Shown in pieces: positions 1-45,604 of a stretch of 45,604 nucleotides of DNA. Source of the stretch: Deferrisomatales bacterium (GTDB taxonomy: Bacteria > Desulfobacterota > Deferrisomatia > Deferrisomatales > JACRMM01); the NCBI GenBank assembly GCA_033551855.1, contig JAWSUI010000024.1, positions 8,458 through 54,061 on the forward strand. The letters are read 5' to 3'. The position numbers and the translations under genes were made by a program. The notes beneath the pieces are model-generated. The model had not been told where the DNA came from and did no database searches. It saw only the letters and a list, made by a program, of their open reading frames with translations. Positions within the stretch are counted from its first letter, which is position 1; every line of letters starts with the position of its first letter.

Positions 1-11
1 CGCGTCCCGGC

Positions 12-564
12 GTAGGGGCGACGCATGCGTCGCCCGGACCATCGGACGTGGTCGGCCCCCGTTGCCCTGCGACGCCATCCCATGGGGCGACCCAGGGGGG
101 CGAACCAAACCCCCAATCCGTTAGGGCGACGCATGCGTCGCCCCTACGATGCACACCTGGGGCATTCAGGGCGCCGGCGCCACGTCCCCGACGTAGGGGC
201 GACGCGTGCGTCGCCCGGACCACCGCACGTGGTCGGGCACCGTTGCCCTGCGACGCCATCCCTTGGGGGCGACGCAGGGGGGGTGAACCAAACCCCGAAC
301 CCGGGTGGGCGACGCATGCGTCGCCCCTACGATGCACACCTGGGGCATTCAGGGCGCCGGCGCCGCGTCCCGGCGTAGGGGCGACGCATGCGTCGCCCGG
401 ACCATCGGACGTGGTCGGACCCCGTTGCCCCGCAGCGCCATCCCATGGGGGCGACGCAGGGAGGGCGAACCAAACCCCCAATCCGTTAGGGCGACGCATG
501 CGTCGCCCCTACGATTGCACACCGGCGCCACGCCCTGGGAGGGCGACGCATGCGTCGCCCCTAC
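12..564. repeat. REP array (left part): 7 copies of palindrome GGGCGACGCATGCGTCGCCC with GTAG/CTAC foot, mostly as inverted pairs with ~182-bp higher-order period (BIME/REPIN-like)
   Basis: Copies at about 12, 124, 193 (one mismatch), 307, 375, 489 and 541; linkers recur with ~182-bp period. Confidence 0.95.
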
Positions 565-1055
565 GTCGAATCCACCTCTGCGATCAAAGCGTCGAGGTTG
601 GCCAGCAGCCGTTCGTGGGCTGCCTTGAACGCTCCGACAGCTTGGGGTGTCCGCGAGTCGACGAGCTGCAGCTTTTCGGAATCGAGCTCCGTTTGGTAGA
701 TGTGCCGGAACACGTGCCGAAATGCTCGCAGCTCGTCGATCGCCCTCGCCTCCTCGGCTGTCAGCACGGCCGGCCGGACTCCTTCGATCGAGAGAGCCAT
801 CCTTCTGACAAGCTCTCGGTGCCAACTCGACCTGTCGACGTCATTTTCAAAGCACTTTGCGACACGAAGAAAGTAGTTCTCCATGAGACTGTACAGGTTG
901 ACGATCGTGTAGGCGAGCCCCACGTAGTCAAACTCGTCCGGCTCGATGCGGGCCAGCTTCCGCTTCATGCCCTCATACTTTCCGACCAGCCGCTCGAAGG
1001 CCTCTGCATCGTCCAACATCTCGGCCCGCAACACACGGAGTCGCTCACTTCTCAT
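561..1055 (-). CDS. hepT: HEPN-domain RNase toxin (HepT-like), 164 aa
   Basis: R-X4-H-X-Y motif RHVFRHIY; SWHRELVRRM..RPAVL segment typical of the family; overlaps the end of the upstream MNT gene; ATG at 1055. Confidence 0.85.
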   Translation of the reverse strand: MRSERLRVLRAEMLDDAEAFERLVGKYEGMKRKLARIEPDEFDYVGLAYTIVNLYSLMENYFLRVAKCFENDVDRSSWHRELVRRMALSIEGVRPAVLTAEEARAIDELRAFRHVFRHIYQTELDSEKLQLVDSRTPQAVGAFKAAHERLLANLDALIAEVDST

Positions 1056-1428
1056 AAAGCACGATCCCGTCTCGGAGTATAGACCTCCGAATGCGCTCGT
1101 CCGCCGCATCCAAGTCTACGAGATCCACGTCGAAAGGACTGTTGAGCGCCTCGGCGACGAGCCGCAAGAAGCTGTCCCGAGAGCCTGCGACCGCAAGATC
1201 GATGTCGAAGTCAGAGGTTGTCACATCCCCTCTGGCCAGCGACCCGAACAGGATGAGTTTCTCAAGCGCAGGGTCGATTTTCAGGAATACCCGCGCCAAC
1301 CTCTCCACCTCCGACCGGGCGTCTGCCACACGCGCATGCGCGGCTTCCCGCCGGCGGTCTCGAAGACGTATCTGGCGAGCCGCGGCTCTCTTGATCTGTT
1401 CCGAGGCAGCCGACAGCGGGTTTCCCAT
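1045..1428 (-). CDS. mntA: Minimal nucleotidyltransferase antitoxin (MntA-like), ~127 aa
   Basis: LFGSLARGD...DFDIDLAV and VDLVDL motifs; start ATG 1428 is inferred. Confidence 0.85.
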   Translation of the reverse strand: MGNPLSAASEQIKRAAARQIRLRDRRREAAHARVADARSEVERLARVFLKIDPALEKLILFGSLARGDVTTSDFDIDLAVAGSRDSFLRLVAEALNSPFDVDLVDLDAADERIRRSILRDGIVLYEK

Positions 1429-1519
1429 GGCGAGGCTCTCCGTCCCTTGTTCTTCGAAGCCTGCTTCAGCAGCGAAGAGGAAAGACTTTACCACAGAAAG
1501 CTCCGCCATCGCCCACGCG

Positions 1520-2521
1520 GCCCCACCACCGAACGGCGGGAATCCCGGACCACCGCACGTGGTCGGGCACCGTTGCCCTGCGACGTCACCCCATGCGGGC
1601 AACGCACGGGGGGCAAACCAAACCCCAAACCCTTTAGGGCGACGCATGCGTCGCCCCTACAACGAACGGCGGGAATCCCGGGGCCACGCGGGGCACGGCG
1701 TTGCGGGGACACCCCCGGCATCGCGGGCGACACCCCCGGCGTAGGGGCGACGCATGCGTCGCCCGGACCATCGGACCGGGTCGGGCCCCGTTTCCCTGCC
1801 ACGTCATCCCATGCGGGCGACGCAGGGGGCGAACCAAACCCCCAACCCGTTAGGGCGACGCATGCGTCGCCCCTACGATTGCACACCCGGGGCATTCAGG
1901 CGTCGACGCCACGCCCAGGGAGGGCGACGCATGCGTCGCCCCACCACCGAACGGCGGGAATCCCGGACCACACCTGGCACGGCAATGCGGGCGACGCATG
2001 CGTCGCCCCTACAACGGAACGTGGTGGACGCGGGGCCGCGCGCGGCACGGCATCGCGGGCGGCCCTCACCGGTCCTCCCGCACCGCCCCGGGCTTCACCC
2101 GGAAGGCCCGGGCGACCTTGTAGGGGCGACGCATGCGTCGCCCCACCACCGAACGGCGGGAATCCCGGACCACACATGGCACGGCAATGCGGGCGACGCA
2201 TGCGTCGCCCCTACAACCGAACGTGGTGGATCCGGGGCCGCGCGCGGCACGGCATCGCGGGCGGCCCTCACGGGTCCTCCCGCACCGCCCCGGGCTTCAC
2301 CCGGAAGGCCCGGGCGACCTTGTAGGGGCGACGCATGCGTCGCCCCCGACAACCGAACGACATGATTCCCGGAGCACGCACGGCACGGCATCGGGGGAGA
2401 CGCCCCGGGCATCGTGGGCGACGCATGCGTCGCCCCACCACCGGACGGCGTGAATCCCGGAGCCGCATGGCACGCCGTTGGGGGCGACACCCCGTAGGGG
2501 CGACGCATGCGTCGCCCCTAC
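1520..2521. repeat. REP array (middle): 10 REP copies, including a 202-bp tandem duplication and a perfect 28-bp palindrome GTAGGGGCGACGCATGCGTCGCCCCTAC at 2494-2521
   Basis: Copies at about 1637, 1741, 1853, 1922, 1989, 2120, 2191, 2322, 2416 and 2494; 1922-2123 is repeated at 2124-2325. Confidence 0.95.
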
Positions 2522-3090
2522 GACGGACGGCGGGGGGGCGGGGCATTTGCCGGGTTTTCGGAGTCGTCGGCCCATCGGGCCGGGTTGTCCATGATGTATT
2601 GCCGGACATCCGCCAACTCCCCATCGTCCCGGATGACGCGTTCGTAGTAATTGCGTTGCCACACCGCCGCACCAAGGCTGTTCCGCAGCTGATTGATACG
2701 TCTGGCGGCGCCCGATTTGAACGACCCCACGACGGCACCCACCGACCCCCGTGCCGGCCCCAATGCCCCACCCCGTAGGGGCGACGCATGCGTCGCCCCG
2801 GCACGCGTCACCCCCGAGTCCGTATGGAGGAAGAGGATCCCGTGCACGTGGTTGGGCATGACGACAAAGGCATCCAGGTCCACCTGGGGGAAATGATCGG
2901 CAATCGCCTCCCAGGATTCTACAACCGACCGCCCGTTGCGGTTCAGGCTCATCTCCCCGTTCCATACCGCCCCGAAAATGCACCTCCGGCCAGCCGCACA
3001 GATCGTCACGAAATACGCCCCTCCACTGGAATAATCGTAGTCCCGGAGGCGGATGGAACGGCGACGGTGGATAGCCGGGTCGTACGTCAT
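2518..3090 (-). CDS. rayT: REP-associated tyrosine transposase (RAYT, HUH/Y1 family), 190 aa
   Basis: RRSIRLRDYDYS..GAYFVTIC N-terminus, MPNHVH (HUH), VWQRNYY, catalytic QYIMDNP; flanked on both sides by REPs. Confidence 0.93.
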   Translation of the reverse strand: MTYDPAIHRRRSIRLRDYDYSSGGAYFVTICAAGRRCIFGAVWNGEMSLNRNGRSVVESWEAIADHFPQVDLDAFVVMPNHVHGILFLHTDSGVTRAGATHASPLRGGALGPARGSVGAVVGSFKSGAARRINQLRNSLGAAVWQRNYYERVIRDDGELADVRQYIMDNPARWADDSENPANAPPPRRPS

Positions 3091-3132
3091 GGCCTGACTC
3101 TCGGTGGAGGCACCCGCGTTTGGGCAACCTTT

Positions 3133-3469
3133 GGGCGACGCATGCGTCGCCCCTACGAACGAACGGCATATATCCCCGGGCCTCGCGTGGCGCGGCGTTG
3201 CGGCGTCGCCCGGGGCGTTGGGGGCGACGCATGCGTCGCCCCTACAACCGAACCTCGTGGATCCCCGGCCTCGCCTGGCTCGGTATGGCGGGCGACGCAT
3301 GCGTCGCCCCTACGAATGAACGGCGTGGATCCCAGGGGACGCATGGCATGGCGTTGCGGGCGACGCATGCGTCGCCCCACCACCGAACGGCGTGGATCCC
3401 CGGCCTCGCGTGGCGCGGCGTCGGGGGCACCGCCCGGGGCGTTGGGGGCGACGCATGCGTCGCCCTTAC
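3133..3469. repeat. REP array (right): 5 REP copies upstream of RAYT
   Basis: Copies at about 3133, 3221, 3290, 3358 and 3446, with related linkers (e.g. AACGGCGTGGATCCC). Confidence 0.93.
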
Positions 3470-3981
3470 GGGGTGCCGCGGACGAGGCGGGCGTGGAGGG
3501 TGCCGGTCTTCACGCTCGCGTTGACGGCGCCGAACCCGAAATCCACGCTCCAGGCGGCCTGGGCGAAGCCGGCGTAGGGGGAGGAGGTCCAGAAGTAGAC
3601 GGGAGGGGTGTCGGGGAAGACCGCGGCGTTGACCGTCGGGGAGTGGCACCGCTCTTCCACCAGGGACTCGAGCTCGTTCTTGCTGGGAAGCCGCCAGTCG
3701 GAGTGACCGGCAAACTCCTGGGCCGCGGCTGCCCGCAGGGCCTCCCCCCAGGTGAGCTCCCGGGGGGGCCCGCTGCAGGCCCGCCCGTCCCAGGCCTGCC
3801 CCAGGCTGCAGCGCATCCACGTGAGCCCCGTGGTCTTGTGGGTGACGGTGCCGTCGCCGTGGACCGCGAAGTTGGCGTCCGGGGTGGACGCCGGGATCGT
3901 GTCCTTGCAGACCTGAGCGTTCGCGGCGAGGGGCATGAAAATGATGAATGCAAATGCAAGGCAAATACTGGTCCCGCGCAA
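3466..3981 (-). CDS. Secreted DUF1566/Lcl C-terminal-domain protein
   Basis: Signal-like ICLAFAFIIFMPLAANA; GDGTVTHKTTGLTWMRC, DWRLPSKNELESL, YFWTSS, RLVR; start uncertain (TTG 3981; frame open to 4077). Confidence 0.85.
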   Translation of the reverse strand: MRGTSICLAFAFIIFMPLAANAQVCKDTIPASTPDANFAVHGDGTVTHKTTGLTWMRCSLGQAWDGRACSGPPRELTWGEALRAAAAQEFAGHSDWRLPSKNELESLVEERCHSPTVNAAVFPDTPPVYFWTSSPYAGFAQAAWSVDFGFGAVNASVKTGTLHARLVRGTP

Positions 3982-4016
3982 CGACCCAACGGGGCGACGT
4001 ACGAAGAACCGAATAT

Positions 4017-4043
4017 AACCGCCAAGACGCCAAGGACGCCAAG
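4017..4043 (+). repeat. AACCGCCAAGACGCCAAGGACGCCAAG trimeric short repeat, identical copy at 37886-37912
   Basis: 27/27 match between the two copies. Confidence 0.85.
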
Positions 4044-4095
4044 GACGGCTTTCCGAGTTAGGAATCAGTGTTCTCAACTTCTCACCTGAGAAGAG

Positions 4096-4377
4096 CTACT
4101 GGGGGCACAGGAGCGACTCGCGGCTCCGAAGCGCCTCCTTCAGTGGACCGCTGGGCTCGGGAGGGCTCTCCATCAGGGCGAGAACCGCCTCCGCGCCACT
4201 GGAAGAGAGCGAAACCACGCGTTCCCGCTCCAAGACTTCCGTTGCCTTCTCGACCGCAGACTGCACCACGAACTGGTTCACCGTGGCCCCCACGGCGTCT
4301 GCCGCCTGGGCGATGAGGTCGCGAACCTGGGGGGGTGCCCGGGCCGACAGCCTTGCCTCGACACCCGGTGTGGCCAT
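4096..4377 (-). CDS. DUF1778 (TacA-like) RHH antitoxin, orphan
   Basis: ARLSAR...LIAQAADAVGATVNQFVVQSA...LS...LMESPPEP...L.EAL pattern; AAGGAGG RBS; no GNAT toxin follows, only an 8-codon overlapping stub (VPPVALLR). Confidence 0.85.
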   Translation of the reverse strand: MATPGVEARLSARAPPQVRDLIAQAADAVGATVNQFVVQSAVEKATEVLERERVVSLSSSGAEAVLALMESPPEPSGPLKEALRSRESLLCPQ

Positions 4378-4400
4378 GCGTCACCTCCTTCCGAGGCTCG

Positions 4401-4430
4401 AGCATACGCCCAGCGGTGCCAAATTGGCAA
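4401..4430 (-). promoter_or_regulatory. Probable sigma70 promoter (TTGCCA-N18-TATGCT) with overlapping operator palindrome TGCCAA-A-TTGGCA (4417-4429)
   Basis: Seen upstream of the DUF1778 gene; arrangement typical of TA autoregulation. Confidence 0.5.
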
Positions 4431-4643
4431 CGCGAGTCGGACGGACCGAGCCCCTCTTCGGCGCGACCTCCGCCTCCTTGCATCGCCGGGAAGAATCCCC
4501 CCTGATCTTTACCGACCCCCACGGATCAGGTAGTCTCGGCTTGCCGCTCACGTAACTCGGGGTACCAGTAGCCGCGTGTGGTCCGCTCTCCCGTGGGCCG
4601 GAAGCCTACCAGACTTCTCTGTGGGTGTTCACCGGAGTCGCCG

Positions 4644-4928
4644 TTGAAGATCAAGGCTCTGATATGGCTCGAGGACATCGTCGACAAACTGTTGTGGAAG
4701 CACGACGTAGATGACCATGAAGTTCGAGAAGCACTAGAGAGTGGGCCGCTTTTTAGATTCGTCGAAAAAGGTCACAGGAAAGACGAGGACGTTTACGCTG
4801 CATTCGGAAGGACCAAGGCGGGCAGATACCTAATCGTCTTCTTTGTGTACAAGAAAGACAGCAGTGCTATTATATTGTCAGCCAGAGACATGACTTTGTC
4901 GGAACGGAGGCTCTATGAGCGCAGGTAA
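4644..4928 (+). CDS. brnT: BrnT-like RNase toxin
   Basis: IW....DKLLWKHDV...EVRE; GRTKAGRYLIVFF; ILSARDMT..ERRLY; GGAG RBS before TTG 4644. Confidence 0.8.
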   Translation: MKIKALIWLEDIVDKLLWKHDVDDHEVREALESGPLFRFVEKGHRKDEDVYAAFGRTKAGRYLIVFFVYKKDSSAIILSARDMTLSERRLYERR

Positions 4929-5181
4929 GACATCGATTTCCAAGGCGAAGTCGTACCGAGAGATCGCAGAGTTCTGGTCGGAAACGAATCTATCCGACCA
5001 TTGGGACCAGACCAGACCGGCAGAGTTTGAGGTCGAGATCCGATCCGAGAAGCGCTATTACGCCCTCGACTCAGAAGTGTCCGCCGAGATGGCGAGGATC
5101 GCGCACCGGCGGGGCGTGACCGCAGAAACCCTTCTGAACCTTTGGGTACAGGAAAAGATCCGGGAGAGCGTGAAGGCCTGA
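4915..5181 (+). CDS. CopG/BrnA-like antitoxin
   Basis: SYREIAEFWSETNLSDHW and C-terminal RHH-like IAHRRGVTAETLLNLWVQEK; overlaps the toxin gene end. Confidence 0.8.
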   Translation: MSAGKTSISKAKSYREIAEFWSETNLSDHWDQTRPAEFEVEIRSEKRYYALDSEVSAEMARIAHRRGVTAETLLNLWVQEKIRESVKA

Positions 5182-5240
5182 GAGCCTGCGAAAGGCCGAA
5201 AACCAAGGAAACAAGCCGCTCTCCGACCCAAAGGAGCCTT

Positions 5241-5610
5241 CCGTTGAGCCGTTGCGCCGCAACGGATCAAGACCAAATCGACTTCCACAAGACCTGTCTC
5301 GCGCAACGAACGCAAAGATCGCCATGGTTTAGGAACAAATAAAAACCCAACAAACCCGGCCTCACGCAACGACGCAACGACGCAACGGTTAAATCAAGAT
5401 CCACTTCCAAAAACCTGTCTCGCGCAACGAACGCTACGATCGCAACGCAGAACCTTCAAACTAGGCATATTCCCAACCAAAATAAGCCTTGCGTTGCGTT
5501 CGTTGCGTCGTTGCGTGAGGCCGCCTTTGACTTTCTTTGCGTCCTTCGCGAGCTTTGCGCGAAACCGCCTTTGACCATGCCCTTCCCACGTTGCGCCGTT
5601 GCGTCGTCGT
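5241..5610. repeat. Array A of (CGCAACGA)x3 units with A- or T-rich spacers; left units forward, right units inverted
   Basis: Forward units near 5296, 5360, 5417; inverted units near 5489-5520, 5535-5565, 5588-5607. Confidence 0.85.
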
Positions 5611-5774
5611 ATTACCCCTACGATTACCCTCACGTGGGGTCGTTACCCCTTCTTACGCCATCTGGCCGCCGGCCCCCGCCGACCCCCGCGGCGGCAAGCC
5701 GACACCTTGATATGACCTGCAAACCGCTCCACAATTTACCTTGAGGTTCACCCTCTGGCGGAAGGAGGCATCTC

Positions 5775-6040
5775 ATGGGCATTCTTGAAGAAATTGCCGC
5801 CACAGAGCGAGACTCCCCGACCAGGCCGCTCGAGAGGTGCTTGATTTCATAGCGTTACTGGAGGCGCGCTACGCCTCACAAGCTGAGTCGCGCCCTGCCG
5901 GGGAGGCATCCTCCGCTTCCTCTCTCTACGACGCTTTGGAGAAGATCGGGTTCATCGGGTGCGCGGAGACTGACGAACAGCTTTCGACCACGGACAAGAA
6001 CAGGCTTGATTTCTCGAACAAATGCGGCCGCAAATCATGA
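5775..6040 (+). pseudogene. DUF2281-like antitoxin, frameshifted
   Basis: AAGGAGG RBS and ATG 5775 (MGILEEIA) are in a different frame from LPDQAAREVLDFIALLEARY; shift near 5797-5812. Confidence 0.6.
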
Positions 6041-6081
6041 TCATCGTGGACACCGGCGCCTGGGTTGCATTGACGGATCGG
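6037..6081 (+). pseudogene. PIN/VapC toxin 5' stub
   Basis: ATGA-coupled to the antitoxin; MIIVDTGAWVAL is a classic PIN N-terminus; similarity stops after ~15 codons. Confidence 0.65.
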
Positions 6082-6225
6082 CCCGTCTTCACCTTCGCCG
6101 GCTGGGTCTTCCCACCTCCTGCGGAATCGCCCGTCCCGTGTCCACCGAGATTCCACGTCCTTGCCGTTCTCCTGTGCTTACGTTATTATTCTTACATATC
6201 TAAATCCATGATCAAAGAGGCAGCC

Positions 6226-6483
6226 ATGGACAAGGTTCTATCTGCACGCGTGGACGAAGCGGTTCTGCGGCGCCTCGGCATGTTGGCGAGGGCGCTTGGA
6301 ACGACCAAGAAAGATGTCTTGCAGCGGGCCATCCTCACCTTCTCGGAACGTGTAGAAATGGAGCAGGACATCGACGTGTTCCGGCAGACCTGCGGCGCAT
6401 GGCACCGGGACGAATCACCGGAGGAGACAGCCCAGAAAGCGAGGCTAACATTCCGCCAGGGGTTGGAGAGGCATCTCCGGTGA
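6226..6483 (+). CDS. RHH/CopG antitoxin (VapB-like)
   Basis: MDKVLSARVDE..LRRL..LARALGTTKKDVLQRAI; GAW motif; GTGA overlap with the PIN gene. Confidence 0.8.
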   Translation: MDKVLSARVDEAVLRRLGMLARALGTTKKDVLQRAILTFSERVEMEQDIDVFRQTCGAWHRDESPEETAQKARLTFRQGLERHLR

Positions 6484-6866
6484 GAGCGTACATAGACGCC
6501 GACATCCTCATCTGGCACCTCCGTGGTGACCAAAGGGCCGCCGACTTCCTGTGTCAGATTCGCGATGCCGGTGAGCTCGAGCTCTGGATCGGTGCCCTGC
6601 AGCGGGCAGAAGTCGTGTTCTTCATGCGCCCGGGAGAGGAGGAAGCCACCCGGTGCTTCCTGGCACAATTCAACACGTCGCCCATCGATGCCGACATCGT
6701 GGACCGGGGCGGAGAGCTATACCGGAAATGGCATCCCAGTCATGGGATCGACGTCAATGATGCCTTGCTGGCGGCGACGGTGATGAAGACAGGCGGAAAG
6801 ATCTTCTGCCTCAATACGCGACATTACCCGTCGCCGAACGTCGTGGCGGACCGGCCGTGGACGTAG
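6480..6866 (+). CDS. vapC: PIN-domain toxin
   Basis: YIDADILI, AEV, DVNDALLAAT, LNTRHY acidic PIN motifs. Confidence 0.88.
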   Translation: MRAYIDADILIWHLRGDQRAADFLCQIRDAGELELWIGALQRAEVVFFMRPGEEEATRCFLAQFNTSPIDADIVDRGGELYRKWHPSHGIDVNDALLAATVMKTGGKIFCLNTRHYPSPNVVADRPWT

Positions 6867-7020
6867 CATCGACGCGCGCAACCTGGCCACACGGAGAGAA
6901 ATCCCCTCTGCACTCCCCCGACTGCGCACGAGGCGGCAAGGTCCCGCTCGCCTCCCCATAGAGTCCCTCCGCAGGACGATCGGCACAAGACCGTTGTCCG
7001 AGGGCAACGCTCCTCTCCAC

Positions 7021-7365
7021 GAACGCACGCAACGACGCTACGGTTGAAACTGGACCCAAATACACCAAGACCTGTTTTGCGCAACGAACGCAACGATCGC
7101 AAAGATTTAAAAACAAATCCAAATCCAACAAACCCGGCCTCACGCAACGACGCTACGACGCTACGTTGAGAGCCAAACCAGAAAGTCCTGTCTCGCGCAA
7201 CGATCGCAACGAAAAACCCATTATTGTTTTCAACCCAAAAACGCTCTTATTGGCGGCCTTTGCGCGAAAAACGCCTTTGACACTGCCTTTACACGTTGCG
7301 CCGTTGCGTCGTTGCGTGAGGCCGCCCTTGGCTTTGCCTTTCCATGCAGCACCGTTGCGTGAGAC
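7021..7365. repeat. Array B of (CGCAACGA)x3 units, homologous to array A and in the same orientation
   Basis: 29-bp exact match 7125-7153 = 5347-5375; same forward-then-inverted layout. Confidence 0.85.
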
Positions 7366-7374
7366 CCGACCTGG

Positions 7375-7585
7375 TCAAGGGTTGTCCAGGCCGAAGGTCA
7401 CCGTACGTCCCCTCACCAGGCGCACCGGATTCGCGTTGCTCTTCTGGTTCGGGTAGGCCTCCCCGTAGTGGAAGTACACGTGCCATGCCGAGCCCGGCTG
7501 GTCGGCGTAGGGCGACGACGACCAGAAGTAGGCGGCCTCCGTGTTCGGAAAGTGCCCCGGGTCGATCGCCGGGTCGAAGCGGCCC
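7375..7585 (-). pseudogene. 5'-truncated DUF1566/Lcl gene
   Basis: GRFDPAIDPGHFPNT..YFWSSSPY..SAWHVYF..VRLVRG; upstream in-frame sequence is repeat-rich and lacks the WRLP..EL motif. Confidence 0.75.
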
Positions 7586-8121
7586 TCCGCCCCGCGGGTT
7601 CCCTCCCGGCTCGCCCATCCCCTCCATCCCTGTTCATCCCTGTTCCCCCTCGAACTGCGGGAGGTGGTCATGCCCCCTTCCAGACCTGCCTGTGTTCCAA
7701 GGCCCATGCGCAGGCCCCATCGTCCGCTGGAACGCCTGCGGAGACGGCTGCCGGGGCTGGCCTCCAGCCGGTCGGGCTCTGAAGTCGGAACGGAGCGGCT
7801 GGGAGCTGCTGGATCGGTTCGGGGTTCGAGATTTGAAAGAGGGCTCGAAGCCCTGAAGCGAGCGGGGCGGTTTAGATTTCTGGAGCTCAAGATCGAACCT
7901 CCAACGTCGGAGGCCGAAGCTTGAACCATTGTTTCATGCATGTTCAAGCATGTTTCAAATGCTCAGGTCCTTCCGATATCGGTTGACAGTCCCTATCTCT
8001 CCTGATACCACATCCTGCATGTCGAAATAGGAATTCCCCATTCGCCCCGGGGGACGCGGCCGCACCCTTCAGTGTGCCCGCCCCGGCGGGTCTTGAAGTA
8101 GCCTCATGAGGAGGGAGGAAG

Positions 8122-8970
8122 ATGGGAAGCGCGGATGCGTTTCGCATCAGGGTTCTCCTGCGGGCGGTGGTCGCCGGCGGTCTGGCCTTGTTTCTTCCGC
8201 ACGTCTTCGCCGCCCTTGCCTTTGCGGAAGCGAAGATTGATCTCTACGCGGTCGAACCCGAGCCGATGACCGTCGCCGAATGCGGGCGGTGCCACCCGAG
8301 CCAGTTCCGGAACCTGAAGGAGAGCGGGGGCGGGCATCGCTTCGACTGCCGGGACTGTCACCGGATCTATCACGCGTACAACCCGCGCCGGGGCAACTAC
8401 GCCGACCTGATGCCGCCGTGCTCCAACTGCCACAGCGCACCCCACGGTGACGAGCAGGGCGACTGTCTTTCCTGCCACGAAAACCCGCACGCCCCCCGCC
8501 TGGCCCTGGCGATGCAAAAGCTGGCCGAGGTATGCGGCGACTGCCACAAGGAGCCGGCGGAGCAGTTCAGGAGCTTTCCCAGCGCCCATTCCCAGCAGGA
8601 CTGCCAGACGTGTCACAGGGATCGGCACGGCCGCATTCCCGACTGCTCGGAGTGCCACGGGCCTCACTTCGAGGGTCAGGTCGGCAGCACCTGCGCCGAA
8701 TGTCATCCGGCCCACAAGCCGCTGGAAACAGCGCTTCCCGTCGGCGCAGACCCCAAGACCTGCGCCGCCTGCCACGACAAGGTGTTCATCAAGTGGCTCA
8801 ATACCCAAAGCCGGCACGGGCAGGTGAACTGCGCGGTCTGTCACGCGCGGCACCGCTTGAAGCCGGAATGCACCGCTTGCCACCAGCCGCCGCACGACCC
8901 GAGGTTCACGGCCAAGTTCAAGAGCTGCCTGGGGTGTCACCTGGATGTTCACAACCTGCCGGCGAAGTGA
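8122..8970 (+). CDS. Periplasmic dodecaheme cytochrome c
   Basis: 12 CxxCH motifs counted; signal peptide; GGAGG RBS. Confidence 0.93.
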   Translation: MGSADAFRIRVLLRAVVAGGLALFLPHVFAALAFAEAKIDLYAVEPEPMTVAECGRCHPSQFRNLKESGGGHRFDCRDCHRIYHAYNPRRGNYADLMPPCSNCHSAPHGDEQGDCLSCHENPHAPRLALAMQKLAEVCGDCHKEPAEQFRSFPSAHSQQDCQTCHRDRHGRIPDCSECHGPHFEGQVGSTCAECHPAHKPLETALPVGADPKTCAACHDKVFIKWLNTQSRHGQVNCAVCHARHRLKPECTACHQPPHDPRFTAKFKSCLGCHLDVHNLPAK

Positions 8971-9007
8971 AGAAGCCAGGTTTCCCGGCGACTGCTGCAG
9001 GAGCAGG

Positions 9008-10225
9008 ATGAGAAGGGGCACGCTCTGGGCTGCCGCCCTGATGCTCTCCTGGGCTCTTGGGCTGGCGGGCTCTCCCGCGATTTCGGCTTCCGCCGCGAAC
9101 CGCGCGCACACCGACCCCGCCGGCACTCCGTCCGATCCTCCCGACGCTCTATTTTGGCTCACGGTCTCGGCTCGTGACGGCAATGTGCAGTCTCAGGAAA
9201 CCCTCGCGGTAAAGCACTATTTCGGAGACGGGGTGCCTCCGAACTACGCCGAGGCCGTCAGGTGGGTTCGCCTGGCGGCGGACGCAGGGGCGCCCCTCGC
9301 CAAGGCCTATTTTTCCGACGTTCCCTTGGATGGACGTGGAGTCCGGAGCACGATCGAGGTGTTGCGGTGGCTCAGACTGGGGGCCTCGAAGGGCAACCCA
9401 CACGCCCAGGAGCGTCTCGGCATCAAGCTCTACCTCGGAGACGGGGTTCGGCAAGATCCGGAGGAAGCCGCAAGAACCCTCCTGCCGGCGGCCGAGCGAG
9501 GGCTGGCCCGCGCCCAGCATTATCTGGGACGCATGTACGCTCGCGGCGAGGGAGCTCAACAAGACTCCCAGCGAGCCTTGAACTGGTTAACCAGAGCGGC
9601 CGAGCAAGACTGCACCGAAGCTCAACTCGAGCTGGGATCCATGTATGCCCAGGGGCGCGGCGAACCGGCAGGCGACGAGGAAGCGGTCCGGTGGCTGCGG
9701 CGCGCCGCGGCCCGTAACAACGATCCGGCCAAGGCCCTCTTGTGGGCCATGGCCGAGGCCGGGCGGGCTCTGCCCGAAAGCCCTCACGACGGGCGTGACT
9801 GGCTCCGAGCCGCGGCCGGGGCCGGCAATCCGGCGGCACAACGCCGGTACGGCGACCTGTGGCTGCGCAGGGAGGGACTTCCGGTCCATCTCAGCGAGTA
9901 CGGTTGCTTTCGGATGGCAGCCTTCTGGTATTGGCAGTCGGCCCGGCAGGGGGACGCAGCCGCCCAGGCAGCGTTAGCCCGGATGTATCTGAAGGGCATG
10001 GGCATGGATTCCGACCCTGGGGAAGCTCTGGTCTGGGCAAGCCTGGCCGCCGGCGGCGGCCACCTCGACGCAGACGACTTGATCAAAGCCAGCAGGGAGA
10101 ATTTGGAAGGGACCTCGGTCGAGGCGGCGCGAAAGAAGGCTGAGAAACTACGCCGGCATCTGCCGGGCACGAGCATTGTTGCGGGTACCGGGCTCCCGAA
10201 CCTCGAACCTCAGGCTAGTCCTTGA
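9008..10225 (+). CDS. Sel1-repeat (SLR) exported protein
   Basis: Repeated AQ..LG.MY..G.G...D...A..W...AA units; signal peptide from ATG 9008. Confidence 0.85.
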   Translation: MRRGTLWAAALMLSWALGLAGSPAISASAANRAHTDPAGTPSDPPDALFWLTVSARDGNVQSQETLAVKHYFGDGVPPNYAEAVRWVRLAADAGAPLAKAYFSDVPLDGRGVRSTIEVLRWLRLGASKGNPHAQERLGIKLYLGDGVRQDPEEAARTLLPAAERGLARAQHYLGRMYARGEGAQQDSQRALNWLTRAAEQDCTEAQLELGSMYAQGRGEPAGDEEAVRWLRRAAARNNDPAKALLWAMAEAGRALPESPHDGRDWLRAAAGAGNPAAQRRYGDLWLRREGLPVHLSEYGCFRMAAFWYWQSARQGDAAAQAALARMYLKGMGMDSDPGEALVWASLAAGGGHLDADDLIKASRENLEGTSVEAARKKAEKLRRHLPGTSIVAGTGLPNLEPQASP

Positions 10226-10544
10226 CATGGCACTTGTTGCACAAGGACCGCTGGTAGGGGCCGAGCTCGGCGATCAGATCCCGGCCGTAATAGCTGTGGA
10301 GCGCGTCGGTGCCCGTGGCGCCTGAATCGCCCTCCCGAGGGTGGGACTCCGCGAGGAAGGTGGCCTTGAAGTCCCACCGTCCTGCGCTCGTGAAAGCCGA
10401 GGCGTGGGCGCGGTGGCAGGTGAGGCACATCACGTTCGCCTCGGTGTCCGGGCCTTTCCTGCTCGAGGGGTCCAGGAGCGAGACGTCCGCGGTGCCGACC
10501 TCGAAGGGGACCAGCGCCAGGTAGGCGGTCTCCCGGTCGCCGGT
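10215..10544 (-). pseudogene. Orphan 3' fragment of an OmcS-family cytochrome gene (hemes 5-6)
   Basis: DRETAYLALVPFE...CLTCHRAH...CNKCHVKD; 10339-10544 matches 12331-12536 with 4 mismatches. Confidence 0.9.
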
Positions 10545-10560
10545 TCGGATCTAATCGAGG

Positions 10561-11895
10561 TCAACTTCCGGCGGGCTCCAGCGCCCACTCCCAGGCCGGG
10601 ACGACTCGGATCACCCCCGCTTGGGTCTGGACGTTTTCCCGGTCGGCGAGGGTGACGACGGTCGCCTGGCGGATCCCGGCCTCGGCCATCGCCTCGGTGA
10701 GGGCGCGGACCTCTCGCTCTCTCGTATCGGCTTGCTGCAGGCTCATGCACACCTGGATGAGCTCCAAGGCGCCACCGGGGAGCACCGGGTCCACGGCGAA
10801 GTCAACCTCTCGGCCCGAAGCAGACCGGTAGTACGATAGGGCTCTCTCGGCGAGACGCCCCAGGCGTCGCCTGAGCTCCAGATACACGAAGTTCTCCAGC
10901 AGCGCACCAACGTCGCGGGCTCCGGCTGCTCGCATGGCCGCGGCCAAGCCGGTGTCCACCGAGTACACTTTCCGGGGATTGACGATCCTCTGCTTCGCCG
11001 ATCGGCTGCGGATCGGGATCAGGAACACGAGGTAGGCGTCACTGAGGTGGTCCAGGTAGGAGAGGAGGGTGGGCTTGCCGACCTTGACCCCCTGGGAGAC
11101 GAGCGTCCCATGGAGCCTACTGACGCTGAAGGCCCCCGCGTTCGCGGCGAATAGCCCTCGCACGAGGTGCCGAAGCGCCGGTAGGTTTGCGACGCCGTGC
11201 CGCTCGGCCACGTCCTTGAGCAGGACCAGCTCGACGTAGTCCTGCAGAACCTGCACGCGATCGAACCCGTGGAGGTGCTGAACTTCCGGGAATCCCCCTC
11301 TTTCCAGATACTCGTCGGCAAGGGCCTCCAGGCGCGATCGGGTCGGGGCGCCGGGCGGCCACTGCGAGCCCATGTCCACGCCGTGCGCGCGGGTGGCCTC
11401 CCGCAAGCCGAAAGGGAGCACCTCCACGGCGAGCCCTCTGCCGCGAAAGCTCGTCGCCACCTCGGTGCTGAGAAGCTTGGCCGAGGAGCCTGTCGCGTAC
11501 ACCTGTGCCTCCTCGGTGTCGATGACCCGCCGGAGGAAGCGCTCCCAGCCGGGCACGGCCTGAATCTCATCAAAGAAGAGATAAGAAGAGCCTGTCCTCG
11601 CTTCAGGGTTGCGACGGTAGAAGAGCTCCAGCGCCCTCCCGAGGGTTTCGATGCTCGGGTCCCCGAGGCGCTCGTCTTCGAGGTTGAGGTAGAAGAAACG
11701 TCGCTTGGCGACGCCCGAGTGCAGCAGGCGGCGCATGAGATCATAGAGCGCATAGGTCTTCCCCGAGCGCCGCATGCCGATGAGAGTGACGGCCTTGCGC
11801 GGGACCGCCGGGATGTGAAGATCCCGAGGCACGAGCTCGGGAAGCGGCCGCTCCTGGAAATCGGACAGCAGAAAGTCCAACACGTCGTCCGTCAT
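10561..11895 (-). CDS. AAA_14 / DUF4143 ATP-binding protein
   Basis: Walker A GMRRSGKT, Walker B LFFDEIQ, TGSS, GGFPE, KVYSVDTGL, LLEN, C-terminal REVDF..IQVC. Confidence 0.9.
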   Translation of the reverse strand: MTDDVLDFLLSDFQERPLPELVPRDLHIPAVPRKAVTLIGMRRSGKTYALYDLMRRLLHSGVAKRRFFYLNLEDERLGDPSIETLGRALELFYRRNPEARTGSSYLFFDEIQAVPGWERFLRRVIDTEEAQVYATGSSAKLLSTEVATSFRGRGLAVEVLPFGLREATRAHGVDMGSQWPPGAPTRSRLEALADEYLERGGFPEVQHLHGFDRVQVLQDYVELVLLKDVAERHGVANLPALRHLVRGLFAANAGAFSVSRLHGTLVSQGVKVGKPTLLSYLDHLSDAYLVFLIPIRSRSAKQRIVNPRKVYSVDTGLAAAMRAAGARDVGALLENFVYLELRRRLGRLAERALSYYRSASGREVDFAVDPVLPGGALELIQVCMSLQQADTREREVRALTEAMAEAGIRQATVVTLADRENVQTQAGVIRVVPAWEWALEPAGS

Positions 11896-11945
11896 GGCGG
11901 CCACTTTCGGGGGGGTTCGCGAAGACAAGCCTCCATGTTGGCGAT

Positions 11946-11971
11946 ATTTGGTACTCTATGCAATACCAAAT
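11946..11971. promoter_or_regulatory. Inverted repeat ATTTGGTA-N10-TACCAAAT upstream of the ATPase
   Basis: Perfect 8-bp arms in an AT-rich patch 50 bp upstream of the start. Confidence 0.45.
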
Positions 11972-12215
11972 TACGAATCGTTTGGTTTCGTCGGAAGACG
12001 TTGCACCGCTGCGCCGTTGCGCGAGGCCCCCGCAACTTTCCCGCCCGGCTTCATCATGTCCACGCAGATCGCCAGCCCACGGCGGAGTCCGACCGCGCCT
12101 CGGTCACCGTGTTGGCCCACACCACAAACGTTCGCGGGGAGGTCGGTGTCGCTGCTCGATTCCTACGTTCCAGCCGCTCAGCCGCTTAGCAGCCTAGCCG
12201 CTCCGCCGCTCAGCG

Positions 12216-13343
12216 CTAATCCTTCACGTGGCACTTGTTGCAGAGAGATCTCTGGTAGGGGCCGAGCTCCGCGACCAGGTCCCGGCCGTAGTAGCTGTGG
12301 AGGGAGTCGCTTCCGCCTTCGTCGGGCCCGGGGTGGGACTCCGCGAGGAAGGCGGCCTTGAAGTCCCACCGTCCTGCGCTCGTGAAAGCCGAGGCGTGGG
12401 CGCGGTGACAGGTGAGGCACATCACGTTCGCCTCGGTGTCCGGGCCTCTCCTGCTCGAAGGGTCCAGGAGCGAGACGTCCGCGGTGCCGACCTCGAAGGG
12501 GACCAGCGCCAGGTAGGCGGTCTCCCGGTCGCCGGTCAGGTCCGCGGTCCGGACGTAACTGTTGTAGTTGGCCGCGATCGCCGCGCTCAGCCTGGCGCCG
12601 CTCCCGGCCGGGTGTTTCTTCCCCGTCTGCGCCGCATCCAACAGCGCCCCGTGGCAGTTGGCGCACCACTCCGACATCCCGGAGCCGTAGGCGACGTGGT
12701 TTGCGTCCGTCTCTCTCCAGTCCGCCGACGCTCTGGCGACCGGCGCTTCCTGGGCGAACACCACTCCGGATCCGTCGGCGTACCCGGCCCCGCCCAGCAG
12801 GCGGTAGCTTCCTGCACTCGTCCCCTCCGGTGCGCTCTCGCCGTAAGACCCGGAGACCGCGATCGCGCCGCCCTCACTCCCGGAGGTCTTCCCGTGGGGG
12901 TCGTGGCAGCTAATGCAGGACAGGGAGCCCGAGGGGTACTCGCCCCCGGGTGCGGCAGTGAGGGTCCCGTCGGGGCTCATCCCGAATTCGCTCGCCACCA
13001 CGTTGTGACCGTGCCGCTCCCCGGGGCTGACCCCCTCTCCCCGGCTGGACGACCAGGCATAGGTCTTCTTCAGCCAGTAGAAGTCGCCGCCGGGGGTGTA
13101 TCTGTCGCCGGTGGAGCTCAGAACGGCCGCCGACCCCGCGGCGTCTCCGTGGCAGCGAAGGCAGGTGGAGCTCGGGTCTGCCCCCTGGAGGAGGCTCGCC
13201 GAGCCGCCTCCTCCCTCGCCGTGGAGGGCGTGGCACCCCTCGCAGTACCCGACTCCCCCCTCGTGGAAGGCGTGCGAAAAGTAGGGGAATGCGGCGACGG
13301 CGAAAGACACCGCCGCGGCGAGAACAAGCCTGAATCCCTTCAT
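12216..13343 (-). CDS. OmcS-family hexaheme cytochrome (short paralog), 375 aa
   Basis: Signal peptide then FHEGGVGYCEGCHALH; TPGGDF.W, GHNVVA, CHDPH, GMSEWCANCH, CHRAHAS, QRSLCNKCH; 6 CxxCH. Confidence 0.9.
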   Translation of the reverse strand: MKGFRLVLAAAVSFAVAAFPYFSHAFHEGGVGYCEGCHALHGEGGGGSASLLQGADPSSTCLRCHGDAAGSAAVLSSTGDRYTPGGDFYWLKKTYAWSSSRGEGVSPGERHGHNVVASEFGMSPDGTLTAAPGGEYPSGSLSCISCHDPHGKTSGSEGGAIAVSGSYGESAPEGTSAGSYRLLGGAGYADGSGVVFAQEAPVARASADWRETDANHVAYGSGMSEWCANCHGALLDAAQTGKKHPAGSGARLSAAIAANYNSYVRTADLTGDRETAYLALVPFEVGTADVSLLDPSSRRGPDTEANVMCLTCHRAHASAFTSAGRWDFKAAFLAESHPGPDEGGSDSLHSYYGRDLVAELGPYQRSLCNKCHVKD

Positions 13344-13555
13344 CTCGTTCCTCGCGGAGAGCTCGTTTGTAACGGCGCGCGCGGCTCGATCCGTCAGGCG
13401 CGCCGGGCGGGACAGGCCTTTCTATCGGTAGGAAGTAGCAGGACTTGAGGACATAGCGGCGCCTCCGGCTCGTCGGGGACCCGGAGATCACACAGGGAGC
13501 CGGGGGACAAGGAGGCTGGGGGGCTTACCGGCGGATGAGCGGGGAGACGCTCGGG

Positions 13556-14698
13556 TCAGTCCAGGGCGTGGCACTTGTTGCAGAGGGACCTCTGGTCGGG
13601 TCCGAATTCGGCGGCGACGTCCCGGCCGTAGTAGCTGGCGCGCGCCTCGCCGGGACGCACGCCGACGTCCCCCTCCGCCGGGTGGGATGCCGCCAGGAAC
13701 GTGGCCGAGAAGTCCCACCGGCCGATGTCCTCGAAGGCGGAGGCGTGGGCGCGGTGGCACGTGAGGCACATCACGTTCGAGCGGCCGCCTTCCGGCCCGG
13801 CCGTGCTCGAGGGGTCGAGTGCGGCAGTGTCCGAAGTGCCGGCCTCGAAGGGAACCAGGGCCAGGTAGGCGGAGGACCGGTCGCCGGAGTGGTCGCCTGT
13901 CTTCACGTAGCGGTTGTACCGCGCCGCCATCTCGCTATCCAAGGTCGCGAAGCGACCGGTCGAGTGCATCCCCCCGGCCAGCATCAAGGGGTGGCAGTTG
14001 GCGCACCACTCGGACATCCCCGACCCGTAGGCCGTGTGGTTAGAATCCGTCTCCCGCCAGTCCGGAGAGCTCGCCCGGGCCACCGGGGCCGCCTCTCGAA
14101 ACGGCTCGGACCCCGATCTCGCGTAGCCCACTCCGCCCAGCAGCCGAAAACCCGCGGCGGGCGCCTCCTCCTGGCCGAGCTCGGCTGGACGGCCCTCGGC
14201 ACCGGTGGTAACCGCGTGGGGGTCGTGGCAGCTCGTACACGAGAGGGACGCCGCCGGGTAGCTCCCTCCCGGCGCCTCCGCCAGCACGCCGTCCTCGCCG
14301 AGCCCGAATTCGGCCGCCACCACGTTGTGTCCCCGGTTCCTGCCCGGGCTCTGGTGCTCGCGGCCCATCACGGTCCAGGAGTAGGATCGGGTGAGCCAGT
14401 AGAAATCCCCGCCTGGAGTGAACGAAGAACCGTCCGCGCTGAGCACGTTGGAGGCGCTGCCTGACCGGGCGTGGCACCGAAGGCAGGTGGAGCTCGGGTC
14501 CGACCCCAGGAGGATCGCGGTACGGGTGCCGCCGGGCTCCAGCGTGGTGACCGTGCCCTCCGGGTCGAGCCGGTTCATCCGGTGGCACTCCTTGCACGCC
14601 CCCACGCCCCCGTCGTGAAAGGCCCGGGTGGGCGATCCAGAAAAGGCCAGGAACAGCGCTAGTGCCATTGCCAGGCGACGGAGCTGAAAACCGCTCAT
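13556..14698 (-). CDS. OmcS-family hexaheme cytochrome (short paralog, His16-equivalent replaced by Asn), 380 aa
   Basis: FHDGGVGACKECHRMN; same OmcS motifs; 6 CxxCH; GGAGG RBS before ATG 14698. Confidence 0.9.
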   Translation of the reverse strand: MSGFQLRRLAMALALFLAFSGSPTRAFHDGGVGACKECHRMNRLDPEGTVTTLEPGGTRTAILLGSDPSSTCLRCHARSGSASNVLSADGSSFTPGGDFYWLTRSYSWTVMGREHQSPGRNRGHNVVAAEFGLGEDGVLAEAPGGSYPAASLSCTSCHDPHAVTTGAEGRPAELGQEEAPAAGFRLLGGVGYARSGSEPFREAAPVARASSPDWRETDSNHTAYGSGMSEWCANCHPLMLAGGMHSTGRFATLDSEMAARYNRYVKTGDHSGDRSSAYLALVPFEAGTSDTAALDPSSTAGPEGGRSNVMCLTCHRAHASAFEDIGRWDFSATFLAASHPAEGDVGVRPGEARASYYGRDVAAEFGPDQRSLCNKCHALD

Positions 14699-14910
14699 GT
14701 CGTCCTCCCGATTGACGCGGTCGAACCCGCCGGCGCTTACCCGGCCGCACCCTGCTGTCAAGCGTGGCTCGACTACTGTTTCCCCGACTCTTCCCTCTCG
14801 TCGCCTCGACCGGAAGACCTGGAACCGCCGAGTCCCCAGATCATCGGCTGCTCAGCCATCCCTGCGCCATGCCGTCCATGCTGCCCCGAAGCTCCCCCGC
14901 CGCCGGTCCC

Positions 14911-15282
14911 CTACCCGGCAGACGGGCCCGTTTCGGCGCCCCGCTCGATCTCGGACTTGAGCAGCGCCACCTCCTGCGCGAGCCGGTTGCTCCTCTCCGT
15001 GAGCTGGGAGATGAACCCGTCGCCGTCGAACGGAACGGCAACCTCGTAACCGTGCCGGCTCGCGTACAGATAGCCCGCCTGCATGGTCGCGCCAATCCCG
15101 AGGTTGTAACGCATGCTCAGGACCCTCGCCCCCCGGCCGCCGGCCAGCCAGGCAGTGCCGTCGGAATAGCCGTCGTCGATCACGACGACATCCGCGTCGG
15201 GAGCGTGCTCCCGAAGATCGTCGAGAACCCGCCCGATGTTCTGCTCCTCGTTGTATGCGGGGATGATGACGAGGACGTTCAT
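14911..15282 (-). pseudogene. Truncated DPM1-like GT2 fused in frame to a DUF2304-like C-terminus
   Basis: IPAYNE..DDG..NLGIG..FDGDG then abruptly ISQLTERSNRLAQEVALLK. Confidence 0.7.
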
Positions 15283-15321
15283 GTCAGGTTCTTGCCTTCA
15301 TGGGGACCCGTTTCGTCTACC

Positions 15322-15349
15322 GTAGGGGCGACGCATGCGTCTGCCCTAC
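15322..15349. repeat. Solitary REP overlapping a stop codon
   Basis: GTAGGGGCGACGCATGCGTCTGCCCTAC. Confidence 0.85.
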
Positions 15350-16383
15350 CCCGGGTCGTCCAGCAACTCACGAAAAGAGAGCTGGTAGCTCTCCAACAGC
15401 CGCCCCATCTCGGAGTCCGAGATCTGCCGGCCCCTCATGATCTGCCGGCGCTTCCGAAGCATCCTCGGCAAGCCGGCGATCGCGTCGATCGTTCCCTTCC
15501 CGATCGCCCGGATCGCCGCTCCGCGAGAACCGCTCGCCAGAAACTCTCCCCCTGTCCCCCGAGAAGCAACGACGGATCTCGCCTGCTCCAGATAGCGGAC
15601 CAAGGTGAAAAAAGGAACGGCCAGAAGCGTCCCGAGAGGCAGATTCTTGACCCCCACCCAGTAATGGTTACGCTCGACCAGGTATAGCTTGAACGGTGAA
15701 AGGCTTCCGCAGGTCTGCGAGTACCTGTGGCGGACGACCGCCTTCGTGGCTGCCACTGCCTCCCATCCGGCCAGCCTTCCCCTCAGCCCCAGATCGACGT
15801 CCTCGGCATAGGCGAAGAAATCGTCGTCGAAAAAACCCGTCTCTGCGATCATCGCCCTCTTGTACAGCGCTGCGCAGGCGCTCGGGAAGAGGATCTCCTC
15901 CACTTCCCGCATCGCGAGGCCAGACCAAAGCCGGTTGCGAAACCGCCCACGCGACATGCCGTCACGGCAGATTCCCATCCCGATCGAGTCGATGACGTCG
16001 GGGTCGGAGAACGAACAGACCCTGCTTGCCACCATGCCGGCACGCGGGCGGGCGTCGGCCACCTTGACGAGGGTGTCCAACCAGTCCGGCTCGACCCGTG
16101 TATCGTTGTTCAGGGTGACGATGTAGTCGCCGCGGGCTTTCGCAAACCCCCGGTTGTTGCCCGTCGCGAAACCCGTGTTCGCTGCTAGCGCGACGACGCG
16201 CACCCAAGGGTAGTCGCTTCGAAGGAGCTCAAGCGAACCGTCTCGGGAGCCGTTATCCACCAGGACGACCTCGAATTCGCAGAGCGTCTGGGCGACCAGG
16301 GCGTCGAGGCAGGTCGGCAGATGCGCGACGCCATTCCAATTGAGGATGACCACCGACACCCGAGGAGAGTCGTGACCGATCAT
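15346..16383 (-). CDS. Glycosyltransferase family 2 (WbbL-like)
   Basis: VVILNWNG, VDNGS, NTGFA.GNN, LNND, YAEDVDL. Confidence 0.9.
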   Translation of the reverse strand: MIGHDSPRVSVVILNWNGVAHLPTCLDALVAQTLCEFEVVLVDNGSRDGSLELLRSDYPWVRVVALAANTGFATGNNRGFAKARGDYIVTLNNDTRVEPDWLDTLVKVADARPRAGMVASRVCSFSDPDVIDSIGMGICRDGMSRGRFRNRLWSGLAMREVEEILFPSACAALYKRAMIAETGFFDDDFFAYAEDVDLGLRGRLAGWEAVAATKAVVRHRYSQTCGSLSPFKLYLVERNHYWVGVKNLPLGTLLAVPFFTLVRYLEQARSVVASRGTGGEFLASGSRGAAIRAIGKGTIDAIAGLPRMLRKRRQIMRGRQISDSEMGRLLESYQLSFRELLDDPG

Positions 16384-17561
16384 GTGTTCTGCCGTCTCCC
16401 CACCGCCACCTCTGCCAGACTCTGTTCCAGCTTCTCGATTACTCCGGCCACACCATAGTTCTTCCGCACGAATTCGGCGCCGTTCGCCGCCAGGGTCCGG
16501 GCGTACTCCGGCTCTTGCAACAGCTTGACCACATGACCGGCAAAACCCGCAGGGTCGTCCGCCACGAGCAGATCGCGGCCGGCCCGGGCGGCGACCCCCT
16601 CGTTGCCGAACGTCGTGGTCACGACCGGGGTGCCAGCCGCAAGAGCGTCGAGGATCTTGACGATGATTCCGCCTCCGGTCAGGATCGGCGCCGCGAATAC
16701 CTCGGCCTCCTTGTAACAGCGGTCCAGATCGTCGACGAAGCCGGTCACCTTTACCTGGGGGTCGCTCTCAGCAAGAGAGGTCAGCTCCTGCGGCGGGCCG
16801 TTGCCGGCGATGATGAAGCGGGCGTTCGAAACTTCGCGGCGGACCAAAGGAAAGACCTCTCGGTAGAACCAGAGCGCGGCATCGACGTTCACCTGCCGGT
16901 GCCGGTAGGCCGCAAAAAAGAGAATCGAGCCCTTCTTCGCCGGGTAGCGTTGCTCGGATATGTCCAGCCCGGCGGGGATCGGCACTGTTCTTACCCTGTC
17001 CCCAAGCTCCGGGGCCATCTGCAGCAGGTAGCGCCGGTCGAACTCCGACACGGTGAAAACCGCGGCGAAACGGCGCATGATGCGGCGTTCTGCCGCCTTG
17101 GTGAGTAGGTACAAGAGCCCGGCCGAAAGCCGGTTCACCCCCCTCCCCTGCCGCATCCGCCTCTCGGCGGGCTTGGTGATGACGTCGTGGGCATCCAGCA
17201 CGATGGGCGTCCGCCCCCTGCGGATGAGCAGAGCCGTTTCCACCCATTCCACCTGGACGACGTCGTAGTCTCCCGAGCGGATCACACGATCGGCAAACCG
17301 GCTGAAGCCGAGGTAGTTGCCGATCAGCCGAACGTAGTCCAGCACCCCCCGCTGAGCCGCGCTTCGATACACATATGGATGAATCGACGCACAGAGGGTC
17401 TGGAGCGAATCCAGGAGCGGCATGTCCGCCTGCTCCAACCGGGTGGCCAGGTGGACCTCGTGCCGCTGCGACAGGTTGCGCAGCAGCTCGTAGACATACC
17501 TCCCCCCCGCGTGTCGGGACTTCAGTTGGGGAAGAAACAGGCTGACGAACAGGATCTTCAC
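16380..17561 (-). CDS. Glycosyltransferase family 4
   Basis: GT-B features: TGFVDD, GGGIIVKILDALAAGTPVVTT..G.EG. Confidence 0.88.
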   Translation of the reverse strand: MKILFVSLFLPQLKSRHAGGRYVYELLRNLSQRHEVHLATRLEQADMPLLDSLQTLCASIHPYVYRSAAQRGVLDYVRLIGNYLGFSRFADRVIRSGDYDVVQVEWVETALLIRRGRTPIVLDAHDVITKPAERRMRQGRGVNRLSAGLLYLLTKAAERRIMRRFAAVFTVSEFDRRYLLQMAPELGDRVRTVPIPAGLDISEQRYPAKKGSILFFAAYRHRQVNVDAALWFYREVFPLVRREVSNARFIIAGNGPPQELTSLAESDPQVKVTGFVDDLDRCYKEAEVFAAPILTGGGIIVKILDALAAGTPVVTTTFGNEGVAARAGRDLLVADDPAGFAGHVVKLLQEPEYARTLAANGAEFVRKNYGVAGVIEKLEQSLAEVAVGRRQNT

Positions 17562-17575
17562 CGAGGGGCCTCGTT

Positions 17576-18312
17576 TCAGCCGCCGTGCTTCCGCGCAGGC
17601 GCTCCGGCACCGAGCCTCCCCTCGGGCAGAAACAGGAAGTTGTTGACGTACGCCGGATTGTGGACATCCTCCAGGAACGGGTGCTGATTGGCCTCGAAGG
17701 AGAATGCCGAGAGCGGCCGCACTTTCCCCCGGGAGAAGAAGAAACCTGCGTATCCCTGCCCGAGGACGTGTTCGAAGACCTCGGTGATCGGAATGGCTAG
17801 GTGCCCCTGCTCGATCTCCACCAGGCTGACCGGCCGCTCCCGGTGTAGGGTCTCCGTGGCCCCCCGCAGGACCTCCAACTCGTGTCCTTCGACGTCGATC
17901 TTCACCAAACAGATGTCCTCGAAAGAGTACTCGTCCAGTGTCCGTACGGGCACCATGCAGGCTTCGTGGGGGCCCGCCACCGGTGCAAAAGAAGAAGAAG
18001 GAGTGTGTGCCGCCCCCTTCACGACGGGGGTGAATAACCGCAGCGTTCCCGGCACAGACGACAGCGCAACATTGTGCACCCGAATTCTAGGGGAACGGTA
18101 AGCGCTGATGGTGCGCGCACATCCGGGAAGGGGCTCGAATGCTTCAACGCTCTTCCCCATCCTGGCCAGATAATAACTGTAAATGCCATAGTTGGCTCCA
18201 ATGTCGACCACTCGCGGCTTGCTGCCGATCCAACGGTCTAGCATCAGCATTTCGGGCTCGAGATTGCCGGTCAGCCGCTCATAGAAGAAACGCAGCGGCC
18301 GGGTAACTCCAG
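17576..18312 (-). pseudogene. FkbM-family methyltransferase, 5' end lost at the IS boundary
   Basis: VDIGANYG, AFEP, VKIDVEGHELEVLRGA; no native start before the IS end (an internal Met could be used). Confidence 0.8.
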
Positions 18313-19570
18313 TGAGAAGGTGTTGACAAACTATGCCACCCGCTCGGAGGGCGTGGCGGTGAGCCGGCGCAGTAACCGGCGGCCCTCCGCGAGCCAAATC
18401 CAGCCGGTGGATACGGCGAGGTTTCGGTCATGATCCTTGTTCATCCGGCGGGGTCGGTCGGTCCAGGCATTGGTTCGCTCGACCACCCAGCGCTTGGGCA
18501 ACACGACGAACCCGGTATCGTGCGGGAACAGCGTCAGCTGCCCTTCATGCCACCGGCCGACGTTGCGGTTGGCCGGATGGCGCACGACCTCGACGTCGAT
18601 CTCGTGGCGCTGCCGGATCTCGCGGGCGCGGGCGCCGGCGTAGCCGCCGTCGACGAACAGCTTCTTGATGCCGGGCACCTTGTCCTTGGCCAGATCCATG
18701 GCCGGGAGCGCCGCATCGCGATCTTGCACGCTCGCCGCGGTGACCAACACAGCAATCAGCAGGCCGAGCGTATCGGTCACCAGGTGACGCTTGCGCCCCT
18801 TGACCTTCTTGCCGGCATCGAAGCCCTTCTCACCCCCCTGTGCCGTGGTCTTCACGGACTGCGAGTCCAGCACCGCCGCCGTGGGATCCGGGTCGCGCCG
18901 CTCTCGGCTTCGCCACAGCTTGCGCAGCTCGTCGTACATTTGCTCGAACAGCCCGCTCGCCAGCCAGCGGCGAAACGTACGATAGACGGCGTGCCACGTC
19001 GGGAAGTCTTTCGGCAGCATCCGCCACGAACACCCGGAACGAAGCACGTAGACACAGGCGTCGAGCATGGCCCGCCTGGGATAGGTCGGCGGGCGTCCGG
19101 TCTTCCCGGGAGGATCGAACAGATGCTTGACCTGAGCCCATTCCGAGTCGGTCAGTCCGCACGGATAGCGGACCTCGTCACCACAGTCACGGTGCGCCTC
19201 GTTGTAGCCGTAGGATTTTGCCTTTGGCTCCGCCTCCGGGCCGGCCTTCGCGCCATAGCCGTCGCCGCCCTTTCGCTTTTCCGGCCGTGTGCGCGTAAAG
19301 CCGGCTTGCGCCAGATACTTGCCCGCCGTTGCCGAAGAGATCGTGACGCCGGTCCGTTGTCGGAACGCCCACACGATGTCGTCAAACGACAGAAGCGGAT
19401 TGTCCCGCACGATCTGCACAAGCACCTCGATCCGCTGCGGGTCGAGTTTTGGCGGCCGCCCCCGACGTTCTGGGTCCTTGGATCTGGCGCTGCTGGTGGT
19501 CATGTCGCACCTCCGCGTTGACGGTTGCGACATCTTGACCGACCGTTATTAGTTTGTCAACACCTTCTCA
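18313..19570 (-). mobile_element. IS5-family insertion sequence, ~1.26 kb
   Basis: 21-bp perfect inverted repeats TGAGAAGGTGTTGACAAACTA (18313-18333) / TAGTTTGTCAACACCTTCTCA (19550-19570); exact ends uncertain by up to 3 bp; no matching direct repeat. Confidence 0.92.
18331..19503 (-). CDS. IS5-family DDE transposase with extra N-terminal HTH
   Basis: YPCGLTDSEW..W.MLPKDFP (DUF4096-like), LDSQSVK, GKKVKGRKRH, VDGGY, RWVVERT; stop codon lies inside the IR. Confidence 0.92.
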   Translation of the reverse strand: MTTSSARSKDPERRGRPPKLDPQRIEVLVQIVRDNPLLSFDDIVWAFRQRTGVTISSATAGKYLAQAGFTRTRPEKRKGGDGYGAKAGPEAEPKAKSYGYNEAHRDCGDEVRYPCGLTDSEWAQVKHLFDPPGKTGRPPTYPRRAMLDACVYVLRSGCSWRMLPKDFPTWHAVYRTFRRWLASGLFEQMYDELRKLWRSRERRDPDPTAAVLDSQSVKTTAQGGEKGFDAGKKVKGRKRHLVTDTLGLLIAVLVTAASVQDRDAALPAMDLAKDKVPGIKKLFVDGGYAGARAREIRQRHEIDVEVVRHPANRNVGRWHEGQLTLFPHDTGFVVLPKRWVVERTNAWTDRPRRMNKDHDRNLAVSTGWIWLAEGRRLLRRLTATPSERVA

Positions 19571-19656
19571 TACCTGTCATAAATTCCCCTCAGAATATAT
19601 GAAGTCCTGATTACATCGCCAATGGCGCCGCATTTACCGATCAGGATGTGTTTCAA
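19570..19656 (-). pseudogene. 5' stub (29 codons) of a glycosyltransferase family 9-like gene
   Basis: TTG 19656 with GAGGTG RBS reads MKHILIGKCGAIGDVIRTSYILRGIYDRY, matching the GT9 N-terminal K.GAIGDV.RT motif. Confidence 0.65.
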
Positions 19657-19755
19657 ATCGGCACCTCGCCACCTCTTTCGGCCTGCGCCCCCCCGTTTCG
19701 ATGGCCGCTTCCGGGAAAGGGCAAACTTTCTCGCCCTGGGCCTGTGGGAAGGGGC

Positions 19756-20643
19756 TCAGCCGCTTTGGGAACGCTTGCGTTCGAGCTCATCCGCCCATTT
19801 CTCCAGGAACTTCTGGCGGTTGATCACCTGGAAGCGCTTCATGCCCGAGCTCGTCCGGCGCCCCGCAGACACCCCCTCGAAATGGACGACCACCGAGGCC
19901 GGCTGATACAGGACGTGAAAGCCGAGCTTGCGCAGCGCAAAGCAGAGATCCGTGTCCTCCCAGTAGGCGGGCGCGAACCTCCGATCGAAGCCGCCGATCC
20001 GTTCGAAGAGGTCGCGCCTGACCATCAGCGAGGCACCTGAGCAGTAGTCGACCTGCCGCAGCCGGTTGTACTGCGGCTTGCCGGCGCGTTCGAACTTGCC
20101 GATGTTGACCGCCCTCGCCCCCGGTCCGACCATTCCTCCGGCCTCGGCCAGGCGCAGGTTCGGGTAGAGCAGCTTGGAGCCCGCGGCGCCGACGCTCGGG
20201 TCGGCGGTAAGGACATCGACAAGGGCCGCGAGCCAGCCGGGCGTGACGATCGTGTCGTTGTTCAAGAAATGGAGATAGGCCCCTCGGGCCCGTGACGCCC
20301 CCAGGTTGCAGGCGTCCACGAAGCCGAGGTTCTCCTGGTTGACGATGACCGTGATGTTCTCGATGGCCGCCAACATCCAAGGCGTGTCGTCGGTCGACGC
20401 GTTGTCGACGACGATCACCTCGTATGCAACCCCTGCGGTGTCTTGCAGGAGGGACTTGAGGCAGGTGAAGGTATGGATTGACTTGTTGAAGACCGGGATC
20501 ACGACCGACACCTGCACCTTCTCGAAGCGGGCGAAGGCGAGGGGGTGCACGGCCGGCTCGAGGGCACACCTCGGCGGCAAGTAGCGAGTCAGGCAGTAGT
20601 CGATCCCCTTGCGAATCAATCGGGCCACGGCATCAATCGTCAT
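19756..20643 (-). CDS. Glycosyltransferase family 2
   Basis: VVIPVFN, VDNAS, NLGF..ACN, LNND, YWEDTDL. Confidence 0.9.
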   Translation of the reverse strand: MTIDAVARLIRKGIDYCLTRYLPPRCALEPAVHPLAFARFEKVQVSVVIPVFNKSIHTFTCLKSLLQDTAGVAYEVIVVDNASTDDTPWMLAAIENITVIVNQENLGFVDACNLGASRARGAYLHFLNNDTIVTPGWLAALVDVLTADPSVGAAGSKLLYPNLRLAEAGGMVGPGARAVNIGKFERAGKPQYNRLRQVDYCSGASLMVRRDLFERIGGFDRRFAPAYWEDTDLCFALRKLGFHVLYQPASVVVHFEGVSAGRRTSSGMKRFQVINRQKFLEKWADELERKRSQSG

Positions 20644-21799
20644 GCGCTCTTCCCGCCGCCTTCTCATAGACCCTGAGGGTCCCCTGCGCCATCGAGTCCA
20701 GCCCGAACAGGCCGGCCCGCCGCAGCCCGCGCGCCCGCAGATCCCCCCGCAACCCCTCGTCGGTCCAGAGCCGCCAGACCTTCTCCGCCATCTCCTCGGC
20801 AGAGTCCGGATCAAAGAAGAGCCCCGCCTCGCCGACGACCTCCGGGATCGAGGTGGCGCTGGAGCAGGCCACCGGGCAGCCGCTGGCCATCGCCTCGACC
20901 AAGGGAATGCCGAAGCCTTCGAACCGGGAAGGGAACACGAGAAGCCGGGCGAGATTGTAAAGCCCCGGAAGATCCTCATAGGGAAGATACCCCAGGATCC
21001 TCACAGCATCGCTCAGCCCGAGCCGAGCGATCTCGGCCTCGATGGCGCCCTGAGACTGCTTGGCGATGCCGGTCAGGACTAGCTGGCCGTCGAAGCCGTG
21101 CCGCTCGCGCAGGAGCTTGAGCGCGGCGAGCAGGGTCTGGTGGTTCTTGTGCGGCCAGGTCGCAGCCGGGTAGTAGAGGAAAGGCCGGTCCAGGCCGCAC
21201 CTGCGGCGCAAGGTCTCCAGGGCGGCGGCGTCGGCGATGATCCGATAGGCGGGGCTGCAGCCGTTGTGGACGACATCGATCTTGTCGGGGCTTATCCCGT
21301 AGCGCTCCACCAGGTCGGCCTTGACGTGGGCCGAGATGGCGATGATCCGTGTCGCCTCTTCGGCCGACCGCCGATAGAACTGGCGCCGCTGGCGCAGGTC
21401 GAAGGGGGAAAAGAACTCCGGGAAGAACTCGTGCTGCGCGTCATGAAAGGTAAGCACGGAGGGGATCCGGGTGCCGGTCGGGTTCAGGAACGAGAAGGGG
21501 TGGTGGACCAGATCCAGCTCCAGGCGGTTGAAGGCCGGCCGCAAGATGTCGACCCCGAGGGCGTTGCGCAGTACGCCGCGGGCGAACCACCGCCACGAAG
21601 GGCGGGTGTAGTTCCAAGGTTTGAGCCGGAAGGAAGAGTTTTGCAACTCGAATGAGCCGGCATAACGCTCGTCGCACAGCAGCCAGTAGTCGTTGGCCTG
21701 GTCGAGTTGCTGCAGATGCCCGAGCAGGTTCCTGAAATAGGTCTCCATCCCCCCCATGTCGCCGGGGACGAACCTGACCAGATTGAGCCCGATCCTCAT
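20633..21799 (-). CDS. Glycosyltransferase family 4 (MtfB/WbpY-like)
   Basis: [27 protein letters not shown]-coupled to the aminotransferase. Confidence 0.9.
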
Positions 21800-22896
21800 C
21801 CGGCACCCGCCTCGAATCGGTTCATGACCGCGACCACCCGGGCGGCCTCCTCCGGCGAATGGCAGGCGGAGATCGGCAGGCTGAGGGTGGTGGCGTGGAT
21901 CTCGTCGGCTACGGGAAAGGTGCTTTCGGCGAGCAGCCCCCGCAGTGCCTCTTGCCGGTGCGGCGGCACCGGGTAATGAATCTCCGTCTGGATCCCGTTC
22001 GCCGCCAGGTACTGCTTCAGTTCGTCCCGGCGCGGGTGACGGATGTTGTAAATGTGGTAGACGTCCAGGAAGCCCTCCTGGAGGCAGGGCTTGACGAACT
22101 CCTCGCGCAGCCCCTGCTGGTAGAGGGCGGCCAGATGCCGCTTGTGCCCGTTGATGCGGTCGAGTGCGACAAGCTTGACCGAGAGGAAGGCGGCCTGGAT
22201 CTCGTCCAGCCGGGAGTTCATCCCGACCACCGCGTTGTGGTACTTGCGGTCCGAGCCGTAGTTGCGCAGCACCCTGATCCTGGCCGCGACCGCCGCGTCG
22301 CCGGTCGTCACCGCCCCCGCATCTCCCAGGGCGCCCAGGTTCTTGGTCGGATAGAAGCTGAAAGCGGCGCAATCGCCAAAGGAGCCGGCCTTCTTCTCGT
22401 TCAGCGAAGCGCCGTGGGCCTGGGCGCAGTCCTCGAAGATCCGCAGCCCGTGCCGGCGACCGATCTCCATGATGGCGTCCATGGAGCAGAGCTTGCCGTA
22501 GAGGTGGACGGCCATGACGGCGACGGTCCTGGCGGTGATCTTCTCCTCGATCCGCGCCGGGTCGATGTTGTAGGTGCGCAGTTCGGGCTCCACCAGAACC
22601 GGCCTGAGCCCGCTCTGGAGGATGGCGAGGACGGTGGCGATATACGTGTTGGAGGGGACCAGCACCTCGCTGCCGGGCGGAAACGCGTAGGCTTTCAGCG
22701 ACAGGATCAGGGCGTCGAGCCCGGAGGCGACGCCGACGCAGTGCCCGACCCCGCAGTAGTCGGCGAAAGCCTCCTCGAAGGAGGCAACGTTCTTGCCGAG
22801 GATGTACCAGCCGCTCGCCAGCGTCTCGCTGAAGACCCGGGTGAACTCGGGGAAGAAAGGCTCGTTCACCCGACGGAGGTTTTCGTACTCGATCAT
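21796..22896 (-). CDS. DegT/DnrJ/EryC1/StrS sugar aminotransferase (FdtB/QdtB-like)
   Basis: [24 protein letters not shown] (PLP Lys), [10 protein letters not shown]. Confidence 0.93.
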
Positions 22897-22915
22897 GATG
22901 GTCGCCGAACAGGAG

Positions 22916-24004
22916 TCATTGGCCAGGCTGACGCGGCCGCAGCTTCATTCCTATATGGCTGTAATAGAAATAGTAGAGGATCTGGAAGACGATGATGGCG
23001 CAGGAGACGGCCTGCAATCGGACAAAGCCGAGCCTTATCCGCCAACCTCCGCCGCCGCCCTGGCCCAGGAAGGATCTTCTCGTGGCAGCGGTCTCCTTCC
23101 AGTGCCTCGCCATGGCCCGCAAGACGGCGCCGGCTCCGAACCTCCGGCGCGCCACCTCGAGCCGGGCGGACCGGTAGGCGAAGGTGATCAGGTGCAGCCG
23201 GCAGACCCCCATGAGGTTGGCGCTGAAATCGGCGGACAAGGCCGGATGACGCAAGACCTCGCCACCTTTTCGCACCAGCCCCTTGCCGGCCTCGACGTAC
23301 TTCTCCAGCTCCGAGTTGCTCTCACTCCAGGAGCCGGCATGGGCGCGCATGACGACAAAGGGAGAGCCCATGTAAACGATCCGGTCGAGCAGGGCGCACC
23401 GGAGAAGGAAGAGATACTCGCAATAGACCCCGATGGCCGAGTCGCAGAGCTCCTCGACCCCCCCCACCGTCTCCCTGAGCGCCGCGGTCTCGAACAGGCC
23501 GCAGGTCGAGACGAGCTTCAGCCGGCCGGCGAAATAGCCGTCCAGGAACTGCCGGCCACTCAGCACCAAGGGCGGCCGCGGCGGCACCTGACGGGGCTGG
23601 TAGACATCGGTCACCAGCAGGTCTCGGTAGGAAGGGAAGAAGGCGGGAGGAAAGGCGTTGGCCGCCAGGCAATCATGGGCGGTCCGCAAGAAATTCGGTT
23701 GATACAGGTCGTCGTCGAACAGCCATGTGAAGTAGCGTCCTGTCGCCATCTCCAGCAGCGCGTTCATGTTCCCCACTTCTCGCAGATTCCTGGGGTGATT
23801 GATAAATCGAATGCGCGGGTCTGTGATGCCAAACATTTCGCCGCCCAAGACTTCTTCAGTGTAGTCGTTGCCGACGATCACCTCGAAATCGCCGAAGCTC
23901 TGGGCGAGGATCGAGTGCAAGGCCTGCCGCAGCAGCTCGTGGCGGTTATAGGTGGTGACGCCGATGGTCACGAACGGCCGGCTGCCCGGTTCTCTTCCTA
24001 CCAC
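22916..24004 (-). CDS. Glycosyltransferase family 2
   Basis: [35 protein letters not shown] start inferred. Confidence 0.85.
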
Positions 24005-24936
24005 TGGCGGGTCCCCTTCAGCAGCGCCACCGACTCGGCCACCCGACGGCGCAGGTCGCCCTGGAATTCGAAGCCGAGGGTGCGGAATTTGCGGTTCGAC
24101 ACCGTGTAGGAGAGCTGGTTCATGATCCGGGACTCGACCAGGGTCACAACCACGTCCGGCACGAATTCCCGGATCGTCTCGACGATTTCCCCCACCGTCG
24201 CGTTGGTCGTCAGCACGTTGTAGGTCTGGCCGTCGAACAACCCCTTCTCCATGATGAACTCGACGGCGCGGACGGCATCCTCCAGGTCGAGGTAGGGACG
24301 CTTCTGGTCGAGGGCGGAGCTCCAGACGGTCAGGGGAAGCCCCAGGCACGCTTGCCAGATGAACTTGTTCACCGCCGTGTGAAAGCGCATCCCCGGCGAG
24401 GCTCCAAAGATCGTTCCGAAACGACAAGTGACGAAGCGAAGACCCTGCTCCCGCCCCAACGACTGGAGCATCTGCTCGGCGCGCAGCTTGGAATCAGCGT
24501 AAGGACTCTGTGGCTTCAACTCCTCCGGGGCACACTCCTCGTCGACCACCTCGGCCTGGGTGCCGTAGACGCTCGTGGTCGAGAGGAAAAGCAAAGGCGC
24601 GCCGGCTTCGAGACAAGCCTCGGCAACCCTCTTCGCGCCCTCGAAATTGACCTGCTCCACCTGTTCCGCGTTCTGGAAGCTTCCAGCGGCGTTGGTGATC
24701 GCAGCCAGGTGCACGACCACGCTGGCGCCGGCGAAGAGGGGCTCGAGATCCTCGGTCAGGACGTCCGCTTCACGGAAGCGGTAACGACCATGCACCGGCA
24801 GGCTGAAGAGCGAGCAGTAGCGCTGGGAGGAAAGGTCGTCCAGCATCACGATGTCGACATCGGGAAAACGGTCGGGAAGCTTGCGGATCAGCCGCGAACC
24901 GATATGTCCCAAAGCTCCTGTCACGACGATTTTCAT
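23998..24936 (-). CDS. NAD-dependent sugar epimerase/reductase (SDR)
   Basis: TGALGHIG, HLAA, STTSVYG, YADSK. Confidence 0.9.
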   Translation of the reverse strand: MKIVVTGALGHIGSRLIRKLPDRFPDVDIVMLDDLSSQRYCSLFSLPVHGRYRFREADVLTEDLEPLFAGASVVVHLAAITNAAGSFQNAEQVEQVNFEGAKRVAEACLEAGAPLLFLSTTSVYGTQAEVVDEECAPEELKPQSPYADSKLRAEQMLQSLGREQGLRFVTCRFGTIFGASPGMRFHTAVNKFIWQACLGLPLTVWSSALDQKRPYLDLEDAVRAVEFIMEKGLFDGQTYNVLTTNATVGEIVETIREFVPDVVVTLVESRIMNQLSYTVSNRKFRTLGFEFQGDLRRRVAESVALLKGTRQW

Positions 24937-24987
24937 GCGAGAATCTCTCAGGGGCTCGGGGTCGCGAGCCCGGAGCAGCAGAACATT

Positions 24988-25929
24988 TCAGCCTAAGCTT
25001 CTAATTCTCATCAGCCCTTCTTCAAAACCAACCCGCGGTGTCCAACCGACGATCGAGCGCAGCCGCTCGGAGGAGAAGACCACGTGGTCAATCTCGATGC
25101 GCTTGCGCTCGTCCGGCCATTCGATATGTGTGACCCTGCCGCCCTGGAACACTTGGACAGTCTTCTCGGCGATTTCCCGCACGGTCAGGTGCTGGTCGCT
25201 GGTGGCGAACCAGCTCTCCCCCACCAGGCGCGGCTCCTGCGCCGCCCGCCAGAGGATCTCGGTGGCGTCGTCAACATACAGGACATTGCGCGTCTGGTTG
25301 CCACTGCCGAAGATCCTGATCTCCTGGTCGCTCTTGGCCAGGTGGATGAAGTAATTGACGAAGCCGAACTCCGGATAGCCCTTGCCGTAGGGGCCGTAAA
25401 GGTTGGCGAAACGCAACACCACGGTCTTGAGGTCGTGGATGGTGTGGTAGATGCGGTAGTACTTCTCGGCGACCCCCTTGTTGGCCGAGTAGATCTCCAA
25501 CGGGCGCTCACGGTGGTCCTCGTCCACCACTGGTTTCTGGGCCTTGCCGATGACGGTGCTGCTCGACGTATAGACGACGCGCGCGCCGCTGTTGAGCAGC
25601 CGGATGCTCTCCAAGAGCTTCAGGTTGCCCAGGCAGTTGATCTCGGCATCGAGCAGCGGGTACTGGATCGACAGGGGATGAGATGTCTGTGCCGCGCAGT
25701 TGAAGATGATGTCCTGCCCTTGGACGACGTCCGCCAGGAGGGTCTCGTCGCGCATGTCCCCCCTGACGAACCGGATCCGCGGCCAGACTTCCTGTAGGTT
25801 TCGCGTAGTCGCGTGCAGATGGGGGTCGAGCGAGTCCATGACCGTGACCCTGACATCCGGTTCGGCCAGACAGCGGCGCACGAGATTCGCACCCAGGAAT
25901 CCGGCGCCCCCGATGATGAGAACGTTCAT
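24988..25929 (-). CDS. NAD-dependent epimerase/dehydratase
   Basis: GGAGFLG, YSANK, RFANLYGP. Confidence 0.9.
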   Translation of the reverse strand: MNVLIIGGAGFLGANLVRRCLAEPDVRVTVMDSLDPHLHATTRNLQEVWPRIRFVRGDMRDETLLADVVQGQDIIFNCAAQTSHPLSIQYPLLDAEINCLGNLKLLESIRLLNSGARVVYTSSSTVIGKAQKPVVDEDHRERPLEIYSANKGVAEKYYRIYHTIHDLKTVVLRFANLYGPYGKGYPEFGFVNYFIHLAKSDQEIRIFGSGNQTRNVLYVDDATEILWRAAQEPRLVGESWFATSDQHLTVREIAEKTVQVFQGGRVTHIEWPDERKRIEIDHVVFSSERLRSIVGWTPRVGFEEGLMRIRSLG

Positions 25930-26939
25930 AAGAGACTCTCCATGGTACGGTCGATCCCCTCGGCTAGAGATGTGCGGGGCTGCCAGCCAGTCAACCCGGA
26001 AAAAAGGCTGGAATCCCCAACGAAGTGACGCCCCTCGATGGGCGAGAGCCCATCGGGAGGTGCAACGTGCCGCACTGCGACCTCCCTCCCCGTTCTCGAT
26101 GCGACGCGCTCTGCGATCATCCGCATCGCCTCGGTGATGGTGTGTCCCCGGCCGCTGCCGATGATGAAGTGACGCCCACTGAGTGCTTCGGCGTGCCGGG
26201 CAGCAGCCAGAAATGCCCGCACCACATCCTCCACGTATACATAGTCCCGCACCTGGTCACCCGCGCCGTAGACGGTCAGCACCTCACCCGCAAGTGCTCT
26301 GCAGATCATCTGGTTCAGAACTCCCCGGTCGGAGCGGCTGCTCCGGGGCCCGGGCCCATACACATTGGCCAGGCGCAAGATGACGCCCTGTACGAAGCCC
26401 TGCTCCGCGTACCAGCGCAGATACTGCTCGGCCATCCGCTTGTGGAGATCGTAGACGGTAAACGGATGATCCGGATGGCACTCGTCGACCGGCAGGCGCT
26501 CCGGCATGCCTGCCACGGTGACCGTGCTCGAGAAGCAGACCGTCGGACGGGCCCCGCGCCGGCGGCAGGCCTCCAACAAATACAGCATCGGTCTCACGTT
26601 GACCGCCTGGTCGGCAACCGGGCTGTCGTTCGCCTCATACGTGCTCGTCTGGGCGGCGAAGTGGAACACGAAGTCAATTCCATGCAGATTCCGTTCCCAG
26701 ACGGCCGGATCCGAGACGTCCCCGGCCACATCGACGACCTGCGCGTTGCCCCGAACCGGCTCCCATGCCGCGCCCGGCCTGTCCAGCCGGACAATCCGGC
26801 AGTAGGCGTCTTTCAGGAGGGCCACGAGGCTCGACGCCAGGTACCCTGCCCCACCAGTAATCAGGATACCCTTCCCCGTGAAGATGGGGTCCAGCCCCGT
26901 GTCCAACTCGCCGCTGCCCACGCCGGCCGCCTCCCTCAC
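25926..26939 (-). CDS. NAD-dependent epimerase/dehydratase
   Basis: TGGAGYLA, YDLHK, RLANVYGP. Confidence 0.9.
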   Translation of the reverse strand: MREAAGVGSGELDTGLDPIFTGKGILITGGAGYLASSLVALLKDAYCRIVRLDRPGAAWEPVRGNAQVVDVAGDVSDPAVWERNLHGIDFVFHFAAQTSTYEANDSPVADQAVNVRPMLYLLEACRRRGARPTVCFSSTVTVAGMPERLPVDECHPDHPFTVYDLHKRMAEQYLRWYAEQGFVQGVILRLANVYGPGPRSSRSDRGVLNQMICRALAGEVLTVYGAGDQVRDYVYVEDVVRAFLAAARHAEALSGRHFIIGSGRGHTITEAMRMIAERVASRTGREVAVRHVAPPDGLSPIEGRHFVGDSSLFSGLTGWQPRTSLAEGIDRTMESLL

Positions 26940-27394
26940 CTGATCTCCGGTCCCCGCAGCCAGTCGAACCCGATCTCAGGGTCGTCATGGGGGATCCGGA
27001 TCTCGTCGGCCGGATCGTAGACGTGAGACGTCACGTAGAGCAGGTGGACCGGACCCTGCACCGCCTTGCAGCCGTGGGCGATTCCCGGCGGAATCTTCAG
27101 AACCCGCGCCGCTTGGAAATCGCCCATAAGGAAATCCATGGTCTGCTTGAAGGTCAGGGAAGCGGGCCGCATGTCGCACAACCCGACTCGCAGGACCCCG
27201 CTCACCACATACCACCAGTCGATCTGAAGGTGGTGCAAGTGCCACGCCTTGATCACTCCGTTGAACAGGAGAGAGTGGCTCCACTGCCCGAACCCCTCTC
27301 CGAAGAAGTCGTCGCTGACTCGAATGACCTCGCGGAAAAAACCCCGTTCATCGCTATGGGTCGTCAGATCCTTGAAGACGACGCCGTCGATCAT
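26936..27394 (-). CDS. dTDP-4-dehydrorhamnose 3,5-epimerase family (RmlC-like cupin)
   Basis: DERGFFRE, KAWHLH, IPPGIAHG, DDPEIGFDW. Confidence 0.88.
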   Translation of the reverse strand: MIDGVVFKDLTTHSDERGFFREVIRVSDDFFGEGFGQWSHSLLFNGVIKAWHLHHLQIDWWYVVSGVLRVGLCDMRPASLTFKQTMDFLMGDFQAARVLKIPPGIAHGCKAVQGPVHLLYVTSHVYDPADEIRIPHDDPEIGFDWLRGPEIR

Positions 27395-27407
27395 GTCCGT
27401 TCACCCT

Positions 27408-28475
27408 TCACTTTTCTACTCGCCCGGCGGAGAAGACGCCGGAGAAAAAGCGGTTGTAGAGTCTGGTCAAGCGCCGTTCCATCCGCTTGCGGGCGATCTC
27501 CCGGCGCAGGCCGGGAAGCGCCACCTCGGCCGTGGACAGACTCCCTAAGACCAAACCCTCCAGGTCGGGAACCCGATAAGTCAGGTAGAGATGGCCGCCC
27601 GCCTCCAGGCAGCGTCGGCACAACGGGTGGGCCTCCCGCAGGCGCTGGATCTCCGCCAGCGACAGGCCGAGATAGGGGCCGATGGTAAACTTGCTGTCGT
27701 CAAAGATCCCGCAGCAGAGCTGCACGTTCCCCTGGAAATCGAGGCTGACCTGGGCCTCGCGCAGGATGCAGGGCTCCCCGGGGTCCCCTCTTGCCGCCGC
27801 CAGCGCCGCCGGCAGCGGCAGAGCGAGATTGTCGATCAGCCGCTCGTCTTCCCCGGTCAGGGGGAAGCCGGCCACCTCCTCTCCCCCGTAGCCGAGGATC
27901 TTCTCCAGAGGGAGCATGAGGGCCCAGACCGGCTCGAAATCGATGCCGAGCTTCTCGGCAAACTCCCGGATCCGCTCCCCTTCGCTGAGGTTGTGCCGGT
28001 ACCGATGGTAGTTCACGAAAATGCGGGTGGTGGCATGCTGGCGCTTCTTCGCCGCCGCCAGCTCGATCATGTGCCGTTTTACCCGCTCGACATCGCCTCC
28101 TCGGTGGGTGCGGCCATAGACCTCCTGGGTGAAGCCGGACACCGAGATTTTGAAGCTGGCCGGGTTGGCCGCCATGATCGCGTCGGCATCCTGACCGAGG
28201 TTGAGGTTCGAGCTCAGGTGGCACTGGATTCCTGCCGCATTGACGACGCGGATCATGTCGGGGAGCCGCGGGTGGAGCAGAGGCTCGCCCCAACTGAACA
28301 GGCTGATGCTTGCCACCTCGCATTCAGACCGGGCCTTTTCGACGATTCGGGCCAGCAACTCCGGCTCCATGAACCCGTGAGGCAAGCGGTAGTCCTTAAC
28401 ATTGCCCTGCGGGCAAGAAGGGCAGCGCAAGTTGCACGCGCCGACGACATCGATATCGAAGAGAAACCTCTTCAA
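27408..28475 (-). CDS. Radical SAM protein with SPASM/twitch-like C-terminus
   Basis: CNLRCPSC, WGEPLL, C..G.VQLCC..CRRC; TTG start overlapping the upstream stop. Confidence 0.88.
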   Translation of the reverse strand: MKRFLFDIDVVGACNLRCPSCPQGNVKDYRLPHGFMEPELLARIVEKARSECEVASISLFSWGEPLLHPRLPDMIRVVNAAGIQCHLSSNLNLGQDADAIMAANPASFKISVSGFTQEVYGRTHRGGDVERVKRHMIELAAAKKRQHATTRIFVNYHRYRHNLSEGERIREFAEKLGIDFEPVWALMLPLEKILGYGGEEVAGFPLTGEDERLIDNLALPLPAALAAARGDPGEPCILREAQVSLDFQGNVQLCCGIFDDSKFTIGPYLGLSLAEIQRLREAHPLCRRCLEAGGHLYLTYRVPDLEGLVLGSLSTAEVALPGLRREIARKRMERRLTRLYNRFFSGVFSAGRVEK

Positions 28476-29692
28476 CCCAGCACCCCCACCTTCGGCACAT
28501 ACACGATCCACTTGCCCCCACTTGCGCGAAATCCCCCCTCCTTCTCCATGATTTCCTGCGCGTGGTTCCAGGCAAAAAGCAGCGCGTAGTCGGGGTAATT
28601 CTGCACGAACTCTTCGTATGGGCGGACCGGGATGTGTGTGCCGGGACTGAACTTGCCCTGCTTGATCGGCGTCGTGTCGCTGATGAAATCCACGAGGTCT
28701 GGCGTGATGTCGCAGTAGTTGGTAATCGTTGTGCTCTTCGAGGTCGCACCGTAGCCGACCACTCTCTTCCCTTGTGACTTCAGATCGACCAGCATGGCCC
28801 TGAGCTCGTCTCGGGACCGCTCGCAATTCCGGCGGAACCGGTCGTAAGTCTCTGGAAGGTGCAGCCCCAAGGTGCGCTCGCGTTCCCTCTGGGCGCCCAC
28901 GTTCGCTGAAACCGGGCGGGCCCCTCGCCGGGCGATGACGTAGCGCATCGAGCCACCGTGCGTCTCCTGCGGCTCCACGTCTACAACCTCCATGCCGTGC
29001 TGTTCGAACAGGGCGCTGACTGACGCCACAGAAAAGAGGAAGGTGTGCTCGTCGTAGATCTGGTCGTACGAGGTCTTCTCGATCACGTCGCCCAGGTAAG
29101 GGTCTTCGAAGAGAACCACCCCGGTCGGCTTGAGCAGGGTCCGGATTCCCTCGACGATCGAGTGGAGGTACGGGACGTGGCACATGACATTGGCCGCCAG
29201 AAAGGCGTCGGCTTGGCCCTTTTCCGAGATGATCCGGCGAGCAAGGTCGGCGTCGAAGAACGCAGAGACGGTGGCGATCCCCTTGTCGATGGCCACTTGC
29301 GCCACGTTCCGAGAGGGCTCGATCCCCACGTGACGGATGCCAGCAGCGGCGAAATGTTGGAGCATTATCCCGTCGTTGCTCCCCATCTCCACCACGAAGG
29401 GATCGTCTTCGGCTAGGTAATCCGCCGACACATGGTCCGCGAAGGCCTTGAAGTGCATTGCCATGTAGCGAGAAGTACCGGAAAAGAAGGCGTACTTCTC
29501 GTGAAACATCCGCTCACGCTCCGGCTGCTTCAGCAGTTGAACCATGCCGCACGCCGCGCAAAACCCCACCCGCATGGGAAAGCGGTATTCTTCCTCAAAC
29601 TGCTCTGGAAACAGAAACCCATTCCCCAGAGGCATGCTGCCAAAGTCGATGAAGGGCTCGACGCAGCCCATGCAGATCAGGCACTTCTTCAT
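28472..29692 (-). CDS. NDP-hexose C-methyltransferase (NovU/TylCIII-like, Zn-binding N-terminus)
   Basis: CLIC..MPLGN..CAAC, EMGSNDG, YDEH, HGGSMR, GYGATSK, LFAWNH. Confidence 0.92.
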   Translation of the reverse strand: MKKCLICMGCVEPFIDFGSMPLGNGFLFPEQFEEEYRFPMRVGFCAACGMVQLLKQPERERMFHEKYAFFSGTSRYMAMHFKAFADHVSADYLAEDDPFVVEMGSNDGIMLQHFAAAGIRHVGIEPSRNVAQVAIDKGIATVSAFFDADLARRIISEKGQADAFLAANVMCHVPYLHSIVEGIRTLLKPTGVVLFEDPYLGDVIEKTSYDQIYDEHTFLFSVASVSALFEQHGMEVVDVEPQETHGGSMRYVIARRGARPVSANVGAQRERERTLGLHLPETYDRFRRNCERSRDELRAMLVDLKSQGKRVVGYGATSKSTTITNYCDITPDLVDFISDTTPIKQGKFSPGTHIPVRPYEEFVQNYPDYALLFAWNHAQEIMEKEGGFRASGGKWIVYVPKVGVLG

Positions 29693-29904
29693 GCGGACTC
29701 TACTCTCCTTTCATCCATCTCGGGCCCAAACGCGCCGGGGGAGCCGCCGCTGTGGGGGCATCCGGTCGAGGTGCTTCGAGTCATGACATGCACGAGGAAA
29801 AACGGTCACAAAACGAAGCTGCGGCTCAACGAAACCTCCCGGAAGAAGCGGACATGAGTCACGGCATGAAACCGCCCCTCTCGAGCGCCACACATCGAGC
29901 CGGC

Positions 29905-31026
29905 TCAGGATGTCGCTCTTCGAAAAGACGTCAGTTTCCTTTCCCAGTGACGGAAGTTTTTTCTCAGGATCGTCTTCAAGAGATTGAGCCTGTCCTTCAC
30001 TGACGGGGAGGTGCCGAAGACCTTGCAACCAGAACAAATCGTTTTCACGTCGGCCCGGTGTCCTTCTGCGAAAAACCGCAAACGGGAGCTGACATATTTG
30101 TCGCCGAACCATATGTCTTCGAAAGAGTCCGTAAGCAGGTTACCGAACACGCTATTCTTGTCCCACGCTCCGCAACATGGTAACACCCTTCCGTCAACTG
30201 CTATCGCAAGGCTAGTGAAAATCTCGGTACAGATGCCTTCTAAAATAGGATATCGGACTTCTTCTTTGTATTGTCTACAGATGTAATCCTGGTTTCTGCC
30301 GAGCCAGTGAGCCTTCCTCTCCTCGATCGTCGTATCCAGCTCCACGTCCACGAGATTGTCCGACATGTCCAGAGGCCGCAGGTCGAGGCTGATCCTCAAG
30401 TCTCTCGCCATCTGCTGTGCCGTCGGGATCTCGTGCTCATTGAAACGATTCACCAGGAATTGCCAGACAATCTCCGGGTTTTTGCTGCGTACTCTCTCTT
30501 TAGCCGAAACCGTCTCCTTCAAATTAGAGAAGACGAGGTCGAAATCGCCCCCAACTCTGTATTCGGAGTAGGTTTGTGCAGAAGCACCGTCCATCGAGAC
30601 GATCAGCCGATCCAAACCGCAGGTCACGAGAGCCTCGAAGAACTCAGCGGGCCTCCGAAAGCTGAAATTCGTGCTGAGCACCACGTAAATGTTCTTGTCG
30701 GTAGCGCGCCGGATCATTTCGAAAATGTCCGGGTTCAAGAACGGTTCGCCTGCCCGGTGCAGATCGATCGCCTTGACGAACGGAACCTTGGACAGGATCC
30801 GGTCGAAGGTCTCCAGAGACATGACGGACGAATCATAGTTCAGCTTTCTCGCCCCCGTCGGGCATAACGGACAACGGAGCTGGCACACGTTGATCGGCTC
30901 GATGACAACAGTCTTCGGGTAGGGAAGCCACCAAGCCATCAACCGAGCCAGGATCAAGGCCTCGAGGTGCTTCGGGGAAGACAAGCCGGTCGTCATGATT
31001 CGTGGACTCCCCGCGCTGAGGCTCAC
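29905..31026 (-). CDS. Radical SAM/SPASM-type protein
   Basis: CQLRCPLC, GEPFLN, DGRVLPCC..FGNL..CSGC; start may be ATG 30996; visibly more AT-rich than neighbours. Confidence 0.9.
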   Translation of the reverse strand: MSLSAGSPRIMTTGLSSPKHLEALILARLMAWWLPYPKTVVIEPINVCQLRCPLCPTGARKLNYDSSVMSLETFDRILSKVPFVKAIDLHRAGEPFLNPDIFEMIRRATDKNIYVVLSTNFSFRRPAEFFEALVTCGLDRLIVSMDGASAQTYSEYRVGGDFDLVFSNLKETVSAKERVRSKNPEIVWQFLVNRFNEHEIPTAQQMARDLRISLDLRPLDMSDNLVDVELDTTIEERKAHWLGRNQDYICRQYKEEVRYPILEGICTEIFTSLAIAVDGRVLPCCGAWDKNSVFGNLLTDSFEDIWFGDKYVSSRLRFFAEGHRADVKTICSGCKVFGTSPSVKDRLNLLKTILRKNFRHWERKLTSFRRATS

Positions 31027-31027
31027 A

Positions 31028-32362
31028 CTACCAGACTTTCGGATACAGCATGGCCCGCGTCATCATGGTACCGGTGCGGCGCAGCGGCGGAAAGAGGAAG
31101 CAAGAACCGTGCGCAGCGAACCAGTAGGCGGCCAGGGAGGCGATCACGGCGCCCATCCCCCCGTACAAGGGGATCAGCCAATAGTTGAGGACGATGTTCA
31201 GGGCGCAGCCGAGGCTGACCGTCACGAGGTACAGTCGGGTCCAGTTCATCACCGTCAGGAACGAGCTCCGGGCGATCTCCAGGCTGCTGAAGAGATTTGC
31301 CCAGATGAGCACCGCGAGCATCAGGCCCCCCCGCGCGTAGGCTTCGCCGAACAGGGTCGGCACCAGCCACTGGGCGACGAGCGTCGTCGGCACGGCCACC
31401 GCGTAGGCGGCGAGGGCCACGAGGTTATAGAACTGCTGCAGCCTCTCGTAGAAGAGCTCCTCACCGATCCCCTTCGCCTCGACGATAGCCGGGTAAACCG
31501 ACCAGTAGACCGCCGTCGGGATGAAGTACCAGACCTCCGCCAGGCGCACCGCCACCGCGTAGATCCCGACCTCTTCGTTTCCCGACATATGACCGAGCAT
31601 GACCTGGTCGATCCGCAGATAGACCATGATGACCATGCCCGAGAGCATCAGCGGCCAGCTGTCCCGCAGGAGTCCAGCCCCCGCCTTCAGGCTTGCGCAC
31701 CACTCCCGCAGGCGGCTCCCCCGGCTCCGGTACGCGACGACCAGGCCCGCGGCACCGGCCGCCACCTCGAGCAGGGCGATCCAGGCGAAGGCAACGAGGG
31801 GCGCGCCCACCAGGATCAGGACGACCTTGCCCAGGGAGCAGGCCAGGAACGCACTTCCCTTGGCCAGGACCGAGTACTTGGCCTGGACCTGGGAATGGAA
31901 CCAGAACTCGATGACGTAGAACGCCTGGAAGATCGCACCGGCGGCGATGATCCCCACGAGCCAATGGCTCAGGCCGTCCTCCGGCCGCAGCACGAGGATC
32001 GCCCCCAGCGCGGCGGCGAAGCCGACCGTGCCGCCGAGCAGCCTCAGGGTGAACGCAGTGCCCAGGACCTCCGCCTTCCCGGCCGGCTCGCGAACGACGT
32101 CCCGCACGACGATGTCGTCGAGCCCCAAACTCCCGAACGCCGCGAAGAGAGCCACGAAGGCCAGCGCGTAGCTCAAGAGCCCGAACTGCTCCGGCCCCAG
32201 GTAGCGTGCGACCCAGATCCCGACGACCAGACCGACCGCCATGCGGAGGACGTGGTCCGCGAATTGCCAGCCGGTGTTGGTGACGACGTTCTGCAGGTAG
32301 GCGCGCCCCTCCACCTTCTCGCGGAGGAACCTCGGCAGATATCGGGTCCAAGATTGGTCCAT
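31028..32362 (-). CDS. wzx: Wzx-type polysaccharide flippase
   Basis: VARYLGPEQFG, RIDQVML, VGIYAVA, LIPLYGGMGAVIA; many TM segments. Confidence 0.92.
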   Translation of the reverse strand: MDQSWTRYLPRFLREKVEGRAYLQNVVTNTGWQFADHVLRMAVGLVVGIWVARYLGPEQFGLLSYALAFVALFAAFGSLGLDDIVVRDVVREPAGKAEVLGTAFTLRLLGGTVGFAAALGAILVLRPEDGLSHWLVGIIAAGAIFQAFYVIEFWFHSQVQAKYSVLAKGSAFLACSLGKVVLILVGAPLVAFAWIALLEVAAGAAGLVVAYRSRGSRLREWCASLKAGAGLLRDSWPLMLSGMVIMVYLRIDQVMLGHMSGNEEVGIYAVAVRLAEVWYFIPTAVYWSVYPAIVEAKGIGEELFYERLQQFYNLVALAAYAVAVPTTLVAQWLVPTLFGEAYARGGLMLAVLIWANLFSSLEIARSSFLTVMNWTRLYLVTVSLGCALNIVLNYWLIPLYGGMGAVIASLAAYWFAAHGSCFLFPPLRRTGTMMTRAMLYPKVW

Positions 32363-32373
32363 GGGGTCAGGGG

Positions 32374-33060
32374 TCAGGGATTGGGGGCTGGGGGTCGGGG
32401 GCTGGGTGGGGTGCGGGGACGCGGCTTCTCGGCGGAGCCCGACAGGACCTCCTCATAGCTGAGAGCCGGCGCGAGAATCCTGTCCTCCGGAACGCCCCTC
32501 TCGCTCAAAGCCCCTTTCAACTGCCCGGCACGGGGGAGGCAGGTGATCACGATCGGGGCGCCGGCGGCCGCGCGGACGCCCTCCTCCAGGGAGACCACCG
32601 GCTTGGCGAGGAACCGGCCGCCGAATTCCTCGTCCATCACCACGGCCAGGTCCAGGCCTGCCTCGCACAGGGAGAGGTAGGCGATCTCGGTCAGGTCGTC
32701 GACGCCGCAGAAGGCGACGCGGGCCACTCCGCGGGCCTGCAGGGCGCGGAAGGCGCCTAGGCTGTCCTGCCGCGTAATACGGTACAGCTTGTGGTAGTTC
32801 CCGAGGTGCCGGTAGGCCAGGCGGCTCTTCTCGGCGAAGCCCTTCGGGGTCAGTAGGTAGGCGTAGCGGTTGCGCGGGTAGGCCTTGACCTGCACGCACC
32901 CCTTCTTCACCAGCGTCTTCAGGTAGGAGTTGACGAGACCCAGGGCGATCCCCAGCCGCCCGGCGATCTCTCGCTGGGAAACCGGTTCGCCGTTCTCCAG
33001 CTCGGTCATCAGCAGGAGGGAGCGGAGGGAATCCGGGTCGTGGCCCCTCGTATCGTTCAT
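32374..33060 (-). CDS. Winged-helix regulator, MarR EPS-associated type, with C-terminal Rossmann-like domain
   Basis: SQREIAGRLGIALGLVNSYLK..KKG..YAYLLTPKGFAEKSRL; heads the glycan cluster. Confidence 0.88.
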   Translation of the reverse strand: MNDTRGHDPDSLRSLLLMTELENGEPVSQREIAGRLGIALGLVNSYLKTLVKKGCVQVKAYPRNRYAYLLTPKGFAEKSRLAYRHLGNYHKLYRITRQDSLGAFRALQARGVARVAFCGVDDLTEIAYLSLCEAGLDLAVVMDEEFGGRFLAKPVVSLEEGVRAAAGAPIVITCLPRAGQLKGALSERGVPEDRILAPALSYEEVLSGSAEKPRPRTPPSPRPPAPNP

Positions 33061-33138
33061 ACTGTGAACGATACTCCGGTCACACCCCACAGGGCAAGTG
33101 ATTACAGGTGCGTGGGAGATACTTATTCACACGGTGAA
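33050..33138. promoter_or_regulatory. Two TTCA-N5-TGAA operators: GTATCGTTCA-N5-TGAACGATAC over the start codon (33050-33074) and 33126-33138
   Basis: 10-bp perfect arms, and a second copy of the same core. Confidence 0.6.
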
Positions 33139-33381
33139 CGCCTCCCCGTGGCCGGGAGGGGAGTCGCCGGGGCACCATCAAGGAAGGAGCCCTTTGCCGG
33201 CAGAAAAACGCACACAAGCGGCATGTGCGCCAGAGCGGCGCTTGCGAAGTCTCAGAGGGAGCGCGACCATGACCATGATCCTGACCATGGCCCCCTAGAG
33301 GAGCACGCCGCTGAGACAGGAAAGTATCGATGATTGCGGGCACAAGCCCCCCCTGCAGCTGCCGGGAACGTGAATGCCGTG

Positions 33382-34824
33382 CTACGAGCCATCCTCCGTT
33401 GTCCGAAACTTGACATCGCCTTCACGCGGCACCACCAGCGCCGGCCGCCGACCGGTTACGGGCTCCTCCCGGCCGGCCACCTGAATATCCGCGAGATCGA
33501 TCCCCAGCCGGTAGGCGAGTCCTTCGGCGCGGAAGCCGAGAAACCTGTGCTCGTCCTCGACCACCACCACCAGGGGTGCGGCAAAGAGCTCGGGTCTCGC
33601 CTCCCGCACGGCCTCCAGCCGCACCAGCTGCCGTTCCGCCCAGCGGGCGCGGCCGATGTGCGACGGAGAATCGAGGAAGAAGTTCCCCAGCGTCGCGAGG
33701 GTCGAGGACAGAATGGCCAACAGAAGGACTTGCGGCACCCTCCGGCCGCCTTGCACCGCCAGACCGGCGGCGATCGCATAGGCCAGGAGCCCGATCGACG
33801 TGTAGTAGGGGTAACAATTGATACTCAGCGGGAAGTACGGAGCACAGCCGAGGACGTAGAAGGCAGCGAGTCCCGCGAGCTCCCTCCCCCTCAGGTGCTC
33901 GCGGGCTCCTCGAATCAGCAGAATTAGAGCGCCGGCCTGCAGGAGGAAGCTGGCCAGCCCCCACGCGGCGGCACCGAAAGACGGCCGGACGAAGAAGAAA
34001 AATCGCAGGGCCTCGAACGGCACGTTGAAGACGAAGAGGACCAGGGCAGCGGCGTTGCGTAGCAGATTCACACCATATTGGAACTCGTAGGCCGGGTCGG
34101 CAGGCAGAGTGAAGTGGCTCCGAAGCTGCAGCCAGATGAGAGCCGTGCCGACGCACAGCACACCGACCACCGCTGCGGCCGCCGAGGGACGATAACGGGG
34201 GCGCAGCCAGAGAGTGAGCAGGAGGCCGAGGGCGGGCAGGACGAAGGCGATGTCCCTGCTGAGGAGCGCAAGGACGAAGCAGACCACCGCCCCGACACCC
34301 GCCGCGGCGGCCCGGCGGCCCCAGGAGGTGGTGACTACCAACCAGAACCGCAGGGCCAGGGCGGAGAAAAGGACGCCGAGGGAAGCGTTCGCTGCCGAGG
34401 CCCACGCAGCCGGCAGGAAGTGCGCGGAATGAACGCCATACAGGAGCGCCGCGAGAAGTCCTGCCAAGCCCGCGTCGTGCTCCGGCACCCGCCGACTCAC
34501 GAAGGTGGAGACGAACCAGCCCACGGCCGCGGAGGCGGCGAGGAGCAGCAGAATGTTGGCGACGTGAGCCGCTCGGGCCGTGCCTCCCAAGGGGCCCTCG
34601 ACGAACCGCCAGTAGGTCCTCTCCCCCAGCGGCCTCCACCAGGGCACTTTGGCCTCGGGGAAGAACGCCGCATGCCATGGCTCGCCGGCCAATCGCGCCC
34701 GCTGTGCGTCGAGGAGGAAGTAGTAGTCGTCCTGCCAGAAGGGAACGTGCAGGGCCTGGGACCAGAACAGCGCCAGAAAGCCGCCAACGCAGAGAAACAG
34801 AAGAGGGCGGCGCAAGCCCTCCAT
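33382..34824 (-). CDS. GT-C-type polytopic membrane glycosyltransferase (GtrC/TMTC-core-like, no TPR)
   Basis: PFWQDD after TM1, WRPL, H..N..L, ALLYGVH..W; ~11-12 TM segments; follows gtrAB. Confidence 0.65.
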   Translation of the reverse strand: MEGLRRPLLFLCVGGFLALFWSQALHVPFWQDDYYFLLDAQRARLAGEPWHAAFFPEAKVPWWRPLGERTYWRFVEGPLGGTARAAHVANILLLLAASAAVGWFVSTFVSRRVPEHDAGLAGLLAALLYGVHSAHFLPAAWASAANASLGVLFSALALRFWLVVTTSWGRRAAAAGVGAVVCFVLALLSRDIAFVLPALGLLLTLWLRPRYRPSAAAAVVGVLCVGTALIWLQLRSHFTLPADPAYEFQYGVNLLRNAAALVLFVFNVPFEALRFFFFVRPSFGAAAWGLASFLLQAGALILLIRGAREHLRGRELAGLAAFYVLGCAPYFPLSINCYPYYTSIGLLAYAIAAGLAVQGGRRVPQVLLLAILSSTLATLGNFFLDSPSHIGRARWAERQLVRLEAVREARPELFAAPLVVVVEDEHRFLGFRAEGLAYRLGIDLADIQVAGREEPVTGRRPALVVPREGDVKFRTTEDGS

Positions 34825-35786
34825 CAGGCTTCACTTTCCTCTTGCTGCATGGCCGAAGGCAGGTACCGGTTCACCAGATACAGCGGCCTTTGCTTCGTCT
34901 CGTTGAACATCCGTCCCAGGTACTCCCCGATCATGCCGAGGCTCATGAGCTGGACGCCGCCGAGGAAGAGGATGACGACCATGAGGGAGGGGTAGCCCTG
35001 GACCGGGTCGCCGTAGACGAGGGTCTTGTAAATGACGAAGGCGGCGAAGAGAAATGCGCCGACAGAGGTCAAGAGACCCACGTAGGTGGCGATCTTCAGC
35101 GGAGCGATCGAGAACGAGGTGATCCCCTCCAGGGCGAAGTTCCACAGGCGCCAGTAGTTCCATTTGGTCTGGCCGGCGACGCGCGGGTCACGGCGGTAGT
35201 AGACGGCGACCTGGGGGTAGCCGATCCAGGCGAAGAGCCCCTTCATGAAGCGGTGCTGCTCGCGCAAGAGCTTCAGCGCTTCGACGGCCCGCCGGCTCAG
35301 CAGGCGGAAGTCTCCCGTGTCTTCCGGGATCCGGACGCGGCTGATGCCATGGATGGCCCGGTAGAAGAGCTTGGCCGTAGACTTCTTGAGAAAGGTCTCC
35401 CCCTCCCGCGCCGATCGGCGGGCGTAAACCACGTCGAAACCCTCCCGCCACCTGGTCACGAGCTCGGGGATCAGCTCGGGCGGGTCCTGCAGGTCGGCGT
35501 CGATCACCACCACCCCGTCTCCCCGGGCGTGGTCCAGCCCGGCGGTCAGCGCGATCTCCTTGCCGAAGTTCCGGCTCAGGTCGATGATGGCGACCCGCGG
35601 GTCGCCGAAACCGGTCATAACGCCCAGCGTGCCGTCGGTGCTGCCGTCGTTGACGTAGACGATCTCCCATTCGGCTCCCAGACGTTCCAACACCGCCGAG
35701 AGCCGCCGGTGGAGCTCGGGCAGGACCTCTTCCTCGTTGTATGCAGGGACGACGACCGAGAGAGTGAATTTCTCAGCGCCTGGCAA
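34824..35786 (-). CDS. gtrB: Bactoprenol-phosphate glycosyltransferase (GtrB/YfdH-like GT2)
   Basis: SRNFGKEIA, DADLQDPPE, GDFRLLSR, RFMKGLFAWIG, two C-terminal TMs, GEYLGR..KQRPLY. Confidence 0.9.
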   Translation of the reverse strand: MPGAEKFTLSVVVPAYNEEEVLPELHRRLSAVLERLGAEWEIVYVNDGSTDGTLGVMTGFGDPRVAIIDLSRNFGKEIALTAGLDHARGDGVVVIDADLQDPPELIPELVTRWREGFDVVYARRSAREGETFLKKSTAKLFYRAIHGISRVRIPEDTGDFRLLSRRAVEALKLLREQHRFMKGLFAWIGYPQVAVYYRRDPRVAGQTKWNYWRLWNFALEGITSFSIAPLKIATYVGLLTSVGAFLFAAFVIYKTLVYGDPVQGYPSLMVVILFLGGVQLMSLGMIGEYLGRMFNETKQRPLYLVNRYLPSAMQQEESEA

Positions 35787-36201
35787 CGGCGACCTCCTTG
35801 AACGTCCAGAACCGGTTGCAGAGAAAATTCCACACTAGAACGGCGGCCGTTGCCAGCATCTGGCTCAGCAAATAGTGGGCCCACCGAGTCGCCACGAACA
35901 TGATCACCGTATTCCACCCCAGGCCCGCCAGCGCCACCGTGAAGAATCGGACCAACGCCCCGCCATGGCGCTTTCTGCTGCGGAACGTGACGTGGTAGTT
36001 CAAGAGGTAGTTGACCAGCGCGCCGACCACGAAACCCGCCACCGAGGCGGGCACCGGATTCGTGCGGGCGGCCTGGACCAGCCCCACCAGGACGGCGAAG
36101 TGCACGGCTGTCCCCACGGTTCCGACAGCCGAGAACACCAGGAACTGCGCAAAGATCGGTCTCACGGGCACCCATTCGAAGAAGCGTTCAGGGCGCGGCA
36201 C
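35773..36201 (-). CDS. gtrA: GtrA-family flippase
   Basis: F..VG.VGT.V, NYLLN..VTF, WNF..NRFWTF; 4 TM. Confidence 0.9.
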   Translation of the reverse strand: MPRPERFFEWVPVRPIFAQFLVFSAVGTVGTAVHFAVLVGLVQAARTNPVPASVAGFVVGALVNYLLNYHVTFRSRKRHGGALVRFFTVALAGLGWNTVIMFVATRWAHYLLSQMLATAAVLVWNFLCNRFWTFKEVAVARR

Positions 36202-36228
36202 GCTGCGACAGGAGAGGGATCGCCGCCA

Positions 36229-38328
36229 TCAAGGCTCATCGCAGGGCCGGCTCAGAAACGACGCCAACCGGTCGGCCTGGCGTGGGTCGAGCTGCCGCAG
36301 GGCGCCGAGCTCACGGGTCGCCCCAGTACGGTCTCCCACGCAGTGCGCAGCCACCCCGAAGGCAAGGCGGGCGTCGGACCGATGAGCCAGGCGCGGCAGG
36401 TGCGGCGCCAGCGCGGCGGCGGCCTCCCGGAAACGCCCCACGTGGTTCAGCGCCTCTGCCAGCTCGACGAGGGCATTGTCGTAGTCCGGCTTGAGCGCCA
36501 CGGCCCGCTCCAGGGCCGCAACCGCCTCCGCACTGCGGCCTGCGAGCACATGGAGCCGTCCCAGGTTGTACCAGGCTCTCGCCTGTTCGGGACCGAGTCG
36601 GATCGCTTCGGAAAGCGCCGCAGCCGCCTCGTCCAGCCTGCCCACGTTGGTCAGGGCGGTACCGAGGTTGTTGAGCGCATCGGGGTTGTCGGGCTCGATC
36701 GCGACCGCACGGAAAAGGGCCGGTATCGCCTCCTGAAGCCGTCCCACCGAGGCCAGGGCCGCACCGAGGTTTGCGTACGATTCCACGTGTTCGGGGGCAA
36801 GGCGGACCGCCTCCGAGAGGGCGTCGATCGCCTCCTCCATCCGCCCCGCCTCCCCAAGGACCGCCCCGAGGTTGATATGGGCCCGGGCATTGCCGGGAGC
36901 CTTGGCCGCCGTGTCCTGCCAAAGGGCCACAGGATCTTGCCAGAGTCGGTTGCGCTGCCACGTGGCCACTCCCAGCGCCAGGACCGCAACGGCCGCCAGG
37001 GCCGTGAGGCCTCGGCAGAGGCTGGGGCGGTCGAGCTTCGCGACCAAGAGGGCCAATGCGGTGGACATAGCCGCGAAGGCCCCGAAGGACGGCAGGTAGA
37101 GGCGGTGCTCGAAGATCGGGTCGACGATGGGGATGACGCTCGATTCCACCGAGAGGGTGAGGAAGAACCAGAGGAGGCCGAAGGCAATGAGGCGGTTATC
37201 GGGGGTCAGGGGCCGGGGACTGGCGGGTCGAGATCGCCACCAGAGGAAAAGGGCGAGAAGAAGGAGAGCCGCCAGCAGCAGGAACGAGAGGAAGACCGGG
37301 GGAGTGAGGAAGGTCGTGTAGATCGGGTAGTCATAGTCCAGGTTCTGGTTGATGGGCAAGAAGAGGAGCCGGAGGTAGGTCACGATGACGCGGAACTGTG
37401 TGAAGAGATAGTGGGAGCGGGGGATGTCCGTCTGCACCCGGGCCGCCTCGCTCACGTCCGAGAGGATCTCTCCGGCCGACTCGCCGGCCGTGAGCACGCT
37501 CAGCGGCACGACGGGCAGCGTGGCCAGGATCGGCAGCAGCCAGAGCAGCCGCAGCTTCCATGGGCCGCGGAAGAAAAACACCTCGTACAGCATCACAGCC
37601 AGAGGCAGGGTGAACGCGATCTCCTTCGTCGTCATGGCCAGGACCGCGGAGAGCACCGACCCCGCCAGCCACAGCCACGGCCGCCCCATAGGGGCGACGC
37701 ATGCGTCGCCCGGCAATGCGCCGCCCCCACGCAAGCGCGCCTGGACGTACAACACGACCGAGAGCAGGTAGAAGAGCGTGCACAGGGAGGTCAGGCGCTG
37801 GACGACGTAGGTCACCGCCTGGGTCTGGACGGGGTGGGCGACGAAGAGGAGGGCGGCGAAGAGGGGCACGACCGTTCGAGGTTCGAACCGCCAAGACGCC
37901 AAGGACGCCAAGTTCGAGTCGAGGTTCGAGGTTTGAGATTCGAACTGGACCTTCTGACCCCCAGCCCCTGACCCCTGACCCCGGAAGTACGGGGTGCGGA
38001 AGATCAGGCGCAGGAGGGCGTAGACGAGGAGGGCCGAGACCAGATGGATCGCGAGGTTGACGGCGTGATAGCCCCGAACGTCGAAACCCCCGAGGTCGTA
38101 GTTGAGGGCGAAGGTCAGGTAGCCGACGAAGCGGCGAGGGTTGTAGTCATACCCCTCGCGGGTCCCCAGGAAGCGCTCCACCCCCCACACCAGGGGGTTC
38201 TCCGTGATCGACGGTTCGTCGTCGAAGACGAAGGGGACGTGAAAAGTGTTGGAATACGCGAGGGCCCCGACCACGACCACGAGGAGGGCCGCCAGAAGCG
38301 GCCGATAACGGGTAGGGGGATCCTTCAT
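36229..38328 (-). CDS. TMTC-like GT-C membrane glycosyltransferase with C-terminal TPRs, ~699 aa
   Basis: FVFDD..I..N, YHAVNLAIH, LFVAHPVQTQAV..R, KE, EHRLYLPS, RNRLW, then about 5-6 TPRs. Confidence 0.8.
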   Translation of the reverse strand: MKDPPTRYRPLLAALLVVVVGALAYSNTFHVPFVFDDEPSITENPLVWGVERFLGTREGYDYNPRRFVGYLTFALNYDLGGFDVRGYHAVNLAIHLVSALLVYALLRLIFRTPYFRGQGSGAGGQKVQFESQTSNLDSNLASLASWRFEPRTVVPLFAALLFVAHPVQTQAVTYVVQRLTSLCTLFYLLSVVLYVQARLRGGGALPGDACVAPMGRPWLWLAGSVLSAVLAMTTKEIAFTLPLAVMLYEVFFFRGPWKLRLLWLLPILATLPVVPLSVLTAGESAGEILSDVSEAARVQTDIPRSHYLFTQFRVIVTYLRLLFLPINQNLDYDYPIYTTFLTPPVFLSFLLLAALLLLALFLWWRSRPASPRPLTPDNRLIAFGLLWFFLTLSVESSVIPIVDPIFEHRLYLPSFGAFAAMSTALALLVAKLDRPSLCRGLTALAAVAVLALGVATWQRNRLWQDPVALWQDTAAKAPGNARAHINLGAVLGEAGRMEEAIDALSEAVRLAPEHVESYANLGAALASVGRLQEAIPALFRAVAIEPDNPDALNNLGTALTNVGRLDEAAAALSEAIRLGPEQARAWYNLGRLHVLAGRSAEAVAALERAVALKPDYDNALVELAEALNHVGRFREAAAALAPHLPRLAHRSDARLAFGVAAHCVGDRTGATRELGALRQLDPRQADRLASFLSRPCDEP
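37689..37711. repeat. REP inside the coding sequence (reads GDACVAP)
   Basis: TAGGGGCGACGCATGCGTCGCCC. Confidence 0.9.
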
Positions 38329-38565
38329 CGGCGAAAGCAGTCCGCCTCGGACGTGGAAGCTCGCCCCACCCTCATCGCAGCCTTCCCTCCCGAGGCTTCG
38401 CAATACGGTCGCCGTCCTTGACCGACGCCGGCACACCACCCGTTGTTTCCGTGGGGTCAAGACCGGCTGCAGGTTCCAGGGTCAAGGTTCCGCCTCCTGA
38501 GCACCGCCCATCGAAAGGCCCCCGCACCCCGGGTTTCGCCGCCGCGTGAACGCCGACCCATCCGG

Positions 38566-39900
38566 CTACTCACCCGCGTGGCACTTCTCGCACAGGCGGT
38601 TCTGGTTCGCCGCAAAGACACTGGCTGGTCGGTCGTAGTAGGCCCGGCGGGCCTCGGCCTCGGTTCGCCCCATGTGGTACTCGGGGGGCGCGCCGGTGTC
38701 GGTGCCCGGGTAGGCGCCCTCGTATACGATTCGGTCCGCATCCGGGTTCCAGCGCAGCATGGCCCGCCACCCCGAGGCGTGGGCCCGGTGACAGGTCAGG
38801 CACATCACCGTGTCCTGAGCACCGGGGCCGACGAGGTTCCCGTCGTCGGAGCGGGCGGCGGCCGCCATGGCTCCGCGGTCCTGAAGCGAGTTGCCGAGCT
38901 CCATCTGGAAAGGCACGAGCGAAGTAAACGAGCTTTCCTTGGAACCCGAGAGGTCCCCGGTCTTGACGTAGACGTTGTAATAATCCGAGGTCGAGCCCCC
39001 CAGGGGGTGGGACGTTCGGTTCCACTGGTGGTGCGGAAACCCGGTTCCCCCCTCTGGGGCGTGGCAGTTTCCGCACCACTCCGACACGTTCGACCCGTAG
39101 GCGACCCGTGTCTGTGCGGCCGATTCGGGCCGGTTGTATTGGGCCGGTGCGATGGCGGCGAAGGGGTCTTCGACGAAGACCTGGCCCGGCACGTACACCG
39201 GCTGGTACCCCCTGCCCGCTAGAAGGCGGTAGGCGCCCACGACAGAGCGTCCCGCGACGGGATTGCGGGCCAGCCCGTTCTCGCTCAGGGAGCCGGAGCC
39301 CTCGATGGGCAGCCCCGTCGTGGCCGTCGTCCCGTCGGGCATCACCCGGTACCGGCCGTGGGGGTCGTGGCAGCTCGTGCAGTACAGATATTGGGACGGG
39401 TAGGTGCCCCGGGGCGCCGTGGCGTGTAAGGCGTCGGACTGATACCCGAACTCGGGCGCCACGATGTTGTGCCCGTGCCGATCGCCCTCCTCCCTTCTCA
39501 GGAGCCCGCCCGCGACCCAGGTATAGGTGCGCTTGAGCCAGGCGAAGTCCCCCCCGGGGGTCATCATCTGGGGCGGGAGGCCCGCACCCAGCACCCCGTC
39601 CGAGGTGGAGACGAGGTGCTGCTGGGGAATCTGACCCTGGTGACAATGGAGACAGAGGGACGTAGGGGAGACGGCCTGGAGAAGAAAAGGGTTTCCCCCG
39701 ACCACGAACCCCTGCTCGGTGCCGTGCATGGTGTGGCACCCCTCGCACGGCGCAGCCCCCCCTTCGTGGAAGGCTCGGGCGGGAGTGGCGAACGCCAGGG
39801 TGGAGGCGAGCAGCAAACCCGCAGCGGCCGCGCCCCGGGCGCGGGTCTGCCGGCGTGCGGAAGACCGATCTGACCCCCTATCCAACACTGCTCGTCGCAT
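38566..39900 (-). CDS. OmcS-family hexaheme cytochrome, full-length type, ~444 aa
   Basis: FHEGGAAPCEGCHTMH, MTPGGDF.W, CHDPHGRYR..DG..ATTGLPI..SGS, YNR.E..QTRVAYG, CHRAHASG; 6 CxxCH; start uncertain. Confidence 0.92.
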   Translation of the reverse strand: MRRAVLDRGSDRSSARRQTRARGAAAAGLLLASTLAFATPARAFHEGGAAPCEGCHTMHGTEQGFVVGGNPFLLQAVSPTSLCLHCHQGQIPQQHLVSTSDGVLGAGLPPQMMTPGGDFAWLKRTYTWVAGGLLRREEGDRHGHNIVAPEFGYQSDALHATAPRGTYPSQYLYCTSCHDPHGRYRVMPDGTTATTGLPIEGSGSLSENGLARNPVAGRSVVGAYRLLAGRGYQPVYVPGQVFVEDPFAAIAPAQYNRPESAAQTRVAYGSNVSEWCGNCHAPEGGTGFPHHQWNRTSHPLGGSTSDYYNVYVKTGDLSGSKESSFTSLVPFQMELGNSLQDRGAMAAAARSDDGNLVGPGAQDTVMCLTCHRAHASGWRAMLRWNPDADRIVYEGAYPGTDTGAPPEYHMGRTEAEARRAYYDRPASVFAANQNRLCEKCHAGE

Positions 39901-39909
39901 TTCACCCAG

Positions 39910-39996
39910 GGTTCGAGATTCAAGGTTCAACGTTCTGACTTCGAAGTTCGACGTTCCGGCAGTTCAACCTCGAACATGGAACATCGAACGCCGAAC
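39910..39996. repeat. Intergenic heptamer tandem repeats in inverted arrangement (GGTTCGA)n...(TCGAACC)n
   Basis: Degenerate 7-nt periodicity on both arms. Confidence 0.8.
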
Positions 39997-40003
39997 AAGC
40001 CTC

Positions 40004-40912
40004 TCACCGGATCACCCGGAAGACCTGCACCCGGTTGTTCTCCCGGTCGGCGATGATCGCCTCTTCGGTGGCGGTCAGGCAGAGCTGCGCCGGGTAGTAG
40101 ACGAGGCCCTCTTTCCATCCGAGGGCGAGCTGGCGGCCCCGGTAGGTTCCGTCCTGGCCGAGCACGAGCACCCCGGCGCCGTTCTGATCCACCGCGTAGA
40201 CCCCCCCCCGGGCATCCGTGGCCAAGTGGGTGGGAAAGTTCGAGTACTGTTTGAGCTCGGCGGTGAGGAGGGTAAAGGCGCTGCTCCCCTTCTCCGCGCC
40301 GTAGAGCGCCCCGGCCACGCTGTCGAGCAGGAAGACCGTCCCCCGGGGGTCCACCGCGAGGTCCGAGATGAACCCGAAGCTCCCGGGAAACGGGAGCTCC
40401 CGCTGGAAGGCCCCGGAGGGGTCGGTCACGAGCACCCGCCGCCCGAAGGCGTCCAGGAAGTAGACGTTGTCCTCCCGGTCCAGGGCGAAGCTCCGGTACA
40501 CCGCAATCGCCGACCCGGGCGCACCCCTCGGTTCCACCGCCGCCAGGAACTGCCCGGCGGCCGAAAGGCGAAGCACCTGGCGGAGCTTCCCGTCCAGGAC
40601 CAGGATCTCGCCCTTGGAGCTCAGATGCAGGCGAACGGGGTACGTCGCCTGGGGGATCTTGAGCTCCGTCCCCCCGTCCAGCGCCGCCCCCGATACCGTG
40701 TAGCGCACCAGGCGGCCGTTGCCGGTGTCCGCCACCACCACCGTGCCGTCGGCCCCGCAGGCGACCCCCTCGGGCCGGTGCAGAGCCGCGCCCAAGGCGT
40801 CCGCGTACACCGAGCGGCCGTGGGCGAAGCGGACCGCCTCCGCCGCGTGGGCCGTCCCGACCAGCGCCAGCCCTGCGGCCAGGGCGCAAACTCTCCAGCT
40901 CAGACTCGCCAT
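40004..40912 (-). CDS. Exported NHL-repeat beta-propeller protein
   Basis: PEGVA..VVADTGNGR, DLAVD.RG, YYP..IIADRENNRVQVF; signal peptide. Confidence 0.9.
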   Translation of the reverse strand: MASLSWRVCALAAGLALVGTAHAAEAVRFAHGRSVYADALGAALHRPEGVACGADGTVVVADTGNGRLVRYTVSGAALDGGTELKIPQATYPVRLHLSSKGEILVLDGKLRQVLRLSAAGQFLAAVEPRGAPGSAIAVYRSFALDREDNVYFLDAFGRRVLVTDPSGAFQRELPFPGSFGFISDLAVDPRGTVFLLDSVAGALYGAEKGSSAFTLLTAELKQYSNFPTHLATDARGGVYAVDQNGAGVLVLGQDGTYRGRQLALGWKEGLVYYPAQLCLTATEEAIIADRENNRVQVFRVIR

Positions 40913-40917
40913 CTGTC

Positions 40918-42222
40918 TCACCTCTTGAACTGTTCGTGACACTGCACGCACAGGTTCGTAATGGTCGCAAAGGGGATCATGTGCTTGTACTCGGTGCCGT
41001 GGGACCGGTGGCAGCTCCGGCAGTCCGTTCCCAGGTTCGGATTTCTCGGGTCCACCACCTCCGGCCCGATGGGATGGCTCGAGTGTTTGTGCCAGTCGTG
41101 GCAAGAGCCGCAGAGATCAATCGTGCCCTCCTGCTTCGCCAGGAAGGGAAAATCGCTCGAATGGGGGTCGTGGCAGGCGGCGCAGTTTCCCTCCTGGACC
41201 GGCTCGTGCTTGGTCTCCGAGCGCTCGTGCCGGGCCTGGGTATCGGCGTGGCACTTCCCGCACACCTGGGTCGTGGTCCCGTCCAGGAGCGCCGGGTGCG
41301 ACGAGGCGTGGGGCCGGTGGCAGCTTAGGCACCCCTCTCCGCTCACGGCCGGCCCGTGGACCCGGTTCTTCCCCAGGGTCACGTTCACCATGTCGTTGTG
41401 GCACCCTCGGCATAGGTCGTAACCCTCTCGGCGGGCCTTGAGGGCATCGGGGGACTCCGGGGGAGGGTGGCACTGGGAGCACATCCTCCGCGCCACGGGG
41501 GAGTGCACGTCGTCGTAGAGGATCGACTCTCGGTTCGAGCCGTGGGGGTTGTGACAGCTCGTGCACCCGGCCTCCGCCACCGGGTAGTTGCCGTGCATCG
41601 CGGCGAAGGTCCTGCCGCTGGTGTCATGGCACTCGCGGCACAGACCGGGCACGGCGCTGGTGAGCAACGAGTCCGCCGCAGCCGAGGCGTGGGGGTTGTG
41701 GCAGCCCAGGCAGTCGTCCGCCACCGGGTCGTGGGGATGGGTGATCCCGGAAACCGCCGCCCGGATCGGCTCGTGGCAGCCGAAACACAGCTCGTTGCCC
41801 CCCTGGAGCAGGTTGTTCTTGTGCTGGGCGGCGTGCGGGTCGTGGCAGCTCCCGCACTTGCCCTCCACCACCGTGCGGTGCGCGCTGAGTGCACCTGCCG
41901 GCACCAGGGCGTCGTGGCAGTTGTAGCAGACCCGGGTCGGCTCCTCGGCCAGGAGTACCCCGTGCTTCGAGGTGTGGGGGTCGTGGCACCCGGTGCACTC
42001 CCCTTCCGCCACGGGGGTGTGCACGAAGGAGAGTTTCAGCTTGGCCTGGAACTCGCCGTGGCAGTCCAGGCAGAGATTTCCCCGGGCGCCGGGCTTGAGC
42101 TTGAACGGGTCCGCCGCCCGCCCCTGCCCCGGCACGGACACCAGAAACAGAAGGGCGGGAAGGGCCAGAAAGAGGGTCCGAAGGCGTCGCGCGCTCATGG
42201 TTGTCTCCGTAACGGCGGTCAT
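40918..42222 (-). CDS. 16-heme cytochrome c (paired CxxCH repeats)
   Basis: 16 CxxCH counted; signal peptide; start 42222 (ATGA overlap) or 42198. Confidence 0.93.
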   Translation of the reverse strand: MTAVTETTMSARRLRTLFLALPALLFLVSVPGQGRAADPFKLKPGARGNLCLDCHGEFQAKLKLSFVHTPVAEGECTGCHDPHTSKHGVLLAEEPTRVCYNCHDALVPAGALSAHRTVVEGKCGSCHDPHAAQHKNNLLQGGNELCFGCHEPIRAAVSGITHPHDPVADDCLGCHNPHASAAADSLLTSAVPGLCRECHDTSGRTFAAMHGNYPVAEAGCTSCHNPHGSNRESILYDDVHSPVARRMCSQCHPPPESPDALKARREGYDLCRGCHNDMVNVTLGKNRVHGPAVSGEGCLSCHRPHASSHPALLDGTTTQVCGKCHADTQARHERSETKHEPVQEGNCAACHDPHSSDFPFLAKQEGTIDLCGSCHDWHKHSSHPIGPEVVDPRNPNLGTDCRSCHRSHGTEYKHMIPFATITNLCVQCHEQFKR

Positions 42223-44201
42223 GGCTCCACCGTGTGGCAGTCTTCGCACGACCTCAGCGCGAACGGGGCGTGGACGATGGGCTTGAAGTACTTGGGATCG
42301 TTGGACGCGTGGGAGTCGTGGCACTTCGTGCAGCGCATTACGGCCGGGTCGATCCCGAGGTGTCGCTTGGTGAAGGAGGGCACGTCGGTCTCGTGGCAGT
42401 CCCCGCACAGGGCCAGGCCGGACCGGGTTAGGAGAGAGCGCTCCGGGGAGGAGTGCACCAGATGGCACGTCTCGCAGTCCTGGCGGGCCGGGAAGTGGGC
42501 CTTCTTGGTCTCGAGGTCCGCCTTGAGGTCGGCGTGGCAGGCCAGGCACATGTCCGGGCCCTTGGCGAAGAGGAGTCCCTCGAGCCTCGCCTTGTGGGGG
42601 TCGTGGCACTTCGTGCACTCGCCCCGTCTCACCGGCTCGTGCCCGCTCCGGCTCCTCGCGAGGTCCTCGCCGATCTCCGCGTGGCACTCCCTGCAGACGG
42701 CCTCCTGCCGGCCGGCGAGCATCCCGGCCTCGTTGCTCGCGTGGGCGTCGTGGCAGGTGAGGCACTCCCCATCGATGAACGGCGGGTGGTTCGAGCCCTC
42801 CGCCAGGGGGACCATGGCGTCTCCGTGGCAGGCGGCGCACAGCGTGGCCCCCTCGTCCTTGAGCAGATCCGCCCTGCCCGTTCCGTGGCCGTGGTGACAG
42901 GCGGCGCACTTGGCCTCGGCCACGGGCCGGTGGGTGTAGGTGCGCACGAACTTGGCCTCCTCCGCCACGTGGCACCCGTAGCACAGGTCATCCATGCGCG
43001 CCTTCACCATCGAGCCCAGGTTCGATCCATGGGGGTCGTGGCACGCACCGCAGTCCCGTCCGGCGAAGGGGTCGTGGGCCTTGGCGGCGGTCAGCGCCTT
43101 CTCGAGGTCGCCGTGGCAGGTGAAGCACAGCTCCTCGGCCGGCTCCCGGAGCAGCCCTTTGGCGGGGGCCGCGTGGGCGCCGTGGCACGAGAGGCACCCG
43201 TCCCCGTCGGTAACCGCCGCGTGGGGCACCGAGACCCTGCGCCCCTTCTCCGCGTGGCACGCGAAACAAACCCGGTTCCCCTCGGCCACGAGGAGGTCGG
43301 CCGCCTTCGCCGTATGTGGATCGTGACAGCTCAGGCAGTCACCGTCGGAGAAGGGCGCGTGCTCCACCACCGCGCTTCCCTTGACCAGAGAGGACGGGTC
43401 GTGGCACTGGTGGCAGAGCGCGCTTCCCTTCTCTGTGGTCCCGAACGGTTCTGCGGCCGAGGCCGCCCCGTGGCAGTCGCCGCAGCTCGCGTCCGCCACC
43501 GGCGCGTGGACCGGCCCCAGGAGGAGCTTGGCCGTGCCGGAGGAGTGAGGCGCGTGGCAGGTCCCGCACGCGCTCTTCTCCACGGGATACCCTCCGTGGG
43601 CCTTCGTGAAGGCGCGCGTCTTCCCGTCGTGACACGAAAGGCAGAGGGTCGGGTCCCTGGCCGTCAGGAGGTCCGGGTTCTCGGAAGCGTGGGCCTTGTG
43701 GCAGGCCATGCACCCCTTGTCCGCGGGGACCTTGTGCACCACCTTCCCCTCGTGCTCCTTCCGATCGTGGCACGAGTAGCAGAGCTCGCCCCCCGGGCGG
43801 ACCAGCAGGTGGGCGCCGTCCGACCCGTGGGGGTCGTGGCACTCGGTGCACTTGCCCGCCTTGAGGGCCGAGTGCACGGAGCCCTTGTCCATCCCGATGG
43901 ACTCCTTGCTGTGGCACCCCTGGCAGAGCGCGTTCCCCGTCTCCTTGAGCAGCAGCTTGGGGACGAGCCCGTGGCGCAGGTGGCAGTCCTCGCACCGGCC
44001 CTCCTTGGCCGCCGAGTGGACGAACTTCCTGTCGAGGTACTTCGCGGCGAAGTCCTTGTGGCAGTCCAGGCAGGTCCGCTGCTTGAACTGCCGCTGCCGC
44101 TGCGCCGAAGCGTCGGAGCTCCAGAGCAGGACGATGGCGGGGCCGACAAGGGCCAGTACTGCCAAGACTGCCCAAGAGCGTCTCCTATTCCACGACCACA
44201 T
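42219..44201 (-). CDS. 26-heme cytochrome c
   Basis: 26 CxxCH counted; signal peptide; GGAGGA RBS. Confidence 0.95.
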   Translation of the reverse strand: MWSWNRRRSWAVLAVLALVGPAIVLLWSSDASAQRQRQFKQRTCLDCHKDFAAKYLDRKFVHSAAKEGRCEDCHLRHGLVPKLLLKETGNALCQGCHSKESIGMDKGSVHSALKAGKCTECHDPHGSDGAHLLVRPGGELCYSCHDRKEHEGKVVHKVPADKGCMACHKAHASENPDLLTARDPTLCLSCHDGKTRAFTKAHGGYPVEKSACGTCHAPHSSGTAKLLLGPVHAPVADASCGDCHGAASAAEPFGTTEKGSALCHQCHDPSSLVKGSAVVEHAPFSDGDCLSCHDPHTAKAADLLVAEGNRVCFACHAEKGRRVSVPHAAVTDGDGCLSCHGAHAAPAKGLLREPAEELCFTCHGDLEKALTAAKAHDPFAGRDCGACHDPHGSNLGSMVKARMDDLCYGCHVAEEAKFVRTYTHRPVAEAKCAACHHGHGTGRADLLKDEGATLCAACHGDAMVPLAEGSNHPPFIDGECLTCHDAHASNEAGMLAGRQEAVCRECHAEIGEDLARSRSGHEPVRRGECTKCHDPHKARLEGLLFAKGPDMCLACHADLKADLETKKAHFPARQDCETCHLVHSSPERSLLTRSGLALCGDCHETDVPSFTKRHLGIDPAVMRCTKCHDSHASNDPKYFKPIVHAPFALRSCEDCHTVEP

Positions 44202-44220
44202 GATTCCTCCCGATTAGAGC

Positions 44221-44308
44221 GGTTCGAGGTTCGAGGTTCCGGGTTCGTAGGGTACGTGTCCGGGGTTCAGGGTGTTCAACATCGAACCTCGAACCTGGAA
44301 CCTCGAAC
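44221..44308. repeat. Intergenic heptamer tandem repeats in inverted arrangement
   Basis: GGTTCGAGGTTCGAGGTTCCGGGTTCG ... AACATCGAACCTCGAACCTGGAACCTCGAAC. Confidence 0.85.
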
Positions 44309-45579
44309 TACGGTGTGCTGAACTCCTTCGCGTACACCTCCACCCCGTAAGCCTCGCCCAGCTTTCGGGTCCAGTCCCGCAGGGCCGCGTCGGTCTTCTC
44401 CTTGTACACGTCCTGGAGCACGCTGCGCTGCACTTCCTCCAAGGTCTGCACCCTCGCGGGCACGCGCTTCTCCACCTGCAGCACGTGGACGACCGTGTCC
44501 GACTCGGCGAAGAGCACGTACTCCCCCTCCTGGGCCCCCTCCAGCGCCCGCCGGGCGGCTTCGGGCAGAGCGGTCCACGCCACCATACCCGCGCCGAAGC
44601 GGAGGATGTCCTCCCGGTCCGACGCCACCTGCCCCTCGGCGTTCGCCCGGACCCAGCGCAGGCCCGTTCCCCGCTTGAGCTTCTCCAGGGCGGACTGGGC
44701 GTGCGCGGCGCCGGTGAAGGCCAGGGACTGGAGCCTGAGCATCTCCGGGAAGGTGTAGCTCTCCAGGTTCTTCTCGTAGTGGTCCCGCAGGTCGCCCACG
44801 GTGATCTGCAGCTCGGGCTTGAGCACCTTCTCCACGAACGCGCCGAACACGAAGGAATCCTCGTAGTCCTCGAAGGCCCCCCGGAACTCCCGGGTCTTGT
44901 CCAGCCCCAGCGCCAGGGCCTCCTTCAGGAAGACCCGCTTGAAGAGCTCGTCGTTGAGCACCGGGATCTTCTTGTCGTTGACGTCGCGACTCTCGATGGC
45001 CTTTCCCATGCCGTGGTAGTACTTCTCGCGGATGCCCCGGGCCAGGTCCGAGACCCGGAACGGCTCCTCTCCGGCCACCTCGGCCACCACCCGGTGGTCG
45101 TCGCGGCGCGCCTCGAAGTTCTCGATCGTCCCCCCGAAGTCGAGGCTCTCGAAGAGCTCCCGGTCGAGCTTCACATACTTCTCGGTGAGCTCCCGGTTGT
45201 AGGCGGCCAGGGCCGTGTTCTGGGCGAAGTTGAGCGCCCGCTGCCGCGCCAGGGCCCGAGCCTCCTCGCTCTCTACGAACCGCACCTCCTCGAGCTCGAT
45301 GACGGCGAAGCCGTCCTGCGTCGGGACCACCGGCGTCAGCCCGCCCACCTCGAGGGCCCCGAGCTCGCCGGCGAGCTCGGGCGAGACCCCGTCGCTCCGC
45401 ACGAACTCGCCGGTCTCCCCGCCCTGGAGCTCCGCCTTGCCCTCGGCCACCTGCTTCCGCGCCGCCTCGCCGAAGGCCGCCCCCCCGGCCACGGCCTCCC
45501 GAAACGCCCGGGCGTCCGCCTCCTCCGGGAACACGACCCCCCGGAGCCGCCACTTTTTCCTTCCGGGCCAGCGCGTCCT
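44308..45579 (-). CDS. PpiC/SurA-like periplasmic chaperone (rotamase domains), 5' part missing or frameshifted
   Basis: Two rotamase-like segments (F.EAAR..LEVG.LTPVV..GFAVI; YEKNLESY..PE..), EALALGLDK, TLEEV..V; in-frame stop at 45580-45582, no signal peptide in this frame. Confidence 0.7.
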   Translation of the reverse strand, partial: RTRWPGRKKWRLRGVVFPEEADARAFREAVAGGAAFGEAARKQVAEGKAELQGGETGEFVRSDGVSPELAGELGALEVGGLTPVVPTQDGFAVIELEEVRFVESEEARALARQRALNFAQNTALAAYNRELTEKYVKLDRELFESLDFGGTIENFEARRDDHRVVAEVAGEEPFRVSDLARGIREKYYHGMGKAIESRDVNDKKIPVLNDELFKRVFLKEALALGLDKTREFRGAFEDYEDSFVFGAFVEKVLKPELQITVGDLRDHYEKNLESYTFPEMLRLQSLAFTGAAHAQSALEKLKRGTGLRWVRANAEGQVASDREDILRFGAGMVAWTALPEAARRALEGAQEGEYVLFAESDTVVHVLQVEKRVPARVQTLEEVQRSVLQDVYKEKTDAALRDWTRKLGEAYGVEVYAKEFSTP

Positions 45580-45604
45580 TCAGGGCATCCAAAACGGCCT
45601 CGAC

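Follow-up and report, generated by a model that had tools for sequence, protein, structure and literature searches.

Putative glycosylation genes directly behind an OmcS-type cytochrome nanowire cluster in a Deferrisomatales bacterium

The DNA analysed here is a stretch of 45,604 nucleotides from a Deferrisomatales bacterium, called the window below. Our examination confirmed that it contains an OmcS-type nanowire gene cluster followed by a four-gene unit that encodes a GT-C-fold membrane protein with a tetratricopeptide repeat (TPR) domain, a GtrA-family protein, a family 2 glycosyltransferase (GT2) and a second GT-C-fold protein (Table 1). From the combined analysis we tentatively propose that this unit puts a sugar onto undecaprenyl phosphate, brings it to the periplasmic face of the membrane and then likely transfers it to an OmcS-type subunit. 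The preliminary description of this DNA had listed nine co-oriented, closely set genes in the order PpiC, 26-heme, 16-heme, NHL, OmcS, TPR GT-C, GtrA, GT2 and second GT-C, and both order and coordinates were as described, with all nine genes on the minus strand. Starting at the PpiC gene and ending at the second GT-C gene, the successive spacings are 106, –4, 5, 73, 237, 27, –14, and –1 nt. The 26-heme and 16-heme genes share an ATGA, in which the ATG of the latter overlaps the stop codon of the former. Within the four-gene unit, 27 nt separate the TPR GT-C gene from the GtrA gene, the GtrA and GT2 genes overlap by 14 nt, and the start of the second GT-C gene shares 1 nt with the GT2 stop. A consensus scan found no terminator-like site in the 237-nt gap that separates OmcS1 from the TPR GT-C gene; the only hairpin of this kind follows the last gene of the unit. 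This gap could hold a separate promoter, which counts against the proposal.

Table 1. Positions of the genes and other features discussed in the text.
Feature	Position	Strand	Evidence
OscH-like PpiC-type peptidyl-prolyl isomerase, complete	44308..45534	-	PF13145 2.2e-21; PF00639 5.3e-09
OscI-like 26-heme periplasmic cytochrome	42219..44201	-	26 CXXCH; 13 Paired_CXXCH_1 stretches
OscJ-like 16-heme cytochrome	40918..42222	-	16 CXXCH
OscK-like NHL beta-propeller with signal peptide	40004..40912	-	PF01436 2.6e-17
OmcS1, hexaheme OmcS homolog	38566..39930	-	6 CXXCH; conserved CEGCHTMH; phmmer against 6EF8
TPR GT-C-fold membrane glycosyltransferase (predicted)	36229..38328	-	AlphaFold fold match; TPR Pfam matches; loop-1 VPFVFDD
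GtrA-family small membrane protein	35773-36201	-	PF04138 3.2e-25
GtrB/ArnC/PgfS-like GT2	34824-35786	-	PF00535 5.8e-34; NCBIfam below cut-offs
Second GT-C-fold membrane protein, without TPR (predicted)	33382-34824	-	AF2 model; Foldseek; loop-1 VPFWQDD
Terminator-like hairpin, 3' of four-gene unit	33210..33230	-	Consensus scan only
MarR-type regulator	32374..33090	-	TIGR04176 63.3 bits (cut-off 88); PF13412/PF01047
Sugar cluster, ~18 kb, opened by four-gene unit	14911..32452	-	Pfam; NCBIfam matches all below cut-offs
Wzx-type flippase, in sugar cluster	31028-32452	-	Pfam
IS4/5 transposase, in sugar cluster	18331-19533	-	
Truncated GT2, in sugar cluster	14911-15282	-	
OmcS2, hexaheme OmcS paralog	13556-14851	-	phmmer 6EF8 7e-60; 6 CXXCH
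OmcS3, hexaheme OmcS paralog	12216-13421	-	phmmer 6EF8 4e-79; 6 CXXCH

OmcS1 matches the OmcS structure (PDB 6EF8) over its full length (phmmer E 1.8e-97, residues 54-453 against chain residues 1-406), and its predicted mature N-terminus, FHEGG, is the same as in OmcS; the gene call of the collection itself places its start at 39885. The genes before it are homologs of oscH-I-J-K, and the osc layout given in the preliminary description agrees with accounts of the Geobacter sulfurreducens operon (Shen et al., 2025, as described in PMC13194489 and PMC12977616). Both have the order PpiC (OscH), 26-heme (oscI = GSU2495), 16-heme (oscJ = GSU2494) and NHL with OmcS paralogs nearby, whereas the window has one OmcS gene 3' of the NHL gene and then glycosylation genes; the parts of these two accounts that describe the operon make no mention of glycosyltransferases. 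In a survey of 65 loci anchored on OmcS homologs, a PpiC-type gene lay beside OmcS in 40, homologs of the 26-heme gene in 34 (44-51% identity), of the 16-heme gene in 36, and of the NHL gene in nine (at least 40% coverage). The contig extends for about 70 nt beyond the start of the PpiC gene. Contig C86 carries three more OmcS genes as well as one that is OscD-like. With OmcS1 on one side of the sugar genes and OmcS2 and OmcS3 (12216..14851) on the other, the sugar island is enclosed in an OmcS superlocus.

The preliminary description had taken both large membrane proteins of the unit for GT-C enzymes. Profile searches did not bear this out, because neither membrane domain had a Pfam match at E <= 10 or an NCBIfam match, and neither protein had a glycosyltransferase sequence match in the PDB. 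By contrast, predicted structures and a VPFxxDD motif kept in loop 1 of both confirmed that they are GT-C-fold enzymes. The first has a membrane domain (residues ~1-460) and a C-terminal TPR domain (~470-699), and D36/D37 of its motif are nearly invariant among 41 sequences. Its model (AF2, pLDDT 87.5) aligned best in VIA-align with Pmt1-Pmt2 (6p2r_B, Z 19.6), followed by AglB (18.7), Pmt4 (17.9) and ArnT (16.7). The TPR domain matched PF23914, a CcmH/CycH apocytochrome-chaperone TPR family, at 59.8 bits (cut-off 42), which carries little weight, since the same domain gave matches to 20 TPR families; the polysaccharide-export models PgaA, BcsC, and PrsT matched it as well. Several homologs are named 'protein O-mannosyl-transferase' by JGI, and ESM Atlas neighbours carry PMT_2 or, in one case, TMTC_DUF1736. 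The model of the second protein (pLDDT 90.2) matched STT3 (8age_A, 3.6e-05), ALG12, ArnT (5f15, 2.3e-04), AglB, and PglB in Foldseek, and its family aligned with that of the TPR enzyme in hhalign (probability 74.7%, E 2.6e-05). This family is small and orphan, and none of the 32 homologs has a Pfam domain.

The identities proposed earlier for the two genes between these held up. The GtrA-family protein is a putative helper in flipping lipid-linked sugar. The GT2 has two C-terminal transmembrane helices, and a GtrB/ArnC/DPMS type of build is supported; from its sequence it is predicted to be a polyprenyl-phosphate sugar synthase. Its best NCBIfam matches, both near full length, were PgfS (4.2e-85, 285.7 bits) and the ArnC type (3.2e-52, 177.5 bits), and both are below the equivalog cut-offs (500 and 529, respectively). 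An operon with such a GT2, a GtrA-family protein and one or more GT-C enzymes is also seen in the GtrA/GtrB/GtrC, ArnC/ArnEF/ArnT, and Streptococcus mutans Pgf systems, except that the window has two GT-C enzymes, one with TPRs. The Gtr and Arn systems modify O-antigen or lipid A rather than proteins, and the Pgf system glycosylates adhesins. The likeness of the TPR enzyme to eukaryotic TMTCs, claimed earlier, stands as far as fold and C-terminal TPRs are concerned, but there was no Pfam match at E <= 10 to PF08409, nor to PF02366 or PF13231. It shares its fold and acidic loop-1 motif with TMTC1-4 (GT105) and PMT (GT39), and PMTs are among its top fold matches. It differs in having no MIR domain and in its donor, which would be undecaprenyl-P-sugar, not dolichyl-P-mannose. 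The substrates of TMTCs are cadherins.

A close parallel is with TfpW, the pilin arabinofuranosyltransferase of those Pseudomonas aeruginosa strains that have group IV pilins. It is described as an 11-TM GT-C enzyme that has a TPR domain in the periplasm, needs its DDX motif and is encoded right after pilA, the gene for its substrate (bioRxiv 10.1101/2020.04.19.049825). Judged from that published description, the two enzymes share their size (~650-700 aa) and a GT-C domain of many TM helices with an acidic DD(x) motif in the first periplasmic loop, and both end in a large TPR domain on the periplasmic side. They are also alike in their polyprenyl-phosphate monosaccharide donor (predicted for the window enzyme) and in being encoded immediately 3' of a filament-subunit gene, here OmcS1. 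TfpW differs in that it modifies a type IV pilin, not a cytochrome, with D-Araf made by dedicated genes. A second parallel is with OmcE wires of Geobacter and Geomonas, where GT2/4/39, TPR, exporter and regulator genes follow OmcE clusters whose wires have glycan-like density (PMC13712944, mBio 2026). In both systems a nanowire cluster precedes genes for transferases of the GT2, GT4 and GT39 types, for enzymes that modify sugars, for methyltransferases and sugar exporters, and for TPR proteins and regulators, and in both only some lineages have the glycosylation genes. The OmcE proposal differs in its wire and in the extra cryo-EM density seen on G. sulfurreducens OmcE, whereas the wire genes of the window are of the OmcS/osc type; the available text names no single enzyme. 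The earlier statement that no characterised enzymes are known for such a pathway still holds, but for OmcE the idea of a glycosylation cluster attached to a nanowire cluster has been published (PMC13712944). Our literature search found no published glycosylation link for OmcS wires.

Linkage of OmcS with the module in other genomes is real but partial. In three sequenced lineages, and probably in three more, the OmcS relatives of at least 55% identity, which are the closest ones, have the TPR GT-C gene directly behind them. Loci L011/L102 have OmcS (56%) and the TPR GT-C gene (52%) on the same strand, then DUF559, GT41, and Wzx genes, and L092 has 16-heme, NHL, OmcS (56%), and TPR GT-C (53%). 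The same-strand junction is kept in these relatives while genes further downstream vary. Equal contig size and common source suggest that an OmcS1 homolog and a close TPR GT-C homolog share contigs of 47716 bp (P0173/P0004, together with P0125, a homolog of the second GT-C enzyme), 6239 bp (P0164/P0030), and 9361 bp (P0166/P0090). Elsewhere, L020 has an NHL gene followed by TPR GT-C (43%), L086 has 26-heme, 16-heme, NHL, three GT-C genes and Wzx, GT-C genes precede OmcS tandems in L061, L023, and L026, and L101, L111, and L137 have further GT-C arrangements beside osc/OmcS genes.

Across the 65 OmcS-anchored loci, a TPR GT-C gene occurred in seven, only three of them with at least 40% identity, and GtrA, GtrB and the second GT-C in none. 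No TPR GT-C gene was downstream of osc in the five genomes with OmcS upstream of oscD-K, two of which lacked any match at E <= 1e-8, and in Geomonas, Geotalea, and one Nitrospirota locus the order NHL, OmcS is as in the window with glycosylation genes absent behind OmcS. A survey of 77 loci around close TPR GT-C homologs gave OmcS/osc-type or multiheme matches at 13, and at 10 of the 37 with at least 1.5 kb upstream, although such loose counts are inflated because genes for multiheme cytochromes abound in this group of organisms. L081, L083, and L091 had some of the closest TPR GT-C homologs (55-56%) and no OmcS match upstream. The preliminary description had suggested a check for synteny of the TMTC-like gene and gtrAB with omcS/osc; the former recurs and the latter do not. 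The module is an add-on to a single OmcS lineage rather than core osc machinery.

The earlier claim of a dedicated periplasmic pathway for OmcS is partly supported, by the tight unit behind OmcS1 and the recurrence of the TPR enzyme, but not by the other three genes or by the many osc/OmcS clusters without the module. Because the linkage is partial, dedicated OmcS glycosylation is the best reading but unproven. In the proposed pathway, the GT2 would make a polyprenyl-P-monosaccharide on the cytoplasmic face, GtrA would assist its flipping, and the TPR domain would hold an acceptor protein, for which OmcS1 is the leading candidate. The GT-C domain would then make the O-linkage in the manner of TfpW on pilin and PMT/TMTC on their substrates, prior to secretion and polymerisation of the subunit. 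The second GT-C enzyme, at the gtrC position of gtrABC operons, may extend or branch the glycan, and the downstream Wzx/GT2/GT4/deoxy-amino-sugar cluster may either provide a larger glycan or make a surface polymer of its own. To our knowledge, no glycan has been reported on G. sulfurreducens OmcS structures.

It is rather unlikely, though the main alternative, that the four-gene unit and the sugar cluster instead build or decorate a surface polysaccharide (EPS or O-antigen-like). Both GT-C enzymes would then work in the periplasm like GtrC or ArnT, using undecaprenyl-P-sugar to attach side-branch sugars, and the link with OmcS would be ecological or regulatory, such as a wire-holding matrix, not covalent on the cytochrome. 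Geobacter Xap polysaccharide anchors cytochromes. The gene order gtrA, gtrB, GT-C is that of gtrABC, ArnT is among the top fold matches of both enzymes, and TPR domains are found in polysaccharide export proteins. The sugar cluster has two radical SAM enzymes, an NDP-hexose C-methyltransferase, an RmlC-like protein, three epimerase/dehydratases, a DegT aminotransferase, an FkbM methyltransferase, four GT2 genes, and two GT4 genes. It has an EPS-like flavour; the best NCBIfam models for the flippase, GT4s and regulator (an EPS-associated MarR type) are EPS or PEP-CTERM-system models, but all these matches are far below curated cut-offs, and Pfam recognised no Wzy, Wzz, WaaL, or outer-membrane exporter in the window. 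Wzx is adjacent to close TPR GT-C homologs as often as OmcS is (7/77 each), and the neighbours of this family are often plain GT2/GT4/Wzx/ABC-exporter genes, many of the loci having GT2/GT4/exporter neighbours only. Against this, the OmcS and TPR GT-C genes stay together while other sugar genes change, and the structure that the TPR enzyme matches best in fold is that of a protein O-mannosyltransferase.

That the module serves general periplasmic protein O-glycosylation, with pilins, lipoproteins, OscK, or other cytochromes as substrates and OmcS1 at most one of them, seems improbable. The TPR GT-C family is very large (at least 3432 proteins at E <= 0.001 among 8000 candidates scored), some genomes have many paralogs, and the neighbourhoods of the family vary, yet this genome has a single close copy, directly behind an OmcS gene, an adjacency kept by the closest OmcS relatives. 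The one other paralog is weak (29% identity, contig C3), so chance adjacency to OmcS is unlikely here. Functionless adjacency, caused by chance insertion of a mobile sugar island into an OmcS gene array, is very unlikely in our estimation, even though the island contains a transposase and a truncated GT2, is flanked on both sides by OmcS paralogs and includes the second GT-C gene, which was found in only one of 401 same-phylum genomes sampled. Insertion is hard to square with the same junction in L011/L102 and L092, where OmcS is only 56% identical to OmcS1, and the island does not stand out in G+C, its 0.60-0.68 falling inside the range of the window.

The window takes up the final 45.6 kb of a 54-kb contig in a 4.24-Mb draft genome (69.6% G+C), and nearly all its genes are carried on the minus strand. 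The preliminary description proposed a run of nine genes ending in a second membrane protein, and gene calls, Pfam and NCBIfam matches and CXXCH counts bore out this order. The hexaheme cytochrome in the run, OmcS1, matched OmcS (PDB 6EF8) over its full length (E 1.8e-97; query 54-453 on chain 1-406), and its two paralogs in the window matched with E 7e-60 and 4e-79. The predicted mature N-terminus of OmcS1 is the same as that of OmcS. When the two were aligned, CEGCHTMH was identical, and a histidine three residues past the first CXXCH is the equivalent of His16 of OmcS, which we take to be the inter-subunit heme ligand. The order OscH-OscI-OscJ-OscK of the OmcS companion (osc) cluster is also seen beside OmcS in loci from other genomes (L011, L012, L013, L035, L049, L057 and others). 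The osc-type run agrees with the G. sulfurreducens osc operon as the accessible portions of two papers give it, an eight-gene block (GSU2500-2493) with OscH for folding, oscI as GSU2495 and oscJ as GSU2494 (PMC13194489; PMC12977616). Our contig stops a short way upstream of the PpiC gene. As for OscD-G, another contig, C86, has an OscD-like match (40%, 701 aa) and C123 has one further match; a search for the small 159-aa ORF gave no match.

Positions of features in the window
Feature	Position (nt)	Strand	Remarks
PpiC-type isomerase, OscH-like	44308-45534	-	
26-heme cytochrome, OscI-like	42219-44201	-	26 CXXCH
16-heme cytochrome, OscJ-like	40918-42222	-	16 CXXCH; ATG overlaps 26-heme stop as ATGA
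NHL propeller, OscK-like	40004-40912	-	
OmcS1, hexaheme cytochrome	38566-39930	-	6 CXXCH
Membrane and TPR protein (TPR GT-C)	36229-38328	-	699 aa
GtrA	35773-36201	-	
GT2, GtrB-like	34824-35786	-	
Second membrane protein (second GT-C)	33382-34824	-	480 aa
Terminator-like hairpin	33230-33210		after second GT-C gene only
Sugar genes	21796-31026		one radical SAM with SPASM; aminotransferase DegT/PseC-like
IS4/5-family transposase	18331-19533		DDE_Tnp_1 + DUF4096; within sugar cluster
Truncated GT2 fragment	14911-15282		adjoins OmcS2
OmcS2, OmcS paralog	13556-14851		
OmcS3, OmcS paralog	12216-13421		
Lcl_C-domain protein	3466-4095		
Lower-window genes (see text)	561-1115, 2518-3309, 8110-8970, 10215-11955		

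The protein encoded directly behind OmcS1, TPR GT-C, had been called a TMTC-like glycosyltransferase. Its membrane domain (residues 1-460) matched no Pfam (to E ≤ 10) or NCBIfam model and is therefore hidden in public annotation, which gives merely "tetratricopeptide repeat protein"; a PDB sequence search with this domain matched no solved glycosyltransferase. In the AlphaFold model (pLDDT 87.5), the best fold match of residues 3-480 was yeast Pmt1-Pmt2 (Z 19.6, rmsd 4.4, 373 aligned), with further matches to AglB (18.7), STT3 (17.2), ALG12 (17.2) and ArnT (16.7) and also to Pmt4, AftB and PglB. Foldseek on the whole protein returned TPR matches only, and the GT-C domain surfaced only with VIA-align wide. 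OGT-type TPR superhelices can be aligned to the C-terminal part, which has TPR Pfam matches at residues ~470-690; in layout the protein is like TMTCs, with a GT-C domain and TPR repeats at the C-terminal end. A crude hydropathy scan gave an odd number of TM helices and a positively charged N-terminus, consistent with a periplasmic C-terminus. In an alignment of 41 sequences of the family VPFVFDD stands directly after TM helix 1, with D36 and D37 at least 90% conserved. By contrast, TMTC_DUF1736 (PF08409) had no match in residues 1-450 (Pfam to E ≤ 10), and there was no Pfam match to PMT/PMT_2 models or MIR domains even though PMT is the best fold match. TMTC-like thus holds for fold and domain layout but not for membership in TMTC or PMT (GT39). 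With 3432 proteins at E ≤ 0.001 among 8000 candidates scored, this is a very large family, and relatives occur in Deltaproteobacteria, Geobacteraceae and Nitrospirota MAGs, several of them JGI-named "protein O-mannosyl-transferase". PMT_2 is present in 22 of 30 ESM Atlas feature neighbours, and a eukaryotic TMTC_DUF1736 cluster has rank 18 (score 0.93).

The second GT-C also had no match to Pfam (to E ≤ 10) or NCBIfam models. Its AlphaFold model (pLDDT 90.2) matched STT3 (3.6e-05), ALG12 (1.3e-04) and ArnT (2.3e-04) at TM about 0.5, as well as AglB and PglB, and VPFWQDD occurs in its family with D32 and D33 invariant (31 sequences); its earlier designation stands as a statement about fold. With hhalign it aligned to the first ~200 columns of the TPR GT-C family (probability 74.7%, E 2.6e-05), and the DD motifs align. 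A PDB sequence search matched no solved glycosyltransferase; its one match, to cytochrome b reductase 1 (E 0.0012), was taken as a chance match of membrane helices. This family is small, with 32 homologs among the candidates scored, all "hypothetical" and without a Pfam domain. Named relatives are from Nitrospirota/Dissulfurispiraceae MAGs, and of 401 sampled genomes of the phylum the gene was found in this one only, so that it was dropped as a synteny marker there. The GT2 has the build of GtrB/ArnC/DPMS (PF00535 at 10-170, TM helices at 234-252 and 262-280). Its best NCBIfam scores, PgfS (285.7 bits against a cut-off of 500) and ArnC-type (177.5 against 529), are below the equivalog cut-offs and the sugar therefore cannot be named. 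GtrA is a small 4-TM protein of PF04138 (3.2e-25; 89.1 bits against a cut-off of 26.1). The GtrB-like and GtrA genes of the unit suggest that both membrane proteins may use a lipid-phosphate-linked sugar donor. The four genes are spaced by 27, -14 and -1 nt. We saw no terminator-like site in the 237-nt gap behind OmcS1, which could hold a promoter. No RNA run was listed with words from 35700-40000; among DNA runs, one held 0.74 of the sampled words and four held 0.06-0.07.

We looked for linkage of this unit to omcS and osc in 65 genome loci anchored on OmcS homologs (flank up to 10 kb; tblastn E ≤ 1e-8, coverage at least 40%), many of which are cut by contig ends. Matches to PpiC were present in 40 of these loci, to the 16-heme cytochrome in 36, to the 26-heme cytochrome in 34, to NHL in nine, and to the N-terminal domain of TPR GT-C in seven; GtrA, GtrB and the second GT-C were each present in none. 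Of the four-gene unit, these 65 loci link only TPR GT-C to OmcS; its junction with OmcS is seen in L011/L102 and L092. The seven TPR GT-C matches are at 43-52% identity in L011, L020 and L061 and at 22-26% in L023, L026, L039 and L068. Because the fetched flank ends inside oscI/J in most loci where OmcS is upstream of oscD-K, five such genomes were searched whole. None of the five had TPR GT-C downstream of osc; two had no TPR GT-C match at all, and one had three, 1-16 kb upstream of an OmcS pair. Unrelated genes lie behind OmcS in the NHL-OmcS loci of Geomonas, Geotalea and one Nitrospirota MAG. These genomes and loci thus place the glycosylation genes outside the core osc system.

For the reverse comparison we used 77 metagenome loci with the closest TPR GT-C homologs (41-56% identity), on contigs mostly of 2-8 kb. 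OmcS/osc-type or multiheme matches were seen in 13 of the 77, and in 10 of the 37 loci with at least 1.5 kb upstream. By gene, OmcS, Wzx and GtrB-like GT2 were matched seven times each, and GtrA and the second GT-C once each. L092 has the order 16-heme (62%), NHL (49%), OmcS (56%), GT-C (53%). L011 has OmcS, TPR GT-C, DUF559, a GT41-TPR protein, Wzx (68%), radical SAM (62%) and C-methyltransferase (77%), with no GtrA, GtrB or second GT-C behind TPR GT-C; L102 has the same layout, is probably of the same population, and was counted with it once. In L086, 26-heme, 16-heme and NHL genes precede three GT-C genes, Wzx and a GtrB-like gene, and L101, L111 and L137 have an OmcS-like gene within a few kb. 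A Pfam scan of 143 neighbouring ORFs in 28 loci of at least 6 kb, leaving out four near-duplicate loci and nine long ORFs, found multiheme cytochromes and/or NHL in about nine loci and GT2, GT4, Wzx or PMT_2 in about half, with unrelated housekeeping genes elsewhere. In three loci (L081:1010-2368, L089:8456-9823, L124:3483-4838) the gene immediately upstream of TPR GT-C, on the opposite strand, codes for a ResB-like cytochrome c biogenesis protein, and two of these loci have multiheme cytochromes beyond it. The cytochrome clusters upstream of TPR GT-C in L084 and L081 were checked for OmcE: two small ORFs had no PDB cytochrome match and a 420-aa ORF of L084 matched OmcS weakly (E 0.0012), so that we do not present them as OmcE clusters. 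In L011, the closest syntenic locus, a GT41 (OGT-like) protein with TPRs (L011:14137-15822) replaces GtrA, GtrB and the second GT-C between TPR GT-C and Wzx.

We also paired OmcS1 homologs with GT-C homologs by equal size and source of their longest contigs. By this inferred pairing, P0173 (58%, 47716 bp, ENA) goes with P0004 (TPR GT-C) and P0125 (second GT-C), P0164 (70%, 6239 bp, ENA) with P0030 (TPR GT-C), and P0166 (57%, 9361 bp, Logan) with P0090 (TPR GT-C), while P0172 (59%, 5030 bp) is the L092 contig. At least four of the eight closest OmcS1 homologs on contigs of at least 5 kb would then have a GT-C partner; for the other four a partner may lie beyond the best 120 matches listed. Together with L011/L102, this suggests that the TPR GT-C gene is passed on along with one OmcS lineage, which has at least 55% identity to OmcS1 and a place behind oscK. 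The co-inheritance appears to span genomes where OmcS is just 56% identical to OmcS1 while the genes further downstream change. Two clade-specific Ser/Thr residues, T170 and S201 (439-aa form), were considered as glycosylation sites and dropped, since a comparison of 14 OmcS1-type with 17 other homologs is too thin.

The first gene downstream of the four-gene unit is that of a MarR-type regulator, whose best match, MarR_EPS, is below cut-off. It is followed in order by a Wzx-type flippase, two radical SAM enzymes, an NDP-hexose C-methyltransferase, an RmlC-like enzyme, three epimerase/dehydratases, a DegT aminotransferase, four GT2, two GT4, an FkbM methyltransferase and one IS4/5 transposase, and last OmcS2 and OmcS3. 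The sugar genes, none of which reached an NCBIfam cut-off, suggest an amino-deoxy sugar of an unusual type, branched or methylated. The genome has six OmcS paralogs, three in the window and three in tandem on C86 (C86:1577-9539), where an OscD-like gene follows, and C123 bears another osc-like piece. These two contigs and that of the window are probably one osc superlocus split by assembly, and the sugar island therefore sits within an OmcS/osc superlocus. The transposase and the truncated GT2 fragment are signs of rearrangement at the island's far edge.

The mechanism with the best support is periplasmic glycosylation by a system of three components, of which we infer every step past gene identity. 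The GT2 would make an undecaprenyl-P-sugar, GtrA would help to flip it, and the GT-C enzymes would transfer the sugar, the TPR-bearing transferase acting on the neighbouring filament subunit. Among characterised enzymes, TPR GT-C is closest, judging from the available part of the source, to TfpW of P. aeruginosa, an 11-TM protein with a DDX motif that is essential and a TPR domain in the periplasm; its gene comes immediately after pilA (bioRxiv 10.1101/2020.04.19.049825). As with TfpW, the GT-C and TPR gene here lies directly behind the gene of a predicted filament subunit, as it does in L011/L102 and L092. The closest published systems-level precedent, from what is accessible of PMC13712944, is the glycosylation cluster found behind the OmcE clusters of Geobacter and Geomonas; Desulfuromonas soudanensis is without that cluster and its OmcE is without extra density. 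Glycan-like extra densities are described on OmcE and archaeal cytochrome filaments and proposed to control bundling, insulation and attachment, and the accessible portions of neither paper name the enzyme (PMC13712944; PMC13748539).

That the locus glycosylates OmcS in a dedicated or preferential way, as originally predicted, we place a little short of an even chance. Its main rival, a surface-polysaccharide (EPS/LPS) role, seems to us somewhat unlikely: gtrA, gtrB and a GT-C gene follow one another as in O-antigen-modifying operons, the best matches of the regulator, flippase and GT4 genes tend to be EPS/PEP-CTERM-system models (all below cut-off), Wzx is as frequent as OmcS beside the TPR GT-C family, and polysaccharide exporters also carry TPR domains. 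On the side of OmcS glycosylation are the TfpW-like gene position and the OmcE precedent. A general protein O-glycosylation system is improbable; elsewhere the genome holds only one TPR GT-C relative, a weak one (29%, C3). The genome has only one other GtrB-like gene (28%, C12). Meaningless adjacency is very improbable, given the OmcS junctions that recur in other loci.

The components are of known kinds, and the idea of nanowires with glycosylation is already in print for OmcE. In a main-text literature search no paper tied glycosylation genes to OmcS/osc clusters; the study of Shen et al. 2025 (Cell Chem Biol) may bear on the point. The window adds a junction with one TPR GT-C gene that is specific to an OmcS lineage, a full set of donor-making genes within the same predicted operon, a second, orphan GT-C family, and a sugar island between OmcS paralogs. 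Behind a defined OmcS subfamily there is thus a small candidate set, consisting of TPR GT-C with its DD motif, the donor-making GT2 with GtrA, and the second GT-C. A bolder proposal, which we hold to be rather doubtful, is that one clade of TPR GT-C is a dedicated "nanowire glycosylase" that travels with a distinct OmcS subfamily (and with OmcE, going by the accessible part of PMC13712944). It would O-glycosylate the cytochrome subunit in the periplasm with GtrB/GtrA-made undecaprenyl-P-sugar, giving sugar-coated OmcS-type wires with glycan-tuned bundling, insulation or surface attachment. If OmcS glycosylation is true, nanowire glycosylation would be widened from OmcE to OmcS-type wires, two GT-C families without a Pfam or NCBIfam model, among them a very large one, would gain a function, and there would be a bearing on heterologous nanowire production. 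If the EPS reading is right, this is an ordinary surface-polysaccharide locus beside cytochrome genes.

The lower window has a HepT-like toxin domain protein, an IS200-like Y1 transposase remnant, a small cytochrome, a c7-type multiheme cytochrome on the plus strand and an AAA_14/DUF4143 ATPase. The Lcl_C-domain protein found there also occurs in L089 (L089:14703-15260), a few kb downstream of TPR GT-C.
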